64,000 nt of DNA from a virus, in the IMG/VR virus record IMGVR_UViG_3300023276_001265; one strand, 5' to 3'. The position numbers and the translations under genes are program-made. The notes beneath the pieces were generated by a model. That model made no database searches. It was not told where the DNA came from and saw nothing but the letters and a program-made list of their open reading frames with translations. Of this stretch, positions 1 to 64,000 are shown one piece after another (the first letter of the stretch is position 1; every line of letters starts with the position of its first letter).

Positions 1-3000
1 TTCTACGTCCCCAACGAGAAGAATCCAGAGCGTAAGCCGATCCGGGCGTGGTTCCCGTTCGCTGATGGAACAATGGACCACACTGTCGAAGGTGGCAAGG
101 TAGTCGCGCTCCGGGCGACACTAGACCAGTTCGACACAATGACTCGCCTACGTCCAATTTGGGGACTCAAAGACGTAATCGCGATCCGGCACAACGGGAT
201 CTTCGATGACGCATTCATCTACCTATCAAGCGGTCTCGATGAAAACATCATTGTCGAGAACATCATCGCCGACAGTATGCTCGCCGACTATGTCGCCGAC
301 GAACGACGTAAGCGTTATGGATTGAAATTGCGGGTCGAACAGGTGTTCGGGCACAAGATGACCTCATATAAGGAGGCTGCGGCCGGACAGGCCTCGTTCG
401 CGTTCGCCATGAAGAAGCCCCTTGGCGTCTACGCTTGTGACGATACGGCGTGGACCTACCGTCTCTGGCGCTGGGCCATGGAGTCGATCCGGAAACAGGA
501 TCCTCCGCGAGAGCACAAGGATCAGTGGTGTTCTCCGCTAGACGATACGCCTGGAATCTACAGCGACCTGGAGAAGGTCTTCTGGAAGATTGAAATGAGA
601 ATCCAGCGGATCCTCATGGAGATGGAGATCACTGGCTGCTTCATCGATTGGGAGTGGTTGGTCGTCGTCCAAGAACGGCTGCAGAAGCAGAAGAAGACAA
701 TTGAGGAGGAGATCAAGGAGGAATACGGTTGGATGCCGAAGATTCGGTCGCCAAAGCAGACCTCAGACTTCCTCTACAACCCGGTCGACAAAGGTGGCAT
801 CGGGCTCCCGACCCAAGGTGTCGATTACAACGCGGTCACGGACCAATACGCGACCGGTGACAAGGCGATTAAGCACAGGGCGAGGGAATTCCCCGTCGTT
901 GCAAAGATCCTCAAATACAGGTCCCTAGGCGTTGTCGAGAGCTCGTTCTGTCAGAAGCTAATCGGACTGGCCCAGGCAGAGACCAGGATCTACGCACGCT
1001 TCAGGCAGACCGGCACGGTCATCGGTCGTCTGAGTTGTCTTTCCGGAATGTCAATGCTCTCTATACGCCTGAATGGGGCGAATCTAAGGCGTTTAGTCAA
1101 ACTCTCAGAACTTGGTCAGTTTATCGGATCTGATGTTAGGATCATCACTCATAAGGGTCGTGAGCGCCGCGTGTTGAATCTGTTCAACAAGGGGCCAGGC
1201 CTGATGTTTGAGGTGGTGGCGGATGACGGCAGCAAAATCAGATGCACAAGAGACCACAAATTTTTCACCAACTCCGGGTGGCGTGCTCTCAAGGACATCA
1301 AACGAGGGGACAGACTGCTTCGAGCCGAGGTATGTGAGGCTCAGGAAGCCGATAAGAGGCAGGCGGTGGGTGCTGGATCGACCGTCGTTCTTCAAGGTGT
1401 TCGTGGACGACAAGAGGCCGGTTTACAAGAAGTCGAAAATCTATGGTCTGACGGATGGGATTGCACTCACGTGCAAGGCGATCTACGGCTGGGAGATCGA
1501 TGTGTTCCGAGGCCGTTCGAGGCGACGTCCGGACTTAGACGAGATACTTCCACTTGCACCGACATGGGTGCGACGAGACAAGTGCAAAGGCTTCATACTC
1601 TCCAGGGAGTCGTTCAAGGAGATCTTCGTAGACAGCGACCTGACGCAGGAGAAGGCGAAGAAGACCTACGGGATATCTCACCAGGCCATGATCCGGGCCG
1701 TGAAGACTTACAAGGAGTTCCACGACCCACTGGCGATGAAGCACGGACGACTCCTGAGCGCGGCCAAACGGAAGGAGGAGGCGTTCTTTCCAAAGTCGGC
1801 TTTGGTGGAGGAGATGTCAGAGGGGAGATCCCCTCAAGAGATCGCGGCCAAGTTCGGCGTGGGGGAGTCGATTATTTTGATGGACATGTACCACCACGGA
1901 GTATCCGCGAACCCTCACGGAACCATGTCGTGGGTGAGCCGATTGACGGACAGCGAGTACTTGGCACTGGTCGCACTGAACCCACGAATAGGAGAGCTTC
2001 CAACGGACCCGAAGATGGCTTTCACCGAGCTGGTGGAGGCCTATCAGAGGCTGATGCAACTAGCCCACTCGGTCAAGCAGAGCGGATCGATCATGGGGGC
2101 GTTGATCGAGAGGGGGACGATCGAGAAGGATCATCTAACGTTCGCTTCAAATCGGGCGGAGATGAGGCTGTCCCGTGCGCTGACGGCGGTTGGAATCCAG
2201 CATCGGCGACTATTCCATTTCTACAAGAACTGGCAGGCCGACTTCGCCTGGATAGATCAGAAACTACTGGTCGAGGTAGATGGCGCGTGGCACCAGAAGT
2301 GTGCTGCTACCAAGGATCGGGATCAGAAGAAGACAAAGAAGGCGAAGGAGCTTGGTTACCGAGTAGTGAGGTTCACCACCAAGCAGGTCGACAAGAACCT
2401 TCCTACGGTGATTCGGGAGATCGCGTTCGAACTTGGACACGAGTTACCAGCATCACTCCAGTCAGCGTCGAAGATGTCTGGGACCTCACCGTAGAGGGGG
2501 ATCACAGTTATCTAGCTCACGGGTTTGTCAACAAAAACAGTGCGGACCCCGTCAACCTGATGAACCAGCCACGAGAAAAGGACCTGATCCGCAAGGCGTT
2601 CTGCGCTCACCTTGAAGATGACTACGACGATGATCGCAACGAGCTAACGCTGATCGATGCTGACTACGGGCAAATGGAACTGCGCATGGCAGCTCACCTC
2701 GCCCGTGAGAAGAACATGATCGAGGTCTTCTCGGCGGTTGATGGGTGTGAGGCTGGTCCCGACGGTGGTCCGTGCGAGCGATACACGTTCCACGAGTGCT
2801 TCGCCTGTCACACGTGCCAGCCTCCAATTGAGCTCCCTGACGGCACCATGTCCTGCATTAAGTGCGGGGCTACAGGAGGAGACATTGAACATCAGAAGCG
2901 GTGTCGTCACGTAGATCCTCACCAGCGAACGTCAGAGGACGTAGGCGTCCCTCGAAACCCTCTCGCTAAGTGTTTAGACGGGTCAACGCTGCTTCTGGGC

Positions 3001-4743
3001 ATGCAGCCCGGTAATGGCAAGTGTTGGATTCAACCAACGACGATTGAGGACTTGGTGGGCGATATCGAGCCCAACGAACATCGACACGTGCCTGTGACCA
3101 CCGTGACGACATCTGAGGGGCTGGCCACGGCTCACACTGCGCTCAAGCGTCACAACAAGCAGACGAAGATCATCATTACTAGACGCGCTATTGTGATTGC
3201 TACCGTCGATCATAGGTTCCAGGTGCTCGGAGAGCATGGAGCGTTAGACCCTAACACGCCGAGTTATGTGCACGTTCCTGGGCGCAGCCTTGTAGAGGCC
3301 CAAAACCTCGAAAAGGGTATGAAGCTCCCCTTCATCGATATGGGGCATGAACAATCGATGGACCCCATGTGGCACCAGACAGGTCGTCATGGTGCGCTGG
3401 AGATCAATCCGTTCACCAAGGAGGTCCAGGAGGGAGGACCGGCCACCATCGTCCTTGATGAGAAGTGGGCCTACTTTGCAGGAATCTTCGCCGGGGACGG
3501 CTGCGCGTCCGGAAACTCGTGTTCCATCTCTCACGGACATACGCCGGAATACAAGGAGTGGCGGGACACAGTTCGAGAGGCTTGTGATGCCGTAGGGCTT
3601 CCCACCTCAATGCGAGGGGACAAGCGTCAGACAGCGATCGGCTCACGCGTCGTTCGTCGCTACCTCTCTGGTCTGAGGATCTGTGAGGAACTCGGCAAGG
3701 GTGACCAGGGCGCGAAGATCATGCGTGTCCCGCCGTGGGTCCTCAGTGGCGGACCGAAGATGATGTGGTCCTACATCGCTGGCATCTTCGATACCGATGG
3801 AACGGTCGGTAAAAAGAAGGCTGGGACGGCCAGCTTCACTACGAAGTCCCCCGAATTCGCCGGTCAAATGGCCTTCATGCTTCGCTGGCTTGGGATGCCT
3901 GTCCTCTGCCAGCCAGGGTTCAACAAGACCTACGAGCGGTGGTACTACACGGTTCATGTTTTGGGAGAGGGTATTGAGCGGTTCGCTCGACACTGCCCAA
4001 TGCGGCTCAAGGAGAAGGTTGACCGGCTCCACGAGAGGGCCGCAACTATCAAGCGTAAGTGTGCACCTACTAACGATGAGGTGATTGCCGTCATTGATGG
4101 CGGCGAACGGACGGTCTACGACTTCCAGATCGACACGGAGGACCACCTCTACAATCAGGGCGGCTTGGTCGGTCACAATAATGCTAATTTCGGACTTTTG
4201 TACAGAATGGGTGCGCCAAAGTTCTGCGTGTATGCAGGGTTGTTTGATGAGGACGGCAAGCCCCGTGTCGGCTACGGACAAGAGTTGATCGAGAAGTGGC
4301 ACGCGGCTTACCCTGGCATCGCTGCTTGGCACGAGCGGGTTCTTCATCAGCTGTGCGTCGACAACTACATCGCCTACACCATTACGAGACGCAGACGTCG
4401 CCTCGACATTGAGTGGAAGAAGAACGATTACCGGGCAGGAACCCAGGCCATTCAGTTCAAGGTTTCAGGCAGCTGCCAGGACCTCATCAAGCTGGCCATG
4501 ATCAAGCTCTTCGAGGTGCGGAATCAAAAGGTCGCGAACACGCCTCCAGCTGAGTCGCGGCTCTGGAAGAAGTTCCGCTTCATGATCCAGGTCCACGACG
4601 AGTTGATCTTCGAAGGTCCGAAGGCGATGAAAGAGGAGCTCTGCCTCCTGGTCAAGGAGTGCATGGAGGGCGCAGCCAAGGGCATGCGTATTCCCTTCGT
4701 CGCTGATGCGCGGGCCGGGAGGACCTGGGATGAGCTACACTAG
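1..4743 (+). CDS. polA: Family A DNA polymerase (3'-5' exonuclease + polymerase) precursor with two inteins; 5' end outside the window
   Basis: Frame is open from base 1 (ORF track starts at internal ATG 73). ExoII HNGIFD, ExoIII YACDD, TGTVIGRLS|S, motif A DADYGQMELR, motif B AK|NANFGLLY, motif C QVHDEL. Confidence 0.95.
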   Translation, partial: FYVPNEKNPERKPIRAWFPFADGTMDHTVEGGKVVALRATLDQFDTMTRLRPIWGLKDVIAIRHNGIFDDAFIYLSSGLDENIIVENIIADSMLADYVADERRKRYGLKLRVEQVFGHKMTSYKEAAAGQASFAFAMKKPLGVYACDDTAWTYRLWRWAMESIRKQDPPREHKDQWCSPLDDTPGIYSDLEKVFWKIEMRIQRILMEMEITGCFIDWEWLVVVQERLQKQKKTIEEEIKEEYGWMPKIRSPKQTSDFLYNPVDKGGIGLPTQGVDYNAVTDQYATGDKAIKHRAREFPVVAKILKYRSLGVVESSFCQKLIGLAQAETRIYARFRQTGTVIGRLSCLSGMSMLSIRLNGANLRRLVKLSELGQFIGSDVRIITHKGRERRVLNLFNKGPGLMFEVVADDGSKIRCTRDHKFFTNSGWRALKDIKRGDRLLRAEVCEAQEADKRQAVGAGSTVVLQGVRGRQEAGLQEVENLWSDGWDCTHVQGDLRLGDRCVPRPFEATSGLRRDTSTCTDMGATRQVQRLHTLQGVVQGDLRRQRPDAGEGEEDLRDISPGHDPGREDLQGVPRPTGDEARTTPERGQTEGGGVLSKVGFGGGDVRGEIPSRDRGQVRRGGVDYFDGHVPPRSIREPSRNHVVGEPIDGQRVLGTGRTEPTNRRASNGPEDGFHRAGGGLSEADATSPLGQAERIDHGGVDREGDDREGSSNVRFKSGGDEAVPCADGGWNPASATIPFLQELAGRLRLDRSETTGRGRWRVAPEVCCYQGSGSEEDKEGEGAWLPSSEVHHQAGRQEPSYGDSGDRVRTWTRVTSITPVSVEDVWDLTVEGDHSYLAHGFVNKNSADPVNLMNQPREKDLIRKAFCAHLEDDYDDDRNELTLIDADYGQMELRMAAHLAREKNMIEVFSAVDGCEAGPDGGPCERYTFHECFACHTCQPPIELPDGTMSCIKCGATGGDIEHQKRCRHVDPHQRTSEDVGVPRNPLAKCLDGSTLLLGMQPGNGKCWIQPTTIEDLVGDIEPNEHRHVPVTTVTTSEGLATAHTALKRHNKQTKIIITRRAIVIATVDHRFQVLGEHGALDPNTPSYVHVPGRSLVEAQNLEKGMKLPFIDMGHEQSMDPMWHQTGRHGALEINPFTKEVQEGGPATIVLDEKWAYFAGIFAGDGCASGNSCSISHGHTPEYKEWRDTVREACDAVGLPTSMRGDKRQTAIGSRVVRRYLSGLRICEELGKGDQGAKIMRVPPWVLSGGPKMMWSYIAGIFDTDGTVGKKKAGTASFTTKSPEFAGQMAFMLRWLGMPVLCQPGFNKTYERWYYTVHVLGEGIERFARHCPMRLKEKVDRLHERAATIKRKCAPTNDEVIAVIDGGERTVYDFQIDTEDHLYNQGGLVGHNNANFGLLYRMGAPKFCVYAGLFDEDGKPRVGYGQELIEKWHAAYPGIAAWHERVLHQLCVDNYIAYTITRRRRRLDIEWKKNDYRAGTQAIQFKVSGSCQDLIKLAMIKLFEVRNQKVANTPPAESRLWKKFRFMIQVHDELIFEGPKAMKEELCLLVKECMEGAAKGMRIPFVADARAGRTWDELH
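1036..2538 (+). mobile_element. Intein 1 in polA (501 aa); in-frame centre has no recognisable domain, endonuclease is in another frame
   Basis: GRLS|CLSG at 1036; block B CTRDHKF; block F/G VWDLTVEGDHSYLAHGFVNKN|S ending at 2538; removal restores GRLSSADPVNLMNQP. Confidence 0.92.
1208..2494 (+). CDS. Vsr/DUF559-like PD-(D/E)XK endonuclease with HTH motifs, nested in the +1 frame inside intein 1 (true start uncertain)
   Basis: C-terminus EMRLSRAL..GI...QADFAW....LVEVDGAWH......RD......GYRVVRF; upstream HTH-like segments (TQEKAKKTYGIS, SPQEIAAKFGVG). Confidence 0.85.
   Translation: MRWWRMTAAKSDAQETTNFSPTPGGVLSRTSNEGTDCFEPRYVRLRKPIRGRRWVLDRPSFFKVFVDDKRPVYKKSKIYGLTDGIALTCKAIYGWEIDVFRGRSRRRPDLDEILPLAPTWVRRDKCKGFILSRESFKEIFVDSDLTQEKAKKTYGISHQAMIRAVKTYKEFHDPLAMKHGRLLSAAKRKEEAFFPKSALVEEMSEGRSPQEIAAKFGVGESIILMDMYHHGVSANPHGTMSWVSRLTDSEYLALVALNPRIGELPTDPKMAFTELVEAYQRLMQLAHSVKQSGSIMGALIERGTIEKDHLTFASNRAEMRLSRALTAVGIQHRRLFHFYKNWQADFAWIDQKLLVEVDGAWHQKCAATKDRDQKKTKKAKELGYRVVRFTTKQVDKNLPTVIREIAFELGHELPASLQSASKMSGTSP
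2971..4179 (+). mobile_element. Intein 2 in polA motif B (403 aa) with LAGLIDADG endonuclease; +1 residue is Asn
   Basis: LAK|CLDGST at 2971; block B ATVDHRF; LAGLIDADG motifs YFAGIFAGDG and YIAGIFDTDG; end VYDFQI...LVGHN|NANFG. Confidence 0.92.
4717..4742 (+). repeat. 26-bp direct repeat, copy 1 (polA 3' end)
   Basis: GGGAGGACCTGGGATGAGCTACACTA, identical to 5729-5754. Confidence 0.9.
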
Positions 4744-4791
4744 ATAAGGACTTACGTTAAAAGGACATACGGAGATCCTCAAATCAGGACC

Positions 4792-4839
4792 TTGATGTTG
4801 CAAACTACGACTGGTATCGTCTTCATTGATAGGAGACGA
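4792..4839 (+). promoter_or_regulatory. Sigma70-like promoter overlapping an RBS-sequestering hairpin of the HNH gene
   Basis: TTGATG(4792)-N17-TATCGT(4815); TCGTCTTC (4817-4824) pairs with GGAGACGA (4832-4839), covering the SD. Confidence 0.5.
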
Positions 4840-4842
4840 CTG

Positions 4843-5541
4843 ATGGGTAGGAAACCAGGAACGTGGGTTACAGCAAAGGGCTACAGCATCCTCAACGCAG
4901 ATCGTGAGGAGATCATTCGACGGGTGCTGACGAGAGAGACGCTGGAATCAATCGCGTCGGACTACGACACGTCCTACACCAACCTCTACCGATGGCTCGG
5001 CAAGGAGACTGACGTATTTGAGCGCGAGCTCACGTGCGTATTAGTCGAGTGCGACAACACGTTTCCATTCAAGGGGCGTCAACTCGCTTGTTGCAGAAAG
5101 CACATCAAACGATACTGCGCCAGGGGAGGTCCTGGTGAGTTTCGTCCGTGCTCTTTCCCTGAGTGCGATGAACCTGTGCTAGTCCCGACGCCAAACCCAG
5201 ATCGTCTCTGGTGGTGTGGAAAGCGGCACAGTGATATTCACCACCAGCGTGCAGCTAATGGCTTCTACGAGCGTCTACTGGGCGCTACACAACAGTGTGT
5301 TGGGAGACTGATCTCCGGAAAGCGCTGCTCCGAGCACATGTGTATCGATGTGCACCACACGGTCTTCACCAAGAAGGGCAGCGACAAGTCGAGCCCCGAG
5401 ATCTTTCTCTGTCCGACGCACCACCAGGCCATTCACCGGGGAATGGCGGTATACAAGGATGGAGAATATCGGTGGATCGTCGGAGAGATCCTCGAAGGAT
5501 TGCGGTCTAAGCACCCGGTGTTGGTAGAGGAGCTTCACTAA
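4843..5541 (+). CDS. Free-standing HNH endonuclease with N-terminal HTH and Cys-rich repeats
   Basis: AGGAG before ATG 4843; HTH TLESIASDYDTSYTNLYRWL; C-terminal IDVHH...LCPTHHQAIH; ends EELH* like polA DELH*. Confidence 0.75.
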   Translation: MGRKPGTWVTAKGYSILNADREEIIRRVLTRETLESIASDYDTSYTNLYRWLGKETDVFERELTCVLVECDNTFPFKGRQLACCRKHIKRYCARGGPGEFRPCSFPECDEPVLVPTPNPDRLWWCGKRHSDIHHQRAANGFYERLLGATQQCVGRLISGKRCSEHMCIDVHHTVFTKKGSDKSSPEIFLCPTHHQAIHRGMAVYKDGEYRWIVGEILEGLRSKHPVLVEELH

Positions 5542-5745
5542 ATGACGCCAGAAGAATCAAATCGCCTACACCTTGACTGGTGGGGGCAGTGTCGAACCTG
5601 CAAGCATTGGCAGGCGCCCGAAGAGAGGCCAAATCTCGGAAGTTGGGCCTGCGGGAACGAGAAGTCTCCGCTCCACCAAAATCTGACGCAGTCGGGTGGT
5701 CAGTGCGAGGAGTGGGAATCGTTTGACGGGGAGGACCTGGGATGA
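5542..5745 (+). CDS. Small Cys-rich hypothetical protein
   Basis: ATG directly after the upstream stop; CRTCKHW...C...C pattern. Confidence 0.6.
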   Translation: MTPEESNRLHLDWWGQCRTCKHWQAPEERPNLGSWACGNEKSPLHQNLTQSGGQCEEWESFDGEDLG

Positions 5746-5754
5746 GCTACACTA
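5729..5754 (+). repeat. 26-bp direct repeat, copy 2 (duplicate of the polA 3' end)
   Basis: Identical to 4717-4742; not in frame with the ORF it overlaps. Confidence 0.9.
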
Positions 5755-5789
5755 AGTGCTTATAGCGCAGAGACATACAGGAGTTTGAG

Positions 5790-6011
5790 ATGAAACAAGA
5801 GTTCTACAGGCAATGCAAGTTCAAGTCGGGCGACTCGGAGACCGTAGCCTGGGTCGACGAAAAGGGAGTTGAGGTCGGCGGCAAGGTGGCCTTCAAGGCC
5901 CAACCTGATAAGTGGTGGGAGGTCTTGTCGATGGGAGAGCACCGGATCACCAAGCAGCAGGCCAAGAACCTGGAACGAAGGAACGTGCAGTTCCAAGTGT
6001 CCATCAAGTAG
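5790..6011 (+). CDS. Hypothetical protein
   Basis: AGGAG SD, ATG, phage-like composition. Confidence 0.6.
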   Translation: MKQEFYRQCKFKSGDSETVAWVDEKGVEVGGKVAFKAQPDKWWEVLSMGEHRITKQQAKNLERRNVQFQVSIK

Positions 6012-6015
6012 TCCG

Positions 6016-6192
6016 ATGCGTCTTAAGTTCAAGGAAGTCCGAGTTATTGTCGATGGGTGCGATCACTACAAGCACGGCATCGAGCCCATTCCGGGGAAGA
6101 TTGAGTTGGACGGGATCTATCGCTGTAAGCGATGCAAAGCCGTCTGTCTGAACTACTGGGCACTACACGACGACATCATGAAACGAGGATAG
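6016..6192 (+). CDS. Small hypothetical protein (CxH/CxxC)
   Basis: Tightly packed ORF; ATG 6016 is in frame with the tracked ORF 5869-6192. Confidence 0.45.
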   Translation: MRLKFKEVRVIVDGCDHYKHGIEPIPGKIELDGIYRCKRCKAVCLNYWALHDDIMKRG

Positions 6193-6193
6193 C

Positions 6194-6400
6194 GTGACGA
6201 TCGATGAGGGGCTGGACGATCCGCATATTATGCGTTTAGTCTATGCCGCCCACGCTGCGTGGTGCAAAGAGCTCAGGCAGCAGGGTAGAAAGGTGTCCTC
6301 TCATTACGAGAGTATTCCTGCCCATCCAAGAGAGTGCTTGCGACTAAACGTCGCATCCGTTCTCGCGGTCCTAAACTTGGAGACGAGCCCTGATGCGTAA
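6194..6400 (+). CDS. Hypothetical protein
   Basis: GAGG SD, packed between neighbours. Confidence 0.45.
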   Translation: MTIDEGLDDPHIMRLVYAAHAAWCKELRQQGRKVSSHYESIPAHPRECLRLNVASVLAVLNLETSPDA

Positions 6401-6578
6401 AAAACCACTCTTTGTCCTCCTGTCGTGTCAGCTGTTGATACTAGTCACGGTCCTGGCGGCAAACTCCTCGGCCAAACGGATCGAACCTGTCTACACTCCA
6501 TCCAAAGAGCACTGCCCTTTGGATCCGTTTGATACCGATGAAGACTGGGAGAATGATGGCCAACCTGAACATCGCTGA
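6393..6578 (+). CDS. Small protein with N-terminal hydrophobic segment
   Basis: MRKKPLFVLLSCQLLILVTVLAA; overlaps the upstream stop. Confidence 0.4.
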   Translation: MRKKPLFVLLSCQLLILVTVLAANSSAKRIEPVYTPSKEHCPLDPFDTDEDWENDGQPEHR

Positions 6579-6762
6579 TATGCGGACCAAGAACGTCCAG
6601 AACAGGTTCCGCGCTCTCAAGCGCAAGCGGACCAACTGCACAAGCTGTGGTCGGAGGACCATGGTCTCTGTGCGGCTGAAGATATGTCAGACCTGCTTCC
6701 ACGGTGAGGTCTTGAGCGCCAAAGAGGACATACACGCTTTGTGGGGATATGACCTCGATTAA
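6529..6762 (+). CDS. Small zinc-ribbon hypothetical protein (start uncertain)
   Basis: CTSC...CQTC. Confidence 0.45.
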   Translation: MIPMKTGRMMANLNIADMRTKNVQNRFRALKRKRTNCTSCGRRTMVSVRLKICQTCFHGEVLSAKEDIHALWGYDLD

Positions 6763-6855
6763 CCCCATTGCAAAAGCTGACACCTTCGTTCTCTGGATGA
6801 AGACACTAGACCAGGAAACCAGGACTCGCGTGCTGAACACGATCAACAGCACTTT

Positions 6856-7083
6856 TTGCGCCTACTGTGCGAGAGTCAGGGACAACTGTTGCTGTGGGAG
6901 GGCATAGCCATGGTCGAAAAGGCCATCGCCGACTACATCAAAGCGCGACACGGTATTGATGTCAGCATTCACCGCTCATCAGGTAACGGAGTCATTGAGT
7001 TTGTGGCTCAGGCTTTCAAGGCTGGGATCGAGTGGCAACGGGGCCAAAACCAGGTAAAAGAGAGTATAGAGGAACCTAAATGA
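6856..7083 (+). CDS. Hypothetical protein (start may be downstream)
   Basis: Stop overlaps the HU start (ATGA). Confidence 0.4.
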   Translation: MRLLCESQGQLLLWEGIAMVEKAIADYIKARHGIDVSIHRSSGNGVIEFVAQAFKAGIEWQRGQNQVKESIEEPK

Positions 7084-7388
7084 AGACTATGACGAAGCGT
7101 GATCTGATTGACCGTATCTGCGAGAGGCGCCCTGAGCTTCGCAAGACAGATGTGACCAACACTATCACCACATTCTTGGACACCATCGGGACTAGCCTCA
7201 CGCAGGACATGCGTGTTGAGCTACGAGATTTCGGCGTGTTCACCCCTAAGGATCGCAAGGCTCGTGTGGCCCGCAATCCCAAGACTGGAGCCCCAGTCGA
7301 GGTCAAGGCCACCAAGGTCTGCGGCTTCAAGGTGGGCAAGGCCCTCAAGACCCGCCTGGCAGAGTCCTACAAGCCATCAGCCGAGTGA
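7080..7388 (+). CDS. HU/IHF-family DNA-binding protein
   Basis: MTKRDLI...VELRDFGVF...RKARVARNPKTG...FKVGKALK. Confidence 0.95.
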   Translation: MKTMTKRDLIDRICERRPELRKTDVTNTITTFLDTIGTSLTQDMRVELRDFGVFTPKDRKARVARNPKTGAPVEVKATKVCGFKVGKALKTRLAESYKPSAE

Positions 7389-7624
7389 GTCACACCTTCG
7401 CCTGTGGGCATGAGATGAAGTCCGGTGACTTTGGAATGACCGGACACTTCGGCTGCGTCATCGACACGAGACGGGAGTGCCCTGACTGCCTCGGCTGGGA
7501 ACGCGGTGACCGCGTAGCCATGCTGAAGGAGCGGATCAAACGCCTGGAGGATCACAAGTCTGGTGGCGAAGAGGACGAGACTGAGGCAGTAGAGGACTGG
7601 GAAGAGGAGCAGGAGGAGGACTAG
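7385..7624 (+). CDS. Hypothetical protein with acidic tail
   Basis: Overlaps the HU stop; CGH...CPDC. Confidence 0.55.
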   Translation: MSHTFACGHEMKSGDFGMTGHFGCVIDTRRECPDCLGWERGDRVAMLKERIKRLEDHKSGGEEDETEAVEDWEEEQEED

Positions 7625-8163
7625 ACTGCGACTCCGCCGATGTCTCCATCTCCATCCAGGTCCTTGCCGAGCAGTTTCTCCATCATGTCCAGGCGGGCCG
7701 CGCCCTTTGCGATCTCAGTGTCTCGCTTACCATCGCTCTTAGCTGAGAACACCTGCTTGGTCAGGTAGCCACCGATCGTGGTGATGAGCAGGCCGATCGT
7801 CGCCTTCAGCCACGTCCAGAAGTCCTGAACGTCCCCCTTGAGGCCAGCCTCTTCGTCTCGGGTGACCAAGTCCTCGGTGGCTTTCTCCCACTCCTTCCGC
7901 TGCTTCTCCGCCCAAGCGTTGGCTAGGTCACCGGCCGCGAGCTTCGCAGTCTCCCGGACCTCGGCCATGTCGACCTTGCCATCGTTGTTGAGGTCGGCGA
8001 CCTTTACGAGCTTCTCGCGAGACAGTCCTCGGCGCTCCAGCTTCAGGTCAACCGCCTCGGCGATGTGGTCTACGACCGCTTCGGTGACGAACTCTCCAGT
8101 GCTTTCCTTGAAAGCACCGCAGCCGGTTGTAAGAAGCACGATTGTCAGAAGGATATGTCGCAT
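7621..8163 (-). CDS. Putative lipoprotein with EF-hand-like loops and an internal hydrophobic helix
   Basis: Signal and lipobox-like LLTTGC; DLNNDGKVD and DLDGDGDIG; WTWLKATIGLLITTIGGYL. Confidence 0.65.
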   Translation of the reverse strand: MRHILLTIVLLTTGCGAFKESTGEFVTEAVVDHIAEAVDLKLERRGLSREKLVKVADLNNDGKVDMAEVRETAKLAAGDLANAWAEKQRKEWEKATEDLVTRDEEAGLKGDVQDFWTWLKATIGLLITTIGGYLTKQVFSAKSDGKRDTEIAKGAARLDMMEKLLGKDLDGDGDIGGVAV

Positions 8164-8217
8164 GATGGCACTACCGCATCACTAGGTTAACTAGTTAAGA
8201 TACCTACAAGGACATCA

Positions 8218-8565
8218 ATGACTGGTTACTGTGTCGTCGAACATTGCGAGCGTTTGGGTTATGCACGCGGGTATTGTAAACGCCACTACATGCAGATTTT
8301 GAGGCACGGACACCTGACGCTGGAATCAGAGCGGGGTGGACCTAAGGAATGCGATGCCACTGGCTGCACTTCAGGGCAGGCCAGCGGAGGTCACTGCAGA
8401 AAGCACGCCCGACAGATCAAACTCTACGGGGAACTGCGGCCAGATCGTGAATACATGACCGGTAAGAAGCTGTGCGCAGAGCTAGATTGCGATACGAAGG
8501 TTAGAGCTCGTGGTCTGTGCGCGAAGCACTACACGAAGCACCGTAGGGCCGGGACTCTCCCTTAG
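8218..8565 (+). CDS. Protein of three CxxxxC...GxCxxH zinc-binding repeats, no nuclease domain
   Basis: CVVEHC..ARGYCKRHY; CDATGC..GGHCRKH; CAELDC..ARGLCAKHY. Confidence 0.7.
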   Translation: MTGYCVVEHCERLGYARGYCKRHYMQILRHGHLTLESERGGPKECDATGCTSGQASGGHCRKHARQIKLYGELRPDREYMTGKKLCAELDCDTKVRARGLCAKHYTKHRRAGTLP

Positions 8566-9419
8566 AGGAAGAGATAGCAGGCGATGCCGATCGCCGACCC
8601 GATGACTGACGAGGCGACCATCATGAGGCCCACTCGGAGCTTCTTGGGCTCGACTACTGGCCGTTCTGCCCAGTGCAGGGCAAGGTCTGCCAGAGGAATG
8701 CTGATGTGCTTACCTTTGTCGGTCCGCACGATCCCACAGAACACATCGTGCTCCGAGCCATCATCCAGCTTGATCTTCTTCCTGGCGTAGTCCACGAGGG
8801 TGTATGGGCCCTCGTTGGTGGCCAGTGAGTAGACTAGGTCGCTAATGGCCGGGGGCTGGCGGTCGGAGAGCTTCACGTCCTCCATTTGTTCTGGGTTCTC
8901 AGCGTGGTCCGCATCGATTTCATCATCTGTAAGGCCGAACACGGCCTTTTTGATGTATCTGTCGGAGACGAATGGCCGGATCTTTTCTGCGAAGTCCTGT
9001 CTCATCTTCTCGGCAATATCGCCCTCGATGGCGGTGTGGCCTCCGGTCGTCACCGTCACAGCGCCGGTCGAAGCATCGTAGAGCACGTTGTTGGTTCCGG
9101 CGGCGAGCGCCTGGATGGCTGGAAAGGTGGACTGGCCGACCTTGAAGGCAGCCTTGATGTCACGGCCGAATCCACTGAACACTGCGGTGCAGCCACAGCG
9201 GCACCCGTATTTGTATCGTTCGTCGTCATCTAGCGAATCAAGGCAGTTCTTTGTCGAACCGTCTGCAGCCTTGTAGTTCACTTGACCGTTTGCGAATGTC
9301 TCCGTTCCCATATCCTTGTATACCCGAAACGACGGAGTTCCGCTTGAGGTCGTAGAAGTTACGGGAGAGATAAGGTGCCCTGAAGCGCCATTCTCTGTAG
9401 AATGATCCTGATGCTCCAT
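8562..9419 (-). CDS. Hypothetical protein with C-terminal transmembrane helix
   Basis: 285-aa ORF, SD GAGGGG, hydrophobic C-terminus. Confidence 0.7.
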   Translation of the reverse strand: MEHQDHSTENGASGHLISPVTSTTSSGTPSFRVYKDMGTETFANGQVNYKAADGSTKNCLDSLDDDERYKYGCRCGCTAVFSGFGRDIKAAFKVGQSTFPAIQALAAGTNNVLYDASTGAVTVTTGGHTAIEGDIAEKMRQDFAEKIRPFVSDRYIKKAVFGLTDDEIDADHAENPEQMEDVKLSDRQPPAISDLVYSLATNEGPYTLVDYARKKIKLDDGSEHDVFCGIVRTDKGKHISIPLADLALHWAERPVVEPKKLRVGLMMVASSVIGSAIGIACYLFL

Positions 9420-9442
9420 CTGACACCCCTCTGGAGGACATA

Positions 9443-9643
9443 ATGAATCGCGTCGTGAGTGTAGACAAGTCTCTTTCTTCTGGAGGCAAGGTTACTTGGT
9501 TCGTAACGCTTGAAGGCGGCGGCGGTTCCAGGACCAGAATCGAGGTTGGCGAGGCTGAAGCTCAGCGGTTTGAGCAGGCACTAAACGCCCAAACCTCTGA
9601 TGGCGGAAGTCGTCTGCTGACCGAAACCATGCCTCTCTCTTAA
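9443..9643 (+). CDS. Hypothetical protein
   Basis: GGAGG SD and ATG. Confidence 0.6.
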   Translation: MNRVVSVDKSLSSGGKVTWFVTLEGGGGSRTRIEVGEAEAQRFEQALNAQTSDGGSRLLTETMPLS

Positions 9644-9652
9644 GGGGTTAAT

Positions 9653-9934
9653 GTGACTAGGAAGAACCCTGAAGAAGACTTGGACCTTAATACGACTAAC
9701 GAGGAGTCCGGTTCAGGACCCTCGTGGGGCGTCGAGGTAGAGCCAACGGGACCTGGGAACAGTGTGTTCTACTCGGCCCGCAGAGTTGTCCTAGGAGATG
9801 ATTACGTCGAAATTCAGCTCCTAGATGGCAAATACATGACGTTGGCTACCGGGCAGGTGCGCAAGGTCTTATCGATGCGTGCGAATGGGGCATCGGGCTA
9901 TACTGGCAAGACTCCTTCGGACGAGATTTATTAG
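9653..9934 (+). CDS. Hypothetical protein
   Basis: SD and GTG; abuts the next gene. Confidence 0.55.
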   Translation: MTRKNPEEDLDLNTTNEESGSGPSWGVEVEPTGPGNSVFYSARRVVLGDDYVEIQLLDGKYMTLATGQVRKVLSMRANGASGYTGKTPSDEIY

Positions 9935-11227
9935 GTGGACCGTCTTATCTCCGGTTTTCGACTGCTCCCCTCAGGGACAAGAACAGCAAATGGGCCCCTA
10001 AAGCCTAGCGCTGATGATGATGTATGCCCTGAGGCTGTTGCTGAGTTTTTTGATTCAGTTTATATAGCAACCGAGAAGCTGAGATCGTTCGGGCTCTCTG
10101 ATAAGGACTTTGGCGGTCCAATCAAACTTGTCGCCAGAAAAGGCGATGAGAAGGCGAATGGTCGCTACACGCCGGGCACCGACTCAACAGTCATCTTCCA
10201 CCCACCGGTCAGAAGCGCCCCAGATGTGCTGTGGGTAATTATCCACGAGACGTTGCACCGCATCTGGGCGAAGCAGCTCACCAAAGAGTCACATAAAATT
10301 TGGGGCTTAATCTGCAATTCGATTGGTAAGCCGATCGATGGAGATATGGCCGATGCTCTGACCAGGACCGTCAAATCCAATCCTGAGCGTTCTAGTCTCT
10401 GGTTCTTCTTTCAGAAGCACTTTGGGGATGACTTAGGGGTGTTTCGCAACTGGCTCACGACCAAAAAGATGAGCGATTCGTTCCCTAGTGACTACTCCAA
10501 CGCAAACCCGTCTGAGGCGTTCGCTGAAGTAGGAGCGGACATAATCCTTGGGCGAGGTCGAGCTGGCCGAGAGATTCGCCGGTCTGGGTCTATGGTCAAG
10601 AAAGTGTTCTTGTCCCTGGTTCAGAACCTTCGCCATGAAGAGATGTCCGAGGACATAGCACTGGTTCGACACGTTCCCGGCCCCGGAGAAGCTCGATCAG
10701 ATCCGAATTTTCTCCAGCTGCAGGTGGACTTCTACTACTTGCGTTGGAAATTAGGCGATTGGGTCCGCAAGCGCCTGTCTAGTAGTGATGTAATCAAGTT
10801 AGAGGAGCGACCTCACGCGACACTTTATTACGGGGCCGATAGGCGAGACCTAGCTCAGATCCAAAAGATCATCGGAGGGCATGGTCGGTCATTAAGGATG
10901 ATGCTTGGGTCGCTCAACGTATTCGAGCACGAGGATAAGGACATCCTCTATTTTGAGCTGATCGGCGATCCTCTGCCAACTCTACACGCGCAGATCAAAA
11001 AACTCCCAAATACTAGACCGCCGACGCACCCAGATTACGTGCCGCATTTGACTGTGGCCTATATGAAAAAGGGTTCAGCTAGGAAATTCATCGGATCAAA
11101 TCCTTTGCGGATGATCATTAGTGCACGTCGAGTAACGGTAATAGATTCGGTTGGAATCGAATCAATGATCCGCACCACCCAAGCTGAAGAACTTGTCCGG
11201 GAGCCACTACTGCTTGCTGGACGGTAG
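9935..11227 (+). CDS. Fusion of a zincin-like metallopeptidase and a 2H phosphoesterase (gp57B/Acb1-like)
   Basis: IIHETLH with downstream YSNANPSEAFAE; two HxT motifs, PHATLYYG and PHLTVAY. Confidence 0.75.
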   Translation: MDRLISGFRLLPSGTRTANGPLKPSADDDVCPEAVAEFFDSVYIATEKLRSFGLSDKDFGGPIKLVARKGDEKANGRYTPGTDSTVIFHPPVRSAPDVLWVIIHETLHRIWAKQLTKESHKIWGLICNSIGKPIDGDMADALTRTVKSNPERSSLWFFFQKHFGDDLGVFRNWLTTKKMSDSFPSDYSNANPSEAFAEVGADIILGRGRAGREIRRSGSMVKKVFLSLVQNLRHEEMSEDIALVRHVPGPGEARSDPNFLQLQVDFYYLRWKLGDWVRKRLSSSDVIKLEERPHATLYYGADRRDLAQIQKIIGGHGRSLRMMLGSLNVFEHEDKDILYFELIGDPLPTLHAQIKKLPNTRPPTHPDYVPHLTVAYMKKGSARKFIGSNPLRMIISARRVTVIDSVGIESMIRTTQAEELVREPLLLAGR

Positions 11228-11235
11228 GTAGGAAC

Positions 11236-11964
11236 ATGGGCCTTCTCTCTGAGATGCAGATCGAAACAGCCTCTGGACCGGTCCAAATCGGCGTTTTAGC
11301 CAATAAGACTGTCCTAAACCCAGATTTTTCTGTGGTGGTGCTGACGTGGACTGGTTCACGCCTCTTCGTAACTGAGGCGTTTGACTTCCGGTCAATCGGC
11401 GAACAACAGATTTTCGATGTTGAACTTGATGATGGCTCACTCGTTAAAGTGTCCCCCTCCTCACAGTTCATTCTCAAAAATGGCTCCACGAAGATGCCCC
11501 CGGAGCTGAGTCCTGGGGATTCGCTTCTGCCGCTTTACTTAGCCAAAAACGCGAACGGCTATCCGACCTATCAGATCCCAGGACACGCTGTAAAAAAGAA
11601 AATATCTAGACTTATGGCGGAATGGGTGCTTGGCCATGCCCTAGAAAAGGGCACCTACGTTGAGCACATCGATGGGAACAGAGAAAACTATCACCCAGAT
11701 AATCTCCGGATATACTTCGACGCACAGAAGGCCAAGAGGTCCCACAAGAACATCGCTGTCAAGACGGTAGGCGCAGCGGACGCGCTCTTCAACGAGTGTG
11801 CTGCTGCCAGCCCATTGATGGCTGAAATCGTCAAACCAAAGAAGAAGACCAACCACAAGGTGGTGCGATCTACGCCTGGTCGGCTAGACGAAGTTTTTAC
11901 CGCATCTGTCCGAACTATGGGCTCGTTGTCCATATCCGGTGTGTTCCTGGACCTCCCGGCCTGA
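11236..11964 (+). CDS. Stand-alone degenerate intein (Hint) with embedded HNH-like domain, no exteins
   Basis: MGLLSEMQIETASG (block A, Cys1 replaced by Gly); FDVELDDGSLVKVSPSSQF (block B without TxxH); ELSPGDSLLP; SRLMAE...VEHIDGNRENYHPDNL; NHKVV...EVFTASV...SISGVFLD (block F/G without HN). Confidence 0.75.
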   Translation: MGLLSEMQIETASGPVQIGVLANKTVLNPDFSVVVLTWTGSRLFVTEAFDFRSIGEQQIFDVELDDGSLVKVSPSSQFILKNGSTKMPPELSPGDSLLPLYLAKNANGYPTYQIPGHAVKKKISRLMAEWVLGHALEKGTYVEHIDGNRENYHPDNLRIYFDAQKAKRSHKNIAVKTVGAADALFNECAAASPLMAEIVKPKKKTNHKVVRSTPGRLDEVFTASVRTMGSLSISGVFLDLPA

Positions 11965-12005
11965 TAGAGTAGGATCGAGCTAACTGTTGAAACCATGGGA
12001 CTAAG

Positions 12006-14285
12006 ATGGCACTTCGCGACGATGCGCTAAACTACCTGCGCCAGGTATTCGGCCGTGAACGCGCCGAGCGTGATCGGGCTGAATCTCCCTCGGCCGAGGC
12101 CGAGAAGCACATCCCGTCATCCATCTTCTCGGTATGGGGCCGAGAAGACGTCGGCGGACTACTCAGCGTCTCGCAGAACCTGATGGACAGGTATGCAGAT
12201 TATGAGCAGATGGATGATTATCCGGACATCAACTGTCTCACTGCAGATACTACGATTTACGTGGTTGAAGACTCCATTATCAAGCCCACTAGGATCCACG
12301 ACCTAGCTGCTCACGGCGGTGGCCCCAAGATCCTGGCCTACGACACAGAGAAGGACAAGCTCGTCGTAGTGGCGTCTGAGAATCCTCGCATTTCTGGCGA
12401 TAAGCAGGAGGTGGTTGAGGTCGGGTTTAGCAATGGTGAGAAAATCAAGTGCACCCCTGGGCACAAGTTCCTCACGGTCGAGCACGATTACATCAATGCC
12501 TCTGATCTAGTCGAGGGAACGGTTGTGGTCTCTTGTTGGTCTGGGTTTGACCCAACAGGAATGACCGCCTTTCTGCACTCAACATCAGGCCGATTGAAGG
12601 TGACCCAGGCCGCGATTCCGGCTGGGGTCGAAGACGTCTACGACGTCACAACTAAGACCCACAACTTCATCGCTAATGGGATTGTTGTCCATAACAGCGC
12701 CCACCACTACTTCACAAACGATGCGACCCAGCCGGATATTGACACCGGAAAAACCGTTTGGGTCCATTCTAGCGACGAAGCTATCAAGAGCATGTCGGAC
12801 GTGCTGCTCAACAAGCGGCTACGAATTGAAGACGATATCTGGTCCATGGTCTACACGACCGTGAAGATGGGCAATAACTACGAGGAGGTGCTGATCACTG
12901 ATAACGGCGTTGTCGGCCTCAACTCTCTTCCCTGCCCCACCATGCGCCGTGTCGAGCAGTCCAATGGCTCGATCATTGGTTACGTCCAGGACATCACTGG
13001 GAAGTTCACGCAGGACGCCTCGGACCTTCGCGGGATGCTGGCCGGTCAGGCTAAGGTCCCGGACCACGTCGCCCTGTTCGAGGAGTGGCAAGTCCTACAT
13101 ACGCGCCTTCGTGGCACGGCCCGCAGAACTCCATACGGGTTCGGTGTGGCTGATGGAGCTCGCTGGATCTGGAAGAGACTGGTTCTTCTCGAAGACTCGA
13201 TGCTCATCTACAAGCTGACCCGAGCTCCAGCCCGGTTCGCCTTCTACATCGACGTCACCGATATTCCATCTGACAAGGTGGAGTCCTTCCTACGCAAAGC
13301 CAAGCAAGACCTGCGGAAGCAGAAACTTGTTAACCCGAGGACCCAGCGCCTCGACATGCGTATGAATCCGATGGACAACCTTCAGGACTTCTTCATCGCG
13401 GTCCGCGAAAATCGCGAGCTAGCCCGTGTAGAGGTTCTCCAAGGCCCTGACTATCAGGCGACCGAGGATGTGGAGTACTTCCAGCGGAAGCTACACGGCG
13501 TCCTGAAGATCCCCAGGAACTATCTAGGGCAAGACGACGGCATCCCAGCCCGATCGATCCTCTCTTACGAGGATGTGCGGTCCGCACGCGTCACGATGGG
13601 AATCCAGCGCGAGGTCAGGAACAGCATTCGTCGTCTGATTCAGATCGATCTTGCGGCCCGAGGGATCAACCCCTTCAGGCAAGACCTTCAGGTGATGATG
13701 ACGGTCCCGTCCGGGATCTATGAGCTGGCGCACAACGAGATCAAGAACGCGAGAGCTGACTTCGCAACGCGAGTCCAGCCGTTTGTCTCAATGCGCTATA
13801 TCCAGGAGAAGATTCTCAAACTGACCGGCGATCAGATAGAGCGGATCGAGAAGGAGCGGGAAGAGGATCAAAAGAAGGAAGCTGCTCAGCAACAGGCTAT
13901 GGGCGGAGGTGATGATGGCGGTGGTGGCGGCGCTCCTGCTGCTGATGGTTCTCCGCCAGATGACGCTCCAATGCACCCAGGAAACGCTGAGATCGGCCCA
14001 CCACCGGGCTCTGGGGGTCGACCAGACAGTAAGTCGGAGTGGAAGTCTTACGATAGGGCGCGGCGCATTGAGGAAAAACGTGATCGCATGTCCCGGCAGC
14101 GTGATCAAGAGATTCAAGACACAATGCACAAGGTCATTGTCGGTAATAAGCAGATGGCCGCACAGCTCGCCCATCAACAGCAATTCTTCCGCGAGTTCAA
14201 GCACGCCGCATTCTCCCGGAACGGGAACGGCGGTCTGATCTCAGCCCCTCAGGGCGGCGGTCATCGACGACGTCGCATTAAGTGA
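12006..14285 (+). CDS. Portal vertex protein (T4 gp20-like) with a mini-intein
   Basis: YEQMDDYPDIN|SA; WKRLVLLEDSMLIYKLTRAPARFAFYIDV; QDFFIAVR; DVEYFQRKL..LKIP. Confidence 0.92.
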   Translation: MALRDDALNYLRQVFGRERAERDRAESPSAEAEKHIPSSIFSVWGREDVGGLLSVSQNLMDRYADYEQMDDYPDINCLTADTTIYVVEDSIIKPTRIHDLAAHGGGPKILAYDTEKDKLVVVASENPRISGDKQEVVEVGFSNGEKIKCTPGHKFLTVEHDYINASDLVEGTVVVSCWSGFDPTGMTAFLHSTSGRLKVTQAAIPAGVEDVYDVTTKTHNFIANGIVVHNSAHHYFTNDATQPDIDTGKTVWVHSSDEAIKSMSDVLLNKRLRIEDDIWSMVYTTVKMGNNYEEVLITDNGVVGLNSLPCPTMRRVEQSNGSIIGYVQDITGKFTQDASDLRGMLAGQAKVPDHVALFEEWQVLHTRLRGTARRTPYGFGVADGARWIWKRLVLLEDSMLIYKLTRAPARFAFYIDVTDIPSDKVESFLRKAKQDLRKQKLVNPRTQRLDMRMNPMDNLQDFFIAVRENRELARVEVLQGPDYQATEDVEYFQRKLHGVLKIPRNYLGQDDGIPARSILSYEDVRSARVTMGIQREVRNSIRRLIQIDLAARGINPFRQDLQVMMTVPSGIYELAHNEIKNARADFATRVQPFVSMRYIQEKILKLTGDQIERIEKEREEDQKKEAAQQQAMGGGDDGGGGGAPAADGSPPDDAPMHPGNAEIGPPPGSGGRPDSKSEWKSYDRARRIEEKRDRMSRQRDQEIQDTMHKVIVGNKQMAAQLAHQQQFFREFKHAAFSRNGNGGLISAPQGGGHRRRRIK
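12234..12695 (+). mobile_element. Mini-intein (154 aa, no endonuclease) in the portal
   Basis: DIN|CLTADT; CTPGHKF; VYDVTTKTHNFIANGIVVHN|S. Confidence 0.95.
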
Positions 14286-14974
14286 AATTCTTCGTCGATG
14301 ACGAAGAGCTTCGCAAGAGCATCGAAAACTTGAAGACGAGCATTCCTGCGGCTGCTAAAGAGGCAGGGCGGAACTCTCTTAGAGAGCTGGCTGAAAAAAC
14401 GGCACAACGTGTTAGGGATATGATCCCTAATGATGGCGGTTGGTACGACATCTACCGAGACAGCATCCAGTTGGATGAGATTAGCCCAGATGAGTATGAT
14501 GTAGTAGCGAAGATCATCGAACTGAACTACGGCGATCTCGAAGCCGACACTACTTTATTGTGGCTCACCGGTGGTGATGATGTGGCGCTGCTAATGGCCA
14601 CAGAGAACCCGTGGACCGTTGACACGCTCCCGTCAGTAAAAGATGGAATCACTACAGAGTTGATCGTTAGACCAGCTTCTGAGTCCGAGACTGATTTCCA
14701 CCGAAGACGACATCGATCGAATGCGACCGAGCTAAAGACGGCGTTGAGCAGGCTTAGGAGGCCTATCCAGCCGAATGAACTAGCCGTCATAAACGGCCGC
14801 ACATTGGCGGATGTCCCGTTTTTAGCCCTCCGAATGGAGTATGGCCTCGGAGGGTTCCCACGTCTGCCAATCTGGAACCGACTCGAAACAGAGGGAGACA
14901 GAATTATGAACTCCTCTGGATTCGGTAAAGAGGCGCTTGAACTGTTTGCCAAGAACTTTGACAAGCAGCAATAG
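14282..14974 (+). CDS. Putative head-tail morphogenesis protein
   Basis: Overlaps the portal stop; helical N-terminus and C-terminal MEYG....P..P.W reminiscent of HK97 gp10-like proteins. Confidence 0.45.
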   Translation: MKFFVDDEELRKSIENLKTSIPAAAKEAGRNSLRELAEKTAQRVRDMIPNDGGWYDIYRDSIQLDEISPDEYDVVAKIIELNYGDLEADTTLLWLTGGDDVALLMATENPWTVDTLPSVKDGITTELIVRPASESETDFHRRRHRSNATELKTALSRLRRPIQPNELAVINGRTLADVPFLALRMEYGLGGFPRLPIWNRLETEGDRIMNSSGFGKEALELFAKNFDKQQ

Positions 14975-15070
14975 GGAAAAATAGCTTTTAGTCAACTGCG
15001 GCCAAAACCGCTTGCCCGATGACGAGCTTCAAGGCCGGTTAACAGCAGCCCACGGCCTGGTGACCGTAAA
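14975..15070 (-). ncRNA. Putative omegaRNA 3' portion and guide of the TnpB (5' boundary unknown)
   Basis: Minus strand: AGGCCG...CGGCCT stem, GAAGC...GGGCAAGCGG-TTTTGG-CCGC-AGTTGAC ending at 14991, then 16 nt TAAAAGCTATTTTTCC up to the convergent gene's stop. Confidence 0.55.
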
Positions 15071-16144
15071 TTTGTTCCTGACATTGAGCGCGGCATTCTT
15101 GCTCATCGGACTTTCGTTGCCACACGAATCGCAGAGGAAGGTGTGTTTTGTGATGCTCCCAGAAGCTCCACAAAGCGAGCACCTCTTCTCGTTACCGGAT
15201 ACGTTCACGTAATAAACCGGTATCGCCGCAGCCGCAGCCTTCTCTTCAATCCTACGACGAAGCACTTCATAGAAGTGCGGCCTCATCGATGGCTTGCTTC
15301 TTTTCCTCTTCGAAGGTGGAGGGATGCGAAGGTCCTCGATGACGAGGATTGATCCGCTTCCAACCCACTCAACGAGTCGGTTAGCTGCTGCGTGGCAAAA
15401 AGTCCTAGTTCGCATGTGACGCCGTCTGCTTAGCCGTTTGAGGACTCGACGCACAGAACGCGTCTCAAGTCCATCTGCCTTACGCACAGCCAGTCGCCGC
15501 TCAAGTCTTCTCTTTGTTTTTCGGCTTGTCTCCTCCATTACATTCTGAGCAACGGTGACGATTCGGAGAGATTTCCCCTCGGCGCTTACCGCTGCTACTT
15601 CATTCTTACTCCCTACTGCAACGCCAGCAGGAAGGGTTCCTTCTCGTTTTGATTCTTTAAGAGTCACGGACACGGTCGCTACGAGTCGTCCCCTTTTAAG
15701 GGAGACCGCGAGTGTGTCGAAGGACTTCACGTTTTTATAGTCAGCCTCGAACCGGGCTGGAATGCTGCAAGGTATGTCCTTACGGCCCGCAATTGTCCAA
15801 ATTCTGATCGTCTCTTTACGGGGTGGGCAGGCATCGCGCTTTGCCTTGCCGATCAAGAATAGGGCGCGTGGCTTACTGAAGTGAATCGGCCCATATATCC
15901 TCCGGTTTCTCCTCCGAGCGCGTGAGTATTCAGATGCCACCGATCGAATAGCAGTGCATGTGAGCTGAGATTTCAGAGAGCCTTTCACTTTTGCGTAGCT
16001 GAGCTGATGCATATCTACTGCGGAAAGCGCGGTTCCGTCTTCAAACGCAATCTCAGACACGCGCTCTTGGATGAGTCTGAATGACTCAATTGTTGCCATA
16101 AGATCAGCGTCGTTGGCAATCCTAAGTGGAAGCACTTTCTGCAT
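15029..16144 (-). CDS. tnpB: TnpB-family protein with substituted RuvC catalytic residues (TldR-like)
   Basis: TnpB-type N-terminus (Y...LKSQL...AIRSVA..Y); RuvC-I GVAVG instead of GVDLG; RuvC-II IEDL; CSLCG/CDSCG zinc finger; RuvC-III SKNAALNV instead of DxNAAxNI; no tnpA nearby. Confidence 0.85.
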   Translation of the reverse strand: MQKVLPLRIANDADLMATIESFRLIQERVSEIAFEDGTALSAVDMHQLSYAKVKGSLKSQLTCTAIRSVASEYSRARRRNRRIYGPIHFSKPRALFLIGKAKRDACPPRKETIRIWTIAGRKDIPCSIPARFEADYKNVKSFDTLAVSLKRGRLVATVSVTLKESKREGTLPAGVAVGSKNEVAAVSAEGKSLRIVTVAQNVMEETSRKTKRRLERRLAVRKADGLETRSVRRVLKRLSRRRHMRTRTFCHAAANRLVEWVGSGSILVIEDLRIPPPSKRKRSKPSMRPHFYEVLRRRIEEKAAAAAIPVYYVNVSGNEKRCSLCGASGSITKHTFLCDSCGNESPMSKNAALNVRNKFTVTRPWAAVNRP

Positions 16145-16287
16145 CAGACCAGTCTACGCACTCGTTGCTGACAGGGTCAACCTCTAGTGCGCATCAATTG
16201 CTTTGTTAGCACCTAATAGTGCTGTGGACCCTCGACTAGCTCTAAGGTCAACAGTTATCATTACGACCTGATGCGATAGGGGAGTTT

Positions 16288-17151
16288 GTGGCTGGGTTAG
16301 AGTTTGGTGAGCGTACTGGAAACGTAGACTTCTACGATTTCGATGAGGCCCTGGTCAGGGGACTCGGGGCGCTACCGGACACTGCAAAGAACCAATACTA
16401 CCTACCGCTTGAAGGTATCTTCGTTCGCATCGATGGGCGCCAGGAGCCTATTGACCGGGCTTTGGTCGTCTACAAGAGGCCTGAACCGACGCAGATCAGT
16501 GCGACAGTCCCAATGATCGCAATCATTCGTGACTCTACGACACCGTCCGAAGAGCGACTTCTCACTCCTGTAGTCTCTTACCGCCTCCCCTGCGAGGGCG
16601 CACAGCAGGTCTCTGCTGGCGGTTGTCTAGGGTGGACCTCCTACGAGCAGAAGGACAAAGAGCAGCCATACGACTTTTTCTACACCATTGAATGCTGGGC
16701 CCGGTTTCGCACCGTTGCACAAATCCTGCTGCAAATGATGATGAAGCGATTTCCCCACCGGGGGACTGTGACCGTCGTCGACGGCATCAATAATCCTCGC
16801 GTCTATGCCACATTCCAACAGGGCGTTGACGACCTTACTGATGTAAGCTCTCTGGTGGAGCGTATCCCAGGGTACTCTCTATCTGTAAAGGTCGAAGCGG
16901 AGCTGACGTTGGACAAAGAGCCTATCTGTATACCAGCCTTCACCGGCACGGTTACTGATCAACCCCTTCCTGGGGTTGGTGGACCGGGCTACCAGCTCGT
17001 TCCAGGGCCTGGCGGCTACGGCCTTGTTCCTGCTGATGCTAATGGGATCCCGCTTTGCCCTGGTGGTGAACGTGATCCTGATCCTGGTGTTGGCGGAAGC
17101 TACGGCACAGGCAAACCAATCGTCCGATCGGGCGTTTACGGGAGTCAATAA
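16288..17151 (+). CDS. Putative tail completion/terminator-type structural protein
   Basis: Position before the sheath; YDFFYTIECWAR segment; function inferred from context only. Confidence 0.45.
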   Translation: MAGLEFGERTGNVDFYDFDEALVRGLGALPDTAKNQYYLPLEGIFVRIDGRQEPIDRALVVYKRPEPTQISATVPMIAIIRDSTTPSEERLLTPVVSYRLPCEGAQQVSAGGCLGWTSYEQKDKEQPYDFFYTIECWARFRTVAQILLQMMMKRFPHRGTVTVVDGINNPRVYATFQQGVDDLTDVSSLVERIPGYSLSVKVEAELTLDKEPICIPAFTGTVTDQPLPGVGGPGYQLVPGPGGYGLVPADANGIPLCPGGERDPDPGVGGSYGTGKPIVRSGVYGSQ

Positions 17152-17453
17152 TGAAACGCGATCAGACTTATCAAGTGGTGTCACGAAACGCTGTCACGGT
17201 GGAATTCGCGAACGGTAACGTCGTGAGCTACCCAGCAGGGTTCATGTTCACCTCGCACCCAACCAACGCATCAGTTGCCCGCCTCTTGCGAAACAACTCG
17301 ATCCGCAAGGTCACTGATCGAGAGATCCCGACCTTTGCCAAGAAGATCGACGTAGCGTCATCGTCTCAGCCAGCTAAGGCAGCTCCAACTCCTGCCGTGG
17401 CCAAGAAGTCCAAGAAGTCAACCAAAAAGCAGCCTTCGGGCGGCGGGGAGTAA
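17151..17453 (+). CDS. Small basic protein sharing its N-terminal module with two fibre-like proteins
   Basis: TYQVVS..VTVE...SYPAG..F....NASVARLL matches the N-termini of ORFs 21299 and 22789. Confidence 0.7.
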   Translation: MKRDQTYQVVSRNAVTVEFANGNVVSYPAGFMFTSHPTNASVARLLRNNSIRKVTDREIPTFAKKIDVASSSQPAKAAPTPAVAKKSKKSTKKQPSGGGE

Positions 17454-17456
17454 GTC

Positions 17457-20390
17457 ATGCCGATTATTCAATATCGGTCAGCAGGTGTTTACGGCCAGGA
17501 GAAGGCTCCAGCACGTGCCCCTGATCAGTTCTCGCCCGCAAAAATGGGCATCGTCGGTTGGACCCAGAAGGGCCCCACCAACTTCCCAATCGAGATCCGC
17601 TCGGTTGAGGACTTTACTCGTGTGTTCGGTCCGTCCAACACACGCGGTGTAGTTCCTCAGGAGATTCGTGGGTTCTTCGGAACTGGTGGAGAGCGAGCAT
17701 GGGTTAACCGCATCGCACCCGCCGACTCGACCTTCGCGTCGGTGGCCATCGATGACACTCCCGGACCGGAGAAGTGGACCTTTACGGCCAACGGCCAGGG
17801 TCTCTGGGGCAACGACCTGAAAATCCGTGTAAGCGGAAACAGGAACTTCCTCAACTTCACCACGAATTCGTGGGACAAGTACGATCTCCAGATCCTCGCC
17901 CCCGCCGACTTCAACCCGGCGTTCGATGATGCTGTGGAAACCTACGAGGCAATTCAGTTCGATGATCCGGCTGCTCCGGACTATCTTCTGAACGTGATTG
18001 CGGACCCCCGCCGTCCGAGTCTCCTGGTCACCACGACCATTGGCGTAGGTGGCGTACCTTCAGGGATGCTCCCTGTCACCGTACTAGCCGAGTCAGTGGG
18101 CACTGGTGGTGGGGCTCCTCTTGCCTCCCAATTCACAACGACTATCCAGAACGTACCTGTTCTGGAGAACACGTTGAAGTTGATTGCGGTGTCCGGGACG
18201 ACTAAGTTCCTGGCCCACACTCCTACGACCGGAACGATTAACGGCACGGATACAGCTTTCACGCTCCAGCTTACTAACCTTCCAGTGGTTGAGGGCTCAG
18301 CCCGCGTCTTCTACCAGAAGCAGCTTCTCACCAACGAGGTGCTTCCTGCTAGCGCTGGTCTCGTAGACGGCGTCAACAAGGTCTTCACCTTCAACGCTGG
18401 TGTTGTGGACAACCCGGTCCACCAGGAAATTACCAGCTTCAGCCTGAAGTATGCTGGCTCTGCGGCCGTGACTCAGACGCTGTCGACCACTGGTGGTGTG
18501 GCCGCAGTCTATGACTTGTCAGGCGTGGCCTTGTCGTCCACAGAAGTTCACCCAGGAACGCTCGCCATTTCGGTGAATGTTGATGGCGTTGGCCTGGCGA
18601 CTATCACCGATGACGGTGCTGGTAATCTGACCGGCGGCAGTGGCTCCCTCCCACTCGGTGGGACCGTTGATTACGCTTCTGGTTTGATGACCGGTATCAC
18701 GGCGCCGCTCGTAGCGCTTTCCGATGTCGACGCTAACCACGCCGTCTCCAACCTCATCACTAAGGACGCCGTCGAGACCCTTGAGGTCAGTGGCCTTGGT
18801 GGCACCAACATCGTTGGTAACGTCGTCTCTCAGGGTGGTGTAACAGGAACGATCCTGTCCATTTTGGGAAGTGTATGGAAGGTGGGCGGTGTCACAGGTG
18901 GCCCGTTCATCGCAGGCGCTTTCACGACCGATGGGCCTGGAACTGGAACGGTCGATCTGGCTTACGCCAGTGAAGTGGAACAGGATGTCCCTCTCCTCGG
19001 ATCTATCGATGGCGCTGGAATTAACCTGATCGACCTGACCGACAGCGCAACCAACCTTTCAGTTGGCTCTGGGCTGATCGAGGTCACGACTCTCGTGGCT
19101 CCTCTGGCGGGGACGTTCTTCTTCCTCGACTACGTCTGCCTCGGTAACGTCTGGTCGAACACGACTGGAAACCTGCTCGGCGACGTGACGGCTACGTCCA
19201 CGATCAACGCTGATACTGGTGCCGTCTCGATGACGACAGTGTTCGCGCCCCTCACGGGCTCGACTATCAATTCCTGGTATCAGACTGGTCAGTATGCCGA
19301 GGACAACGGCCTGGGCGCGATTGTTGGTGATGTTGATGCCACTGGCACGAACACAATCAACTACGCTACTGGAGCCTTGGACTTCACCTGGGTTTCGCCG
19401 CCACCGGCTGCGACACCGATCACGGCGTCATACACCAAGCTGTCGTCCGCAATTCAGTTCCAGATGACTGGTGGAACTGATGGAACGGTTATCTCGCGGA
19501 ACGAGATATCGAACCCGACGCTGGATGGGACCAAGACGGGTATTTACGCCCTGGATCTCGTTGAGGAACCTCTTAACGTGGTGGTGCCAGACTTCGAGGG
19601 CTCAGCGTTCGTACAGGCAGACATCGTAGACTTCTGCGATGCCCGTCAAGATAGGTTCGCGCTCTTCGCGCTAGCTAACGGCACTACGGTGCCCGAGGCG
19701 ATCCAGTATGTGCTGGTGACCCAGGCCTTCAACACGAAGAACGCGGCTATCTACTACCCGAACGTCTACTTCATCAACGACTCGACCGACCTGCCCGAGC
19801 TCATTCCCGCCAGTGGCTTTGCCGCAGGCGTGATCGCGAAGACGGCTCGGAACAAGAACATCGGCAAGTCACCTGCCGGTGTCGTCGATGGAGCGCTGGA
19901 CGCTGCTGGAACGGTCGGACCTGAGTTCAAGCTCACTCGCTTGGACCAGGACAACCTCTACCAGTCTAGGGTCAACCCGCTGCCGTCTACTGCGGCTACG
20001 GGGTTCATCATCAACGGTGCTCGTTCTCTGTCGAAGGAGCCGCGCTGGCGCTACGTCAATGCTCGCCTCCTCAACAACTTCCTGATGTACACCACGTCGT
20101 TGCAGCTTCAGTGGACCGTGTTCGAGAACAACGGACCGGCACTCTGGCAGAAGATCGAAACGGCTCTCCGGGGCTACTACAGCTCGCTCTTCCGTTTGGG
20201 CTACTTCTTCGGGAACACTCAGGAAGAAGCGTTCTTCATCAAGTGCAACGCGAACAACAACAGCTCGGTGACGATCGACCAGGGCAAGGTCCTGATCGAC
20301 ATTGGCTTCTCGCCGAACAAGCCAGCTGAGTTCGTGATCTTCACGCTGTCTCAGCCAGCTGGCACTGCTAGTTCGCAGGCGTCGGTCTAA
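17457..20390 (+). CDS. Contractile tail sheath protein with a large central insertion
   Basis: GVY..E; GWTQKGP...IRSVEDFTRVFG; C-terminal AAIYYP, PASG..AG, WRYVNARLL, VFENN...LW, AFFIKC..NN, IGFSPNKPAEFV. Confidence 0.95.
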   Translation: MPIIQYRSAGVYGQEKAPARAPDQFSPAKMGIVGWTQKGPTNFPIEIRSVEDFTRVFGPSNTRGVVPQEIRGFFGTGGERAWVNRIAPADSTFASVAIDDTPGPEKWTFTANGQGLWGNDLKIRVSGNRNFLNFTTNSWDKYDLQILAPADFNPAFDDAVETYEAIQFDDPAAPDYLLNVIADPRRPSLLVTTTIGVGGVPSGMLPVTVLAESVGTGGGAPLASQFTTTIQNVPVLENTLKLIAVSGTTKFLAHTPTTGTINGTDTAFTLQLTNLPVVEGSARVFYQKQLLTNEVLPASAGLVDGVNKVFTFNAGVVDNPVHQEITSFSLKYAGSAAVTQTLSTTGGVAAVYDLSGVALSSTEVHPGTLAISVNVDGVGLATITDDGAGNLTGGSGSLPLGGTVDYASGLMTGITAPLVALSDVDANHAVSNLITKDAVETLEVSGLGGTNIVGNVVSQGGVTGTILSILGSVWKVGGVTGGPFIAGAFTTDGPGTGTVDLAYASEVEQDVPLLGSIDGAGINLIDLTDSATNLSVGSGLIEVTTLVAPLAGTFFFLDYVCLGNVWSNTTGNLLGDVTATSTINADTGAVSMTTVFAPLTGSTINSWYQTGQYAEDNGLGAIVGDVDATGTNTINYATGALDFTWVSPPPAATPITASYTKLSSAIQFQMTGGTDGTVISRNEISNPTLDGTKTGIYALDLVEEPLNVVVPDFEGSAFVQADIVDFCDARQDRFALFALANGTTVPEAIQYVLVTQAFNTKNAAIYYPNVYFINDSTDLPELIPASGFAAGVIAKTARNKNIGKSPAGVVDGALDAAGTVGPEFKLTRLDQDNLYQSRVNPLPSTAATGFIINGARSLSKEPRWRYVNARLLNNFLMYTTSLQLQWTVFENNGPALWQKIETALRGYYSSLFRLGYFFGNTQEEAFFIKCNANNNSSVTIDQGKVLIDIGFSPNKPAEFVIFTLSQPAGTASSQASV

Positions 20391-20413
20391 GGCCCGGTCA
20401 CTCGGCCTCTGTC

Positions 20414-20443
20414 GAAACCCCCCGTCTTAGACGGGGGTTTCTT
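20414..20443 (+). terminator. Intrinsic terminator after the sheath gene
   Basis: GAAACCCCCCGTCT-T-AGACGGGGGTTTC-TT hairpin. Confidence 0.75.
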
Positions 20444-20614
20444 CATGTACGGATACCTAACCAATCTGTTCCAGTCTCTTCCTTAGCCGCACTGAGATGG
20501 TAGCTTTCTAATTCGACAAGCCTGTGCGGGGGCCTAGTATCCGCAACTAAGTCATGCGAATTCCACGAACTGCAATCCGAATCGACGCCGGGCGTCACAG
20601 GAGCTTTCACCAGC

Positions 20615-20681
20615 CCTCCTAGTTGAATTACGGGCCCAGGGTACGTACCAACGGACCCCTAAATCCCGTAATCCTAGGAGG
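20615..20681 (+). promoter_or_regulatory. Long hairpin sequestering the SD of ORF 20687
   Basis: CCTCCTAG/CTAGGAGG and ATTACGGG/CCCGTAAT stems, with an inner GGGT/ACCC stem. Confidence 0.55.
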
Positions 20682-20686
20682 ATGCA

Positions 20687-20917
20687 ATGTTTGTGGTACC
20701 AAAACACGACCGAGAATGGGTCGCGTGGATCAAGGAGGAGGTCGCCCACAGGCGTCTCCCCTGTATGGCCGGGTGTGGAACCAAGGCCACCAAGATCAAG
20801 CTAGTAGGGAAGAGATCAGGCGCCTTCTGCGGCTCTTGCTACGGCGAAATCTACTATGGGAACATTCCCAAGCTCGACCGACCGAAGGGTCTTAAGCGGG
20901 CCCGCAGGCGTCACTAG
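20687..20917 (+). CDS. Small basic zinc-ribbon-like protein
   Basis: AGGAGG SD; CMAGC...CGSC. Confidence 0.6.
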   Translation: MFVVPKHDREWVAWIKEEVAHRRLPCMAGCGTKATKIKLVGKRSGAFCGSCYGEIYYGNIPKLDRPKGLKRARRRH

Positions 20918-21159
20918 ACACTAGCCAGCAAGTCCAACACGGTTGCCGTCGTGATTAACCGTCGAGGCGCCCAGATAATGCAGTCTGGGTCTGTCTGTCG
21001 GTATACCTTCACGTTTGATGCGCCCCAGTCGTCGCGATCCCTGTTCTCGAACTCCACGACCCAGAGGCACTGTCGCTGACTTGGCGTCCAGCCGTCACCT
21101 ATGAACCTTACAGTTTCGCCGTGCTTGAACATTTTGAGCTCTGAATTCTGCTGATCCAT
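20914..21159 (-). CDS. Hypothetical protein
   Basis: SD-like sequence and ATG; convergent stop overlap. Confidence 0.5.
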   Translation of the reverse strand: MDQQNSELKMFKHGETVRFIGDGWTPSQRQCLWVVEFENRDRDDWGASNVKVYRQTDPDCIIWAPRRLITTATVLDLLASV

Positions 21160-21252
21160 CCCTACACCTCCAGTCGTTGATTACTTCTACCCTTCTCGGC
21201 CTCTGCGGACGAGCAGGATACTCGACCTGCCTGGGACTTATCGCTAGTCGCC

Positions 21253-21268
21253 GGTGTATACTGATGCT
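21253..21268 (+). promoter_or_regulatory. Conserved upstream element GGTGTATACTGATGCT, copy 1
   Basis: Identical 16-mer at 22744-22759; contains TATACT and TGATGC. Confidence 0.65.
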
Positions 21269-21298
21269 TCAGTCCCTTATCTGGGGAGGGCATCACCT

Positions 21299-22738
21299 AT
21301 GGCATGGATTGTCAAGACTTACGTCGTCATCTCTCAGACCCCAATCGTGGTCGAGGACTTGGCGCTTGGGACTACTACAAGCTACGAGGCGGGAGAGTTT
21401 TTCACTGCTAGTGAGAACAACCCATCTGTAGTTCGGCTGCTCGCAGCGCAGCATATTGTTGAGTCGTTCGGCCCCTCCCCTTCTGGGTTCGTAATTGACA
21501 ACACCACCGGCATTAACAGCCTCCAGGCTGTACTGGGTGTAGGAAATATCACCGGTGGTAACCCGATCATCATGTCCAATGGGGACAACCTCATTGGTGC
21601 CACTGACGGTGGATGGAGTATTGGCCAACCTGGAGCTAGACGGCCCGCAAATATCTACGTTGGAACGCAGATCGTGGTTGGGAACACGATCACCATCGAT
21701 ACCAACTCCATTGTGGGAAGCGGCGCTTTGGCGCTGTCCTCGACTGGTGCGACCTCTGATCTGACCCTCACCGGGCGAGGGACCGCAATCGCCTTAAATG
21801 AGGCTACGGAGCTGACGCTCGACACGACAAACCAGACAATCGTCGGATCTATCAACGAGCTTGATGCGGCCATTGCAGCGATCTCAATTGATTTGCCTGC
21901 GGTTCTCGTTGCGGGAAACACCACAGGGCCGACTAGCATCGTCATCACTAGTGGCCAGCAAATCGGCGGCGGACGCGCAAACTTCGGGAGCGCAACTTCT
22001 GCGGCTGCAGATGGCGATCTATCCGCAGGTGATGGCACCAATGAGATGTCCTGGGACGCGAGCGCAAAACTGCTTCGTGTTGGTGATGCGCTTTATGGCG
22101 CAGCGACACCGCTTTCTGTAACGGCTACTGGTGCTGGCGGGTTTGACCACTACCGCATATCAGCGAACACTGCTGGCGGCACCTTCAGGGGGTTGAAGGC
22201 TCGCGGCACACCAGGCTCTCCTACGGTCTACCTTAATGGCGATACCGCTCTCTCCGTGTCCGGCTTTGGCTACCACCCAAGCGCTGGTGGTGACGGCATG
22301 ATGCAGCTTGGTGCCATCCGAGTTATCGCGGACGGTGTCCCTGGTGCTACTTCGGCACCAGGAAAGCTCCAGTTTGGGACTACGCCTACGGGCGCCCAAT
22401 TCAGCACCAGCCGCTGGGAGATGTTGAGCGCGGGACACTTCGTTGCGGTTGCCGACAACGCCTACGACATTGGTGCCTCTGGTACTACTCGTCCTCGCAC
22501 AGGCTACTTCGGAACGAGCGTCGTCACGCCTACGCTCTCGGTCAGTAGCGGTATCACGAACTCGACCGGTATTGCTTACGCCGGAGCTTCTCCTGTGTTC
22601 ACGGCAGAATTGGCTCTTTTGACCGCAGTGGGCGATAGCGCCTATTTCACCAAGGCTGCGGCCAATACCTACCTGGCCTTCCGCCACTCCACAGGTGGGG
22701 GTGACATTACCGATTTTCACATGGTGATGCTCAGCTAG
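21299..22738 (+). CDS. Fibre-like virion protein
   Basis: GGGAGGG SD before ATG 21299; Gly/Thr/Ala-rich; DNAYDIGASGTTRPRT and TIVGSINEL motifs. Confidence 0.75.
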   Translation: MAWIVKTYVVISQTPIVVEDLALGTTTSYEAGEFFTASENNPSVVRLLAAQHIVESFGPSPSGFVIDNTTGINSLQAVLGVGNITGGNPIIMSNGDNLIGATDGGWSIGQPGARRPANIYVGTQIVVGNTITIDTNSIVGSGALALSSTGATSDLTLTGRGTAIALNEATELTLDTTNQTIVGSINELDAAIAAISIDLPAVLVAGNTTGPTSIVITSGQQIGGGRANFGSATSAAADGDLSAGDGTNEMSWDASAKLLRVGDALYGAATPLSVTATGAGGFDHYRISANTAGGTFRGLKARGTPGSPTVYLNGDTALSVSGFGYHPSAGGDGMMQLGAIRVIADGVPGATSAPGKLQFGTTPTGAQFSTSRWEMLSAGHFVAVADNAYDIGASGTTRPRTGYFGTSVVTPTLSVSSGITNSTGIAYAGASPVFTAELALLTAVGDSAYFTKAAANTYLAFRHSTGGGDITDFHMVMLS

Positions 22739-22743
22739 CAGCT

Positions 22744-22759
22744 GGTGTATACTGATGCT
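22744..22759 (+). promoter_or_regulatory. Conserved upstream element GGTGTATACTGATGCT, copy 2
   Basis: Identical to 21253-21268. Confidence 0.65.
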
Positions 22760-22788
22760 GTAACTGCAGCTTCCCCGGCGGAGTAGCC

Positions 22789-24681
22789 ATGTCAGCGTCC
22801 ACCAAGACTTATCTTGTAGTCTCTGCTCTACCAGTAGTGGTAGAGGACGGGGGCATCTCGATCAGCTACCAGCCGGGGGCTGTTTTCGAGGCTCTAACCT
22901 CGAACCCTTCTGTTGTAAGACTGCTCGGGATTGAGCAAATCATCGAGACGACAGGGCCTTCATCGACCGGAACAACGGTAATTCAAGGGCCCATTGGCCC
23001 TATCGGGCCTGTTGGTCCCATCGGCCCCATTGGTCCGAATGGGGGGCTCCTAGTCGCGCTCGTGATCGATCCCACAACCGGCGGGAACGACATCGAGATG
23101 ACCGATGCTGACAACATCATCGGCCAGTCTGATGGTGGTTGGGGAATCGGGACACCGGACGCGGGGGCGACTCTGCTCCGACCCGATACGATTTATGTAA
23201 AGACCAGCATCATCATCGGGGACACGGTCACAGTCAACACTGGAGCGGTCACCGGCAGCGCCGCTCTATTAGTGATCTCCGGAGCGGCAACTGACCTGAG
23301 CCTCTCTGGGGGCGATGCTGTAGCGCTCTCCAACGATAATGGTGGAGCTGTCGTCCTTACCGCTGGAGCAAAGAACGGTATAGGAACAGACGGCAAGATC
23401 GAGTTCCGTGGAAACTACGCGAACCCCCTTGTCATGGACGTTGATGGAGCCGTCAACCTCTACGATACGTCTGCAAATAAGGTCATTGAGCTCCTTGCAG
23501 ACCCAGGGGCTCTTAGGGTGGGCCGCAATACCGCACTGACCGCAGCCGAGGGTGACTTCATCTTTGGCAACGACGCTACGCTGACCGGAGTTCAGACAGG
23601 GATCCTATTCTGGGATGCGAGCACCTCGGAGCTGGTGCTCAGGGACAATACCGCCAACCGGATGATGCTTATTGGAGGGGCCTCAAATGAGCTCGCCATC
23701 TACGGCTCTACCGGCATTCGAGGGCTAAAGGCCACTGTAAACGGCGGAACGGCCGAGTTTAGAGCTGAAGACGCTGCGGACCGAACTGGAGTGGACGCGG
23801 TCCTATCTGTTCTCCTCCGTGGTGGAAATGCCGATGGGGTTGAGAACGGCGGTGTCCTCACACTGGAGGCGGGTCGCGCCCTTGGCTCAGGAACTGATGG
23901 CGAGCTACGCCTCCGAACCGGAAACACCGATAGGTGGATCGTCGGTCCGACCGGCCACCTCGTGGCCGGAGTCGATAACACCTATGACATCGGCGCATCG
24001 GCGGCGACTCGCCCAAGAACCGTCTTCATCGGAACTAGCGGTGTAGTCGCGGAGGGAGGAACGAGCGCTGTCACGATCGGTGATGGCGCGATCACAGCCA
24101 CCGTCGGGCTGGGACTCACGGCCGGGGCGGCAGGCGACCTAGACCTAGCTGCGCGTGGCAGCACCGCTATCCCATTTAACGAAGTCGGCCACCTGGCCTT
24201 TACCGGCACAGTGGCCGGGTTCTCGGTGGTTCGCGCCGTCAACACGATTGAGACGGCTGGCACACCAGACCTGGCCACCGTTCTTGGACTTGGAAACACC
24301 ACCGGCGCCAACGATATCCTGATTGCAGCAGGCCAGGAACTGACGGCCGCGCCGGGCGATTCGCTCTCAATCTCCTGCACCGACCCCGCAGGAGACACGG
24401 TTCCTGGAACCGTGACCATTTCCGCTGGTAACGCCAACGGTCCGACGAACAACGACGGTGGGGACGTCACGCTTCTGCCTGGTAATGAGAATGGTGCAGG
24501 GAATCCTGGCCGTATTCTCCTCACGTCTAGTGGCACATCCTATCCGCTTACGGACGCAACGACCTCTGGGCCCGCGCTGACCACGACGGCACAGACCCTT
24601 GTCGAGGCCATCAATGAACTTGATGTGGCCACTGCTACTGACTCGGACAACCACATTATCGCCAACCAGGTCTTTAGGTAG
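22789..24681 (+). CDS. Fibre-like virion protein with a short collagen-like (GPI)n segment; paralog of ORF 21299
   Basis: GPIGPIGPVGPIGPIGP; DNTYDIGASAATRPRT; TLVEAINEL. Confidence 0.75.
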   Translation: MSASTKTYLVVSALPVVVEDGGISISYQPGAVFEALTSNPSVVRLLGIEQIIETTGPSSTGTTVIQGPIGPIGPVGPIGPIGPNGGLLVALVIDPTTGGNDIEMTDADNIIGQSDGGWGIGTPDAGATLLRPDTIYVKTSIIIGDTVTVNTGAVTGSAALLVISGAATDLSLSGGDAVALSNDNGGAVVLTAGAKNGIGTDGKIEFRGNYANPLVMDVDGAVNLYDTSANKVIELLADPGALRVGRNTALTAAEGDFIFGNDATLTGVQTGILFWDASTSELVLRDNTANRMMLIGGASNELAIYGSTGIRGLKATVNGGTAEFRAEDAADRTGVDAVLSVLLRGGNADGVENGGVLTLEAGRALGSGTDGELRLRTGNTDRWIVGPTGHLVAGVDNTYDIGASAATRPRTVFIGTSGVVAEGGTSAVTIGDGAITATVGLGLTAGAAGDLDLAARGSTAIPFNEVGHLAFTGTVAGFSVVRAVNTIETAGTPDLATVLGLGNTTGANDILIAAGQELTAAPGDSLSISCTDPAGDTVPGTVTISAGNANGPTNNDGGDVTLLPGNENGAGNPGRILLTSSGTSYPLTDATTSGPALTTTAQTLVEAINELDVATATDSDNHIIANQVFR

Positions 24682-24689
24682 GGACGCCA

Positions 24690-25031
24690 ATGGCTACATT
24701 TTCAAAGGTAATTCTCTCAGGCAGTACTGATGGACGCCCCGTTTCTGTGGTGCAAACAGCCACCGCTGGTGATCTCTTACACACCGCTGATGCCTCGGCG
24801 ATCGATGAGGTATGGCTCTACGCGCTAAACCGGCATACGGGCGATGTCGTACTCACTATCGAGCTTGGCGGCGTAACCGCTGGTGATCTGATCACCGTTA
24901 CCCTCACCGCTGATGGTGGGCCGGTGCTGATTGTTCCTGGCACGCCCATGACCAACAGCCTCGTAGTCCGAGCTTTTGCTGATACGACCGCTGTCGTATC
25001 AGTGTTCGGTTGGGTGAACAGGATCTCCTAA
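24690..25031 (+). CDS. Small putative virion protein
   Basis: SD and ATG; beta-rich; directly follows a fibre gene. Confidence 0.65.
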   Translation: MATFSKVILSGSTDGRPVSVVQTATAGDLLHTADASAIDEVWLYALNRHTGDVVLTIELGGVTAGDLITVTLTADGGPVLIVPGTPMTNSLVVRAFADTTAVVSVFGWVNRIS

Positions 25032-25210
25032 TGGCTGTAACATTTGATTTAGGTAACGGCACTAGTGCCCATGTTGAGGATAACGCACACCTAATCGATG
25101 TGCTTGGTAAGGGTATGGTCGAGGCGCAAAACGTCGTGCAGGGTGACAAAATCTGCAATGTTGCAGGCCAGCCTCATAACGAAGTCCTGTCTGCTCCGGT
25201 GGTCGTCTAA
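25031..25210 (+). CDS. Small hypothetical protein
   Basis: TAATG stop/start coupling at both ends. Confidence 0.55.
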   Translation: MAVTFDLGNGTSAHVEDNAHLIDVLGKGMVEAQNVVQGDKICNVAGQPHNEVLSAPVVV

Positions 25211-27420
25211 TGGCTAACACGCCAGCAGCACAGATAGTCGTACTTATCGAAGGCGCGGCTCCGATTGTGTCCGTTCTCTTGGGCGGCGCTAGTCTTGGCG
25301 CTCAGGACGGGGCTGATTTGGGCACGGGCGGCGCTGCCGTGGCACAGGCAGAGGCCGCAGCACACGCGGGAACTATCGCCTTCAACCGCGCCGTGGAATT
25401 CAGGGACGACCGCTACGCGCTCACCGCCTCAACAGCCGGGGGCTTGAATCAGTCTGGCTGCTACCGGAGAGGTCAAGGTGGGGTTGAACAGTGGGGCCTA
25501 GTTTCTGAGGCTGGTGACGAGGCTCTACAGGTTGGCGCGACCAGTGGACTGTTTGTTCTTCACCCGAATGGCGTCCCAACGCTCTGCTATCTCAAGAACA
25601 CTACCGGCAACAGGATCATGGCGTTTAGTACGACAGACGGCGTCAGCGGATCGAACTGGATCTCGACGGGCGTGATTGCTGCAACGGGGGCGACCGTTCT
25701 CCAGGCGGGTCAGGCTATTGCCTTCAAGAGTTCAATCGTTTGGTCGCATATCCGTCATTCTGATTCTGCGGGCAACGGCTGTATCACCCAGTTCGATTTC
25801 AGTACGGGGCTGCTCACGCGCTACGACCCTGTAGCTCTCTTCGACGCGGTCAACCCAGGCTGCTCTTACGGGCTGCACGTTCACGACAGCGTCTTGTTCG
25901 TGTTCGGCTGGACACCAGGGACGGCAGGCTACAGCGTGGCTAAACTCGCTGGTTCGTTCGCAGCCGTCCAGACCGCTACGAATCAGTTTGGCGAAGCTGC
26001 CGCTGGTAACACGGGAGCCTACGGTCACTCGGCCATGTTCACTGACCCGGCCACTGGAGACCTGATCGTCTTCATGTCTGGCGACACGAACGGTGGTGGC
26101 GGTATCCCCGGTGTCCGTGTCGGACGCATTCAAAACGCAACCGGCGGTTCCCCTTCGTTCTCGGAGATCCAAGCGACAGTCTTGGGTGCTGTCGAAGGGG
26201 CAGATAAATACGCAGCCGGTGGCGGGGCCGCGAGCGAGATTCGCCGCTTCTCTGTTTTCGTAGACATCGTCACTGCCCCTGGCACTGTTCGCACGTTCAT
26301 TTACACCTGGCTCCCTGGCGGCACTACCGAGTGCTGGGAGTGGAAGGGTATCGGAGCAGAGATCGAGTCGGTCGGTGCGGGTGCTGGGATTTCCGACAAC
26401 TACGCGATCCCCTACGTGACGGCGGGTGGGGGACACCGTACACCCAGCACGGCGCGAATCTCAATCGGCGACATCGCGAATCCACCCGCTGAAGTCTCGG
26501 GTGGCACTCAGATATTCTTCCGCGCAGCAGGAGCAGATACAGCCAAGACTCTCCAGTTCAGAGGCTCCGACAACCAAGGCGCACCGACCACTATCGTTCC
26601 TATCGTTGCTGCGTCTCTCACGTTAACCAAGCCATTGCTCGACCTTGACCTGGAGGTCTACTACAAATTCAACGACAACGGTGACGACTCCTCCCCCAAC
26701 CTTCGGCACCTCACCTACTCAGGCGCTGAAGCCTACGCGACCGGGAGGTTTGGGAACGGTTACTCGCTAGCGGGCGTGGACGGCGTCCACGCCGAAACGA
26801 GCCCTACTGATCTCACCGCTCTTGAGTTGGTCGGCCACTACACGATCTCCGCGTGGATCAATCTCACGTCGCTGGCCACGCGCTCCGTGATCTGCGAGAA
26901 ATATAGCAACCCTGGAGGCTGGACTCTCTACGTCGAACCCACAGGAGAAGTTGAGTTCGTCTACAACGGCACAGGCATAGTCCTCACACCTACGGGGGAC
27001 ATTACCGCTGCGACCCTCCAGCACGTCATGGTGGTCGCAGACGGAGATACGATCAAGATTTTCGTAGACGGGGTCGAGCGTGCGTCCACTGCATTCGTAG
27101 CCAATGCAGCCACCGCTACTCCGTTCTGGATCGGAGACTCGGTGAGTCAAGTCGCGCCATTCAACGGAGTGATTGACGAGCTTGCAATTTGGACACGAGC
27201 CTTGGGCGCAACTGAGCGCGGGTACGTCTACAATTCAGGCGCAGGCTTTGAGCTAGAGGGGCTCACTCCCTACGCGGCGGGTCAGCCGTCGATCAGTGCG
27301 AACACTGTTATCAATCTGACCCCAGACGGCGGTAGGACGCTCTACAGCGTGATCCTCGACACGGCGAGCGCGGGCATTGACGAGGGCGACACGGGCCTCT
27401 TGATCGCAGAACTGGCATAG
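25210..27420 (+). CDS. LamG/concanavalin A-like domain virion protein
   Basis: YYKFND...DSS; YTISAWIN; HVMVV....IKIFVDG; FNGVIDELAIWTRAL. Confidence 0.8.
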   Translation: MANTPAAQIVVLIEGAAPIVSVLLGGASLGAQDGADLGTGGAAVAQAEAAAHAGTIAFNRAVEFRDDRYALTASTAGGLNQSGCYRRGQGGVEQWGLVSEAGDEALQVGATSGLFVLHPNGVPTLCYLKNTTGNRIMAFSTTDGVSGSNWISTGVIAATGATVLQAGQAIAFKSSIVWSHIRHSDSAGNGCITQFDFSTGLLTRYDPVALFDAVNPGCSYGLHVHDSVLFVFGWTPGTAGYSVAKLAGSFAAVQTATNQFGEAAAGNTGAYGHSAMFTDPATGDLIVFMSGDTNGGGGIPGVRVGRIQNATGGSPSFSEIQATVLGAVEGADKYAAGGGAASEIRRFSVFVDIVTAPGTVRTFIYTWLPGGTTECWEWKGIGAEIESVGAGAGISDNYAIPYVTAGGGHRTPSTARISIGDIANPPAEVSGGTQIFFRAAGADTAKTLQFRGSDNQGAPTTIVPIVAASLTLTKPLLDLDLEVYYKFNDNGDDSSPNLRHLTYSGAEAYATGRFGNGYSLAGVDGVHAETSPTDLTALELVGHYTISAWINLTSLATRSVICEKYSNPGGWTLYVEPTGEVEFVYNGTGIVLTPTGDITAATLQHVMVVADGDTIKIFVDGVERASTAFVANAATATPFWIGDSVSQVAPFNGVIDELAIWTRALGATERGYVYNSGAGFELEGLTPYAAGQPSISANTVINLTPDGGRTLYSVILDTASAGIDEGDTGLLIAELA

Positions 27421-27424
27421 TTCT

Positions 27425-27652
27425 GTGGCCGAATTAAGCGCACCATTCCTCTGGACGAAAGGGGCAGCACAAACACCACGCCCTAGTGCTCCATTCCTCT
27501 GGACGAAGGGGGCGGCTCAGACTCCGCGCCCCAGTGCGCCTTTCCGATGGCTGAAGGGCGCCCCAGTGCTTCCCTCCCTGGTGACTACAGGGCTGAAGCC
27601 TAGATTCTTCCCTAGAAATAGAAGATTCGATCTTCCGGGGCCGATTTCGTAG
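27425..27652 (+). CDS. Small protein with tandem 16-aa repeats
   Basis: SAPFLWTKGAAQTPRP twice plus SAPFRWLKGA; the DNA repeats differ mainly at synonymous sites. Confidence 0.6.
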   Translation: MAELSAPFLWTKGAAQTPRPSAPFLWTKGAAQTPRPSAPFRWLKGAPVLPSLVTTGLKPRFFPRNRRFDLPGPIS

Positions 27653-27729
27653 TCATCGCATCAGCTGATGACATTTAGGTCATTCTCTGGTACGCTCCAT
27701 CAATCCCCGGTAAGTGCAGGAGAATACAC

Positions 27730-28056
27730 ATGACAGACCCCATTACGTCACTCCCACAAGAGATCGTGCCGCAAACCGAGAAACCAGCTGTCGCGCCGCC
27801 GCCTGTCCCAGTGCAGGTCGAACGGGTCGTATTCCTGGCGGCTCGGCTTCGCGAGCTCCTCGCCACAGAGGCAAACCTTAGGACTCTAGTGGCCGAGCTA
27901 CAATCCGAGAATGCCCTTTTCCGGGCTAAGCAGTCGCAGTCTGAGATTGATGGACTTGAGGCGGAGTTCGATGTAGGAGAGGGCACGGTCCTCCAGAAGC
28001 GACCTGATGGGAGTGTTTGGCGAATCCCACCAGAGCTTCTGCAGAAGCAGGGCTAG
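27730..28056 (+). CDS. Coiled-coil protein, likely paralog of ORF 45665-46090
   Basis: AGGAG SD; heptad region; C-terminal LQKRPDGSVW. Confidence 0.65.
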   Translation: MTDPITSLPQEIVPQTEKPAVAPPPVPVQVERVVFLAARLRELLATEANLRTLVAELQSENALFRAKQSQSEIDGLEAEFDVGEGTVLQKRPDGSVWRIPPELLQKQG

Positions 28057-28400
28057 TCGATCTCAGCTGATTTACGGGCCGCAAGGCAGGCGAACTCGCT
28101 CGGAATGAACTCCCTACAAGCATCAGGACGTGCATCGTAGATTGAACAAGAGCACTGCTTTCCTACAGACCCACGAAGCGATATGCAGGTCACGAGCCCC
28201 TGAACGTTCGTCTTGGTTCGCACCCCTATCTCGAAGGGGTCGTTTATCTTGCTGACGAGGCGTCTGACCGTCTTCTCGGTATACGCCAGTCGGAGACGAC
28301 GAACATCGCCATCCCCGACATAGACGTAGGTATCAGCCTTGTTGGAGGAGATACAGCATGCCCCGCAGGACTTGCAGTCAATGCCCTCCGGGTCGACCAA
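28053..28400 (-). CDS. YkgJ/CxxCxxCC family Fe-S or zinc-chelating protein
   Basis: CKSCGACC...C...CSIYDARPDACREF. Confidence 0.85.
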   Translation of the reverse strand: MVDPEGIDCKSCGACCISSNKADTYVYVGDGDVRRLRLAYTEKTVRRLVSKINDPFEIGVRTKTNVQGLVTCISLRGSVGKQCSCSIYDARPDACREFIPSEFACLAARKSAEID

Positions 28401-28727
28401 CTACATGTCCCCGATTAGGGTTAGCGCGTTCCGCAAATTAGCGCGAGCCTCGTCTATCTCACCGTTACCAAGAGCCTCTTCTGCGGTATGAATACAGCCG
28501 AGGGCGGTTAGACGATCGAGGGGTCCTGGGTCAGTGAAGACCCTAGCTCCGCATTCACGCAACTTCATGGCGAGTGCTTGGGTCATGGCCGGGTTCAAGT
28601 CCGGAAGAACGACCGGAGCCATGTCCATCCATTGTTTGGAGGTCTTGAGGTCGAACCCGTAGGCGGACCTGATCTCCTTAATCACTGCGATCTTCTTCTG
28701 CCCTGCGTTCTCCAGTTTAATGGCCAT
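28401..28727 (-). CDS. Ribosomal protein bL12 (L7/L12) C-terminal domain protein with C-terminal extension
   Basis: LENAGQKKIAVIKEIR...LKTSK...APVV...KLRECGARV. Confidence 0.8.
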   Translation of the reverse strand: MAIKLENAGQKKIAVIKEIRSAYGFDLKTSKQWMDMAPVVLPDLNPAMTQALAMKLRECGARVFTDPGPLDRLTALGCIHTAEEALGNGEIDEARANLRNALTLIGDM

Positions 28728-28754
28728 TAGGACCTCCCTTCTCTCTGATACTTT

Positions 28755-29273
28755 CTACCCGATCTGCTCGGGCTTCTTGGAGAGCCTACCACCGCCGCAT
28801 GCTGGGCATTTAGCTTCACTGGTTTGGTAGGAGTCGTTGCTTGTAGTGAATGGCAGGGTGCATGTGAGGCATAGAACGCCAATGTTCGCTGGTCCGTCGG
28901 TGATGGTTGCCGGGCCCCCATCACCGCGCTTGAACATCTGAGTAGGAGCACGTCTGTGCGCTGCCCTATCGGCAGCAACTGCAGCTTCCGCGCAGGGGTC
29001 GCAGTATTCCGCGTGATTGTCGACCCCGTGCTCGCAGAGGTCCACACCAGCCGGTAAGAGCTTCGTAGTGTCTGGGTGAGATCGTATGTGGATATCAAGT
29101 AGGTCCTCAATCGATGCCCAGACGGCGAAGGAGTCCTTTCCGGTCATCCACCTTGTGACGGCAGAGCCGTCCTCGAAAACGGCTACCTGTGCAACGCGAC
29201 CTGTTCCGGAAACACCGGTCTGATCTGTAATGCGGATCATGTTGTAGAGGCCAGGAGGGTATGAAGTAGTCAT
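28755..29273 (-). CDS. Phage hypothetical protein with C-terminal zinc ribbon
   Basis: RITDQTGVSGTGRVAQVAVFEDG; CLTC...CPAC. Confidence 0.65.
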   Translation of the reverse strand: MTTSYPPGLYNMIRITDQTGVSGTGRVAQVAVFEDGSAVTRWMTGKDSFAVWASIEDLLDIHIRSHPDTTKLLPAGVDLCEHGVDNHAEYCDPCAEAAVAADRAAHRRAPTQMFKRGDGGPATITDGPANIGVLCLTCTLPFTTSNDSYQTSEAKCPACGGGRLSKKPEQIG

Positions 29274-29553
29274 GCCCTCTCATACTAGAACCAAGGTCTA
29301 TTTCATAGAAAATACTGAGACGGGCCGCATCAAAGTGGGGTTCACGACAAGCTCGGTTAACGCTCGCGTAGTTGCGCTTCAGACGGGATCTGATTGCCAG
29401 TTACGACTTCTTGGTTCCGTTATCGCGGATCAAGCGGCGGGGACAACAGAGCTCCAGCTTCACAGGCTGTTCAGTAGGTGGCACCACCGTGGCGAGTGGT
29501 TTACTAGAGAGATCCTCCCGATGGTCGTGGAACTGCTTTCGGAACCAACTTAA
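29272..29553 (+). CDS. GIY-YIG protein, T5orf172/MUG113-like
   Basis: VYFI......IKVGFT......R...LQTG...E..LH..F.....GEWF. Confidence 0.8.
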   Translation: MPSHTRTKVYFIENTETGRIKVGFTTSSVNARVVALQTGSDCQLRLLGSVIADQAAGTTELQLHRLFSRWHHRGEWFTREILPMVVELLSEPT

Positions 29554-30055
29554 CGTATACGCTCCGCTTCGACCGGCGAATGGTGACTATCTTTGCGTCC
29601 ACCAATCTGTATACGAGCCACTCCACTACATCATGTGGAACGCGTAGATCCCTAGAGAGCGCCGGGATTGATGACTGATTAAGTTGGATCGCACCGAGTA
29701 GGTCTTGGGCTACATAACCGTCGATAGGAGGTGTCGTAGTTATGATCTCCTCCTCGCGTGCTTCCTCCCGACGTTGTATCTTGGCTGCATAGGGCATCAT
29801 TACTACATGATCGAGACAGTAAGGTTTGTTTCCGACGGTGCGGCCCGTGCAATCTGGAATCTCACATGGGGGACCATAGCAACGAGCAGACCCGCGACGA
29901 CGCCTCGCCGGTTTGTTAGACGATCTGCGAAGAGCTTCGATGAACAAAAGTCGCCTGTCTGTTGCCAACGCCCTTGGCCCCCTGCTCGCGGTACTTACCT
30001 CTGATGCGCCCTTTAATACCTTACAGCCATAGTCCATAAACCGCATGAATCTCAT
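29504..30055 (-). CDS. Hypothetical protein with Cys motif and winged-HTH-like C-terminus (start uncertain)
   Basis: CEIPDC...YCLDH; SIPALSRDLRVP. Confidence 0.45.
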   Translation of the reverse strand: MRFMRFMDYGCKVLKGASEVSTASRGPRALATDRRLLFIEALRRSSNKPARRRRGSARCYGPPCEIPDCTGRTVGNKPYCLDHVVMMPYAAKIQRREEAREEEIITTTPPIDGYVAQDLLGAIQLNQSSIPALSRDLRVPHDVVEWLVYRLVDAKIVTIRRSKRSVYVKLVPKAVPRPSGGSL

Positions 30056-30569
30056 TTACACGCATAGGTCTGGTGGTCGTATTTGGCAGGGGGATAAGAA
30101 CGACGTTAAAGCCCTCCTTCAGCGCCCTAATAAAGAAGTTGATCTAATCGGTCTATTTGCGCAGGAGTTTCAGCCGACTGATCCAAATAATCATTACGAA
30201 CTACTTAGGGGCGGGTACGACGATAATGACGCTGCAAATGATGATGAGTTGAAAAAAGTTGGAGAATTAGCCAGTCATTTCTCGGATAGATTCGCGGTTG
30301 CTCTACGCGAGGGGAAAGGGTGCGTGTCGTCGTGCAACATGGGCCTCAATCGCTCTGGGTTGGTGACGGCTCTTACGTTGATGAAAGCGACCCACATGGG
30401 ACCTGAAGAGGCGATCAGTCTTGTGAGGCGGAATAGGACTCCCCAACAAGGGTTGAGCGCCCTCTGCAACAGAAAATTCGTGGAAATGATCCGCAAACTT
30501 GGCGCTACAAGCGGGTCTAAGTCGACCTGGACCAAGTGGAACAGGGAATCTCCGAAAGCGCGGCGGTAA
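30045..30569 (+). CDS. Dual-specificity/tyrosine phosphatase family protein
   Basis: Catalytic CX5R loop SCNMGLNRSG; AISLVR..R...LCN..F. Confidence 0.85.
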   Translation: MNLIYTHRSGGRIWQGDKNDVKALLQRPNKEVDLIGLFAQEFQPTDPNNHYELLRGGYDDNDAANDDELKKVGELASHFSDRFAVALREGKGCVSSCNMGLNRSGLVTALTLMKATHMGPEEAISLVRRNRTPQQGLSALCNRKFVEMIRKLGATSGSKSTWTKWNRESPKARR

Positions 30570-30645
30570 TATGGACCGACGCATCCGATTCTGTTAGACT
30601 CAGTTGTGGTGATGCACAACACGAGCATCTGTCACAGGAGACGAC

Positions 30646-31479
30646 ATGGCCAGAGCAGTTGAGAAGCAGCGCAAGCGGCGCCGCAGCTTGGATTCCAAGC
30701 AGCGGACCGAAGCGGTGCGTCTCTATGAGCTCGGCCTATCTGGTCCTAAAATCGCTCTGCAGTTTGATGTAGGAGTTGACCAGGTCTACAAGGTACTCCA
30801 TACCGCAGGCGTGTGCCGCGATGTGACTGGCTGTCGAAACCGGCGATGGACGGACGATCAAGAAGACCAGATCATTGATGCTTACCTGGAGGGCGAGACT
30901 CAGGTCGGATTAGCCCGAACCTGGAATACAAGCCAGTCAGCGATCTCCTCGATCCTGAAAAGGACGGGAACCCAAACGCGCTACAAAAAGCGAGAGCTTT
31001 CTGCGACTGAGCTGCAGAGCGTTAAGAATCGGTATGAGGCCGGAGAGACGGCAGGCGCTATTGCTGAAGACTTTGACGTCTTCCACAAGCGCATTCTCGT
31101 CGAGCTCAGGCGTATGGGAGCGAAGATTAGGAAACGCCCTGGCTTCCACACGTGGACTGATGACTGCGGTCGCGCCTTCACATTCAAGTCTCTCTGGGAG
31201 CTACGAGTTGCCCAGCATTTGGACCTGCTTGGGAAGTCTTGGGACTACGAAAAAGCTAAATACACAGTCATCGTAGATGATGGTGTCGCCACCTACACGC
31301 CAGACTTTTGGATCTACGCAACGTGCGGAGAGCTGGAGGCTGTTGTGGACGTCAAGGGCCGATGGTGGCCCACTGGGCAGCAGGAGAAAATCGAACTCTT
31401 CTGCCAACAGTATCCCCACATTCCGTTCGAGATTTGGGACGCTCGCGTCCTAAAGGGATCAGGCGTTCGCCTTTTTTAA
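30646..31479 (+). CDS. HTH-repeat plus PD-(D/E)XK (TnsA-N-like) endonuclease; starts with the tail tube's first five codons
   Basis: Three HTH units; FKSLWE..VA..LD....WDYE...YTPDFW...VDVKG; 5' end ATGGCCAGAGCAGTTGA versus tube ATGGCTAGAGCAGTTGA. Confidence 0.85.
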   Translation: MARAVEKQRKRRRSLDSKQRTEAVRLYELGLSGPKIALQFDVGVDQVYKVLHTAGVCRDVTGCRNRRWTDDQEDQIIDAYLEGETQVGLARTWNTSQSAISSILKRTGTQTRYKKRELSATELQSVKNRYEAGETAGAIAEDFDVFHKRILVELRRMGAKIRKRPGFHTWTDDCGRAFTFKSLWELRVAQHLDLLGKSWDYEKAKYTVIVDDGVATYTPDFWIYATCGELEAVVDVKGRWWPTGQQEKIELFCQQYPHIPFEIWDARVLKGSGVRLF

Positions 31480-31504
31480 GGTATGAACAGGAGCATAAAC
31501 CCTT

Positions 31505-31987
31505 ATGGCTAGAGCAGTTGACACAGACCTCTATCACAACTTCCGGTTTCACGTTGTCGACCCGGCGGGTCAGAACCTGGACCCAGTTGCAGGCTTCCGG
31601 ACCGCCAGCATCCCCGACCTCACCGTCGACATGGCGGAGTACCGTGAGGGCGTGTTCAAGTACACCCGAAAGTATCCTGGCATTCCGAAGGTCGGTGATT
31701 GCTCCCTGAGCAAGGGCGTGGTCAAGAAGGACTCCGACTTCCTCCTCTGGATCTTCAAGTGCATCAACGGCGGTGAGACCTACCGTTCTGACATCACGAT
31801 CCAGGAATACCACATTGCCGACGAATGGGGCATTGACGGTAGTCCCTCGAAGGTCATTCAGCTCAAGGAGGTCTTCCCGACCTCTGTCAAGCCGACCGGT
31901 GACAAGGACGCTTCGAGCTCCGACGTCGCCATCCAGGAGATCACCCTCGCTGTCGAGGAGATAGTCGTGGAACTCGTTGTCAACTAG
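31505..31987 (+). CDS. Tail tube protein (T4 gp19-like)
   Basis: D...NFRFHV; AGF; EYREG....RKYPG; LSKG; P.......DASSSDVAIQEITL. Confidence 0.93.
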   Translation: MARAVDTDLYHNFRFHVVDPAGQNLDPVAGFRTASIPDLTVDMAEYREGVFKYTRKYPGIPKVGDCSLSKGVVKKDSDFLLWIFKCINGGETYRSDITIQEYHIADEWGIDGSPSKVIQLKEVFPTSVKPTGDKDASSSDVAIQEITLAVEEIVVELVVN

Positions 31988-32004
31988 AGACTTAGGTTTC
32001 TACC

Positions 32005-32060
32005 TTGATTCGGGCATAGTTGCGGGCTAGTCTGGGATACAAACCCAGGAGCCCGCAATT
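32005..32060 (+). promoter_or_regulatory. Sigma70-like promoter inside an RBS-sequestering hairpin of the GIY-YIG gene
   Basis: TTGATT(32005)-N17-TAGTCT(32028); stems TTGCGGGCT/AGCCCGCAA and CTGGG/CCCAG enclose AGGAG. Confidence 0.6.
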
Positions 32061-32062
32061 CC

Positions 32063-33190
32063 ATGTACAGAGTCGTAGTTATCAAGAATCCAATTGATGG
32101 CGCAGTAATTTACGTTGGCCGAGAGAAGCAGTCTGGAAACGGCCGATACGCGCTCAACAGGCTTTTGTCGGATACAAGGCGTGGCGGTAACAGCAAACGT
32201 CATTTAGTGGTCAGACGCTTGGTCGAACAAGGCCTTAGTTTGTGCTACCTAGCTATCGCCGAGAATCTGCACGTAAATGCAGCTAAGAAGCTGGTGAACG
32301 AGCTACGGGAACAGCACGGAGTTCAGCTCTCCCGTTACGGGTCCACTCGGCCTCGTGTCCACCAGAAAACCGATCCCAACTCGCCATATTTGGACAAAGC
32401 AGAGGTCTACTACGTCTACGAACTGATCCGGCCAGACACCGACAATGTGTTCTACGTGGGCAAGGGGTCAGATCGTCAGCAACCACGAGTTGACGCTCAC
32501 ATCCGGAAGGCTAAGTCCGGGAAGAAGGGGCACAAGTTCGCGATCATCCGCAAGCTACTTGCGGCCGGTCTCAAGCCCGTTGAGCATAGGATCGCCGAGA
32601 ACCTCACCGAGTCCAAAGCGCTCAAGCTCGAAGTCGAGCACATTAGTTCAATAGGATTGAACCTTCTTGCAAACGATGCCTCTGGTGGTCAGACGGCGCC
32701 CACTGGCGATGACCACTGGACGCGTAGGCATCCGGAGAAGGTTCTACGAGGTGAGAGCCATCCCATGCGGAGGGATCCTAGTCGAGCCGCACGCGGGCCG
32801 CAAAACGGCGCATACACTAAGCCTGAGTGCCGGGTTCGCGGCGCCAAGCACGGGATGTCGAAGCTGGATTACCAGCAGGTCACGAGGATCCGTGCGCGGT
32901 ATCAAGAGGGATTGGACTCAGGGAAGCGAGTAACCGGGAAGCGCCTGGCCGCAGATTATGGCGTGACTCCTACCCAGATATCTCGTGTACTTCGTGGTGA
33001 GAGTTGGGACCTGCCGAATCTCATCAAGAAGCACGGCAACGCGAAGCTCACTAAAGAGCAGATCGCGTCTATTCCAGCGAAGCTCGCTGCAGGGTTGAAT
33101 CAGAAGCAGCTGGCAGAAGAACTAGGCGTGAGTCATAGCCTCATCAACTACTACGCCAAGAAGATAGTCGTGGAACTGGTCGTCAACTAG
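32063..33190 (+). CDS. GIY-YIG (LEM-3-like) endonuclease with C-terminal HTHs; ends in the tail tube's last eight codons
   Basis: YYVYELIRP....FYVGKG....R...H...E...I...L.N, with a degenerate N-terminal copy; two HTHs; C-terminus IVVELVVN*. Confidence 0.85.
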   Translation: MYRVVVIKNPIDGAVIYVGREKQSGNGRYALNRLLSDTRRGGNSKRHLVVRRLVEQGLSLCYLAIAENLHVNAAKKLVNELREQHGVQLSRYGSTRPRVHQKTDPNSPYLDKAEVYYVYELIRPDTDNVFYVGKGSDRQQPRVDAHIRKAKSGKKGHKFAIIRKLLAAGLKPVEHRIAENLTESKALKLEVEHISSIGLNLLANDASGGQTAPTGDDHWTRRHPEKVLRGESHPMRRDPSRAARGPQNGAYTKPECRVRGAKHGMSKLDYQQVTRIRARYQEGLDSGKRVTGKRLAADYGVTPTQISRVLRGESWDLPNLIKKHGNAKLTKEQIASIPAKLAAGLNQKQLAEELGVSHSLINYYAKKIVVELVVN

Positions 33191-33220
33191 ACGCCCCGTA
33201 TCTAGACCCAATTGGAAGAT

Positions 33221-33246
33221 AGCGCCCCTAGTGGGCGCTCTTTTTC
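33221..33246 (+). terminator. Intrinsic terminator
   Basis: AGCGCCC-CTAGT-GGGCGCT-CTTTTT. Confidence 0.75.
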
Positions 33247-33247
33247 A

Positions 33248-33454
33248 TCAGTCAGACTTGGTGTGTCGACGTCGCTTTCCGCTGCTCACACGCTCAAGAC
33301 GTGAGGCCATTCCGGGAATGGCGTCAGCCAACTTCTTAGCTAGGCTCACCTCAGCCGCGTCGAGGCCTGTTCCCCCTTCCAGGCACTTGATGATGACCTT
33401 GAGCTCCCTATCGCTCAGGTCCAGAGTCCATACGAAGTTGCGCTGGAGGTGCAT
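33248..33454 (-). CDS. Hypothetical protein
   Basis: 68-aa ORF converging on the terminator. Confidence 0.4.
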   Translation of the reverse strand: MHLQRNFVWTLDLSDRELKVIIKCLEGGTGLDAAEVSLAKKLADAIPGMASRLERVSSGKRRRHTKSD

Positions 33455-33538
33455 CGTGGGCGCCTATCGGGTAATCTGAGATCTCACCCGGCGGTGCCGG
33501 AATTAGCATCAGTTTACAGCAAGAGAAGACCAGACCGT

Positions 33539-33931
33539 ATGGAGAACGGACTCAAGTACCACGGATCGTGGGACAATGCCTGCCCGAGCGGCGTCTCCTA
33601 CACCGAGCACGTTCAATCTCTTCCTCTGATGTTGGTCCAGATGTACTGGCAGGCTGGAGGGACTGGAATTTTTGCGGTCCATCCGATGATCGCGTCAATG
33701 CTGAGCGTGGTAGATCCGGCCCGCTTCGGGTCGTTCAAGTTTCACGAGGCCCAAGAATGGCCGGTCGAGGTCGGGGCCATAGGTGGTATCTCGGTGTGGG
33801 CTGACGTCTCTATTGGTGGAGCCGAGATCCTGATAGTTGATGAGCCTGGGTCCCTGCAGCCTCACGCGAGGGTAACGCTCTCTAACTTCATCGACGTTCC
33901 AGAGGTTCTGGACAGAATGGCGCGTCTCTGA
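33539..33931 (+). CDS. Hypothetical protein
   Basis: ATG 33539 is in frame with the tracked ORF 33449-33931. Confidence 0.5.
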   Translation: MENGLKYHGSWDNACPSGVSYTEHVQSLPLMLVQMYWQAGGTGIFAVHPMIASMLSVVDPARFGSFKFHEAQEWPVEVGAIGGISVWADVSIGGAEILIVDEPGSLQPHARVTLSNFIDVPEVLDRMARL

Positions 33932-33983
33932 GCGGGCGAATCTGATAGACTCATTGATGTGATGCACACCGGAGGTTAACCCC

Positions 33984-34556
33984 GTGGCCAGAGCGCTCAG
34001 CACCGATCCCCTACAGAACTTCTCCTATTACCTGCTAGACATTCCAGTCGCGGCAAGCCCTCCAGTAGCGTTCCCATTCAAAATCGGCCAGGGACTTTCA
34101 GAGGGACAGCTACTGAGCTTTAAGTCCATCTCAATTCCATCCGTATCAATGGGGATGAAGACGATTCAGGAGGGAAACTGGCCGTATGCACACCAAATTC
34201 CTACAGGACAGATCACAACAGGAGATACGACTATCGAGGCTGCTGTGACCCCGCTCTCAATGGACTTCTATCTGTGGTTCTTCCAGGCAGTGTGGGGAAC
34301 AGGGGCGCCCCGGCGTAACTTCACTGTGGTCCACACGAGAGCTGACAAGCTCATCCCCAGGCGGGTCGTCAATCTCTTTGGGTGCGTCCCTAAAAGCTGG
34401 CAGCCGTCTTCTAACTTTGATGCCAGTTCCAGCGAGCTATCGATCGAGAGCTTAACCGTGTCTGTGCACCAGGTAGAGGTTCTCCCAGGGATCCCAGGAC
34501 CCCCCAGTGTTCCAAATGCTCCAGTGGTCCCAGGGGTCCCAGGAGCTTCTATTTGA
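33984..34556 (+). CDS. Second gp19-like tail tube paralog
   Basis: MARALSTDPLQNFSY; IQEGNW; P..W.....DASSSELSIE; Pro/Gly tail. Confidence 0.8.
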   Translation: MARALSTDPLQNFSYYLLDIPVAASPPVAFPFKIGQGLSEGQLLSFKSISIPSVSMGMKTIQEGNWPYAHQIPTGQITTGDTTIEAAVTPLSMDFYLWFFQAVWGTGAPRRNFTVVHTRADKLIPRRVVNLFGCVPKSWQPSSNFDASSSELSIESLTVSVHQVEVLPGIPGPPSVPNAPVVPGVPGASI

Positions 34557-34606
34557 TACGCTCTTTTTGGCCTGAAAGTGTTAATCTGATGCACAGAGGA
34601 AGTCAC

Positions 34607-34876
34607 ATGAGAGCACTACGAAATTCCATCTTCGCCATCGGGCTGGCCCTGTCCACCGGCTGCTGCGCTACCGTAGACCTGATCCGGGCCGACTACACGA
34701 AGGCTGACCGAGCTACCTTCGATGCAGTCGCTCCCGCCTACGAGGCTTACCTCGACGGGGACACGACGCTCGACAAGGACGCGAAGAAGCGAGGTAAGCG
34801 GACTATCACCACCTGGCGCCTCCGCCTGGAGCAAGCTGAAGCTCCCGTGCTTCCTGCTGATGGCGAAGGAGAGTAG
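34607..34876 (+). CDS. Putative small lipoprotein
   Basis: MRALRNSIFAIGLALSTGC lipobox-like signal. Confidence 0.6.
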   Translation: MRALRNSIFAIGLALSTGCCATVDLIRADYTKADRATFDAVAPAYEAYLDGDTTLDKDAKKRGKRTITTWRLRLEQAEAPVLPADGEGE

Positions 34877-34878
34877 CC

Positions 34879-35238
34879 GTGGCCGAACTCACAGGTAGCC
34901 TTGAAGACCTCGCGAAGGATCTCGGCGGTAAGGTCCTCGATCAGGTTAAGGACGACTTCGGTGATGCCTGGGACAGCGTCAAGGATGAGGTCAAGGACAT
35001 CCTCGCTGACGTAGCCAAGGATGCGGGGCGTCTTGCAGTCAAGAAGCTCCAGGGCGAGGACGTCTCTGAGGCCGAGAAGCACATCAACGCGCAGCTCCTC
35101 AATCTGAAGGTCGCAGGTGAGATCCTCGCGGTCCGCACCTTCTGGGAATCCTTCGGCAAGGTCATGGAAGTGATCGGAACTGGCCTCGGTGCCATCGCCA
35201 AGGCTGGGATTAAGACGCTCCTAGGCGGACTGGGATAG
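34879..35238 (+). CDS. Helical hypothetical protein with amphipathic C-terminus
   Basis: GGAG SD and GTG; directly follows the lipoprotein. Confidence 0.6.
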   Translation: MAELTGSLEDLAKDLGGKVLDQVKDDFGDAWDSVKDEVKDILADVAKDAGRLAVKKLQGEDVSEAEKHINAQLLNLKVAGEILAVRTFWESFGKVMEVIGTGLGAIAKAGIKTLLGGLG

Positions 35239-35286
35239 ATATGCCACTAACCCAGGAATTTCCTGGGTTTTAGTGGTCCATCTCCG

Positions 35287-35325
35287 TTGACTCGCCCTAG
35301 TGATGCATATAGGATGACCGCATCA
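35287..35325 (+). promoter_or_regulatory. Sigma70-like promoter overlapped by inverted TGATGC boxes
   Basis: TTGACT(35287)-N17-TAGGAT(35310); TGATGC at 35301 and GCATCA at 35320. Confidence 0.55.
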
Positions 35326-35375
35326 CCAACTTCGGTGACGAAACCAGGCCTAAACAATAGGGCAAGGAAAACAAC

Positions 35376-35840
35376 ATGACAGTTCGCACTCAATACGGTG
35401 TGCCATCGGCGTTGGCTACGGTCAACAACACCGCCCCGGTCGCCTTCACCGTCAACCGTCCGCGTACCCTTCCGGTAGAGCGGAACACCATCGACCACGT
35501 GGCTCGTCCATACCGTCGTCAGGAGTTTGAGGGTGGCCTTGCCGTCCTGCAGCTCAACGCAGCATGCGCTATCGGCGATGTCGCCGTTCGCGCGGTCGAG
35601 ATCATGGCTTGGGACGGAACGGTCGCTCGGACCGTGCTCAGCACCACTGGCAACGAGTATCTCGGTAACGCGACAATCACGACTGAGCTTCTGGCTCGGC
35701 TGATCATCGCGGAAGACGAGGCTGGCGCCCGCGTTTCTCTCTTCAAAGTCACCGGCGGCACCATCGCTAGCTGTGGACTCACCGGTCGGTTCGACTTCGG
35801 CCTCCACAACGCCAACTACGGGAGCAACCAGGGCCTCTAA
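35376..35840 (+). CDS. Hypothetical, probably abundant structural protein
   Basis: AAGGA SD; strong C-ending codon bias. Confidence 0.65.
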   Translation: MTVRTQYGVPSALATVNNTAPVAFTVNRPRTLPVERNTIDHVARPYRRQEFEGGLAVLQLNAACAIGDVAVRAVEIMAWDGTVARTVLSTTGNEYLGNATITTELLARLIIAEDEAGARVSLFKVTGGTIASCGLTGRFDFGLHNANYGSNQGL

Positions 35841-35899
35841 GCCTAACGGCTTAGAACACACCTGGCTGATCTTCCTAGGAAACAAGAAGGAAAACCAAC

Positions 35900-36334
35900 A
35901 TGAGTCTTTACAGTCAACTGCCTCTCGGAAATGTCACCCTCCCCTCCGGCGGAACCGCCGTCGTCACTGGCGCTCAGATGAGCGTCCGCGTCGAGGAAGA
36001 CGAGATGCTTCTTCATCTCAACTTCCAAGGCAACATTCTCGGTGTTACCGCCGCCGTTCTCACGATGGGCTTCGAGGTCGATGGCGTTGCCGCGACCGCT
36101 CTGCCCCTTTTGGGTCACACGTTCCTCACTGGGCAGCTTCAGCTTCCCGTGAACTTCACGCTTCCCGTGACCCTCACCAAGGGTGAGCACGTGGTTGCGC
36201 TGACGGCGAACACCACCACCGCTGCTGCAGCGACGGATGGCACCGCTTTCGATTGCCGCTTCTCGGCGACCCGCGTGTCCAACGCGGCTGCTCTGGCGCA
36301 CGGCGTCGACAGCAAGGTCCAGGGCATCTTCTAG
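35900..36334 (+). CDS. Hypothetical beta-rich, probably structural protein
   Basis: AAGGA SD; strong codon bias; followed by a terminator. Confidence 0.65.
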   Translation: MSLYSQLPLGNVTLPSGGTAVVTGAQMSVRVEEDEMLLHLNFQGNILGVTAAVLTMGFEVDGVAATALPLLGHTFLTGQLQLPVNFTLPVTLTKGEHVVALTANTTTAAAATDGTAFDCRFSATRVSNAAALAHGVDSKVQGIF

Positions 36335-36353
36335 GCCTAGACCCAAGGATCAA

Positions 36354-36386
36354 AACAAGCCCAGAGGGTTTCCCTCTGGGCTTGTT
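36354..36386. terminator. Perfect hairpin at the junction of the two convergent arms
   Basis: AACAAGCCCAGAGGG-TTT-CCCTCTGGGCTTGTT. Confidence 0.75.
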
Positions 36387-36545
36387 CCTTGTACTGATGT
36401 CTCTACGAGCCTTGAGGCGCTTCCGGGGGATTAGGCTCTGGCTCCACGTAAAGCTCGCAGAACGTGGCGTGGGGCCGTGAGGACATGTCTACACTACAGA
36501 AGTAGCCCCCACAGCCCTCTGTAGCGCAGGGGAAGAACCCCACGG

Positions 36546-36887
36546 CTATTCGGTGAGGACTTCTGGCTCAGGGGCCTCATCAGCCTCTACGGCGTCCTCA
36601 GCGTCATCGTCGTCGAGCTCCGCGTTTTCTAGCCTGTGAGCTGACATGGCAAGCTCCACCACCGCTGACTCCACCTTAGCCTTCTCCTTACCGATGTCCG
36701 CAGCACCCTGGCTGAGGATGAAGACGCCAGCGAGTCCAAGGATCGCTTGGACGAGAGTAGCTGTAGCTTCTGGATCGAGTCCGAAGCCGTATTTGTTTGC
36801 GAGGAGGACAGCGGCCGATGCGGCTGCCCCGCCAATAGCTGCGAGTGCCTTCTTGGAGCCGAACAGGCCCTTGAGTGCTTCCTTCAT
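36546..36887 (-). CDS. Holin-like two-TM membrane protein
   Basis: SKKAL, two hydrophobic helices, YIL/FIL-SQG..D-type motif, acidic tail. Confidence 0.5.
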   Translation of the reverse strand: MKEALKGLFGSKKALAAIGGAAASAAVLLANKYGFGLDPEATATLVQAILGLAGVFILSQGAADIGKEKAKVESAVVELAMSAHRLENAELDDDDAEDAVEADEAPEPEVLTE

Positions 36888-36901
36888 TTGGAGTCTCTCT
36901 T

Positions 36902-37360
36902 TCAGGCCCGACTATACGCTTTTTTACGCCTTTTACGACGCCCTGATGCGCGTATTTGAGTTCTCCGGAGGGCCGCAACTAATAGCGGAACTTCGGCCGA
37001 AGCTACACGCTCATCAAGGTAGAGGAGGTCGAGCTTCTTAGTGGTCTTCACGAGCTTCCCAGAGACCTCCAGAAGCCCCCAGCCGACCGGAACCTCTGAT
37101 ACCGGGATAATGCCCTTGGGGGCCATAAAATAGCGCTGCTGGCCGATGCCTGGCCCAGAGTTCCGATACCACTTCTTCAGATCCCGGCGGAAATCAGCTT
37201 TAGACGTCTTACATTCGATTAGGGTCGAATGCTGCCCTCGCCAACCTATCGCGTCCGGAACTTCCCCGCTCTGAGCTTGAGTTTCCGTAAGTACAACAGA
37301 GCAGTTGCGGCCCTTGATTAGCCACTTCTTAGCGATTTTTACTAGGTCGTCGTGGGTCAT
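36902..37360 (-). CDS. PD-(D/E)XK nuclease-like protein (MmcB-like)
   Basis: EVPDAIGW....LIECKTSKADFRRD...RYF..P......WGLL. Confidence 0.7.
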   Translation of the reverse strand: MTHDDLVKIAKKWLIKGRNCSVVLTETQAQSGEVPDAIGWRGQHSTLIECKTSKADFRRDLKKWYRNSGPGIGQQRYFMAPKGIIPVSEVPVGWGLLEVSGKLVKTTKKLDLLYLDERVASAEVPLLVAALRRTQIRASGRRKRRKKAYSRA

Positions 37361-37408
37361 TACTGATATCAGTATCCCGCACGACGTAACCTATAACAAG
37401 CGAGTAGT

Positions 37409-40357
37409 TTACTGCACCTGCACAAATGGCTTGCTGAAGCTCACTGATTCGCCATTCTCCATGGCAGCGGCTTCAATCACGACGAAGAATCGCTTATCGC
37501 CGGTTGGTTGGGCGGACAAGGCCGTTCCGAGAATACCGATCTCGGTTGAGGACGCTGGCGGAGTAGCAGCTCCGGTGGAAAATACTGGCACCGCCCCGGA
37601 CCCCTCAGCGTAGACCTTGATGTCGTAGGTTACGGTCCCCGTATCAACGCCTTTGACGAAGATGCAAATCTGAGATATCTCGGTTTGAACCGGCGCCAGA
37701 CGCCCTACAAATGCGCCATGAACTGCACCAGCAGCAGCCGTCGAGCTCATTTCAAAGAAATACTCGAAGTCTGAAGCGAACAACGGGTAAACCGGCCTCG
37801 CGTCTACAGTTCCAGCAATGTTGCCGAACACTGGATCATCGAGGTAGAAATCGGTGATCGATGCGAACCCGGCGATCGGCACCACGCCAAACGCAAGGGT
37901 GGCGTTAATGGCTGAGTAACCTGCTGCTGCGTTGCCGCCCACAGAAATGTCTCGTGTGATAGCGATCTGGATGACACTGCCAGGTGTCATTAGGCTAGCT
38001 GGGATTGATCTGATAATGGACGTTCGGTGAGGATCGATATCGGCAGTTACGGTTACGTCGAAATCTACTGAAGAAATTGGGATTACGGCCCCACCGCCAA
38101 CGTCTGCGATATTACCCGAAGTGTTCAGGCGAACTGTTCCGCCAGAGGCAGTATCAAGGCCGTATTGGAGCCTCAAGAGTGCGTCACTGTTGCCATCCCA
38201 GTTGTCTGGAACTACGAACCTGGCAGATGCGGCCTGGTCGGTCAAATCTGAGTAGGTGATGACTGGAATGTCAGTCGCGAAGAAATCGTTGCTGGGAGAG
38301 GCTGATCCTGAAACTGGCGTGAAGATATCAACGACCGGCTCCATGAGCCGCGTGCTGACTTGACCTGTATAGCGGAATTGAAACGCCGTGACGCGCCAGC
38401 TGCCTGTGTGAAGGTCAGCGCCATCTCCCCCCAGTCGCTTCACATAAAACTGAATGGTGTCTCCGGGGAGAAAGTTGATCTCTCCTGGGTTTACCAGTAC
38501 TTTGATTACGCTGCGGGTTAGGTCGGTAGTAGCAGGTACGACCAGATTGGCGGTTGCAGCTGGGAAAGTTACAGTATCGACGGTGCCGGTCGACGATCTG
38601 ATGATCTTAGCTGTCGTCTCTAGCACGATGTCCTGGGCTACGGCCGTAGTCATCTGGTAGGACGCCAGGAGCTCCATGTCCCCGCCGTCGTAGTCTGCAG
38701 GGACTACGAAGTCGAATAGTTGTCCTGTGGTGATGACGTCAACGTAGTCCTGAACCGGGACATCAGCAGAAATGAAGCCTGCTGTGGGTGCGGTGACTCC
38801 TAGGATATCTCTAGTAGTAAGCACACCGTGCGAGACAAGCCCTGTAGGGCTGATGGGCGCTCCCGTGGCTGTGAGTTCACCGCTGACATTGAAAGCGATA
38901 GAGGTAGTGTCAACTCTCACTTCTGCGATTGCATTAGTCGGACCGCCGGTGATCAACAGACCCTTGTCAGAGTCCATCGTCACCTTGCCAGCTACCGCAC
39001 CCCCAGAGCCAGATGTCGAGAAGGCGATTGCTCCTCCAGCTATTGTGAGCTGTCCGCCACCGTCGAAGGTAATTGAGGAGGTATCAACGCGAACTCTAGC
39101 GATGCCGCCACCAACGACCTCAAGTCCGAAGTCTTCATCGAACGTGGATTGCCCTACGACGAGTCCACCGGGACCAGAGGTGGCCAGGGAGACGGCTCCA
39201 GCACTTAGCTGCCAGGTCCCGGCATCCTCATTCCACACGAAGGCGCTATCCTCAGCACGGACGAGGTGAGTATCGTTTGGCTGCAGCGCTGAGGTAATAC
39301 GACCGAGCCCGAAGTTAGCCGTTGTTGGGTCAGCGGGTACTACCTGAATGCTGGTCCCATCCCGGTAGTCTGTGTCGCCGCCGAAATCGACAAACTGAGC
39401 ATCTGCTGGGGTGGCAAACACTCCGTAGAGCCTGTCGGCGGTAACGGCGGTAGGGACCTGGCGGTAAACGATTACGACATCACCGGTGCCTGAGTTGATT
39501 CCTTGAAGAGTACTGGCGTAGAAGATTGCTGCCCATGCGGTCGAATCAGTGTTGATACGGGCCGCAAGATCAGTCATCGAATCAAGCGCCGACGCACCTA
39601 TCGCTGGAGCGAAGGCCCCAGAACCGCCTGCAAATGTCCAGGTTTCGGTGGTTCCTCCGTCTGAGAGAACAAACGTATCGCCGATTTGTGCTGTATTGAC
39701 CAGGTAGAACGCACCACCGTTAGAGACTGCGTTGTTAACGCTGTCGAGCTGGTTCGCTGAGAGCAAAGTCTCTTTCCAGCTAGCTCCGCCAGATACGGCT
39801 ACATCGACGTAGGCTTTGGAGGCTGCCGCCGTAGGCCCACTAGGAGTCACCGGGAGACCGAGCACCTCTTTACCCGAGCCCATGAGAATGTCGTCAATGG
39901 CGACAATCTCGCCCCTGGTGACATCAGAAGTCGATTGGAGTGATAGGTCCTCGTTGGCAGCAGAGCCACCGATTAGTACCTGTCCACCCGCACGGCCCGC
40001 AAGGATCCCATACTGAGTGTGAACATCGCCAACGGTCAGGCTGCTGAGACCGTTGTGATCAACCGCTCCGCCCTCCGCCGGGGATGAGTGGTCGTGTTGG
40101 GCGTTGGTGAAATCGGTGATCGTAGGAGTAGGCAGAGTCTTGTTCGAGAGGGTCTGCGCTAGGTTCTCGTAGACGACCGCGTCGTTAGCAGTTGGGTCCT
40201 TAAATGTGATGTCGCGGTCAGTTACCGCTGGCTCAACCCAGATGAGATTGATGGCACGAGTAGCCGCCAGGTCCAACAGGCGGACGCGTGTGGCTATTTG
40301 CGGATCATCTAGAGTCTGGTCACTCTGGAGACGTAGTACCTGCTTCGTGGCTGCCAT
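37409..40357 (-). CDS. Large fibre/spike-like virion protein
   Basis: 982 aa, Gly/Thr/Ala-rich; QTLSNKTL, HDH, AASKAYVD; two tandem F.VP.....D jelly-roll-like repeats. Confidence 0.75.
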   Translation of the reverse strand: MAATKQVLRLQSDQTLDDPQIATRVRLLDLAATRAINLIWVEPAVTDRDITFKDPTANDAVVYENLAQTLSNKTLPTPTITDFTNAQHDHSSPAEGGAVDHNGLSSLTVGDVHTQYGILAGRAGGQVLIGGSAANEDLSLQSTSDVTRGEIVAIDDILMGSGKEVLGLPVTPSGPTAAASKAYVDVAVSGGASWKETLLSANQLDSVNNAVSNGGAFYLVNTAQIGDTFVLSDGGTTETWTFAGGSGAFAPAIGASALDSMTDLAARINTDSTAWAAIFYASTLQGINSGTGDVVIVYRQVPTAVTADRLYGVFATPADAQFVDFGGDTDYRDGTSIQVVPADPTTANFGLGRITSALQPNDTHLVRAEDSAFVWNEDAGTWQLSAGAVSLATSGPGGLVVGQSTFDEDFGLEVVGGGIARVRVDTSSITFDGGGQLTIAGGAIAFSTSGSGGAVAGKVTMDSDKGLLITGGPTNAIAEVRVDTTSIAFNVSGELTATGAPISPTGLVSHGVLTTRDILGVTAPTAGFISADVPVQDYVDVITTGQLFDFVVPADYDGGDMELLASYQMTTAVAQDIVLETTAKIIRSSTGTVDTVTFPAATANLVVPATTDLTRSVIKVLVNPGEINFLPGDTIQFYVKRLGGDGADLHTGSWRVTAFQFRYTGQVSTRLMEPVVDIFTPVSGSASPSNDFFATDIPVITYSDLTDQAASARFVVPDNWDGNSDALLRLQYGLDTASGGTVRLNTSGNIADVGGGAVIPISSVDFDVTVTADIDPHRTSIIRSIPASLMTPGSVIQIAITRDISVGGNAAAGYSAINATLAFGVVPIAGFASITDFYLDDPVFGNIAGTVDARPVYPLFASDFEYFFEMSSTAAAGAVHGAFVGRLAPVQTEISQICIFVKGVDTGTVTYDIKVYAEGSGAVPVFSTGAATPPASSTEIGILGTALSAQPTGDKRFFVVIEAAAMENGESVSFSKPFVQVQ

Positions 40358-40635
40358 TAGATGACCTCGCTCGCTTCGATGCCGGGCATCTTGTAGGTAA
40401 CGATGCCCTCGTTGAGGTTAATCGTAACGTCCTTAGCCTCGCGCGGAACTCCCATTCTGGTCGTTACTGCATCGCCCGCTGCCTCTGAAATGGCGCTAGA
40501 CTGTTCCCACTCCACCCTGGCGAGTTCGGCCTTCTTTTTCTGGACCTCAGCAGCAAGTGCTAGCCGAATCAGATGATGCTTGTCGGAAGTTGGGAGTTCA
40601 AGAGTTTTGACCCCAGGTGTAGTGTCTACTGCCAT
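40357..40635 (-). CDS. Small coiled-coil hypothetical protein
   Basis: SD and ATG; coupled to the next gene. Confidence 0.6.
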   Translation of the reverse strand: MAVDTTPGVKTLELPTSDKHHLIRLALAAEVQKKKAELARVEWEQSSAISEAAGDAVTTRMGVPREAKDVTINLNEGIVTYKMPGIEASEVI

Positions 40636-40822
40636 GTCCCATCCTTACGCATCATAGGATTCTATCAGACTCACCCACCTTCTTCGATACTTCTATTCGT
40701 CCACTTCAATCCCGTAGATGACAATAGTGGCCCAAGTCCCGTCGAACTCGACAGGGCCACCGAGGTGGACCTGCATATACATCAGCTGGCTGGAAAGTAG
40801 GGGAATCGAGGACGCATAGCAT

Positions 40823-41413
40823 CTAGGTTAAATATGGTGCTGCGGCGGCTTCCGCGCTTGCTTCGTCCGGTGCCGCGGCAACGGCAGCAAGGTAGGTTTC
40901 AGCCAGATTACGTTCCGTCAGAACAGCCAGCGAGATCGTTCCAAGTGCCCCTGTGAGGTCGGCGCTGCTCACCAAGTCATACGACCCCGCGTGGTCTGCC
41001 GTGTGGGTCGTGAACGGATAGGTTATGAGCCCGCGCGAGTCGAGCATTGCCAGCTTGGACCAATTATCTTGGTCAGCAGTCGAACAGCCGAACATCAGGC
41101 CAGAGGCAGGTGGATACTCTGCCAGGATTACAGTCGCTAGCCGCTTCTCTCGTTTTCTTGTGATCGAGTCCAAGATCGGTTCGCGCCAGAGAGGGTAATG
41201 ACTTGCCGGGAGCGCGAGGAAGGTCGCTTCCTCTGCGGGGCTGAGCGCGGAAACGAACCATGTGTCTATGATGTCGCCCTCGGTGGATACGCCGCCCGCC
41301 TCATGGTCAATCGGGCTGGTGATTGAAAAGCCCACCTCAGCGACCCAGCCGTCCGAGTCGAACGATCCGCCAAAGTCGGCTGCGAGGCTCAGGGTATATT
41401 TTGTCGCGGGCAC
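40823..41413 (-). CDS. Putative fibre-assembly/accessory protein
   Basis: Follows a fibre gene; N-terminus resembles ORF 49377; helical C-terminus reminiscent of DUF4376-type proteins. Confidence 0.5.
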   Translation of the reverse strand: MPATKYTLSLAADFGGSFDSDGWVAEVGFSITSPIDHEAGGVSTEGDIIDTWFVSALSPAEEATFLALPASHYPLWREPILDSITRKREKRLATVILAEYPPASGLMFGCSTADQDNWSKLAMLDSRGLITYPFTTHTADHAGSYDLVSSADLTGALGTISLAVLTERNLAETYLAAVAAAPDEASAEAAAAPYLT

Positions 41414-43101
41414 TAGGCCACCCTCCAGATTTCCACGTGCGCGTTGCGAATACTCGCCGTGTTGCCGCCCTGCTGGCGATACTGAAGCTCGAACGTTTTT
41501 GCCGCGCCAGAAAACACGACCTCAGCAAACCCCGCCGTGGTCATTCGATCCAGTATGTCTTTCGGCTCGTTTCTCGACCCGTTCGCGCCGCTTCCCGCAG
41601 GGTCGGCCCCGAGAGTGACGCCGTCAGTGGTGTTTCGCAGCCGGCACTCGACCTGGTCTCTAGTATTGGATTGGCCTACAAGCGCACACCAGCCGACCCG
41701 GTATGTGCCCGTCAGAGAAGGCGTAGTCATGGTGATCTTTGTCTGAAACGTCGTGCTCGTCGTGGTGGACAAGGCTACCGAAACCGCCGTCTGGTAGTCC
41801 CGACCGAATAGCGCGGCTGGCGTGATCTCCGCTACACCTCCACCCCCGTCAGCTACCGCGCAGTCAATGAAATTAAGTGTCCCGTGCGGTCCACCGCTGA
41901 CCGTTACTCCGTCGTCTTGGACGATGACATTGCTGCCGGAGCCCGTTGCACCCGTTGCGCCTGTTGCGCCTGTTGCGCCATTCGCGCCGATAGCGTGAAT
42001 CATTACGCGGACGCTGTTTGGTGCGGTGTCTAGCTGACTGGACCCCATCACGACCTGTGCCCTGATCCGTATCACCTCCGTAGCGGCAAGGGTCAGGATC
42101 GCCATTCCGTGGCTCCCATTGTCGTCTTGATTGGAGTCATGGAAAAGCCTGGACCGGGTGCCGCCTTGCTCGACGCCATTGACCTCAATCCACATTTCTG
42201 CGGTGAGGTCGTTTGCTGACGCCTCCGCTGTAGAACAGTCGTAGTCAATGCGATAGTCGCCAGCAGTGTTACAGGTGATCTCCCCATTCACATTCTTACT
42301 GAATGCGGCGTCGGTCTGGCGGGTCGTGTCCAGCGGCAGGGTGCTGGCGCTCGTGGTGATCCCGGCATAAGCCACCGCATGGTAGAAATCCACGTAGATA
42401 GCAGGGACGGGTGCTATGTCCGCAACGCCAGTCCCGGCGTCTGTCGCAGTCAGGCCAACGAAATTCAGCGTCGAGTGCGGCCCACCACTGACGATGCTGC
42501 CATCCTCTTCAACGACAATAGTCGAGCCACCACCACCGCCAGGCAGACTGCCAATGGTGACTCGCTTCTTCGCATTGGCTGCCGCCGAGTCCTCGATCAG
42601 GAGAACATCGGCAGAAACCGGCGTGCCCTTCAAAGTCACAGCCGCAATCTCACCAGCTGTGTTGTCGTGAATCGCAGCTTGCACCGTGGTGTTATTGTCG
42701 ACCTCTGTATCAAAGTCCGAAATGGTGCTCGCCGTCTGAGTGCCCGTATGGTTACCTCTGGCGAAAGTATCGGCAGCCACGGTTGTTGGATCGTAGACAT
42801 CAGCAGTCATCGCAGTGCCGCCTGATAGCACTGCTGTATTCTCTGGGGTAGGGATGCTGCTGAAGACGTAGTCCGTGTCGATGATTACGATGTTGCCTGT
42901 CTGTGCAGTCCCAAAGGTAACGACCACCTCGTTACGAGGATCTGCCGGGTTTGGGTACGCAGACTCGATTAGGTCGTTGCGAGCTACTTCACCGATGCGG
43001 ACAGAGATGGCAACCTGGAGGCGATCCAAACCATGCACCACAGTCACACTAGTTTGGGATACGAATGCCTTTTCGTGTAGCTTGTAGAAATTGCCCGCCA
43101 T
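41413..43101 (-). CDS. Fibre-like virion protein
   Basis: RGNHTGTQTASTISDF; two copies of VxxDG..VSGGPH.TLNF; GAT collagen-like repeat. Confidence 0.75.
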   Translation of the reverse strand: MAGNFYKLHEKAFVSQTSVTVVHGLDRLQVAISVRIGEVARNDLIESAYPNPADPRNEVVVTFGTAQTGNIVIIDTDYVFSSIPTPENTAVLSGGTAMTADVYDPTTVAADTFARGNHTGTQTASTISDFDTEVDNNTTVQAAIHDNTAGEIAAVTLKGTPVSADVLLIEDSAAANAKKRVTIGSLPGGGGGSTIVVEEDGSIVSGGPHSTLNFVGLTATDAGTGVADIAPVPAIYVDFYHAVAYAGITTSASTLPLDTTRQTDAAFSKNVNGEITCNTAGDYRIDYDCSTAEASANDLTAEMWIEVNGVEQGGTRSRLFHDSNQDDNGSHGMAILTLAATEVIRIRAQVVMGSSQLDTAPNSVRVMIHAIGANGATGATGATGATGSGSNVIVQDDGVTVSGGPHGTLNFIDCAVADGGGGVAEITPAALFGRDYQTAVSVALSTTTSTTFQTKITMTTPSLTGTYRVGWCALVGQSNTRDQVECRLRNTTDGVTLGADPAGSGANGSRNEPKDILDRMTTAGFAEVVFSGAAKTFELQYRQQGGNTASIRNAHVEIWRVA

Positions 43102-45648
43102 TTACAGTGTCTCTCCGTCAGTGAACATTACACCTTCAATGATCATCGCAATGATCGCAATGTTCTGGTTCGGAGTGCCGTCATTGTCTAGCTCCATCCG
43201 GACCAGGATCACATCTTCGGCATAATAGCCTGCGATGGGGTACGGCCCGAAATCAGCTTTGTAAAGGGTGTCTGCGGGCCAGACGGTTCCTATCAGTGAC
43301 GAGTCGAACGTGTAAGAGATAGCCGCTTTCGCTATAGTCGTCTCGGTGTCAGCAATAGCTCGCGGGACAGGCACTTTGCCTCCTGCTGAATCAGCCACCG
43401 TGTTGAATGCCGTTTGCACAGGTATCGCAGACACAAACCCAATGACCGGAGCAGATAGTGTTCCTCCAGGTTGCATGGCAAAAACAATCTCAACCCTTAA
43501 AGGGAATGCTGTGCAGATGCCGCCAGGTAGCGCGAACTGCGCGTATATCGCGTCGCCATTCGAATTCATCAAGCTGTTTGGGGAGTTGTGCGTCCACTCA
43601 GTAGGGATTCCACCCGTACCTACATCAAAGTTCGCGGATACCACTGTCCCAGTTTCCCCGAAGACGTTCCCGGCAGACACTAAGGTCTGCCGCCAGGAAG
43701 ACAGGCCGAGCGCACGCCTACGCCCCAGGGGTGAATACATCACATGGGACGGAGTGAGCCACAGTCGCTCAAATGTCGGAGCCGTGGTTAGTGTCGTCGC
43801 TACCCGCAGACGGACCCAGTAGGCAGTCGTACCATCGACTGCAATCACTGCCTGAGTCGTCGTGGCGTCGATACCGTACTGGATGATCTCTTCTGATGCT
43901 GCCCGCAGAAACAGCGCATCAGCATAACGATATGTCTCGACCAAGCTGGACGCCATGACGCCAACCGCAACCCATGCGGCACCATCCCAAATCTCAACAG
44001 CGTAGGAGCCGCCCACGCCTGCCGTCACCTGTGAAGTGAATAGCCCCCAATGCTTCATTTCGGTGCCCGCAGGCAGCGTCCTGGTGCTCGCGACGTAGAT
44101 ACAGTGATTTGCCGTCAAGCCCTGGAACGACACCGTGGACCCGCTACGGGATTGCGCCGCTGCCGTAGCGTCCGTCAGGTTGCCTCCGAGGGTCGTGCTG
44201 GTCGCGGTGCCGTCACTTGTGACGACCTTGATCCCATCCGAATACGACGACCCCTCACCGACCATCAGGCCAGACCCAAGCTCCGGGAACCCAGTCACAA
44301 GGGCCGAGCCGACCACTCTGGACTCTGCGTTCCGAACATCTGTTTCAGGCTGGTGAAACGACGCAGACAGCTTCATCTCGGCTATAGCCGCCGAAGGGAA
44401 CGAGAACAGCGGCTGGATGTCGGTGCCGGTCACTGTGATGGTCGTGCCCACACCTGTCAGCGCCGGGTCCACTAGGAGCGTGGAGACTGTCGTAGCAATA
44501 CGACCGCCTTCAATAACTACGGTGATTCCATCAGCTGCGATATGCCCGCCGATTGGTGCCGCCCCCCAGTTTGGTGAGTAGATAATCGCGGTGGCTGTGC
44601 CTTCGATGTGCAAGCAATCAACGGCATTGCTGCTCTCGATGTTGACCCCTTGGCCTTGGAACTTTCCCGTTCCTTGCACCAGAACTACGTCGTCAATCGT
44701 GCCCGCAGACTGTGGAACATGCACATCATCCAAGGCAAGCACTGCCGCATCAACGCGAAGCAGAGCAGCCATGCCGCCTCCCTCGCATCGGACGTTGCCC
44801 CCAACGATCTTCCCGGTCCCCGTCTTGTAGATGCCAGTTCCTTTGCCGGTCGCTCCATTACCTCGGAGATCCAAGTCATACAGCGTGCCGGTGCCTGCTG
44901 AGTGCTTAATCCCCGCATAGATCGGGGATGCCGAAACCGGAGCCGGGAGGGTGAGTCGGAAGCCCTGTAATAGGCTCCCACTAGACAACGTGAAGATGTC
45001 AGCCGTTGCACTTGCGTCACCGACAATGGTGGTCAGCAACCCGTCTCCGATGCAAGCTACGCCAGTCGGGACAGTGAGTCCAGATTCGACATAGGTGCCT
45101 CCTCTGACGCGCACCGTATCCCCACTCACTGCCACAGCAAATGCTGCGCTGATGGTTAGAAATGGCAAGTCTTGACGAGCGGTTGTTCCGGTGCCGTCAT
45201 TGCCGTCTTTGGCTACCCAGACGGTATTGGCTGTGTCGATGTTGCCGCTGCCACCACCACCAACAGTGACCCAAGCCCCTCCAGAGCGGACCTGATACTC
45301 GCCAAGGTCTGTGTCGTAGATCGACATACCGTTGGCGGCGACAAGCTGACCCTTCTGCGCTGTGGTGACCGAGACTGCCTGAGGAGCAGACCCAGTCGTA
45401 GCGCCAGACGGCGCGTGGCCGATCACGAGCCCGGTTCCGTCGTCCGGTCCTCGGAGCGCGTCTGCAATCGTGACAGGCGTCCCAGCGGAGCCAATCGTGA
45501 TCGCGGTCGTAAAGGCGTCAGTATAGAGAGCGGCGGTTCCAGCGGCCGTACGTACCAATCCAGAGATGGCGACGGTATCGTTCGCCTCATCAGCCGACGT
45601 TAGGTGTCCCTTGCCGGTTTGTCTCTTTAGGATGGTGATTGACGGCAC
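43102..45648 (-). CDS. Tailspike-like protein with probable beta-helix
   Basis: VWVAKDGND.......PFLTI..A......GDTV.V.GGTY.E, typical of the start of a pectin-lyase fold. Confidence 0.7.
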   Translation of the reverse strand: MPSITILKRQTGKGHLTSADEANDTVAISGLVRTAAGTAALYTDAFTTAITIGSAGTPVTIADALRGPDDGTGLVIGHAPSGATTGSAPQAVSVTTAQKGQLVAANGMSIYDTDLGEYQVRSGGAWVTVGGGGSGNIDTANTVWVAKDGNDGTGTTARQDLPFLTISAAFAVAVSGDTVRVRGGTYVESGLTVPTGVACIGDGLLTTIVGDASATADIFTLSSGSLLQGFRLTLPAPVSASPIYAGIKHSAGTGTLYDLDLRGNGATGKGTGIYKTGTGKIVGGNVRCEGGGMAALLRVDAAVLALDDVHVPQSAGTIDDVVLVQGTGKFQGQGVNIESSNAVDCLHIEGTATAIIYSPNWGAAPIGGHIAADGITVVIEGGRIATTVSTLLVDPALTGVGTTITVTGTDIQPLFSFPSAAIAEMKLSASFHQPETDVRNAESRVVGSALVTGFPELGSGLMVGEGSSYSDGIKVVTSDGTATSTTLGGNLTDATAAAQSRSGSTVSFQGLTANHCIYVASTRTLPAGTEMKHWGLFTSQVTAGVGGSYAVEIWDGAAWVAVGVMASSLVETYRYADALFLRAASEEIIQYGIDATTTQAVIAVDGTTAYWVRLRVATTLTTAPTFERLWLTPSHVMYSPLGRRRALGLSSWRQTLVSAGNVFGETGTVVSANFDVGTGGIPTEWTHNSPNSLMNSNGDAIYAQFALPGGICTAFPLRVEIVFAMQPGGTLSAPVIGFVSAIPVQTAFNTVADSAGGKVPVPRAIADTETTIAKAAISYTFDSSLIGTVWPADTLYKADFGPYPIAGYYAEDVILVRMELDNDGTPNQNIAIIAMIIEGVMFTDGETL

Positions 45649-45664
45649 GTAACAGCCTCAGACC

Positions 45665-46090
45665 TTACTTCTGTTCTTCGGACCTTGCGACGAGCCAGTA
45701 AACCTCTCCCGTTTTGGGATCCTTCTTGAGCTGTCGTCCTACGACGAGGCCGTAGTCCTCGCGCAGCTTGGTGTTCGCGTCGTTGACCTCGGTCCGCTTT
45801 GTCTCCAGAGCCTTCAGGTCGTTGTCGTGGACCTTCTGACGAAGCGCGATGATCAGCTGATCCTTCTTGATGATGAGCTGTTCCTGCTCAAGGAGCTTCT
45901 GCCGGAGCTCGCAGTTGTCCGCACGAGCCTCATGTAGCTGGCCAGCCTCCCACGCAGCATCGGTAGCAGGAACCCTCTCGAATTCTGGAGTCGGCTGAGA
46001 GGGCTTACTGACCCCTCCGAGTCCCTCGTTGTTGGCTGCGCCATTGATTCGATTCTTCACTGATGTCCTCTTGCGCTTGCGCTTCGACAT
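45665..46090 (-). CDS. Coiled-coil protein, likely paralog of ORF 27730
   Basis: Heptads; C-terminal QLKKDPKTGEVYW. Confidence 0.65.
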   Translation of the reverse strand: MSKRKRKRTSVKNRINGAANNEGLGGVSKPSQPTPEFERVPATDAAWEAGQLHEARADNCELRQKLLEQEQLIIKKDQLIIALRQKVHDNDLKALETKRTEVNDANTKLREDYGLVVGRQLKKDPKTGEVYWLVARSEEQK

Positions 46091-46130
46091 GCGTAATCCC
46101 TTGTCATGTGTATCTCCGCCTACTGCCTGA

Positions 46131-46168
46131 TGCGGGTGAGTCTACCATCTGCGGGTGAGTCTACCATC
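46131..46168. repeat. Perfect 19-bp tandem duplication
   Basis: TGCGGGTGAGTCTACCATC twice. Confidence 0.9.
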
Positions 46169-46172
46169 CACA

Positions 46173-46778
46173 TCATACTCCAAAGCTCGCCCGTGCTGCG
46201 AGACACTCCTCACTTCCCTTCTCGAAGATAACGCACACCATTGGGCGTTTGCTGTAGATGCCGCACTTGCACGACTTGCCAATCGACCCGCTGAGAGCGG
46301 CGCAAACTGTGTGACCATCGGCGTTTTTCTTGGTCTTGATGTATGGGTGACCACCGTCTCTGACAATCAGCGTCTTACGCATTACCGAGGGGATATTGGC
46401 CACATCCTCTGGCTCAAGCGCCGCGTGTGTGTCTTTCCGCTGGTCCCTGGGACCGCAGCATGCCCCGCACTTCCTGCAGTCCGCATCATCTGGCAGAGGC
46501 GGGTATTGCTTCTTCTGCCTCTTCTCCGGCTCGCGGAACACAGTCGGCTTCGCGGCTCCGATCACCGCCGACAGAGGAGGCGGAGGAGGTGCTTGTGATG
46601 CCTGTGGCAGCTTGACCGGGGTTCGCTTTACGGACCGGGTCTGCTCAGCCTTAGCGAGCATCCTGGTGGCCTGGGCCCTGAAATCAGACATGGACGAGAA
46701 GGTCAGAAGTTCAGGACTTCCCCCTTCTCGTCTCATGACCACCCAGTCGTCGCCAATTCCTTCGAGCAGAACAGCCAT
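46173..46778 (-). CDS. YkgJ/CxxCxxCC family protein with N-terminal extension
   Basis: CRKCGACC...CAALSG.IG..C.C.IY..RP.VC..F. Confidence 0.85.
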   Translation of the reverse strand: MAVLLEGIGDDWVVMRREGGSPELLTFSSMSDFRAQATRMLAKAEQTRSVKRTPVKLPQASQAPPPPPLSAVIGAAKPTVFREPEKRQKKQYPPLPDDADCRKCGACCGPRDQRKDTHAALEPEDVANIPSVMRKTLIVRDGGHPYIKTKKNADGHTVCAALSGSIGKSCKCGIYSKRPMVCVIFEKGSEECLAARASFGV

Positions 46779-46804
46779 TCACCCACCAGTGCTAGAGCAG
46801 GGAT

Positions 46805-46840
46805 CAAGTAACCCAGCCTAGCCGAGAACTGGGTTACTTG
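46805..46840 (-). terminator. Hairpin after the 46845-49340 gene
   Basis: CAAGTAACCCAG-N12-CTGGGTTACTTG. Confidence 0.55.
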
Positions 46841-46844
46841 TGGC

Positions 46845-49340
46845 TTACAACTCGATAAACGTGCCGGGACGCAGCTCAATGTTGAGCAGATCGGAGGCTC
46901 CGGTCGTGGTGGCGGTTAGGCCCGTGTCGTTCCGCACGTAGCCGATCTGGTAGATCACCTCACCTGACTGGGGGTTACCAGACGGGGCGATGGTCGTAAC
47001 GCGCCCGGCCACAAGCTCAGACAGGTAAACCGGGTCACCAGCAACTGGGTAGTCGGTGGTAGTGAGCCCTGCTTCGACCAGGGCCGAGGCCGTTCCAGAT
47101 GTGACGACCTCACCGGTGCCGAGCGCCCCGATTGTCCGAACGATTCCGACGAAAGCCTCAGAGGTAGCTAGAACGTCGGCCTGGGTCGCGGCCGTAGTGT
47201 CGTCGGTCGTTGTAATGTAAACGGGGTTTCCAATGGCCAGGCCAGTAGTGATCAGATCACTGATGACGGCGTCAGCCTCTCCAGCTTCCTTCAACTCGTT
47301 CAGGACACCGACAAGTGTGGTTGCCGTGAAGCTAGAGGAGAGATCCTGGTTACCCGTGTCGCCTGATGTCGTTCCGTTGAACGGCAACGGCGTCGTCATG
47401 GTGTTGCCGTCGAAAGTGATATCCCCGGTTGCACCAGACTGGAGCAGAAGCGAGGACGTCGTGGTCAGCGAGCCAATGGTGAGGGTCTTGGCCGCAGCAC
47501 CGGTTCCGAAGTTCAGCGTGCCAGCAACGGCGTCTGCCCCAATGCTGATCGTGCCCGAGGCGAGCGTGTCGACGGTGATCGTGTCGTCAGCATCAATATC
47601 AATGACGCCCGAGCCGTTGGTGCTCGTGGCGTTGATATCCAGGGTGGAGTCGCCAGCAATGGCGCCGGTGTTGTCGACCGTGATCGTCTGGGTGATGTTG
47701 GTCGAAGCTGCCGTGTTGGTGGCCGTCAGGTTCGAGTCACCGAAGGCGTCGATGCTGACACCGGAGTCGTTTGCGGCGCTGGCGTCGATGGTGACCGCAC
47801 CGGCCGACCCCAGGATCAGGGTTCCCGAGCTCACCGTCTGAAGAGACAGGTTGCCAGAAGTGGCCGAGACGTTGCTGGCGCCCGTTCCGTCGATGCTGAA
47901 CGTGCTCGTGGCGAGCATGTCGTAGGTGCCAGTGACGTCAATGTCGAGGTTGGCGCCTGCGTTGATGTCGATCAGACCGGCGGCGTCCAGGTCGATCTCA
48001 GCTGCACCACTCAGAAGAATGTTGCCTGCGGTTACGGTCGAGAGAGTCAGGTCGCCAGAAGTGGTCGTGCTAAGGGTCAGCGGGCCGGTGGTGACGTTGA
48101 AGGTAGAAGCCGTGTCGGCCTCGATCGCAACGCCTGCGGCGCTGTCGACTGTCATGCCGGTCGCACCAGCATTGATGTCGACCAGAAGGGCGTCGACCTG
48201 AACCTCAGTGGCTGAGGCGTTACCAATGGTGATTGTGCGGGCCGCCGCCGTTCCAATGTTGATCGCCTGAGCGTTGGCGTCGTCACCGACGTTGATCGCG
48301 CCGCCCGAGCTGTTGACCGAGAGAGCGCCAGCAGCGTCGAGGTCGAGGATTCCCGCACTCGTGACGTCAATCGCACCAGAGGTGGTCGTGCTCAGCGTGA
48401 GGTTACCGCTGGCCACCGTGAAGTTCGAGGCATCAGCGGCGTCGAGGCTAATCGCCGGTGTGCCAGACGTGACGGAGACGTCGAAGTCTCCCTCGGCGTC
48501 CGTCATCGAGATCGTGTTACCAGCGACGTAGGACGCCTGCAGCGTAGAACCGGCGGCCGAGGCCAGGTCCGTGAAAACCAGAGCGCCGACCGTGGAACCG
48601 GCGCCAGTCTCCCAAATGCCGTCTGTTCCGGACTGGATTGCCGAGACCGTGACCTTTGTGATCGTGGCCGTGGTGTCCGTCGCATCAACCGTGAAGGCTG
48701 TTTGCGAGAAGGAGTGGGTTGGGGTGGTGTCGATCGTGATGATGTCCGGGTCACCACCGGCGGCGACGGACAGGACCTCGTAGAGGCCGTCGTTAGCGGC
48801 GATGGCTGCGCCGCTTACCTGGATGAAGTCACCGGCGGCAATCGCCGTTCCGTCGACCACATTGACCGTGGACGTGGTGGCAAACCCACCTGTGTCCGTC
48901 GTGGAGGCGGTCGCTGTGGGCAGGTAGTTGACTACGAGCCCGCCAGTCTGGGCCGCGACCGTGGTGTAGTCCTTGTTCAGGTAGAGGTGGTTGTCGGCGA
49001 TGTTGACCACCTCGGAGTCGACCGAGACAGTGGTCCCGCTCACAACCAGGTCACCGCTGACGGTTACGGTTGAACCCGCCCCGCCTAGTGTGAGGTTGTC
49101 GCCGACACCCATGCCTGCGCCGACGGTTAGCGTGTCCATCAACACACCATCGAAGAGCGAGCCAGTGGTCTGCACCGAACCACCAATGGTGATTCCCGTG
49201 GTGAACGCCTCATTCCAGAGGGTAGTCACGCCGGTGGTGCGCCTTACGAGACTGCTCAGAACAGCATCGTCGGTGCCCTCGGCGAGAGAGGTAAGGTGGC
49301 CCTTACCGGCGGCTCTCTTGAGAAGAATTACGTCAGCCAT
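46845..49340 (-). CDS. Long fibre/decoration virion protein
   Basis: Thr/Ala/Gly repeats (LTLSTTTSG); N-terminus ILLKR..GKGHLTS shared with ORF 43102-45648. Confidence 0.75.
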   Translation of the reverse strand: MADVILLKRAAGKGHLTSLAEGTDDAVLSSLVRRTTGVTTLWNEAFTTGITIGGSVQTTGSLFDGVLMDTLTVGAGMGVGDNLTLGGAGSTVTVSGDLVVSGTTVSVDSEVVNIADNHLYLNKDYTTVAAQTGGLVVNYLPTATASTTDTGGFATTSTVNVVDGTAIAAGDFIQVSGAAIAANDGLYEVLSVAAGGDPDIITIDTTPTHSFSQTAFTVDATDTTATITKVTVSAIQSGTDGIWETGAGSTVGALVFTDLASAAGSTLQASYVAGNTISMTDAEGDFDVSVTSGTPAISLDAADASNFTVASGNLTLSTTTSGAIDVTSAGILDLDAAGALSVNSSGGAINVGDDANAQAINIGTAAARTITIGNASATEVQVDALLVDINAGATGMTVDSAAGVAIEADTASTFNVTTGPLTLSTTTSGDLTLSTVTAGNILLSGAAEIDLDAAGLIDINAGANLDIDVTGTYDMLATSTFSIDGTGASNVSATSGNLSLQTVSSGTLILGSAGAVTIDASAANDSGVSIDAFGDSNLTATNTAASTNITQTITVDNTGAIAGDSTLDINATSTNGSGVIDIDADDTITVDTLASGTISIGADAVAGTLNFGTGAAAKTLTIGSLTTTSSLLLQSGATGDITFDGNTMTTPLPFNGTTSGDTGNQDLSSSFTATTLVGVLNELKEAGEADAVISDLITTGLAIGNPVYITTTDDTTAATQADVLATSEAFVGIVRTIGALGTGEVVTSGTASALVEAGLTTTDYPVAGDPVYLSELVAGRVTTIAPSGNPQSGEVIYQIGYVRNDTGLTATTTGASDLLNIELRPGTFIEL

Positions 49341-49376
49341 CTGTGTTCCTCCACGGAAGTGGCATCATAACAGGGA

Positions 49377-50036
49377 TTAGTATTCATCGAATCCCCTACT
49401 GATGTCCACCCATAGCTTACTAGCTGATGCGGCCAAACCCACCTTGTATCGTGTATGGCCGCTTTGTGGTGTTTCGTCTGGATAGTCTACGTCTACGGTG
49501 TCTGTTTCTTCGACAATTAACCCGGCGGTCTGGCCGAGCAGATAAATTTCACCAACGGTTAGGCCGGTAAATCCCTCTAGATCGCCCAGGTAGCGAATAA
49601 CGGCGTAACCGACCATTGGAACGTCGATTTGCTCGACAAACCCAGCGAGGATCGAGGTAGCTACAGTGGCGCACGAGGCCTTCTCGACTTTCCCGTTGGC
49701 CTTCTGGTAGACCACGTCTCTAACGGCAACACCCGTCTCGTATAGACGCGAGATAACTCCAGGCCTGCCCTCGGTTGGGTCCTCTGGTGTCGGGTCAACT
49801 GGGGTGTGGGCCGCGACTACAGCGTCTAGGGCGGTGACCTGTGGACCCGTTAAAACAGCCGTAAACGTGATCTCTACATCATCAGCGTCTTCGTCAACGA
49901 AGATGGTGTCGGCTGCAAACCCGAGCGAGTCTTCGATCTCCTGGTTGAGCTGAGAAGGGTAGACGTAGTCGGTGACCTGTGCAGGGGATCCTGGCCATCC
50001 GAAGTCCGTGCTGATTACATAATTATGGACCGACAT
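49377..50036 (-). CDS. Putative virion protein
   Basis: N-terminal part like ORF 40823; C-terminal part like the C-terminus of ORF 46845. Confidence 0.6.
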   Translation of the reverse strand: MSVHNYVISTDFGWPGSPAQVTDYVYPSQLNQEIEDSLGFAADTIFVDEDADDVEITFTAVLTGPQVTALDAVVAAHTPVDPTPEDPTEGRPGVISRLYETGVAVRDVVYQKANGKVEKASCATVATSILAGFVEQIDVPMVGYAVIRYLGDLEGFTGLTVGEIYLLGQTAGLIVEETDTVDVDYPDETPQSGHTRYKVGLAASASKLWVDISRGFDEY

Positions 50037-50620
50037 TAGGTCGCCACCTCAAAGAACTCAAAGCGAGTCCTGCGGATCAGTCCATTCTGTAGTGCCTGGA
50101 CAGTTCGGTATTGTAATTCAAAGGTGGGTGTTTCAGCGGCGAGTACGACGTAGATGAACCCCGAAAAGGAATTCCAGTCATCGCCGTCTTGGGCTTCCTC
50201 CTCGGCGTAGCCCAGCACGGTCGAACCACCATCGGTCCGCACTACCTGACATTCGGTATCGCCGCCTGCTGGAGTGTGTGAGAATTCAGAACTCCAACCC
50301 AATCTAAATGTGCCTGTAAATGGTGCCCCAGTGGGGGCAAAGGCTAGTTTGACCTGAAACGCTGTTGTTCCGTTGGAGATGGACGTTCCGTCTGAGGAGC
50401 CCTGGTCTGTGAGCAGGAGTCCACTAGGCACAAGGATCGGGAATATCTGGACCCAGTCCGAGTCTGTAAACCCGGTGGCCATCCAAATCGAGTCGTCGGT
50501 CGTATTGCGATAGGTCTGACCAATCTGGTCCGGAGTGACCGAGCCTACGGGTGTACCGGCAGCGCCGACAAACGTGTTGCCGTGCCAGTGAACCGGAGGT
50601 AGATCGCGGTGCTCAGTCAT
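50036..50620 (-). CDS. Putative virion protein (fibre-tip-like domain)
   Basis: TGTFRLGW...EC...GF...TFELQYR shared with the C-terminus of ORF 41413. Confidence 0.6.
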   Translation of the reverse strand: MTEHRDLPPVHWHGNTFVGAAGTPVGSVTPDQIGQTYRNTTDDSIWMATGFTDSDWVQIFPILVPSGLLLTDQGSSDGTSISNGTTAFQVKLAFAPTGAPFTGTFRLGWSSEFSHTPAGGDTECQVVRTDGGSTVLGYAEEEAQDGDDWNSFSGFIYVVLAAETPTFELQYRTVQALQNGLIRRTRFEFFEVAT

Positions 50621-50994
50621 GGTCCGGTAGCCACTACCGCATCACCCCCGGCCGTAACCACAGTTGTCTCGTGAAGGCTGGTGAGCGGTCCAGAAGCGAC
50701 AACAATCCAATCCTCCTCAAACCTTGAAAGGGCGTCGAGACGTGCAGATACGAGAGACGGAGGAATAGGCCTTCCGCCATCGTCTAGGCTGATCGTACCA
50801 AACCCGGATGGGAAAGCCGCATCAGTTGCTAAAGTCCGTAACGAATCGGAATTTGCCGCGTTGTCTAGGAGCACTGGATCAGTGATGCTGACAGGTGTCG
50901 CAGCTGCAGCCGGGACGTCGAATCCCAAGTCCGGGATGATGACAGGACTACCTGTAGACGGGTGAGTAGTGATTGTGAGGGTTCTGAAGGTCAT
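50617..50994 (-). CDS. Hypothetical virion-region protein
   Basis: ATGA coupling on both sides. Confidence 0.55.
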   Translation of the reverse strand: MTFRTLTITTHPSTGSPVIIPDLGFDVPAAAATPVSITDPVLLDNAANSDSLRTLATDAAFPSGFGTISLDDGGRPIPPSLVSARLDALSRFEEDWIVVASGPLTSLHETTVVTAGGDAVVATGP

Positions 50995-52256
50995 GGCGTT
51001 GTGTATTCTAGCGCACCAATGATGCTCTTGATGGGATTAGAATTACCAGAACCGCCTGTCCGTCGAACTCGGGCCCCAATTTCGACACCCAGCCCAATTG
51101 CCACGGATAGATTTCGTCGTTCGTTGTTTCGGTCAGTCGGCGAGAGCACGATTGATCCCAGCACGAGAGGTCCGGTCCCCTGGCGACCTGTAGGGTCCTC
51201 CATAATCTCTAATGTGTAAGTATTCGTCGGATGGGCGAGGTTTACCGTAATCGAGCAGCCGATTAGCGTTGATGCAGCCATCGGCGTAAACCCGACATCG
51301 GACGACGCGGTCGGACCCCAAACGCTGAGGTATTGGAAGGTAGTGGAAGCCGGAATGACCCCACGATAACCCAGAGTAACGGTGCTTCCGCCGCCTCCGC
51401 CGCCCCCGCCAGTGCTCTGATTCTCGGTAAAAGTGAGACCGGTAACTCCGACTGTGATCGGATCGTTAGTCGTTAGCTGCCAGAGGGTGTCCCCGTGCGC
51501 GGTTCCCTCACTGACCGAGACCATCTTGGCGCCAACAACCTCTGGGTCAGCATCAGCATCAACGGCTCGGACCCAAGCTCCTGCATCAGAAACGTAGATA
51601 CCATTCTCGCTGGCAGTGGTCTGGTTCTTAACCAGCACCCGATAGGCACTAGTCAGAACACCGTCGATGACTTGCTCACCTGAGAGGGTGATGTTGCCGG
51701 TTGTGGCTACCCGAGCAGGATCCCAGTGAGCATTGCTGCCACCAGTGGCGCTCTTGATCTCAGCGAAGGACAGGCCGGTAGCGCCAACTGTGATCGGATT
51801 GTTGGTAGTTAGGATCCAGAGCGAATCGCTGTATGCGGTGCCCTCACTGACCGAGACCAGCTTTGCTGCGAGGATCTCTGCGTCAGTGTCGGCATCTGTA
51901 GAGCGGACCCAGGCTCCTGCGTCGGACACATAAATGCCGTTGTCAGCTGGAACCGCTTGACCATTAACCAATACGCGGTCCGCACTCGTGAGAACGCCAT
52001 CAATAACCTGCTCACCTGAGAGGACGATGTTCCCGACTGAGGTGACTCGGACAGGATCCCAGTGCGAGTTAATGCTGCCGCTACCGCCCCCACCGACAGG
52101 AATCCAGACACCAGCATCACATTGATAGAGAAGGTTGGTGTCTTTGACGACGACCACAGACCCGTCGACGCACGATACGGGAAGGTCCCCGAACGTGGGT
52201 ACTGGGTAGAGCCACGTGCTCTTTCTATGTAGTCCGCCGAGGCCGAAGGTGCCCAT
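50991..52256 (-). CDS. Virion protein with two tandem ~110-aa fibre-associated domains
   Basis: Two copies of HWDP.RV...NI.LSGEQVIDGV....RVLV..Q.....NGIYV...AWVR..DAD. Confidence 0.75.
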   Translation of the reverse strand: MGTFGLGGLHRKSTWLYPVPTFGDLPVSCVDGSVVVVKDTNLLYQCDAGVWIPVGGGGSGSINSHWDPVRVTSVGNIVLSGEQVIDGVLTSADRVLVNGQAVPADNGIYVSDAGAWVRSTDADTDAEILAAKLVSVSEGTAYSDSLWILTTNNPITVGATGLSFAEIKSATGGSNAHWDPARVATTGNITLSGEQVIDGVLTSAYRVLVKNQTTASENGIYVSDAGAWVRAVDADADPEVVGAKMVSVSEGTAHGDTLWQLTTNDPITVGVTGLTFTENQSTGGGGGGGGSTVTLGYRGVIPASTTFQYLSVWGPTASSDVGFTPMAASTLIGCSITVNLAHPTNTYTLEIMEDPTGRQGTGPLVLGSIVLSPTDRNNERRNLSVAIGLGVEIGARVRRTGGSGNSNPIKSIIGALEYTTP

Positions 52257-52328
52257 AATCTATCCCTGGAACCCCCAGTCTAACTCAGCTGATGCTCCTC
52301 TGACGTGTCTTGTGCCTACGTGGACTCC

Positions 52329-54440
52329 TTAGAGAGCGGCGGGATCAACATAATGAATAGTGACGGAAACGATTCCACTTGCTGGGGCGTCTCCGGACAC
52401 AATGATTGGTGCTTTACTCTTCTGAACCATGCGACTTTGAGCCCAGTGGTCCATGCCATAGATCAACGCGCCACCAGCGAGATCGGTGCTCGGCCCTGAG
52501 AACCTGTTCGGGTCTGCAGTGTCTCCGACCATCAGGAAGCGAACCCCGCCAACGTCGGTCACGAGCTTGACCATCACGGCCTCGACTCGAACACCGGCCG
52601 GGATCTCGAAACTAGTGCTGTTGCCCTTGCTGAGATCGAGCTCTTCTGTGTGACTCTTGAATACGAGTCCACCTACTGCAAGATCGCACGAAAGGTGAAC
52701 CCCGCTCTTCTCGAAAACGACTTTGTCATCACAGAAACTGGCGCCGCCAGCAACGCCAAGCGCCTTGGCCTTGACTTCACCGGCATCCAGTTTCGACACA
52801 CCAAGCAGCTCCCAGCTCTTGCCCTCAAAGGAGAGTCCGCAGTTGGGCCCACCCATCGAGAACGTGGCAGAGCCCCCCGCTCCCTGCAGGCGCAGCGTGT
52901 TGCTGACCTCGATCTTCGGAGACTTAAGCAACTGGAGGTTGTTGGTCACCAGGACCGGTGCATCGATAGCGAAGTCGACAGGGTGAGAAATGCTGCCCGA
53001 CCTGTAACCCGTATCGGCTACGGAGACGAACTTCTTAACTGTCAGCGAGCTCCACTTCTTCAGAGCCCCGCCAACCCCGACTAGATCCCCATCCGTAGAG
53101 GCAAAGCCTCCAGCCACCTCAAACGGTGTGCTGGTGTCGGACGATACGCGGACCGCACCTGAGAAGGTGTGCGACCTAGCCTTGTAGGAGGTAGCGCCAT
53201 TCGAGAAGGTCATGCTCTCATCGGCGTGACCGGAGATCCCATCGATCGATATCTGGCCGAGCACGATTAGGTCGCCCTGGACTTTGGCGCCACCAAAGAT
53301 GGTTGTGCCGTCATCGTTGACCCGCAGACGGGCGCTATCCCCGTCCCTCAGAACGAATTCGTCGCCGAATACAGCGCCCCATGAGCCTCCGGTAATCTCT
53401 CCGCTTGTCAGCTTGAGACGAGAGGTCCCGTCTCCGACTAGGATGTCACCGCGAACATCAAGACGTCCTTCAGGGGACTCAGTTCCAAGTCCAAGCTGGC
53501 CGGTTGGGGAGACGATAAGAGAGTTTCCGGGGGCCGATCCGAGAATCTTTAGTGGAGACTGCTTCGAGTTAGAAGCGATCTGGAACACCGCTCCGCCGCT
53601 GATGTCGAGATCAACAAGTGCGGCCGACTTCCACCGAGATAGGGGCACGCCTAGCGTGAGACTCCTGGACGGGTTCGGGTTCAGGCTGGACCGCACGGTC
53701 CCACCAACAGAGAGGTGGTTTTTCACATCAAGTGAGCCAGACAGATTCAGGCCACTCGAAGTGAGCTGCGCCTTGATCTGTTTGCCAACCATGAAAATGG
53801 TGCCTTTGTCCGCACCGAGAACCAGGTCGTGCCCCTTGGCGCCGTAGAGTCCCTCTGACGCGGTGATTTCGTCGTCAAAGGCGGCTGGTCCCTTGAACCC
53901 ACCGGCGAATTGTGCGGCGCCTGACGACTTCAGTGAGCCGTCCCCGGATACCACGAACAAGTCCGAGCCCTTGCCGCCTACAACGCGGAGGACGGTTTGG
54001 GCGCCGTTACCGGCGTTGACCCACAGGAGGCCTTCTTTATTTCCGGCGTCTAGGCCGACCCGTAGGACGGTGTCACCAGACATGATGCGCAGTTGGTCGG
54101 CCTTATTTTTGCCCGAGAGGGCAACGCCCTTGGGGACCTTTACCGACGCGCCATCTCCAACGATGTCTTGGAGCGTTGTCTTGTGAGGGTTCCCCTCGGA
54201 GTCGACATGGTCCGCAAGTTCTTCTGGGAGCTTGCCGCCAACCTTCTTCAGAGTTCCGATGACTGACCACATGCGGGTGGTCTTGTCCAGGCCAAAGACC
54301 TCTTCCGACTCCCGCACGATGATGCGTGTTCCAGGTTCTGTATCGAGCGCAGATGGGAGATCCGCTACCGTGTTGACGATCTTCTGGAAGCGCGGCTGCC
54401 GCTTTACTCCTCCCCCGTGTGATCCGCCTTTACTGAGCAT
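52329..54440 (-). CDS. Gly-rich fibre-like protein
   Basis: HVDSEGNPHKTT; GQLGLGTESPEGRLDVRG. Confidence 0.65.
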   Translation of the reverse strand: MLSKGGSHGGGVKRQPRFQKIVNTVADLPSALDTEPGTRIIVRESEEVFGLDKTTRMWSVIGTLKKVGGKLPEELADHVDSEGNPHKTTLQDIVGDGASVKVPKGVALSGKNKADQLRIMSGDTVLRVGLDAGNKEGLLWVNAGNGAQTVLRVVGGKGSDLFVVSGDGSLKSSGAAQFAGGFKGPAAFDDEITASEGLYGAKGHDLVLGADKGTIFMVGKQIKAQLTSSGLNLSGSLDVKNHLSVGGTVRSSLNPNPSRSLTLGVPLSRWKSAALVDLDISGGAVFQIASNSKQSPLKILGSAPGNSLIVSPTGQLGLGTESPEGRLDVRGDILVGDGTSRLKLTSGEITGGSWGAVFGDEFVLRDGDSARLRVNDDGTTIFGGAKVQGDLIVLGQISIDGISGHADESMTFSNGATSYKARSHTFSGAVRVSSDTSTPFEVAGGFASTDGDLVGVGGALKKWSSLTVKKFVSVADTGYRSGSISHPVDFAIDAPVLVTNNLQLLKSPKIEVSNTLRLQGAGGSATFSMGGPNCGLSFEGKSWELLGVSKLDAGEVKAKALGVAGGASFCDDKVVFEKSGVHLSCDLAVGGLVFKSHTEELDLSKGNSTSFEIPAGVRVEAVMVKLVTDVGGVRFLMVGDTADPNRFSGPSTDLAGGALIYGMDHWAQSRMVQKSKAPIIVSGDAPASGIVSVTIHYVDPAAL

Positions 54441-54485
54441 GATTTCGTCTCCTAGGCCTATAGCTTAACAGGCATCAGTCCTTTT

Positions 54486-54818
54486 CTACCAAGCCCAGAC
54501 CCGATACTCTTCGTCTCCAGTAGCGCCCCGCAAGTAGACGATTTTCCGCCTGAAGGTGAAGAAGTTCATCGATTCCTGGGCGAGGAGATCGCCTTCGACG
54601 GTGACACCATCGAATGAGAACTGGATCTCTCTGGCGGAGTGATCATTCGCCACGATCAGTCCCTGACTGATGAAGTTGGTTTTTCCGTCACCCTTGTCGA
54701 TGAACACGAGTTTGCAGTCGGCGAAGTCGGTAGTCAGGTCTGGCCCGATGCCGCCACTGGCGAGGTCCCTCACGTAAAAGCGGTAGCTACGAACGCTCGA
54801 ATCGAATGGTCCAGACAT
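54486..54818 (-). CDS. Small virion-region protein, tandem copy 2
   Basis: Near-identical to 54831-55160. Confidence 0.75.
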   Translation of the reverse strand: MSGPFDSSVRSYRFYVRDLASGGIGPDLTTDFADCKLVFIDKGDGKTNFISQGLIVANDHSAREIQFSFDGVTVEGDLLAQESMNFFTFRRKIVYLRGATGDEEYRVWAW

Positions 54819-54830
54819 TGATTACTCTCC

Positions 54831-55160
54831 TTACCAGGCCCAGACCCGGTATTCTTCCCCACCAGACCCGCCGCGCAGGTAGACGACTTTGCGTCTGAAG
54901 GTGAAGAAGTTCATGGATTCCCCTGCCACAAGGTCGCCCTCGATGGTGATGCCGTCAAACGAGAATTGAATCTCAGTTACGGTGTCGTCATTGGCGATGA
55001 TCATGCCCTGACTGACGAAGTTGGTCTTTCCGTCGCCTTTGTCAACGATCACGAGCTTGCAGTCCGCAAAATCAGTGGTCAACGTCGGACCGGTTCCGCC
55101 GCTGACGTTGTCTCGTACGTAGAAGCGGTAACTACGAACGCTCGAATCAAAAGGTCCCAT
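54831..55160 (-). CDS. Small virion-region protein, tandem copy 1
   Basis: GPFDSSVRSYRFYVRD...EEYRVWAW. Confidence 0.75.
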   Translation of the reverse strand: MGPFDSSVRSYRFYVRDNVSGGTGPTLTTDFADCKLVIVDKGDGKTNFVSQGMIIANDDTVTEIQFSFDGITIEGDLVAGESMNFFTFRRKVVYLRGGSGGEEYRVWAW

Positions 55161-55170
55161 GTTCTATACC

Positions 55171-55962
55171 TTACAATGAAAGATCAGTTGGGCTGTGGGC
55201 GGAGATTTGGTAATCCCTGGCCAACGCCGAGTAAGCCTCTGCGCCAATGTAGCGAACGTTTGTGCCCTGGGAGGACGTAAGTTGGACGATTTCGGCAAAT
55301 TGCAATGATACTGATGCGGACCGCAATTCGCCAGAAGGGAACCATGATTCCATCGTGACGTTCGCAGCCTTCATAATGCACAGGATGCCGTCCTGATCTT
55401 TGGCGCGACCGAGTTTGGTCCCAGGAAGCACCAATACCAGCTTTTTGGGCGGTCTCGTGACGCCCTTTCCAGCTGTCTGATCTCCGTATGTTGGGTAGAG
55501 GTATTGTTGGAGCGCCGCCAACGCGGCTGACACGTTTACCCTGTAACGAGAGGATGGAAGCATCCCAGCCCCGAGCCGAGCCGTTGTTATCTCAACATTG
55601 GTGGGAGAGCCAGCAGACGCGTCCTGGATTCGTTGGTTAAACGGGACGTTGTTCCCAACCTCCTGCTCGCGAATTTCAGCAACAAAGTTTGCGGTGAAGG
55701 AGATGTTACGACCTGAACCGCCGATGTATTGAAAGAGGGGGTGGCTCGCACCGGGAATTTGCTTTGTTGAATAGTTAGGCGTGTAGCTGTCTGTTACTTG
55801 ACTGGGCCAGAACTGGAATACGAAAACATCGTTAGTGTTAGCCCCAGCTGTAAATCCGCCGCTACCGTTTCCTTTGCCAGCCTGGTTGGTCGTTCCGCTA
55901 AACTCTGGGAATAGATAAGCCACACTCTGCCGAGGCGCTGCAATCGCATCTAGAAGGGCCAT
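55171..55962 (-). CDS. Contractile-injection-system tube-initiator-like baseplate protein
   Basis: FQFWP.......NY....IPG.SHP..QY.GG..R.ISF; L....YP...PP; G.LR.A.V.L.F.E. Confidence 0.65.
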   Translation of the reverse strand: MALLDAIAAPRQSVAYLFPEFSGTTNQAGKGNGSGGFTAGANTNDVFVFQFWPSQVTDSYTPNYSTKQIPGASHPLFQYIGGSGRNISFTANFVAEIREQEVGNNVPFNQRIQDASAGSPTNVEITTARLGAGMLPSSRYRVNVSAALAALQQYLYPTYGDQTAGKGVTRPPKKLVLVLPGTKLGRAKDQDGILCIMKAANVTMESWFPSGELRSASVSLQFAEIVQLTSSQGTNVRYIGAEAYSALARDYQISAHSPTDLSL

Positions 55963-56436
55963 AACTGCTCCAGCAGGGTGGTCGTAACTTCTAGGTATTC
56001 TATCAGACTCATCACTTGGTAGGCTGAGCTATCGATGCTCGTTTTTACGACGCACTAAGTCATCTCACCGAGCTGAAAGGCGTTGCCGCTGATCTCATAA
56101 TGAACTCTTGACGCGGACCGCGAGGGGGTGATATTCCTTGAGGGCGGCAGCGGGACTAAGAGATCAAGCGTGAGTAGAGATTCAGAAAATTGTGAAAAAC
56201 ACCTCACTTCTGATATCAAAAACTTCTCGAAAATCTTTCATTTCGCTACTGCCATTCGTCGGTATAAGACCGATCTAGCGACTGGGATTTCTCCTTAGCA
56301 ACTTCACCGCGTTCGGTGTCGTCGGGGAGTATCATGTCTGAGTCGTGAGGGGCGCTGTGAAGTCTGATAGCTTAAGCATCAACTGCCTGAACCCCCTCTC
56401 TAACCAAGCATCAATAGCTACTACGGGGAGATCCTT

Positions 56437-59400
56437 ATGGATTTCGGGACCAAATCCTACTATTCAAACGCCGTTCAACGCCCCGTGCTCAACATCCGAG
56501 ACAGTGACCGCTTCAAGCTAGCCCCGGAGTTCCTGGCTAAGTTTGAGGGACAAGAGCCTGAGTGGGGTCCAGTCGGAAAGTTCACGTTCAAAAGGACTTA
56601 CGCACGTCCCCTCAGCGAGGACAACCTGGAGACGGAAGAGTTCTGGCAGTGCCTAGAGCGAATCGTCAACGGCGTTTACACGGTCCAGAAGGCGCATTGC
56701 CTCCGCCTCAACCTGCCGTGGCTCGATTCCAAGGCCCAGCGCAGCGCCCAGATAATGTTCGAGCTCATGTGGGACTTCAAGTTCCTCCCTGGCGGTCGTG
56801 GGCTGTGGATGATGGGCACCGACTACGTGGAAAAGCACGGGTCAGCTGCGCTCAACAACTGCCTCGGATACAACACGGAGATCATCACCGCTGACGGGAT
56901 CAAGAAGATCGGTGACTGTGCAGGGACAGTCCAGACGCTGCTGACGCGGGGCGGCAAGTGGGTCGACGCTCCAGTTCGGTCATTTGGACACCAGAAACTG
57001 ATGAGGGTAACGCTGAGGCGTCAAGGCGCGGAGAAGGAGATCTACGCCACTCCCGACCATCGCTGGTTTGCCAAGGATCGACGACAGGCGCACCGGGACA
57101 AGGGACACTCGGAGTTCACGACCGAGAACCTCCGGCCCGAGGTTCATCGCCTCCAGTATGTCTTTGGGCAGGGGATCAAGAACGTCAAGCCATCGGCGTT
57201 CGGCATCGCGCACGGAATCGCTTTCGGAGATGGCACCACCATTCCCGGTGAACGAAATGCTAACTGCTTGTACCTCTGCGGTGAGAAGGATGAACAGTTG
57301 GCTAAGTTCTTCTCACATTGTGCAGTTACCGACGCCCCCGAGGTGTCCGATGGCGGGGCGATCAGAGTAGCTGGGATCCCCAATAGTTTCCGGGAATTGC
57401 CATCGATTCGGGAGAACAAGGCCTTCCTCTTCGGCTGGTTGGCCGGTTATCTCGCGGCTGATGGGAATGTAAGCAAGCAGGGTCAGGTATCGCTGTCGAG
57501 CAGCATCCGCGAAAACATCCTCTTCGTGAAAGATGTGTGCGCCGTCCTCGGCGTGGGGAGCTACTCCATCTCTGAGCAGACTAGAGAGTCAAACCTGACG
57601 GGCAGAGAATCAACCATGTATCGCCTGACACTCATGCGAGATACGTTGAGCGAGAAATTCTTCCTAGTCGATGAACACCGGCGCAACTTCGCCGCCAATT
57701 CCGATGCCTCATCTAGGTATTGGACCGTGTCTGATGTGCAGAAGACCAACGCTGTCGAAGAGGTCTTCTGTGCTACCGTAGATGGTTACGGGGCCTTTGC
57801 GCTGGCGGATAACATCCTGACTGGTAACTGCGCGTTCGTCAGCACCAACGAGATCGACCTCGCCTTCGCAGAGCCCTTCTGCTACCTCATGGACTTTTCT
57901 ATGCTCGGCGTCGGCGTCGGGAGTGATTGCCGTGGCGCTGGCAAGGTTGTCATTCAGCGACCAGTCCAAGGTGATGACGTCCACGTCGTCGCGGATACCC
58001 GCGAAGGGTGGGTCGATCTACTCTTCCGCATCCTGGAGGCATACGTCGGCAACGGCTCACTTCCCAAGTCCATCGACTACAGCAAGGTCCGCCCTTACGG
58101 GGCTCTCATCAAAGGCTTCGGCGGGACAGCGTCCGGGCCGGATCCGCTGATTCGCCTCATTGAGGAGGTGCAGCGCATCTTGAATGCCCTGATTGACCAA
58201 CCGATCACTTCTGAGGCGATCGTTGATCTGTGCGACCTTGTGGGCGTCTGTGTGGTCGCTGGTAACGTCCGTCGGACCGCAATTATCATGTTCGGCGAGA
58301 AGGACGACACCGAGTTCCTCAACCTTAAGAACCCAAAGGTCAACTCAGAGGCCATGAAGAGCCACCGGTGGGCGTCCAACAACTCAATCTTCGCTGATGT
58401 CGGCATGGACTACACCGAGACGGCCGCAATCGCAGCTAAGGCCGGTGAGCCGGGCTACATGTGGATGGATAACGCCCGGAAGTATGGTCGTATGGGCGAG
58501 CTTCGCGAGGACAGCCGCGTCCTCGGGTTCAACCCATGCGCCGAGATCAGTTTGGAGAGTAACGAACTCTGCAACCTGGTTGAGACCTTCCCATCACGTC
58601 ACGCCTCCTACGAGGAATTCGAGCGAACCCTCAAGTTCGCTTACCTCTACGCGAAGACGGTGTCCCTTATCCCGACGCATAACCCCAAGACCAACATGGT
58701 CACGCTCCGCAACCGGCGGATAGGTGTGAGCCAGTCTGGGATCGTCCAGAGCTTCAAGCGCCACGGGCGCCGTCGGCACTTCGAGTGGTGCGATCGGGGC
58801 TACAACTACATCCAAAAGACGGATCGGCTCTACTCGGAATGGCTTTGCATTCGCAAATCCATCAAGACCACCACGGTCAAGCCCGCAGGGACTACATCGC
58901 TGCTACCTGGAGTCACGCCTGGTATCCATTACGAACACGCGGAATACTACTTCCGTACGGTGCGGATTGCGGCTCACAGCCCTCTAGTGGAGGAATACCG
59001 CAATGCTGGGTATCGCGTGGAGCAAGACGTCTACGACAAGTCGGGCCGCACTTCGGTCATCTACTTCCCCATCAAAGCCGAGCTCTTTGAGCGCGGCAAG
59101 TCCGATGTTTCCATCTGGGAGCAAATGGAAAACGCGGCCAAGCTACAGAAGTATTGGTCTGACAACAGTGTCTCCATCACTGTCTCGTTTAAGCCCGAAG
59201 AGGGCGACGACGTTCAGCGCTGCCTGGAGCTCTATGAGAGTCGACTCAAGACGGTGTCCTTCCTCCCATTGAACGATCATGGGTATGAGCAGGCGCCATA
59301 CATCACGATCGATGTGGACACCTACAAAGAAGCTGCGGCTAAACTCAGTTCAACCAGCTTCACTGGAATCGGACACGACATCGACGCGACACCGAAGTAC

Positions 59401-59457
59401 TGTGACGGCGATCAGTGCACCGTCTCGTTCGGATCCACGGAGCAAGCTCTCCCGTAG
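56437..59457 (+). CDS. nrdJ: Class II (B12-dependent, monomeric RTPR-type) ribonucleotide reductase with an intein
   Basis: FKRTYAR; FLPGGRGLW; ALNN|CAF; VVAGNVRRTA; NPCAEI.L...ELCNL; TTVKPAGT.S; C-terminal CDGDQC. Confidence 0.95.
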   Translation: MDFGTKSYYSNAVQRPVLNIRDSDRFKLAPEFLAKFEGQEPEWGPVGKFTFKRTYARPLSEDNLETEEFWQCLERIVNGVYTVQKAHCLRLNLPWLDSKAQRSAQIMFELMWDFKFLPGGRGLWMMGTDYVEKHGSAALNNCLGYNTEIITADGIKKIGDCAGTVQTLLTRGGKWVDAPVRSFGHQKLMRVTLRRQGAEKEIYATPDHRWFAKDRRQAHRDKGHSEFTTENLRPEVHRLQYVFGQGIKNVKPSAFGIAHGIAFGDGTTIPGERNANCLYLCGEKDEQLAKFFSHCAVTDAPEVSDGGAIRVAGIPNSFRELPSIRENKAFLFGWLAGYLAADGNVSKQGQVSLSSSIRENILFVKDVCAVLGVGSYSISEQTRESNLTGRESTMYRLTLMRDTLSEKFFLVDEHRRNFAANSDASSRYWTVSDVQKTNAVEEVFCATVDGYGAFALADNILTGNCAFVSTNEIDLAFAEPFCYLMDFSMLGVGVGSDCRGAGKVVIQRPVQGDDVHVVADTREGWVDLLFRILEAYVGNGSLPKSIDYSKVRPYGALIKGFGGTASGPDPLIRLIEEVQRILNALIDQPITSEAIVDLCDLVGVCVVAGNVRRTAIIMFGEKDDTEFLNLKNPKVNSEAMKSHRWASNNSIFADVGMDYTETAAIAAKAGEPGYMWMDNARKYGRMGELREDSRVLGFNPCAEISLESNELCNLVETFPSRHASYEEFERTLKFAYLYAKTVSLIPTHNPKTNMVTLRNRRIGVSQSGIVQSFKRHGRRRHFEWCDRGYNYIQKTDRLYSEWLCIRKSIKTTTVKPAGTTSLLPGVTPGIHYEHAEYYFRTVRIAAHSPLVEEYRNAGYRVEQDVYDKSGRTSVIYFPIKAELFERGKSDVSIWEQMENAAKLQKYWSDNSVSITVSFKPEEGDDVQRCLELYESRLKTVSFLPLNDHGYEQAPYITIDVDTYKEAAAKLSSTSFTGIGHDIDATPKYCDGDQCTVSFGSTEQALP
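56860..57828 (+). mobile_element. LAGLIDADG intein in nrdJ (323 aa)
   Basis: LNN|CLGYNT; ATPDHRW; HGIAFGDG and LAGYLAADG; VFCATV...NILTGN|C. Confidence 0.93.
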
Positions 59458-59546
59458 CTTGGTCCCAACCGGAGGTGAGCAGGGAAGGAAAGAGGGCCTA
59501 ATGGGTCCTCTTTCTTTCGTTACCGCTCATTCGGGTAGAACCTTAT

Positions 59547-60587
59547 ATGGCATTCAAGATCAAAGCTCGCGGCGAAGGTGACCTTAAGACTCGGTATAGG
59601 CCGCAGAGACTCAGTGAAATCTGCCCGACCTTCCCGGTCAAAGAGGCCAAGAACATCCTCACAGACCCAAATGCCTCACAGGTTTACCTGTTTGAGGGGT
59701 TGACGGGGTGCGGAAAAACTACGCTGGCTAGGATCATCGCCAGGGCCACGGTCTGCAGTTCGACAGAGGCCGAGAAGCCGTGCCTCCAATGCACTCCGTG
59801 CAAGGCAATGGAGTCCAGTAACGACTACATGGAGATCAACGGAGCAGACGTTCGTGGCATCGAAGCTATGCGAGCGATCACGCCTGGGTTCCGACAGTAC
59901 GGTGGACAGCTTCAGCCTGGTAAGGGCACGAAGATTTACATCTTCGATGAAGCGCAGCAGATTACGCCCGCAGCACAAGAGCTTCTCAATAAGGTTCTAG
60001 AGGAGCCGCCCGAGCACATCAAAATCTTCCTCTGCACGACTAACAAAAAAGGACTTAAACGAACCTTATTGGGCCGGTGCAACAAGATCAACTTTAGGAG
60101 AGTGACGAGGTCTCAGGCCAACTCTCTGATCGAGCAGGTGATGGCTGACGTAGGCAAGGAACTCCCCGAAGAGTCCGTGCTGGACGACCTGTTCATGCGT
60201 GCCGAGGGGTCAGTCCGCGACCTTCTGAACCTCTTGGACAAGGTAGTCCTCGGCACCTACAACGTCGGATCAGATGACTCTGGTGAGGCTCTGAGCACTG
60301 GTTCACCGGACATCCGCAAACTTGTTGCGGGATACATCAACAAAGACTGGGATGCGGTCCGCAAAATCCTGCAGACCGAGAACGTCAAAGGTGACCCGGA
60401 CGGCTACCGAGAGACGGTCTGTACTTTCCTCTCACGGGACGCCCTCAAGTTCAAAGACTTGAAGATGAAGATCGCCGCTGCCCTAGGACACCTAGGCGGT
60501 TCGATGTGGAATGAGCCCAAGCGTGAGCAGTACAACCTTCTCGTGCTACGAAGCATGCGGTGCTGCTATGAGAAGTTATCGAGGTGA
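59547..60587 (+). CDS. dnaX: Clamp loader AAA+ subunit (DnaX gamma/tau-like)
   Basis: RYRPQ; GLTGCGKTTLARI; C...PC..C..C; IFDEAQ; LNKVLEEPP; GRC; GSVRD. Confidence 0.9.
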   Translation: MAFKIKARGEGDLKTRYRPQRLSEICPTFPVKEAKNILTDPNASQVYLFEGLTGCGKTTLARIIARATVCSSTEAEKPCLQCTPCKAMESSNDYMEINGADVRGIEAMRAITPGFRQYGGQLQPGKGTKIYIFDEAQQITPAAQELLNKVLEEPPEHIKIFLCTTNKKGLKRTLLGRCNKINFRRVTRSQANSLIEQVMADVGKELPEESVLDDLFMRAEGSVRDLLNLLDKVVLGTYNVGSDDSGEALSTGSPDIRKLVAGYINKDWDAVRKILQTENVKGDPDGYRETVCTFLSRDALKFKDLKMKIAAALGHLGGSMWNEPKREQYNLLVLRSMRCCYEKLSR

Positions 60588-60896
60588 CTAGGTGCGGGAG
60601 CCCATGCTTCCGGAACTACCACCAGCGCCCCTAGAGCCGCTCACAGGCGCCACGCCGCCCACCATCTTGAAATCCATGCGGGCGAGCTTACGGAGACGCT
60701 TCAGGCGCCTCTCACGAGCCGTGGTCTCTTCGTGCGCCTTCTTGATCATGTAGACGCGGAGCTTCTCGTCCTCGGCTGGATCACCAGACGGTGGAACAGG
60801 ATTTACCCCATCACTTGTGAAGGCAGCCCCGTAGCCGAAGTCCATTTCATGGACCAGTCCGATCTTCTCTAGGCACATTAGCCTTGAGCGGCGCAC
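60588..60896 (-). CDS. Hypothetical protein
   Basis: Packed ORF in the minus-strand block. Confidence 0.5.
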   Translation of the reverse strand: MRRSRLMCLEKIGLVHEMDFGYGAAFTSDGVNPVPPSGDPAEDEKLRVYMIKKAHEETTARERRLKRLRKLARMDFKMVGGVAPVSGSRGAGGSSGSMGSRT

Positions 60897-60899
60897 GAG

Positions 60900-61271
60900 C
60901 TATCCCGTCGTCAACGTGGCGCGTACTGTTGCGCAGAGTTCGGTTAGAAATGAGTTGACCGCTTTGGAAACGGACTCATCGTTAAGTTTGAGCTGATCGA
61001 CGGCTGCTTCGACGCCGACGCCGATAGCCTCGCCGATACTGCGAGGGGTCGCCGCGCCCGGCGCCCTTGTGATGGCGTATTCAACGATCGAGCGAACCAG
61101 CTCTGGGAGCAGCTCCTCCCGCTCATCGATAGCCTTTTGCTCTGGGCTCGTAGTTGGCTCGGCTGCGAGGAAGAATGACTCATCGATCTGAGGGGCGTCG
61201 TGGGTACGCGGAGCCGCTGTCAGGAGCTTAGCAAGATCCTCAGCCATCAACTTTAGGTCGTGATTGCCCAC
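60900..61271 (-). CDS. Hypothetical protein
   Basis: AGGAG SD and GTG. Confidence 0.6.
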   Translation of the reverse strand: MGNHDLKLMAEDLAKLLTAAPRTHDAPQIDESFFLAAEPTTSPEQKAIDEREELLPELVRSIVEYAITRAPGAATPRSIGEAIGVGVEAAVDQLKLNDESVSKAVNSFLTELCATVRATLTTG

Positions 61272-61291
61272 GTCGTCTCCTCTTCTGGTGA

Positions 61292-62935
61292 TTAGCTACG
61301 CGTCCGGGCCTTGCTGCGAATGGCGGCAAGGTTACCCAAACGAGGCGTCCGACCAGAGGCGCGGACCAGAGTTAGACGGCTACGGCTCGTGGTGTTCTCG
61401 GACATGGAGGACGCGCCAGGCTTTTTGCCCAAGATGAGGCTGAACATGAACCCCTCGTTACCTTTTTTAGGCGACTTGCTCTTGCCGAACTTCTTCTTCA
61501 GCGCATCAGGAAGGTCTAGACCCTCGTGGCGGACTTCGATGTCAGGACGTGCTCCACATTCTGGGCACTTGCCGTGTTGACCGGCGTAGTCGGTATAGCT
61601 CGTACCGCTCGCGCCGCAGCCCTTACAGCCGCAGGATTTGTCCTCGTTGCGAACATCGATCTGCTCACGATCACTGAGCTGAGGATCGGTCTTGTTGCCA
61701 CCAGGCGTAGCTGAACCGCCGCCGCCTTTGCCCTCTTTGTTCATGGCGACTTGCTGGCGCAAGGTCAACTGGGGGTCAGTTGACGCTGCGAGCGAATACT
61801 GAGTGTCTGGATTGCGCTGGAAGTGTTCGGCATCACCCGCTTGACGCGCTGCCTGATTACCAGAACGACGCGCTCTCCTGGTAATACCCCTCCGCTCGGC
61901 GTTTCCGCTACGACCATCACCGGTACGGTCGTAGGCCTTCCCTTGAGGCTTGGAGTAGGGAGTCTGTCCAGTCTTCTGCCCCGTGTGACTCGTCGTTGCG
62001 CGGTTTAGGTGGTCGGCGAAATTGTAAGCTGGTGATTTGATCGGGTAGCTGTTCTGGTGAGGAGCGCCGCCAAGTCCGGACTGCTTTCCAGGGCCGGTGT
62101 CCCTGCGGACTGATTCACTGAACGCGCCAGTGTCCTTGTTCATGCGGACCAGCTGGCGCAGCTTCATCTGCGGGTCGCACTTGTTTCCACCAGAAGTAGC
62201 GCCACCGCTGCCACCGCCAGTCTCGCTGTTGACGTCGACCAGTTCGCGCTTGTCGAGCTGGGCATCTCCATCTTCGACGTGCATCATCGAGTGTCGTAGA
62301 GGGCGACGATGAACAAAGCCGTTCTCGTCTTCCATATCCCAAGACTCACTCTTGGAGCCCGCACCTTCAGGGGCCTTAGGAACGCGATCGTCCTTTTCCT
62401 TGACCTCTTCGAACTCCGTCTCGCTCTCAGGGCCTGGGCCCTTCTTGCACTCGTTCTCGGTAAAGAACTTCTCCATGTTCCGGAGACGGCTCTTGCGACG
62501 GCCCTTTGAGCTCTTGGTCAGAGTCTTCTTGATACGGTCGAGCAGCATGTCGACGTCGGTGCGCTCCATCGTCTCTCGGAGAAGAGGCTGGCGCACCTCG
62601 ATCAGGCGAGTGGTGGTGTCCCAGTCAGCGTCCTGGGTCATCTTTGTGAGCTTGTGGTAGTTGGCGTAGGTCAGGCCGGACTCGGTCATGCAGACGAATG
62701 TTTCTCTGCCATCCCAACCAGTAACGTAGTGAGGATTTGACCCATCAGCCTCAGTGAGGCGCATCACAATGCTTGCATTGTCGCGGCCCGCACTGTTCCA
62801 CTGTTCTTTGAGCGTGACGCTCGCCTCAGGGGATAGGATGGCCCGCTTTGCAGCAACGAGGTATTCCCTTCCACTGGCCCGATTACCGGTAGCCTTGAAG
62901 AGGATATCGCTGACAGTGTTTTGTTCTGCGCTCAT
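61292..62935 (-). CDS. Low-complexity protein with four DxQ-type repeats
   Basis: DAQLDKRELVDVN, DPQMKLRQLVRMNK, DPQLTLRQQVAMNK, DPQLSDREQIDVRN; CxxC pair. Confidence 0.7.
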   Translation of the reverse strand: MSAEQNTVSDILFKATGNRASGREYLVAAKRAILSPEASVTLKEQWNSAGRDNASIVMRLTEADGSNPHYVTGWDGRETFVCMTESGLTYANYHKLTKMTQDADWDTTTRLIEVRQPLLRETMERTDVDMLLDRIKKTLTKSSKGRRKSRLRNMEKFFTENECKKGPGPESETEFEEVKEKDDRVPKAPEGAGSKSESWDMEDENGFVHRRPLRHSMMHVEDGDAQLDKRELVDVNSETGGGSGGATSGGNKCDPQMKLRQLVRMNKDTGAFSESVRRDTGPGKQSGLGGAPHQNSYPIKSPAYNFADHLNRATTSHTGQKTGQTPYSKPQGKAYDRTGDGRSGNAERRGITRRARRSGNQAARQAGDAEHFQRNPDTQYSLAASTDPQLTLRQQVAMNKEGKGGGGSATPGGNKTDPQLSDREQIDVRNEDKSCGCKGCGASGTSYTDYAGQHGKCPECGARPDIEVRHEGLDLPDALKKKFGKSKSPKKGNEGFMFSLILGKKPGASSMSENTTSRSRLTLVRASGRTPRLGNLAAIRSKARTRS

Positions 62936-62975
62936 GGTCAGATTCCTTCGACGGTATTCTGCATCAATGTACAGT

Positions 62976-63872
62976 CTACTTCAACAACAGGCTCAGACGG
63001 GGCAAGTTGTTGGAAGTGAGTCTATACGACTCATGGTGAGGTTGAGATTGTTTGATCTGCCGCAGCAGTCCTTCTAGCTCGTCATTCAGGCTATCGATCT
63101 GCTTCTGCTTTTGATCAATTTGCTGATGAACCCCGATAAGCTGTGCCGACTGTGGTGGCGGCTGGGCGTGGTGGCGTCTCCCTTGATCGTGCTGGCGCTG
63201 TACCTGCAGACGCTCGCTATCGGACTTTCTAATCTGACGATAGTCTCTAGATGTCTTTTTGCGCAGTCCCAGAGGCTGTTCTCGGGGTTTCTCCAGGTTA
63301 TTAACCCAGGTCATTCCGCCCGCACTGTCAGCGGGTCCGGGAGTATGTGGGTAGTCCCCGAGCGCCTCTCCAATCCGGACCGCAGATTGAGGATCATAGG
63401 CTGGTCTTTGGGACAAGGAGTCCTTCCCGGCCTGTGTTAATTGTTGCGACTGGTGGTTCAGCTCGGCGACCTTTTTCCGAAGCTCGGCGATTTCTTTGTG
63501 GATAGCATCAACCCTATCGTGTCGATGGTCTCGGGCCCCAGGGGAGGGGTGGGCGGTCGATGAAGTGAACGATGGATGAGTAGGAGGGCTACTCTTGAAT
63601 TCGCCTTCAGCCATATGCTTGGGCTTCGGAAGATCATACTTCCAGTCTTCTCGCTCTATCGCATCCCACGCATAGGGCGGCGCCATCTCGCCCCTCTGAC
63701 GACCTGGTGGGACGATCTTTAGTCGCTTGATCGGTCGCTTACCCATCGTCTTCTTGAGAAGGCGCAATGGGACCCTATTGATGTTGTCTACGTCAATTCC
63801 AGGAGGAGGCGGGTCGCTGGAATATCCACGCCCGACCGAGTTACCTGAAGTTGGAGCGAGGAATAAGCTCAT
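62976..63872 (-). CDS. Hypothetical Pro/Gln-rich coiled-coil protein
   Basis: 298-aa ORF with two heptad segments. Confidence 0.6.
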   Translation of the reverse strand: MSLFLAPTSGNSVGRGYSSDPPPPGIDVDNINRVPLRLLKKTMGKRPIKRLKIVPPGRQRGEMAPPYAWDAIEREDWKYDLPKPKHMAEGEFKSSPPTHPSFTSSTAHPSPGARDHRHDRVDAIHKEIAELRKKVAELNHQSQQLTQAGKDSLSQRPAYDPQSAVRIGEALGDYPHTPGPADSAGGMTWVNNLEKPREQPLGLRKKTSRDYRQIRKSDSERLQVQRQHDQGRRHHAQPPPQSAQLIGVHQQIDQKQKQIDSLNDELEGLLRQIKQSQPHHESYRLTSNNLPRLSLLLK

Positions 63873-64000
63873 ACTTGATTAGTAGATCGACCCGCGACCC
63901 TGCGCCATATCGATCATGCGATTGATGGTAAACACCAATGGCTCAGGAGTAGTGGACGACGCTCTAGACGCGTTTTGCTCAGTCTCGGCCGACATCATCG

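What the first reader, a model, noticed from the sequence alone, without database searches (positions are those of the whole stretch)
14975..16144. Nuclease-dead TnpB with a retained omegaRNA-like end inside the virion gene cluster
Seen: RuvC-I Asp replaced by Ala (GVAVG) and RuvC-III Asp missing (SKNAALNV), with the ORF and zinc finger intact and no tnpA. The scaffold-like 3' end ...GGGCAAGCGGTTTTGGCCGCAGTTGAC is followed by exactly 16 intergenic nt, TAAAAGCTATTTTTCC. The start codon overlaps the phage's TGATGC motif, is preceded by TAGACT, and has no obvious SD. Established: TldRs are RNA-guided repressors derived from TnpB, described next to prophage fliC, oppF and csrA. Inference: an independent domestication in a large phage, with an AT-rich guide suited to a promoter target in the host or elsewhere in the phage.
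Basis: partly seen in the sequence, partly recalled or inferred. Interest (0 to 1): 0.8.

Follow-up and report, generated by a model that had tools for sequence, protein, structure and literature searches.

The report
Phage-fixed dead TnpB, nine-base guide
A family of large uncultured phages has kept, at one fixed spot between its neck and tail genes, a transposon-derived RNA-guided protein that has lost its DNA-cutting residues but kept its guide RNA; relatives preserve each step from empty site to intact nuclease to dead binder, but the DNA it aims at is still unknown.

Summary
Observation confirmed; one detail corrected. The 371-aa ORF (15029-16144, minus strand) is a TnpB with D176A and D348S, intact E270 and intact zinc finger. 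All 39 non-redundant close homologues share this state, under purifying selection (dN/dS about 0.1-0.16). Every locus checked lies between the neck and tail-terminator genes. The RNA scaffold is real: synonymous sites are frozen and the pseudoknot covaries. The conserved guide is 9 nt (N-AAAAGCTA), not 16; the 16-nt gap is specific to this genome. Added here: a sister clade at the same locus with the same guide, six of ten with an intact D-E-D; a basal intact member with a different guide; and outgroup phages with the empty site, which carries the ancestral family's TAM (CCAY). The catalytic Asp changed state at least twice. No target was found in two phage genomes or about 270 sampled bacteria; host unknown; no RNA data. 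Best reading: an independent TldR-like RNA-guided DNA binder (about 0.55). The scan reported this clade twice before on other genomes.

The parts
15029..16144 (-). Nuclease-dead TnpB ORF, 371 aa. A176 (15617-15619) and S348 (15101-15103) replace the catalytic Asp residues; E270 (15335-15337) is kept; clade-specific invariant acidic residue E182 (15599-15601); Cys4 zinc finger 322-341
14991..15067 (-). Core of the omegaRNA scaffold, overlapping the last 13 codons: stem 15052-15067; stem from 15051 whose loop carries the pseudoknot arm 15038-15043; stem 15014-15027; shortened right-end hairpin 14998-15011; 3' pseudoknot arm 14991-14996. The 5' end is not mapped; synonymous constraint starts near codon 349 (about 15100)
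14982..14990 (-). Conserved 9-nt guide. Position 1 varies; positions 2-5 and 7-9 are invariant in 23 of 24 loci; position 6 is G in 20 of 24
   Evidence: guide start fixed by the free-IS empty-site test
14975..14981 (-).
16151..16180 (-). Predicted sigma70-type promoter of the dead tnpB: -35 TTGACC (16175-16180), 18-nt spacer, -10 TAGACT (16151-16156), 6 nt to the ATG (predicted leaderless mRNA)
   Evidence: same layout in free IS relatives
16157..16191 (.). Inverted repeat flanking the -35 (arms 16186-16191 and 16157-16162), inherited from the free IS; function unknown
16232..16282 (+). Predicted divergent promoter of the tail-terminator/sheath operon: -35 TCGACT (16232-16237), 18-nt spacer, -10 TATCAT (16256-16261), TGATGC at 16269, SD at 16278. 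The -35 stands where empty alleles carry the TAM, so it marks the inferred left junction
14282..14974 (+). Right-flank gene, 230 aa, HK97 gp10-like neck/tail-completion protein (lead from language-model features), convergent with the RNA
16288..17151 (+). Left-flank gene, 287 aa, T4 gp15-like tail terminator/sheath stabiliser (lead from language-model features), divergent

Best explanation
A domesticated, TldR-like RNA-guided DNA binder. SHOWN: it descends from a tnpB-only IS200/IS605-type element (family TAM CCAY) and occupies a junction that, in outgroup phages, is empty and carries CCAY at the upstream edge of the tail-operon promoter. It has lost the left end and most of the right-end hairpin and is inherited vertically. 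Protein, promoter motifs, scaffold and a 9-nt guide are all conserved. The guide was fixed before RuvC decayed, because nuclease-intact sisters carry the same guide. INFERRED: it is transcribed as a leaderless mRNA from a sigma70-type promoter; the protein binds the RNA encoded in its own 3' end; the complex recognises a TAM plus about 8-9 bp in trans (host chromosome, the unsequenced half of the phage, or a co-infecting element); and it blocks RNA polymerase without cutting. A match of only 9 nt would already make an intact TnpB a binder rather than a cutter, which would explain why catalytic residues were then lost more than once. The present TAM may differ from CCAY, because predicted TAM-proximal residues changed in the phage lineage.
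For: 39 of 39 close homologues lack both Asp residues and keep E270 and four Cys; 46 of 46 free IS proteins are D-E-D. dN/dS is 0.09-0.16 with synonymous sites near saturation. The locus is the same in every contig examined, even where the portal gene has moved away (L117, L119). Scaffold: synonymous identity 0.62 and 0.86 in the last 23 codons against 0.26-0.60 elsewhere; the sequence is conserved across a reading-frame shift between dead and sister clades; the pseudoknot is 100% paired with two-sided changes at 3 of 6 pairs, and the whole structure is 98.8% paired against at most 42% for slid controls. Guide positions 2-5 and 7-9 are invariant in 23 of 24 loci, whereas the portal and sheath stop codons vary freely, and the guide's TAG persists where the neck stop moved upstream. 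TAM boundary: empty alleles in 13 of 48 Methanoculleus genomes. Phage empty sites carry CCAT or CCAC. Tree: phage members form one clade, 100/100, with the intact P0047 basal; a single clade of Asp-less proteins is rejected, p-AU 0.0008. Literature: the oppF TldR uses a 9-nt guide (PMC13622181); a 10-nt guide makes active ISDge10 TnpB bind without cutting (PMC13507860); the TldR seed is about 6 nt (10.1101/2023.11.30.569447).
Against: No target was found. Part of the guide's conservation has another possible cause: positions 7-9 are the neck gene's stop codon in most members, and the same TAG followed by a T run is conserved in empty-site phages, in one case after the stop moved (L155). Guide position 1, normally part of the seed, varies (G13, T7, A4). 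The basal intact member has a different guide. The tree cannot exclude one loss plus one reversion of the RuvC-I Asp. Binding and repression were not tested.
Confidence: 0.55

Rival explanations
1. Guide-independent or cis role. The protein-RNA complex is useful but not programmed. The A-tract and TAG are conserved as a plus-strand cis element (stop codon, -10-like hexamer), and the locus serves to insulate or antisense-regulate read-through from the portal-neck operon into the tail operon. Alternatively the complex is a TAM-only or non-specific DNA binder, or a decoy against host TnpB systems.
For: TAG plus a T run is conserved in empty alleles too. Guide position 1 is free. No target was found. 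The gene is convergent with the neck gene and shares a tightly conserved 143-nt divergent promoter region with the tail operon. The protein is very basic (mean net charge +44).
Against: Three invariant A positions (2, 3, 5) are explained neither by a stop codon nor by a TAnnnT hexamer. The perfect plus-strand -35 in this genome (14958-14963) is not conserved. The U-tract precedes the hairpins rather than following them, so it is not a terminator. REC/WED residues such as H46, Y50, Q60, R67, R103 and D104 are invariant as in active relatives.
Confidence: 0.2
2. Phage-versus-phage weapon derived from homing. The ancestral guide matched the empty allele, whose protospacer overlaps the -35 of the tail-operon promoter. 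Intact sisters would cut, and dead members would silence, the tail operon of co-infecting relatives that lack the element.
For: The empty site is TAM plus a sequence equal to guide positions 4-9. Six sisters keep D-E-D and all ten keep the RuvC-III Asp. The genome is rich in homing-type elements (portal intein, HNH, LAGLIDADG).
Against: The present guide has three extra TAM-proximal bases, so it matches only 2-3 nt of the empty alleles sampled. No empty allele was found among close relatives (tail-terminator identity above about 63%). A direct search for a guide-matching empty junction gave 117 hits, about what chance gives, and none lay in this gene context.
Confidence: 0.1
3. Not truly dead: a rearranged active site. 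The clade fixed a new carboxylate at position 182, six residues after the lost Asp. With E270 and D271 it could bind metal for nicking or for processing its own RNA.
For: Position 182 is acidic in 39 of 39 dead proteins and in 0 of 57 others; E270 and D271 are invariant. The TldR paper warns that catalytic residues can relocate.
Against: Two of the three canonical carboxylates are lost, which is the published criterion for inactivity. K349 and R194 could equally pair with E182 as a structural plug. A 9-nt duplex is too short to activate RuvC. The geometry could not be inspected because no coordinates are returned.
Confidence: 0.1
4. Neutral, decaying transposon relic.
For: No transposase, degenerate ends, no known target. 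One homologue (P0028) ends aberrantly at 314 aa.
Against: dN/dS about 0.1, open frames in nearly all homologues, invariant zinc ligands, and compensatory RNA changes across saturated synonymous divergence.
Confidence: 0.02

Closest known systems
TldR, TnpB-like nuclease-dead repressors: fliC_P-, oppF- and csrA-associated clades (10.1101/2023.11.30.569447; PMC13622181)
   Same: TnpB with two D-E-D substitutions, no tnpA, lost transposon ends, fixed non-transposon neighbours, a guide RNA at the 3' end and a short conserved guide (9 nt, as in the oppF TldR).
   Different: Different ancestor (CCAY-TAM family, against GTTAT and TTTAA). Full-length protein with the zinc finger intact. It lies in the virion module of large T4-like myophages, with no neighbouring paralogue of an obvious target gene. 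Intact and singly mutated relatives persist at the same locus with the same guide, whereas in the fliC_P clade gene association and inactivation coincided. No target known.
Free tnpB-only IS200/IS605 (IS1341-type) elements of Methanoculleus, Methanothrix, Ktedonobacteria and cyanobacteria (loci L025-L114)
   Same: 33-40% identity; same scaffold architecture and 3' end; same promoter layout with a flanking inverted repeat; CCAY at the insertion site.
   Different: They are D-E-D intact (46 of 46), multicopy, with variable guides and full left and right hairpins. The phage copy is single, immobile and has a fixed guide, with K58, A101, K102 and a relaxed T62 in the predicted TAM-reading region.
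dCas12f-sigmaE activators (PMC13472631) and Cas12m/Cas12k
   Same: Cas12/TnpB fold without cleavage, used for RNA-guided DNA binding (structural hits 9n9c, 8hhm, 7n3o).
   Different: No CRISPR-like array or transposase beside the gene, and no neighbouring gene with a sigma-factor hit; the RNA is an omegaRNA overlapping the ORF.

Membership tests
TnpB (IS200/IS605) | REC/WED-RuvC-zinc finger fold | tested here: met
TnpB (IS200/IS605) | Intact D-E-D triad | tested here: not met
   A176-E270-S348
TnpB (IS200/IS605) | Intact left and right ends, mobility | tested here: not met
   Left hairpin and TAM gone, right hairpin shortened, single fixed locus; no tnpA
TldR (functional class) | Two or more RuvC D-E-D substitutions, conserved in a clade | tested here: met
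   39 of 39
TldR (functional class) | No tnpA or transposon ends; stable association with non-transposon genes | tested here: met
TldR (functional class) | Adjacent conserved guide-RNA scaffold | tested here: met
   covariation and synonymous constraint
TldR (functional class) | Guide RNA expressed and bound by the protein | not testable with these tools
   no RNA holder listed; needs RIP-seq
TldR (functional class) | TAM-flanked target in or near a promoter | tested here: inconclusive
   none found; host unknown, record 48% complete, TAM possibly shifted
TldR (functional class) | Represses transcription and does not cleave | not testable with these tools
   needs reporter and cleavage assays
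Described TldR clades (fliC_P, oppF, csrA) | Association with fliC, oppF or csrA and descent from GTTAT or TTTAA-TAM TnpBs | tested here: not met
   Neighbours are neck and tail genes; nearest free relatives use CCAY. TldR sequences themselves were not available for the tree

The most novel reading that the evidence does not exclude
Domestication happened guide-first. A phage lineage fixed a roughly 9-nt guide on a still-intact TnpB, turning it into a binder, and RuvC then eroded repeatedly. The complex acts in lytic development of large phages in a role not described for TldRs, for example silencing a conserved host locus or the tail-operon promoter of competing phages, possibly with a remodelled active-site pocket (E182).
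Probability: 0.25. Interest if true: 0.8.

Novelty: new variant of a known kind. Interest (0 to 1): 0.57.

Why it matters
Only three TldR clades are described, and their authors expect more (PMC13622181). This one comes from a different TnpB family and sits in the core virion module of large phages. Its main value is the preserved series at one locus: empty site with TAM; basal intact nuclease with another guide; intact nuclease with the fixed 9-nt guide; single mutants; double mutants. That makes the order of events in turning a transposon nuclease into a regulator directly testable with five or six synthesised genes. It also offers a 371-aa binder with an RNA of about 100 nt and probably a non-T-rich TAM. 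Until a target is found, the biological role is open.

Tried and rejected
Target in this record: the 8-mer seed occurs at only one other place, in coding DNA and without CCAY; CCAY plus a partial seed occurs at chance level. Relative G001: the one 9/9 match is the start of a small gene after a tRNA-Ser, about one expected by chance. Shifted-TAM idea (GCAY, from the promoter inverted repeat and the TGATGC motif): the best hits (window 56412, before the class II ribonucleotide reductase; G001 188991) are not orthologous, and the motif has no extension resembling the guide; rejected for now. Host target with CCAT plus seed: no excess over reversed-pattern controls in 151 Planctomycetota and 121 deltaproteobacterial genomes (searches drew the same sample), and hits share no common locus. 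23S rRNA resemblance (from memory): one fetched 23S has the 8-mer, but the PVC 23S copies fetched mostly differ, the upstream bases are not CCAY, and guide variation does not track rRNA variation; weak lead only. Host assignment by HU/IHF (at most 48% identity, mostly Binatia) and peptide deformylase (at most 30%) was uninformative. Rfam: no match. GenBank phages: no relative. No RNA holder listed. No excision joint in four DNA runs, but these are contigs and drop rare variants. A terminator explanation for the A-tract was rejected on geometry. Supplements of the TldR paper held as text do not contain sheath, portal or tail (weak). Single-strand folding of the RNA gave only z = -1.7, which is expected for a pseudoknotted RNA.

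Full report
Observation. The window lies in a 134,749-bp linear virus record, 48% complete, found in seawater metagenomes. It has a T4-like portal and a tail sheath; its relative G001 has a gp23-type capsid. The minus-strand ORF 15029-16144 encodes 371 aa with TnpB profile hits. The AlphaFold model (pLDDT 85.5) matches Cas12f and TnpB structures. The catalytic positions read A176, E270 and S348, and the four zinc Cys are intact. No Y1 transposase is present here or in G001. The neighbours are a 230-aa HK97 gp10-like neck protein (convergent) and a 287-aa T4 gp15-like tail terminator (divergent); both names are leads from language-model features.

A selected clade, not a relic. Sixty-four homologues were found. 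In a non-redundant set, 39 proteins at 57-84% identity all lack both aspartates: position 176 is A in 21 and S in 18; position 348 is S in 38 and G in 1. All keep E270, D271 and the four Cys. Pairwise dN/dS is 0.09-0.16 with pS of 0.5-0.75. Every contig examined has the gene between the same two genes, including a lineage in which the portal is no longer adjacent (L117, L119).

An evolutionary series at one locus. A sister clade (43-50% identity) occupies the same position (the locus was not checked for P0038-40 and P0043). Six of its ten members keep D-E-D, and four have lost only the first Asp (N, N, S, G). The most basal member, P0047/L362, is also at this locus, is intact, has a longer right-end hairpin and carries a different guide. 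All 46 free IS relatives are D-E-D. The careful tree gives the phage members one clade (100/100) with P0047 basal, dead 100/100 and sister 100/99. A single clade of all Asp-less proteins is rejected (p-AU 0.0008). So the first Asp was lost at least twice, or lost once and regained. Five more distant phage genotypes (tail terminator 45-57% identical) have no tnpB here: the two genes are 30-45 nt apart, and the complete 275-kb genome G003 has no TnpB at all.

Ancestral TAM and insertion point. Free copies begin after CCAT, or CCAC in Ktedonobacter. Joining the flanks of the Methanoculleus element predicted an empty allele, which was found in 13 of 48 genomes of that genus. This fixes both the TAM boundary and the first guide base. 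The phage empty sites read CCAT (three) or CCAC (two), in four of the five cases followed by three bases and the reverse complement of a TAG. That CCAY is the upstream edge of a predicted leaderless promoter for the tail operon. I infer that this is where the element landed. In filled phages the same position is a TCGACT -35, so the left end and TAM have been overwritten.

The RNA. Synonymous identity rises to 0.62 and 0.86 in codons 349-371, against 0.26-0.60 elsewhere. Dead and sister clades read this stretch in different frames yet keep the nucleotides. The structure with four stems and a pseudoknot (15038-15043 with 14991-14996) is 98.8% paired over 21 loci, against 13-42% for slid controls. 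The pseudoknot is 100% paired with two-sided changes at three of six pairs. The scaffold is therefore under selection as RNA. Expression could not be examined.

The guide. Across 24 distinct loci, position 1 varies (G13, T7, A4). Positions 2-5 (AAAA) and 7-9 (CTA) are invariant except in the basal member, position 6 is G in 20, and conservation fades after position 10. In most members positions 7-9 are the neck gene's stop, so the '16 intergenic nt' is peculiar to this genome. For selection on the guide: portal and sheath stop codons vary (TAG/TAA/TGA 10/5/1 and 10/8/2) while this TAG does not, and it persists where the true stop moved upstream (window, L142, L123). Against: empty alleles also conserve TAG and a T run, once after a stop shift (L155). 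Three invariant A positions remain unexplained by stop or promoter constraints. A 9-nt guide matches the oppF TldR (PMC13622181), and a 10-nt guide turns active TnpB into a non-cutting binder (PMC13507860).

Expression signals. The 143-nt upstream region holds two divergent sigma70-type promoter motifs with 18-nt spacers; the tnpB one is predicted leaderless. The TGATGC motif is intergenically enriched, but its overlap with the start codon is not conserved.

Target search. Nothing convincing was found in this record, in G001 (89% complete), in outgroup phages or in sampled bacteria. The search is limited in three ways: the host is unknown; half the genome is missing; and the TAM may have shifted, since the phage lineage changed S/N58 to K, R101 to A and G102 to K and relaxed T62, while H46, Y50, Q60, R67, R103 and D104 stayed fixed. 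Assigning these residues to TAM reading is by analogy and was not tested.

Mechanism and rivals. The best reading is a trans-acting RNA-guided DNA binder that blocks RNA polymerase (0.55). Rivals are a guide-independent or cis role (0.2), a weapon against empty-allele competitors (0.1), a rearranged active site using the clade-specific E182 (0.1; acidic in 39 of 39 dead proteins and 0 of 57 others), and a neutral relic (0.02).

Comparison and verdict. It meets every TldR criterion that sequence can test, but it belongs to none of the three described clades. Binding, target and repression are untested. It is a new variant of a known kind. Two earlier reports of this scan described the same clade on other genomes; I reached the same reading before looking and tested it independently. 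The summaries I could see do not mention the intact sister clade, the basal member, the empty site with its TAM, or the 9-nt limit. Interest 0.57.

Noticed in passing
L010:12377-13453 (also L009): A second, unrelated, canonical TnpB (358 aa, catalytic motifs intact by eye) is inserted between the portal and the 242-aa gene of one relative; probably a recent IS insertion.
   Followed up: partly
free IS loci L025-L101, about 30-55 nt upstream of tnpB; window 16157-16191: The tnpB promoter is bracketed by an inverted repeat whose arms usually begin with the family's own TAM-like 4-mer (CCAC, or CCAT in cyanobacterial copies), facing each other. Possible autoregulation or a repressor operator (compare Arc, 10.64898/2026.09.24.754181). 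Retained in altered form in the phage.
   Followed up: partly
whole record and G001, intergenic regions: The hexamer TGATGC/GCATCA is enriched about three-fold in intergenic DNA of both genomes, with no extended consensus; probably a regulator site. Several genes show a -10 hexamer 6-7 nt before the start codon (leaderless).
   Followed up: partly
window 9935-11227: 430-aa gene with a C-terminal 2H phosphoesterase domain (2_5_RNA_ligase2; weak Acb1 hit), conserved upstream of the portal in most of the family; a candidate anti-defence protein.
   Followed up: no
window 12006-14285; L115, L123, L142: The portal gene carries an intein here and several, some with endonuclease domains, in relatives; the 242-aa gene upstream has an HNH domain.
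   Followed up: no
window 28401-28727, 7080-7388, 56437-59457: Ribosomal L7/L12 C-terminal-domain protein, HU/IHF, and a class II ribonucleotide reductase with a LAGLIDADG insert.
   Followed up: partly
window 14958-14987 (+): A perfect TTGACA, 18 nt, then a TAnnnT hexamer overlapping the guide could drive an antisense RNA in this genome; the -35 is not conserved in relatives.
   Followed up: partly
G002:C1:98273-98440: An empty-site outgroup phage encodes a 663-aa open frame with a TnpB/Cas12f-type zinc-finger domain elsewhere in its genome.
   Followed up: no
P0065, P0068: Other relatives of this TnpB family (36-38% identity) also lack the RuvC-I Asp while keeping the third Asp; context unknown, possibly further domestications.
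   Followed up: no

Follow-up and report, generated by a model that had tools for sequence, protein, structure and literature searches.

A phage tail tube gene flanked by two unrelated predicted endonuclease genes that bear copies of its termini

The DNA analyzed here (the window; 64,000 nucleotides of the viral record IMGVR_UViG_3300023276_001265) contains a full-length tail tube gene with a gene for a PD-(D/E)XK endonuclease on its 5' side and a gene for a GIY-YIG endonuclease on its 3' side (Table 1). The tube gene is a single uninterrupted frame of 160 amino acids with a dN/dS of 0.04, and it is 96% identical to the tubes of alleles that lack both nucleases (empty alleles). The stretch is present in marine metagenomes; no isolated phage carries a tube homologue at an E-value of 1e-5.

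Table 1. Features of the tube locus and of the polA 3' end, with positions in the window
Feature	Position	Strand	Remarks
polA 3' end, working copy	4717..4743	+	exact 26 nt direct repeat
HNH-like putative nuclease ORF behind polA	4792..5541	+	68% homologue at same place in a 203 kb relative, without stub
67 aa Cys-containing ORF between the two polA ends	5542..5745	+	
polA 3' stub (GRTWDELH*), non-coding copy	5729..5755	+	26/27 nt identical to polA end
Dual-specificity phosphatase-like gene	30045..30569	+	Pfam DSPc, E 1.5e-6; left flank common to occupied and empty alleles
Native tube promoter-like motif (TGGACC, 17 nt, TAGACT ... TGATG)	30572..30614	+	now precedes PD-(D/E)XK gene; putative function
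Native tube ribosome-binding site and spacer CAGGAGACGAC	30635..30645	+	now serves nuclease; identical 5' of tube ATG in L006, L009, L011, L039
5' stub, displaced native tube start (MARAV + 2 nt)	30646..30662	+	in nuclease frame; 16/17 nt repeat with 31505-31521
PD-(D/E)XK endonuclease gene; three HTH modules and TnsA / T7 endonuclease I-like catalytic domain	30646..31479	+	Pfam and PHROG matches
Cassette-supplied spacer with new tube ribosome-binding site (CAGGAG 31488-31493)	31480..31504	+	
Tail tube gene (T4 gp19-like), full length	31505..31987	+	PF06841, E 3e-17; working 5' copy 31505-31521, working 3' copy 31961-31987
GIY-YIG gene promoter-like motif (TTGATT, 17 nt, TAGTCT), −10 box within hairpin	32005..32033	+	putative function
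RNA hairpin burying GIY-YIG Shine-Dalgarno (CAGGAG 32046-32051)	32018..32060	+	z −5.3 to −6.3 vs shuffles
GIY-YIG (LEM-3-like) endonuclease gene; C-terminal HTH modules	32063..33190	+	PF22945, E 4e-9
3' stub, tube end IVVELVVN* in native stop context	33162..33190	+	in frame with GIY-YIG gene; native stop is its stop
Native tube terminator, now behind GIY-YIG gene	33221..33246	+	sole terminator-like site in 30400-33500

Each nuclease gene shares one terminus with the tube gene, as the initial annotation of this DNA had pointed out. The PD-(D/E)XK ORF (277 aa) and the tube ORF both begin with MARAV, and the only change in the underlying 17-nt repeat (GCC/GCT) is synonymous. The GIY-YIG ORF (375 aa) and the tube ORF end in the same eight residues; 25 of 27 nt are identical, both changes are synonymous, and the repeat extends to 33 nt at 91% identity. 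Eight shared C-terminal residues were found in just one other pair, of paralogs, among ~96,000 ORF pairs of the 134.7-kb contig, and in control windows the score was never above 4 in 1408 trials. A 5-codon match at the 5' end is not significant when taken by itself (it was reached in 5 of 625 control windows), and the 5' case is established by empty alleles and homologues. Some homologues start otherwise (MGWENQW, MPARIK), so MARAV is not a family trait; MARA is a common start of both tube paralogs.

Contigs from an independent run (X5) span all four junctions with zero differences, which removes the concern that the duplications are assembly artefacts, and the same layout is present in L010 at 77–98% identity. 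In L006 and L009, which lack both nucleases, the tube gene sits where the empty-allele model predicted: the native tube promoter and start map onto the ATG of the PD-(D/E)XK gene (30646), and the native tube stop and terminator map onto the GIY-YIG stop (33190), with the terminator directly 3' of the tube stop. An allele reconstructed with the junctions that had been predicted earlier (30662/31522 and 31958/33162) is collinear with the real empty alleles at 88–90%, and encodes the same 160-aa tube. The 60 nt upstream of the 5' stub match empty alleles at 50–51 positions, compared to 33–34 of 60 for the sequence now upstream of the tube gene; the 45 nt downstream of the 3' stub match at 35–39 positions, compared to 25–26 of 45 for the sequence now downstream. 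The phosphatase-like gene is directly 5' of the tube gene in L006, L009, L011, L013, and L089, and the promoter-like motif that now precedes the PD-(D/E)XK gene is also found 5' of the tube ATG in empty alleles; its one other match in the window precedes the second tube paralog, at 33946. The terminus duplications are thus confirmed as real. Empty alleles and flanks agree with the original proposal that each element inserted a few codons inside the tube gene, kept the native terminus on the nuclease, and supplied a replacement. Splicing is not needed, also as proposed: no Rfam introns were found in the window, and no splicing structure or domain at the tube locus, where a mobile group I intron or intein was rejected for this reason. 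The tube-end nucleases lie outside any intron or intein.

Both nucleases have a nuclease domain of a homing family with an intact predicted active site, together with HTH DNA-binding modules. In the PD-(D/E)XK protein, catalytic residues PD219-220 and K237 are intact and the motif is invariant across homologues; the protein matches T7 endonuclease I (E 7e-7) and TnsA (Z 9.3, rmsd 3.2, 108 aligned residues). A viral-contig scan with it as query produced no matches. GIY-YIG residues Y117, Y119, Y131, R142, E190, and N204 are invariant in an alignment of 16 homologues. Both genes are under purifying selection, with dN/dS of 0.07–0.12 for the PD-(D/E)XK gene and 0.13–0.16 for the GIY-YIG gene (residues 105–375). 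In a table of identities per domain, the row for L004 was disregarded as out of frame. The spacer that provides the new tube ribosome-binding site is 88–96% conserved in L010 and L012, is the same in L087 and L093, and is absent from empty alleles. No hairpin was found over the ribosome-binding site of the PD-(D/E)XK gene (z −0.6). In the leader of the GIY-YIG gene, nine stem pairs of the hairpin form in 8 of 8 homologous leaders, with compensatory changes at four pairs, and the structure resembles the hairpins of I-TevI, segB, and Aeh1 mobE. The promoter-like motif in the same leader has equal spacing in 8 of 8 aligned leaders, and scores below the threshold of a generic sigma-70 scan, which found no promoter in the locus.

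Among relatives, the presence of the nucleases at the fixed tube-end sites is optional, and homologues were found at tube termini only. Both nucleases are absent from 12 of 28 scorable relatives, and all four combinations of presence and absence occur (Fisher p 0.44). Since the nucleases come and go independently, they are two separate elements and not one composite bracket. Movement as a single HEG-island is likewise rejected by the four combinations and by a tube synonymous divergence that is no lower than that of the nucleases. On a tube tree of 384 columns, which is partly unresolved, subject to recombination, and does not distinguish gain from loss, presence is as scattered as shuffled labels (nine changes each, versus 8.4 and 9.6), and the tree holds discordant, well supported sister pairs. 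Repeated gain or loss is thus evident.

The stubs follow the tube gene of their own genome. Stubs at the 5' end (variants MARAVD, MARSVE, MARAIDT, MARAAS, and MARAVDTDL) occur in nine distinct relatives and match the tube terminus of the same genome (permutation p 0.002); stubs at the 3' end (AELVQT, LEIELVTA, EIEVEIIPSP, and AELIQT) also occur in nine and match likewise (permutation p 1e-5). In L001, the 3' stub is closer to the clade of the window than to the tube gene of its own genome. The second tube paralog is also invaded by homologues with matching stubs, in L098 (5') and L019 (3'). Occupied alleles without a stub exist at both ends (L021 and L063 at the 5' end; L004 and L021 at the 3' end), and decayed remnants are present in L011, L023, L090, and L098. 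Stub lengths vary between lineages, at 17–28 nt and 21–30 nt. Shared codons, originally taken as the defining trait, proved dispensable, as stubs are out of frame or past the nuclease stop in L001, L004, L052, and L090, and also at the polA and capsid genes.

Two sister pairs indicate which copy is foreign. Between L050 and L046, the stub has 0 of 18 differences and the tube terminus has 7 of 18; between L089 and L093, the numbers are 4 of 27 and 10 of 27. Divergence has a sharp boundary in both pairs: eight mismatches in the first 30 nt for L050/L046 and 12 in the last 30 nt for L089/L093, with 0–4 elsewhere. In these two pairs, it is clearly the working terminus that is foreign, whereas the stub is native. 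For the window, the distance to empty alleles is the same for either copy (4 vs 4 of 27 at the 3' end; 1 vs 0–1 of 17 at the 5' end), and the foreign copy is therefore judged by flank context only. Across 18 tube pairs, 61 of the codon differences between stub and working copy are synonymous and three are nonsynonymous, even when the stub is non-coding, and both copies therefore derive from working tube alleles. Copies within one genome are closer (two differences in the window, none in L010) than copies across the two genomes (six), which calls for an extra step, either conversion or re-copying.

We consider it about 75% probable that the locus contains two independent free-standing homing-endonuclease cassettes, aimed at conserved sequence near the tube-gene ends and founded by one-sided repair. 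Each cassette would consist of a nuclease gene and the adjoining tube terminus of a donor phage, in the order nuclease, new ribosome-binding site, tube start on the 5' side, and tube end, regulated leader, nuclease on the 3' side. The nuclease would cut an empty allele within ~6–11 codons of the start, or ~9 codons ahead of the stop. On the gene-body side, the break would be repaired by homology with the donor tube, and the terminus and nuclease of the donor would be copied in the process; on the opposite side, if the flanks differ, joining would be by microhomology and would leave the recipient's own terminus behind as a stub whose length and frame vary (one-sided homing). The variable stub lengths and frames agree with the prediction of one-sided illegitimate repair, a process described for T4 (PMC2988022). 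Later spread would be ordinary two-sided homing with the stub as a short homology arm, which may be renewed by copying of the resident terminus or by conversion with it. The most likely source of protection is that insertion splits a site lying across the junction; in some lineages, allelic synonymous differences or a group I intron at codon 11/12 may be responsible. The gene on the 5' side would gain the tube promoter, ribosome-binding site, and ATG, while the hairpin would keep the 3' nuclease off abundant tube mRNA, its expression coming from its own promoter within the hairpin.

A stricter model, that of the initial annotation, holds that the replacement terminus is fixed and synonymously recoded, its base changes destroying the cleavage site, as in the resistant FBA1 allele versus WHO6. 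Synonymous divergence is indeed heavy in L050 (5/6 codons), L001 (6/9), L004 (5/7), L052 (6/8), L091 (6/10), and the ParB-like case described below, and is limited to the terminus in L050 and L089. However, there are no differences at all in L012 (5') and L010 (3'), and only 1/17 and 2/27 in the window; the tube start of the empty L006 allele is identical to the window's replacement copy over the first 23 nt and to that of L087 over 35 nt; and within the first 126 and the last 240 nt of the tube gene, no position is diagnostic of occupied versus empty alleles. In T4, homR polymorphisms of MobA alone failed to block nicking (bioRxiv 2022.08.31.505936), and divergence could persist because identical repeats allow cassette deletion. 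Recoding as the general means of protection is thus unlikely. We regard as improbable the alternative that the repeats are attachment or recombination scars, left by a circular nuclease cassette with one terminus copy through a Campbell-type single crossover or through excision and re-integration, with no cutting needed here. The near-identity of copies within the window and within L010, despite codons that differ between the two, would fit such a route, and nuclease-less remnants with a short repeat (L011, L016) and a partial tandem (L015) point to recombination between repeats. Yet junction positions vary by lineage (17, 18, 19, 21, and 28 nt), the cassette has no recombinase gene, and most copy pairs differ substantially; four runs showed no joined or deleted form, which, as contigs only, proves nothing. 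It is very improbable that the nucleases are domesticated phage genes, serving in competition with co-infecting phages or in a late-gene function, fixed beside the tube gene with stubs as old relics: purifying selection on both ORFs and conserved translational control of the GIY-YIG gene would be expected of such genes, and a benefit in competition is compatible with homing, but frequent absence, random distribution on the tree, decayed remnants, and restriction of homologues to tube termini speak against fixation. Chance resemblance or assembly artefact, which could be entertained for the 5' match of a single genome, is refuted by empty alleles, junction-spanning contigs, tracking of stubs across homologues, and the reconstructed allele, and has practically no weight.

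The class is not new in kind. Mitochondrial mORFs of fungi (Allomyces macrogynus atp6; Glomus atp6, atp9, cox2, and nad3; PMC3630166) are LAGLIDADG or GIY-YIG genes in a coding region that bring a foreign 3' end, restore the gene without splicing, and leave the native end downstream of the nuclease. They are confined to 3' ends, with replaced pieces of 51–238 nt that are up to 36% diverged, whereas the present case involves a phage virion gene, both ends, stubs of 17–30 nt, and, in many cases, near-identical copies. In yeast, the WHO elements at FBA1 (Coughlan et al. 2020, PMC7282813) also combine a nuclease with the 3' end of the target gene and push the former end aside at each homing event, with allele-specific cleavage demonstrated; they are of one nuclease family, with ~400-nt fragments, resistant-allele immunity, and tandem clusters, while several unrelated folds, tiny stubs, and a 5' version are seen here. 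The tube-end elements are not WHO elements proper (an intein-like LAGLIDADG plus zinc finger protein homing into FBA1), as folds and target differ. In phages, T4 MobA and MobC are partial parallels. The free-standing nuclease MobA brings along homR, a diverged substitute for coding sequence of its target that each clade has copied anew from the parental gene (bioRxiv 2022.08.31.505936), but there the gene is split into two proteins, the native piece is deleted, and ribosome bypass is needed, whereas the tube gene is intact and its native piece persists as a stub; with a single tube ORF and nucleases that are not HNH, the locus is not a MobA element. T4 mobC occupies the native start context of nrdG, with the first seven codons shared, and nrdG has a new start (the empty allele is in phiD1); however, each of the four mob genes of T4 starts with MNY..(I/V)Y, and mobC was downgraded as an exact precedent since the shared start is largely a mob family trait, in contrast to the tube case, where it varies according to the host gene. 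A review (PMC2988022) classes mobC as intergenic. HEG-islands (Barth et al. 2023, PMC10448857) and intronless homing by T4 seg/mob genes (PMC2988022) resemble the tube locus in that interchangeable HEGs of different classes, PD-(D/E)XK among them, bracket essential genes (tail operons included), and in a hairpin that buries the ribosome-binding site and contains an internal promoter; the passages found on the two mention no terminal stubs. A scan of 160 kb of T4 produced no 3' stubs, and no description of phage terminal stubs was found in the literature covered, which did not extend to Sandegren et al. 2005 (mobC/SegH).

Three further 3' stubs, associated with other nuclease types, are present in the same genome, at polA, the major capsid gene, and a ParB-like gene. 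An empty allele exists for the ParB-like/LAGLIDADG case. For the capsid gene, there are relatives without the stub, yet no clean empty allele with both flanks was found among them. At polA, where a third case had been suggested, the stub is real, but lies outside the HNH-like ORF: the exact 26-nt copy of the polA end (5729-5754) is out of frame for that ORF and for the 67-aa ORF. The ELH* end of the HNH-like ORF was rejected as a captured polA terminus, since it is not conserved in the 68% homologue. Family libraries did not name HNH for this ORF and returned a weak HTH match only; no family or homologue was found for the 67-aa ORF. A viral-contig scan with the polA C-terminus produced no matches, and no empty allele in which polA is followed by the same gene was found.

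Fungi and yeast offer precedents for the mechanism as such. We tentatively suggest, at somewhat less than even odds, that terminus swapping is a general and as yet undescribed third way, besides introns and inteins, for phage homing nucleases of any fold to reside in essential genes. This would cover virion genes and gene starts, with five cases and four or five nuclease types on one 135-kb contig. If founder events are one-sided repairs, the stub boundary would mark the cut region, and genome sequences by themselves would reveal the target sites of free-standing nucleases. In T4, most free-standing nucleases cut at a distance from their own site, often at unknown targets; the distance is hundreds to thousands of bases (PMC2988022). 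At the tube gene, in contrast, the insertion point, empty allele, and likely cut region lie within ~30 bases for two unrelated folds in one 480-nt gene, and more than a dozen natural allele pairs may provide a compact system for homing onset, immunity, and group I intron recruitment. The ends of structural genes would accordingly pass from phage to phage separately from the rest of the gene. Annotations as transposases or transcription factors miss these nucleases. The nucleases may also set sites for ORF-less introns (collaborative homing): in relatives, group I introns (RF00028) without ORFs are located at tube codon 11/12, just past the 5' junctions and beside invariant residues.

The window belongs to a viral contig of 134.7 kb, whose genes include a capsid gene of the T4 gp23 type, genes for a contractile tail, and a polA laden with inteins. 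A sequence occurrence search found the stretch in marine metagenomes, and a homologue search found no homologue of the tail-tube protein in isolated phages. The three ORFs at the tube locus and both terminal repeats were present as described in the initial annotation, and all four junctions were bridged with 0 differences by contigs of a study that is not marked as the source. The 8-codon match between the 3' ends of the tube and GIY-YIG genes was far beyond chance in ORF-pair and control-window comparisons; the 5-codon 5' match between the tube and PD-(D/E)XK genes, when taken alone, was within chance in control windows. The upstream protein combines three HTH modules with a catalytic domain most like those of TnsA and T7 endonuclease I, while in the downstream protein HTH modules accompany a LEM-3-like GIY-YIG nuclease domain. 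Catalytic residues are retained in both, and both genes are under purifying selection. Over its first 100 residues, the GIY-YIG protein showed 32-40% identity between close homologues, compared to 76-98% for the remainder; this fast-diverging part may represent a second, degenerate module, either GIY-YIG-like or for specificity.

Empty alleles were found in relatives (L006/L007 and L009), where a phosphatase gene, a tube gene 96% identical to that of the window, and a terminator follow one another with no nuclease. The 60 nt upstream of their tube ATG matched the window upstream of the PD-(D/E)XK ATG at 50-51 positions, but the present upstream of the window tube at only 33-34. Likewise, the 45 nt downstream of their tube stop matched the sequence after the GIY-YIG stop at 35-39 positions, and that after the window tube at 25-26. 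Thus, the PD-(D/E)XK gene has taken over the native promoter, RBS, and first codons of the tube, its last native codons and the terminator have passed to the GIY-YIG gene, and the window tube works from supplied copies of its termini. An allele built from the initially predicted junctions was collinear with the real empty alleles (88-90%). The observation is real, and the comparative data support it well.

Among 30 distinct tube loci, 12 carried neither nuclease, 5 both, 5 only the 5' one, and 6 only the 3' one. Nuclease presence was scattered over the tube tree as much as shuffled labels, and the two nucleases were unlinked in occurrence, so these are two independent elements rather than one bracket. 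Occupied loci of relatives had the same anatomy, the stub (the displaced short copy of the terminus) being that of their own host tube. Stubs resembled the tube of their own locus more closely than those of other loci (p 1e-5 for 3' and 0.002 for 5', both optimistic because kin share termini), and in sister pairs L050/L046 and L089/L093, a foreign working end and a native stub could be seen directly. A second tube paralog was also reached by nuclease homologues, with matching stubs (L098, L019). The nucleases do carry tube codons in the window, but this is not a constant trait: many stubs are out of frame or beyond the nuclease stop, and codon sharing at the 3' end is therefore incidental. In-frame capture at the 5' end gives the nuclease the translation start of the tube.

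The initial annotation held that a synonymously recoded replacement terminus destroys the cleavage site. Differences between stub and working terminus were indeed almost all synonymous, non-coding stubs included, which shows that stub and working terminus alike were part of functional tube alleles in the recent past. As general protection, recoding is not supported: the window copies differ at just 1/17 and 2/27 bases, stub and working copy are identical in L012 and L010, the first 23 nt of the replacement copy are also present in an empty allele, and no diagnostic base was found between occupied and empty alleles. Terminus copies of the window and L010 use different codons between genomes and the same codons within each, a pattern that suggests conversion or re-copying, likewise reported for MobA homR of T4 (bioRxiv 2022.08.31.505936). 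Strict protection by base changes is unlikely, and splitting of a junction-spanning site would be simpler.

Based on what is observed directly (anatomy, empty alleles, mobility pattern, intact nucleases, and the conserved hairpin described below), we propose, at a probability of about 75%, that the nuclease cuts site-specifically near a gene terminus, that the break end on the gene-body side is repaired by homology, and that the far side is joined illegitimately, leaving the recipient terminus stranded as a stub. Thereafter, ordinary homing would follow, with the stub acting as a homology arm. One-sided events are on record for T4 introns (PMC2988022). Entry of the cassette by recombination of a circular form appears very improbable.

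In their testable features, the tube nucleases are free-standing homing endonuclease genes (HEGs). Fungal mitochondrial mORFs (PMC3630166) and yeast WHO elements (PMC7282813) work alike, yet the tube case belongs to neither group. Essential genes bracketed by HEGs of different classes have been published (PMC10448857), and no published description of terminal stubs in phages was found in the literature covered. The tube case is a variant of these known systems, in which independent nucleases have replaced the start and the end of a single structural gene.

The 75-nt leader between the tube stop and the GIY-YIG start folds into a hairpin burying the Shine-Dalgarno sequence (z about -6 in shuffle comparison). 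All of the 8 leaders that were aligned keep nine stem pairs, with compensatory substitutions, and contain a promoter-like pair with 17 nt spacing whose -10 box lies inside the stem. Transcripts from it would be free of the hairpin 5' arm; a leader so shortened gave a z of 0.5. This arrangement is that of I-TevI, segB, and Aeh1 mobE (PMC2988022) and independently supports a homing-nuclease lifestyle. Neither a Shine-Dalgarno-covering hairpin at the 5' nuclease nor a second tube promoter motif within its cassette was found, so that the PD-(D/E)XK nuclease and tube probably share one native transcript.

A stub scan anchored on start and stop codons was applied to the genome, in which there are five instances of terminus replacement (for coordinates, see the table). 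The suspected third case at polA has a real 3' stub, but it is located beyond two ORFs. In a 203 kb relative, the polA-adjacent ORF has no stub and a different gene downstream, as expected if stubs need a non-homologous far flank. The ParB-like case has an empty allele in the same relative (L086); the ParB-like gene lies upstream of the LAGLIDADG gene, and the stub takes in the start codon of the gene that follows. At the capsid gene, the two HNH genes are divergent, and the stub, a non-coding copy of the last 9 codons, precedes a second terminator-like hairpin. The sole false positive was a tandem gene pair produced by ordinary duplication. Scanned as a control, 160 kb of the T4 genome yielded no 3' stub; mobC occupies the nrdG start context and has its first seven codons in common with nrdG, a match that is partly a mob family trait, since all mob genes start similarly.

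Stubs and other features in the window, its parent contig (G000:C1), relatives' loci (L numbers), and T4 (L099)
Feature	Position	Strand	Details
polA	73-4743		contains inteins
DUF559/Vsr-like nuclease ORF	1208-2494		428 aa, with HTH; other frame, inside first polA intein
polA 3' stub	5729-5754		26 nt exact; behind HNH-like ORF and 67 aa ORF
TnpB-like ORF	15029-16144	minus	amid virion genes
GIY-YIG first 100 residues	32063-32370		fast-diverging
110 aa paralogous pair	54486-55160	minus	common last 8 residues
ParB-like/LAGLIDADG locus with 3' stub	G000:C1 91909-93677 (L072)	minus	13 codons; in frame with LAGLIDADG gene's end
Major capsid locus with 3' stub	G000:C1 126210-129730 (L069), outside window		MVNITNLV*; behind two HNH genes
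86 nt exact direct repeat	108186 and 109239 equivalents (G000:C1 131797 and 132850)		
mobC/nrdG	L099 42446-43538		first 7 codons common
Tube 5' stubs	L093; L088; L050; L004; L001		MARAVD; MARSVE; MARAAS; MARAIDT; MARAVDTDL
Tube 3' stubs	L020; L052; L089; L090; L091		AELVQT; LEIELVTA; IEVELVVT; AELIQT; EIEVEIIPSP
Two tandem PD-(D/E)XK plus HTH genes	L088 751-3225		between sheath and tube
Decay products	L011 3484-3535; L016 3481-3503; L015 1830-1970; L098 1191-1330		
Tube introns	L001 3689-3965; L004 3688-3964		

Two neighbouring genes that differ elsewhere share the 86 nt repeat, which runs over their upstream region and their first codons (MLAQNFNL). The second PD-(D/E)XK gene of L088 has a tube-like start, and its tail has a VVEEFEI motif resembling the tube C-terminus. 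Decay products, in which the nuclease is deleted and stub, leader, or nuclease tail remains, also occur upstream of the tube in L023 and L090. Tube genes of several relatives, with or without an upstream nuclease, contain ORF-less group I introns at codon 11/12 or 16/17, just beyond the 5' junctions (also in L021, after codon 16, L023, L026, and L090).

Follow-up and report, generated by a model that had tools for sequence, protein, structure and literature searches.

A putative homing-endonuclease cassette set in frame behind the first codons of a phage tail tube gene

Background

Two neighbouring genes of a virus genome, one for a predicted nuclease and the other for a tail tube protein, begin with almost the same 17 nucleotides. 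This arrangement raises the question of which of the two copies is the tube gene's own beginning and how the nuclease gene came to share it. A first-pass annotation of the sequence had interpreted the locus as a 5'-end capture, in which the nuclease took over the promoter, ribosome-binding site and first five codons of the tube gene. Here, the locus is analyzed by comparison with relatives that either carry or lack the nuclease gene.

Results and discussion

Locus and comparison set

The sequence analyzed, a stretch of 64,000 nt referred to here as the window, comes from an IMG/VR virus record of 134.7 kb with an estimated completeness of approximately one half. Because a blastn comparison of bp 29500-35300 with 50,697 deposited phage genomes returned no match, all comparisons were drawn from IMG/VR and metagenome contigs. 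A scan based on a tube-protein alignment identified 46 loci among the metagenome contigs and 17 among the viral contigs. Between bp 30045 and 34556 of the window, four ORFs, all on the plus strand, lie before a further ORF and a second tube gene:

30045-30569, plus strand: dual-specificity-phosphatase-like gene
30646-31479, plus strand: nuclease ORF, 277 aa, with three helix-turn-helix (HTH) modules (residues 17-53, 70-106 and 120-156) and a C-terminal PD-(D/E)XK nuclease domain (residues ~168-271, bp 31147-31458)
31505-31987, plus strand: tail tube gene, 160 aa, intact (PF06841)
32063-33190, plus strand: gene for a GIY-YIG and HTH protein (Pfam)
33449-33931: further ORF, 5' of the tube paralog
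33984-34556, plus strand: second gp19-type tube paralog (PF06841)

Both tube ORFs are gp19-type proteins: they match the Pfam family of the T4 gp19 tail tube (PF06841) over the whole domain and above the curated cut-off of 28.2 bits, with scores of 63.2 bits (E-value: 2.9e-17) for the tube protein and 56.1 bits (E-value: 4.4e-15) for its paralog. The starts of the nuclease and tube genes form a direct repeat, with an upstream copy (U, bp 30646-30662) and a downstream copy (D, bp 31505-31521) that are spaced 859 nt apart and identical at 16 of 17 positions, exactly as first annotated. When up to three mismatches are allowed, this 17-mer occurs only at these two places in the 64 kb, against an expectation of 0.18. 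The features of this junction and of the surrounding transcription unit are as follows:

30588-30618, plus strand: native tube leader motif (CTG-N-TAGACTCA, a short spacer and GTGATGCA), a candidate promoter with a core that is invariant in 14 orthologous leaders
30636-30645, plus strand: native tube ribosome-binding region (AGGAG and 5 nt), now serving the nuclease ORF; identical or nearly so directly before the tube ATG in relatives with an empty site
30646-30662, plus strand: U copy, the original first 17 nt of the tube gene, which are now nuclease codons 1-5 and two bases of codon 6
30663-31521, plus strand: inserted cassette of 859 bp, comprising the nuclease body, stop codon, replacement ribosome site and replacement tube start; absent from the empty-site loci, such as L029 and L031
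31480-31504, plus strand: cassette-borne spacer, in which an AGGAG (bp 31489-31493) precedes the tube ATG by 11 nt; conserved among the cassettes of different lineages and still present in the scarred locus L022
31505-31521, plus strand: D copy, a substitute for the first 17 nt of the tube gene that came in with the cassette; near-identical among cassettes
33221-33239, plus strand: terminator-like hairpin, the tube gene's native terminator, now 3' of the GIY-YIG gene; directly after the tube stop codon in L029
33946-33968, plus strand: leader motif before the tube paralog, also kept before the paralog in L009

The native start of the tube gene

Seven loci of the same lineage as the window lack the nuclease gene (L029, L031, L033, L037/L038, L073, L034 and L041). 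All seven have the same organization: the phosphatase-like gene is followed by a shared leader, an AGGAG sequence and, directly thereafter, an intact tube gene. This leader comprises an invariant CTG-N-TAGACTCA core, a GATG-containing box, a variable stretch and finally AGGAG plus five bases. The core is invariant across the 14 orthologous leaders, regardless of whether a nuclease gene is present. The closest of the empty relatives is L029, which has a tube gene 96% identical and a flanking gene 70% identical to those of the window. A blastn alignment of L029 with the window covers bp 30000-30662, breaks exactly at this position and resumes at bp 31505-31992, such that 17 nt of L029 (bp 1518-1534) match both copies of the repeat. 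Taken together, the empty-site leaders and the L029 alignment identify bp 30588-30662 as the native 5' end of the tube gene (leader, ribosome site and initial 17 nt), while the break in the alignment identifies bp 30663-31521 as an insertion.

These results bear directly on the first-pass annotation, which had proposed that bp 30596-30662 were the original 5' end of the tube gene and had suggested comparing tube leaders among relatives. That proposal holds: the leader found directly before the tube gene in the seven nuclease-less relatives is of the bp 30596 type rather than of the type of the bp 31480-31504 spacer. The interpretation of the locus as a 5'-end capture is therefore supported with respect to its outcome, as the tube gene's ribosome site, ATG and first five codons now serve the nuclease. 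Its account of the event needs to be modified, however, since the nuclease is better described as having arrived in a mobile cassette, which inserts in frame and supplies a replacement start, than as having taken a start from the tube gene.

The nuclease protein

Pfam analysis of the nuclease ORF identifies HTH_7 (E-value: 1.7e-12). Matches of the single sequence to nuclease families (Phage_endo_I and DUF1064) are weak and fall below the gathering threshold (21.4 vs. 29.1 bits). A profile built from 17 homologs matches T7 endonuclease I chains with an E-value of 8.8e-7, and PHROG endonuclease/resolvase families match the nuclease with E-values of 1e-8 to 1e-9. The signature E...PD...(D/E)VK is found across the 17 homologs: D220 and K237 are invariant, E185 is nearly so and residue 235 is either D or E. 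An AF2 model (pLDDT 84) predicts three modules of three helices each and an alpha/beta domain, with a pLDDT of approximately 90 over residues 168-271. Foldseek comparison of this domain retrieves TnsA (probability 1.0), TT1808 (0.98) and the catalytic domain of I-Bth0305I (0.96), all with E-values above 1e-3, and both the model and these matches show an alpha/beta fold of the restriction-endonuclease type. Based on these results, the domain is filed in the PD-(D/E)XK superfamily (T7 endonuclease I-like, PF05367 / DUF1064), with nuclease activity predicted from sequence and model.

The nuclease frame runs unbroken from the tube gene's native ATG and contains no other in-frame ATG before residue 157, and the element has neither a ribosome site nor a start of its own. 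Residues 1-10, which are located ahead of the first HTH module and belong to none of the folded domains, form the only low-confidence stretch of the model (pLDDT <50). A restriction-endonuclease-like catalytic fold and the E...PD...(D/E)XK signature are also found in the EDxHD enzyme I-Bth0305I and in T7 endonuclease I, and I-Ssp6803I is a homing endonuclease of the PD-(D/E)XK type. The known PD-(D/E)XK homing enzymes and T7 endonuclease I are intron-encoded proteins or junction resolvases, and to our knowledge none of them has a triple HTH array.

Shared starts among nuclease homologs

The in-frame layout of the window recurs in five other loci (L030/L070, L032, L009, which lies on a 358.7-kb contig, L011 and L010), and in ten related loci the first residues of the nuclease follow those of the tube gene located just downstream. 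The nuclease begins with MARAV in the window, L030, L032, L009 and L011, with MARSV in L010 and with MARAAS in L065. The start is MARAAAT in L025, in which the sheath and tube genes flank the element (L023 is an element-less sister of this locus). In L016, the element precedes the tube paralog, and the nuclease begins with VARSF and has a GTG start, as does the paralog. The fusion junction is retained in homologs with as little as 53% identity. Other loci retain only a trace of it: in L002 and L005, 27 nt of the tube start (nine codons and then a stop) are left in front of a homologous nuclease with a start of its own, and L024 carries a decayed remnant without an ATG.

A tblastn search of all retrieved loci with the nuclease showed that homologs adjoin tube genes in many further contigs, and in these loci the element invariably occupies the same site, the start of a tube gene, in the same orientation. 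Larger, free-standing homologs with unrelated N-termini are encoded upstream of the tube gene in L021, L026, L027, L072 and as the first gene of L010, which indicates that the shared start was acquired from the target and is not a signature of the family. Homologs that begin with MARAV or MARSV at unrelated loci would have argued against a captured start, and none was found; all such homologs are located at tube-gene starts. A homolog with 37% identity at another locus (P0008) adjoins a baseplate-like gene and begins with MPRSL.

Mobility and decay

The distribution of the nuclease gene does not follow that of its surroundings. With respect to the flanking phosphatase-like gene, the nearest relative of each carrier is a non-carrier (window and L029, 70% identity; L032 and L031, 69%; L011 and L033, 64%). 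The window and L032 nevertheless share 87% identity in the nuclease and only 54% in the flanking gene. A sliding comparison of these two loci gives an identity of 27-58% in the leader and 98% in the first 100 nt of the insert, with the jump located exactly at the start of the insert.

Degenerate copies are also found. L025 has an internal deletion of half of the nuclease domain, and the nuclease ORFs of L065 and L061 are truncated. L022 and L042 are scars, in which only the last nuclease codons and the cassette's ribosome site and start are retained. A remnant or scar is also located upstream of the tube paralog in L005.

The element is thus present or absent at a single site, with the target gene intact in both states, and its distribution is at odds with the flanking genes and includes degenerate copies of the kind produced by a cycle of invasion, decay and loss. 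Because this polymorphism, the decayed copies and scars and the mismatch with the flanking genes are those of a free-standing homing endonuclease, we consider it very probable from the sequence comparisons that bp 30663-31521 are a free-standing homing-endonuclease cassette, inserted in frame into the tube gene behind its initial 17 nt.

A domesticated phage gene was considered as an alternative. In that case, the nuclease would be fixed and no longer spreading, and it would act as a regulator of the tube operon or as a weapon against co-infecting relatives. The ORF is intact and has its catalytic residues, the fusion junction is kept even in distant homologs, conservation is unusually high over the last 70 nt of the cassette and three HTH modules would also suit a DNA-binding regulator. 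We nevertheless regard domestication as unlikely for three reasons. First, the gene is polymorphic, and the nearest relatives by flanking genes lack it. Second, many copies are decayed or deleted. Third, the similarity pattern of the nucleases disagrees with that of the flanking genes. Furthermore, the exclusion of a competitor's markers is itself a phenotype of homing endonucleases, so a weapon of this kind overlaps with the reading of the insert as a homing cassette.

The imported downstream copy

The two copies of the repeat have different affinities. The U copies resemble the starts of local relatives without the nuclease. Among carriers, the D copies show hardly any differences, and neither do the 25-nt spacer and the final 40 nt of the nuclease gene, even where the nucleases themselves are only 62-65% identical. 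This is particularly clear in L011 and L025, where U differs from its own D at 5-6 synonymous positions of approximately 20, and where D resembles the D copies of other cassettes and not its own U. As D differs from U at synonymous sites and travels with the cassette, the repeat is not a target-site duplication. The cassette therefore carries a substitute for the end of the gene that it occupies, while the displaced original, which matches the empty sites, remains alongside. With the AGGAG and start copy provided by the cassette, the tube ORF is restored and whole.

These observations also argue against a transposon, in which the 859-bp insert would be flanked by a target-site duplication of 17 nt. 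Direct repeats do flank the insert, a homolog (P0005) is named 'transposase' by JGI, the HTH modules are similar to those of Tc3/mariner transposases and the nuclease fold is similar to that of TnsA. In addition to the synonymous differences between the repeat copies, however, the length of the repeat varies from 17 to 27 nt among loci, no terminal inverted repeats were found at the insert borders, no DDE or other transposase domain was detected with Pfam and the element is always in one orientation at the one site. A transposon is thus a highly improbable explanation. An intron-encoded homing endonuclease was also considered and rejected: an Rfam scan of the whole window detected neither introns nor RNA families of any other kind, which means that no known ribozyme splices out the insert, and the nuclease stop codon is followed by the tube ATG after only 25 nt.

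These 25 nt, which lie between the nuclease stop codon (ending at bp 31479) and the tube ATG (bp 31505), form the short spacer with an AGGAG that the first-pass annotation had noted. The AGGAG is 11 nt from the ATG in this cassette leader, compared to 5 nt in the native leader, and the spacer does not resemble those found natively in nuclease-less relatives. A spacer of this type is found in only one locus without the nuclease gene, L022. As L022 retains codons for the nuclease C-terminus, its spacer is a deletion scar and not a native leader, and in its sister loci the sheath gene is followed by short spacers of unrelated sequence. We give almost no credence to the reverse direction of events, in which the 25-nt spacer would be native and the upstream leader and MARAV would have been copied from the tube paralog or by local duplication, since, although the upstream motif matches the paralog's leader and L022 has the spacer without the gene, seven nuclease-less relatives have the upstream-type leader directly before the tube gene, the L022 spacer is a scar with unlike sisters and no scar-free relative was found with the bp 31480-31504 spacer directly after the phosphatase-like gene.

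Transcription and translation signals

The bipartite pattern of the native leader, TAGACTCA followed after 5-6 nt by GTGATGCACA, occurs exactly twice in the window, at bp 30595 and 33946, where no occurrence is expected by chance. The first-pass annotation had matched the nuclease leader to that of the tube paralog, and the pattern is indeed confined to these two places; the second copy ends 15 nt before the GTG start of the paralog. Looser copies of the motif are found upstream of other genes in the same genome. A scan for sigma-70 promoters detected none at bp 30595, and its sole match (bp 35287) falls on one of the looser copies. From its conservation and position, the leader motif is a candidate promoter, though not one of the sigma-70 type. 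A terminator scan detected nothing terminator-like between bp 30595 and 33221, which we count in favour of a single transcription unit. In folding predictions, neither the native leader (z -0.9) nor the cassette junction (z -0.4) was more stable than shuffled sequences; control of translation by a hairpin is therefore not proposed.

Other parasites of the tube gene

The tube gene is also occupied at its other end. The GIY-YIG ORF (bp 32063-33190) encodes a second, unrelated homing endonuclease and ends on the displaced original last eight codons and stop of the tube gene. A 33-nt repeat (bp 31956-31988 and 33159-33191, 91% identity) spans the tube C-terminus and the end of the GIY-YIG gene, and the last eight codons of the GIY-YIG ORF are identical to those of the tube C-terminus. 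Since bp 1953-2005 of L029 align to both copies of this repeat, L029 represents an empty site for the GIY-YIG insertion as well. All four combinations of the PD-(D/E)XK and GIY-YIG elements occur among relatives.

In other relatives, group I introns (RF00028) without ORFs are found at three positions within the first 17 codons of the tube gene, 10-30 nt from the nuclease insertion point. A nuclease homolog or its remnant is always located just upstream in these relatives, and this pairing is observed in L002, L005, L024 and L040. The pairing of a free-standing nuclease with a nearby ORF-less intron is known as collaborative homing (PMC2988022; PMC6083498).

Proposed mechanism

By analogy with intronless homing of the T4 type (PMC2988022) and with the WHO elements of yeasts (PMC7282813), we infer that the cassette spreads by cutting and repair in mixed infections. 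Expression of the nuclease would depend on the native signals of the tube gene (leader, ribosome site, ATG and first five codons), and the conserved leader motif would drive a transcript that covers both genes. Judging from this layout, the nuclease would be produced with the timing and abundance of a major virion protein, as had originally been suggested. During co-infection, it would cut tube alleles without the nuclease near their start, and the break would then be repaired from the carrier genome, with homology arms provided by the leader and first 17 nt on the left and by the tube gene on the right.

The cut is probably located within the first 35 nt or so of the tube gene. The tube sequence of carriers is uniform only to about +24, which suggests that the obligatorily co-converted tract is short and that the cut lies within approximately the first 35 nt. 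The carrier itself would be spared because neither copy of the repeat keeps a full-length site: U lacks the tube body, and D lacks the native leader. Given three HTH modules and a nuclease domain, it is plausible that the recognition site is longer than the 17-nt repeat; its splitting in carriers would explain their immunity. Downstream of +24, no fixed differences between the tube alleles of carriers and empty sites were observed, and the differences upstream of it are limited to the replaced leader and a Thr7 codon that is nearly fixed. These two are thus the candidate immunity differences.

Relationship to known systems

The arrangement of the cassette works like a mirror image, at the 5' end, of two systems that have been described at the 3' ends of genes. 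The first is that of the WHO elements of Torulaspora and Lachancea yeasts (Coughlan et al. 2020, PMC7282813; Osborne et al. 2026, bioRxiv 10.64898/2026.08.13.744650). These also combine an endonuclease gene with a substitute piece of the host gene, such that the host gene is whole, the displaced original stays alongside as a duplicate and this duplicate acts as a homology arm in double-strand-break repair. In some lineages, an intron is located at the inferred cleavage site, comparable to the group I introns near the insertion point in relatives of the window. WHO elements differ in that they replace the 3' half (~400 bp) of a yeast nuclear gene, whereas the element here replaces a ribosome site and 5-9 codons at the 5' end of a phage gene. 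They encode a LAGLIDADG/intein-like nuclease with a zinc finger in place of a PD-(D/E)XK domain with HTH modules. In addition, the fragment displaced by a WHO element decays, while the one displaced here is reused as the nuclease's own start.

The second system is that of the mobile endonuclease ORFs (mORFs) of fungal mitochondria that bear the C-terminus of a foreign gene, which are found in Allomyces atp6 and in Glomus atp6, atp9, cox2 and nad3 (Beaudet et al. 2013, PMC3630166). In these, an endonuclease ORF is likewise in phase with the host gene and the end of the gene is duplicated. The native copy matches close relatives and the imported copy diverges at synonymous sites, as do U and D in L011 and L025. 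The mORFs differ in their location at 3' ends, in organelles, and in their LAGLIDADG or GIY-YIG enzymes. Because the nuclease described here is a PD-(D/E)XK protein and acts at the 5' end, the cassette is an analogue of the WHO elements and mORFs and not a member of either group. The nearest published hint of a 5' version is a passing remark on the duplication of the atp9 N-terminus in fungal mitochondria (PMC7487136), and a literature search of limited coverage found no description of a 5' gene-start layout in phages.

Among phage elements, the Seg and Mob endonucleases of T4-like phages (Edgell et al. 2010, PMC2988022) and F-CphI (PMC6083498) are also polymorphic, free-standing and located beside a conserved target. 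They often lack a translation-initiation region of their own and rely on neighbouring signals, and some are paired with an ORF-less intron. T4 Seg and Mob genes lie between genes or overlap the end of the upstream gene, however, and the site that is cut can be located hundreds of bp from them. In contrast, the nuclease here is located inside the coding start of its target, to which it is fused in frame and for which a replacement start is provided. The features specific to this case are the PD-(D/E)XK/HTH family, the specialization on both tube paralogs, a complete allele series and the occupation of one transcription unit from both ends.

Conclusions

We propose, with about even chances of being correct, that the triple-HTH PD-(D/E)XK proteins are an undescribed homing family that is specialized on the first codons of both tail-tube paralogs. 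Its members would be natural 'home-and-rescue' cassettes, free of expression signals, that insert behind the start of their target and supply a substitute start. If so, the promoter-to-terminator unit of an abundant virion gene would, with the group I introns and the GIY-YIG gene, be parasitized from both ends, and the set of loci would preserve each stage from the empty site to a collaborating nuclease and intron. For annotation, the locus provides a simple rule: where a nuclease gene and the gene that follows it begin with the same codons, the nuclease gene should be read as an insertion and not as a paralog. The natural series of empty, occupied, decayed and scarred alleles is suited to the study of target recognition by nucleases with HTH arrays, and the design of the cassette parallels that of engineered cut-and-rescue gene drives. 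For the biology of these phages, the arrangement suggests that a selfish nuclease can occupy an essential, conserved virion gene without an intron, an intein or a promoter, ribosome site or start codon of its own. By replacing the beginning of the gene and reusing the original, it would extend the short list of strategies by which homing elements avoid harm to their hosts, which comprises introns, inteins and end replacement of the WHO/mORF type.

Nuclease homologs at other tube gene starts

In locus L016, a related metagenomic contig, it is the start of the tube paralog rather than that of the first tube gene that is occupied by a homolog of the nuclease (bp 2826-3700, 39% identical). This homolog is joined in frame to the GTG and first five codons of the tube paralog and is followed by a recoded copy of the paralog start. 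L005 carries a remnant at the same place (bp 6103-6372). In L010 (bp 751-3225), a single tube gene is preceded by two nuclease homologs in tandem: one is 446 aa long, has its own start and bears an HTH extension at the C-terminus, and the other is 295 aa long and fused in frame. L039 is a relative without the nuclease, in which approximately 300 nt (bp 1944-2242) separate the phosphatase-like gene from the tube gene, and the spacer ahead of the tube ATG is similar to the cassette-type spacer at the L016 paralog. This stretch may be another scar.

Group I introns and the GIY-YIG insertion

In five relatives, the tube gene is interrupted by homologous, ORF-less group I introns (RF00028):

L002 3689-4000, group I intron
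L005 3688-4000, group I intron
L042 2175-2500, group I intron
L024 2676-2995, group I intron
L040 2182-2500, group I intron

Three different positions are used (inside codon 10, at the boundary of codons 11/12 and at that of codons 16/17), and the exon sequence is alike at the two sites preceded by a CAT codon. In every case, a nuclease homolog or the remnant of one lies directly upstream of the intron.

The 3' end of the tube gene carries a separate insertion, for which L029, the closest relative lacking the nuclease gene, provides the empty site:

31956-31988, substitute tube 3' end supplied by the GIY-YIG insertion
32063-33190, GIY-YIG/HTH endonuclease gene, inserted ahead of the last 8 tube codons
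33159-33191, displaced original tube codons and stop, now the end of the GIY-YIG/HTH gene
33221-33239, native terminator hairpin of the tube gene, downstream of the GIY-YIG/HTH gene

Farther downstream, the stretch separating the GIY-YIG gene from the tube paralog holds a 160-aa ORF (33449-33931), which has no match in Pfam or PHROG and is kept at the equivalent place in relatives (L002, L031 and L009), at times in two copies.

Recurrent sequences upstream of genes

A 19-nt unit containing TAGACTCA lies immediately upstream of the minus-strand gene at 45665-46090:

46137-46175, minus strand, tandem direct repeat of the unit

A loose motif, TCTG-N-TAGA[C/A]T[C/G] followed after 3-6 nt by TGATGC, is repeated upstream of several window genes, including 15029-16144 and a 547-aa gene (61292-62935):

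9398, 30595, 33946 and 35287, plus strand, loose motif
16156, 40664 and 62978, minus strand, loose motif

The genome contains 24 matches to the loose motif, compared with approximately 6 in shuffled sequences, and the motif may represent a phage-specific promoter.
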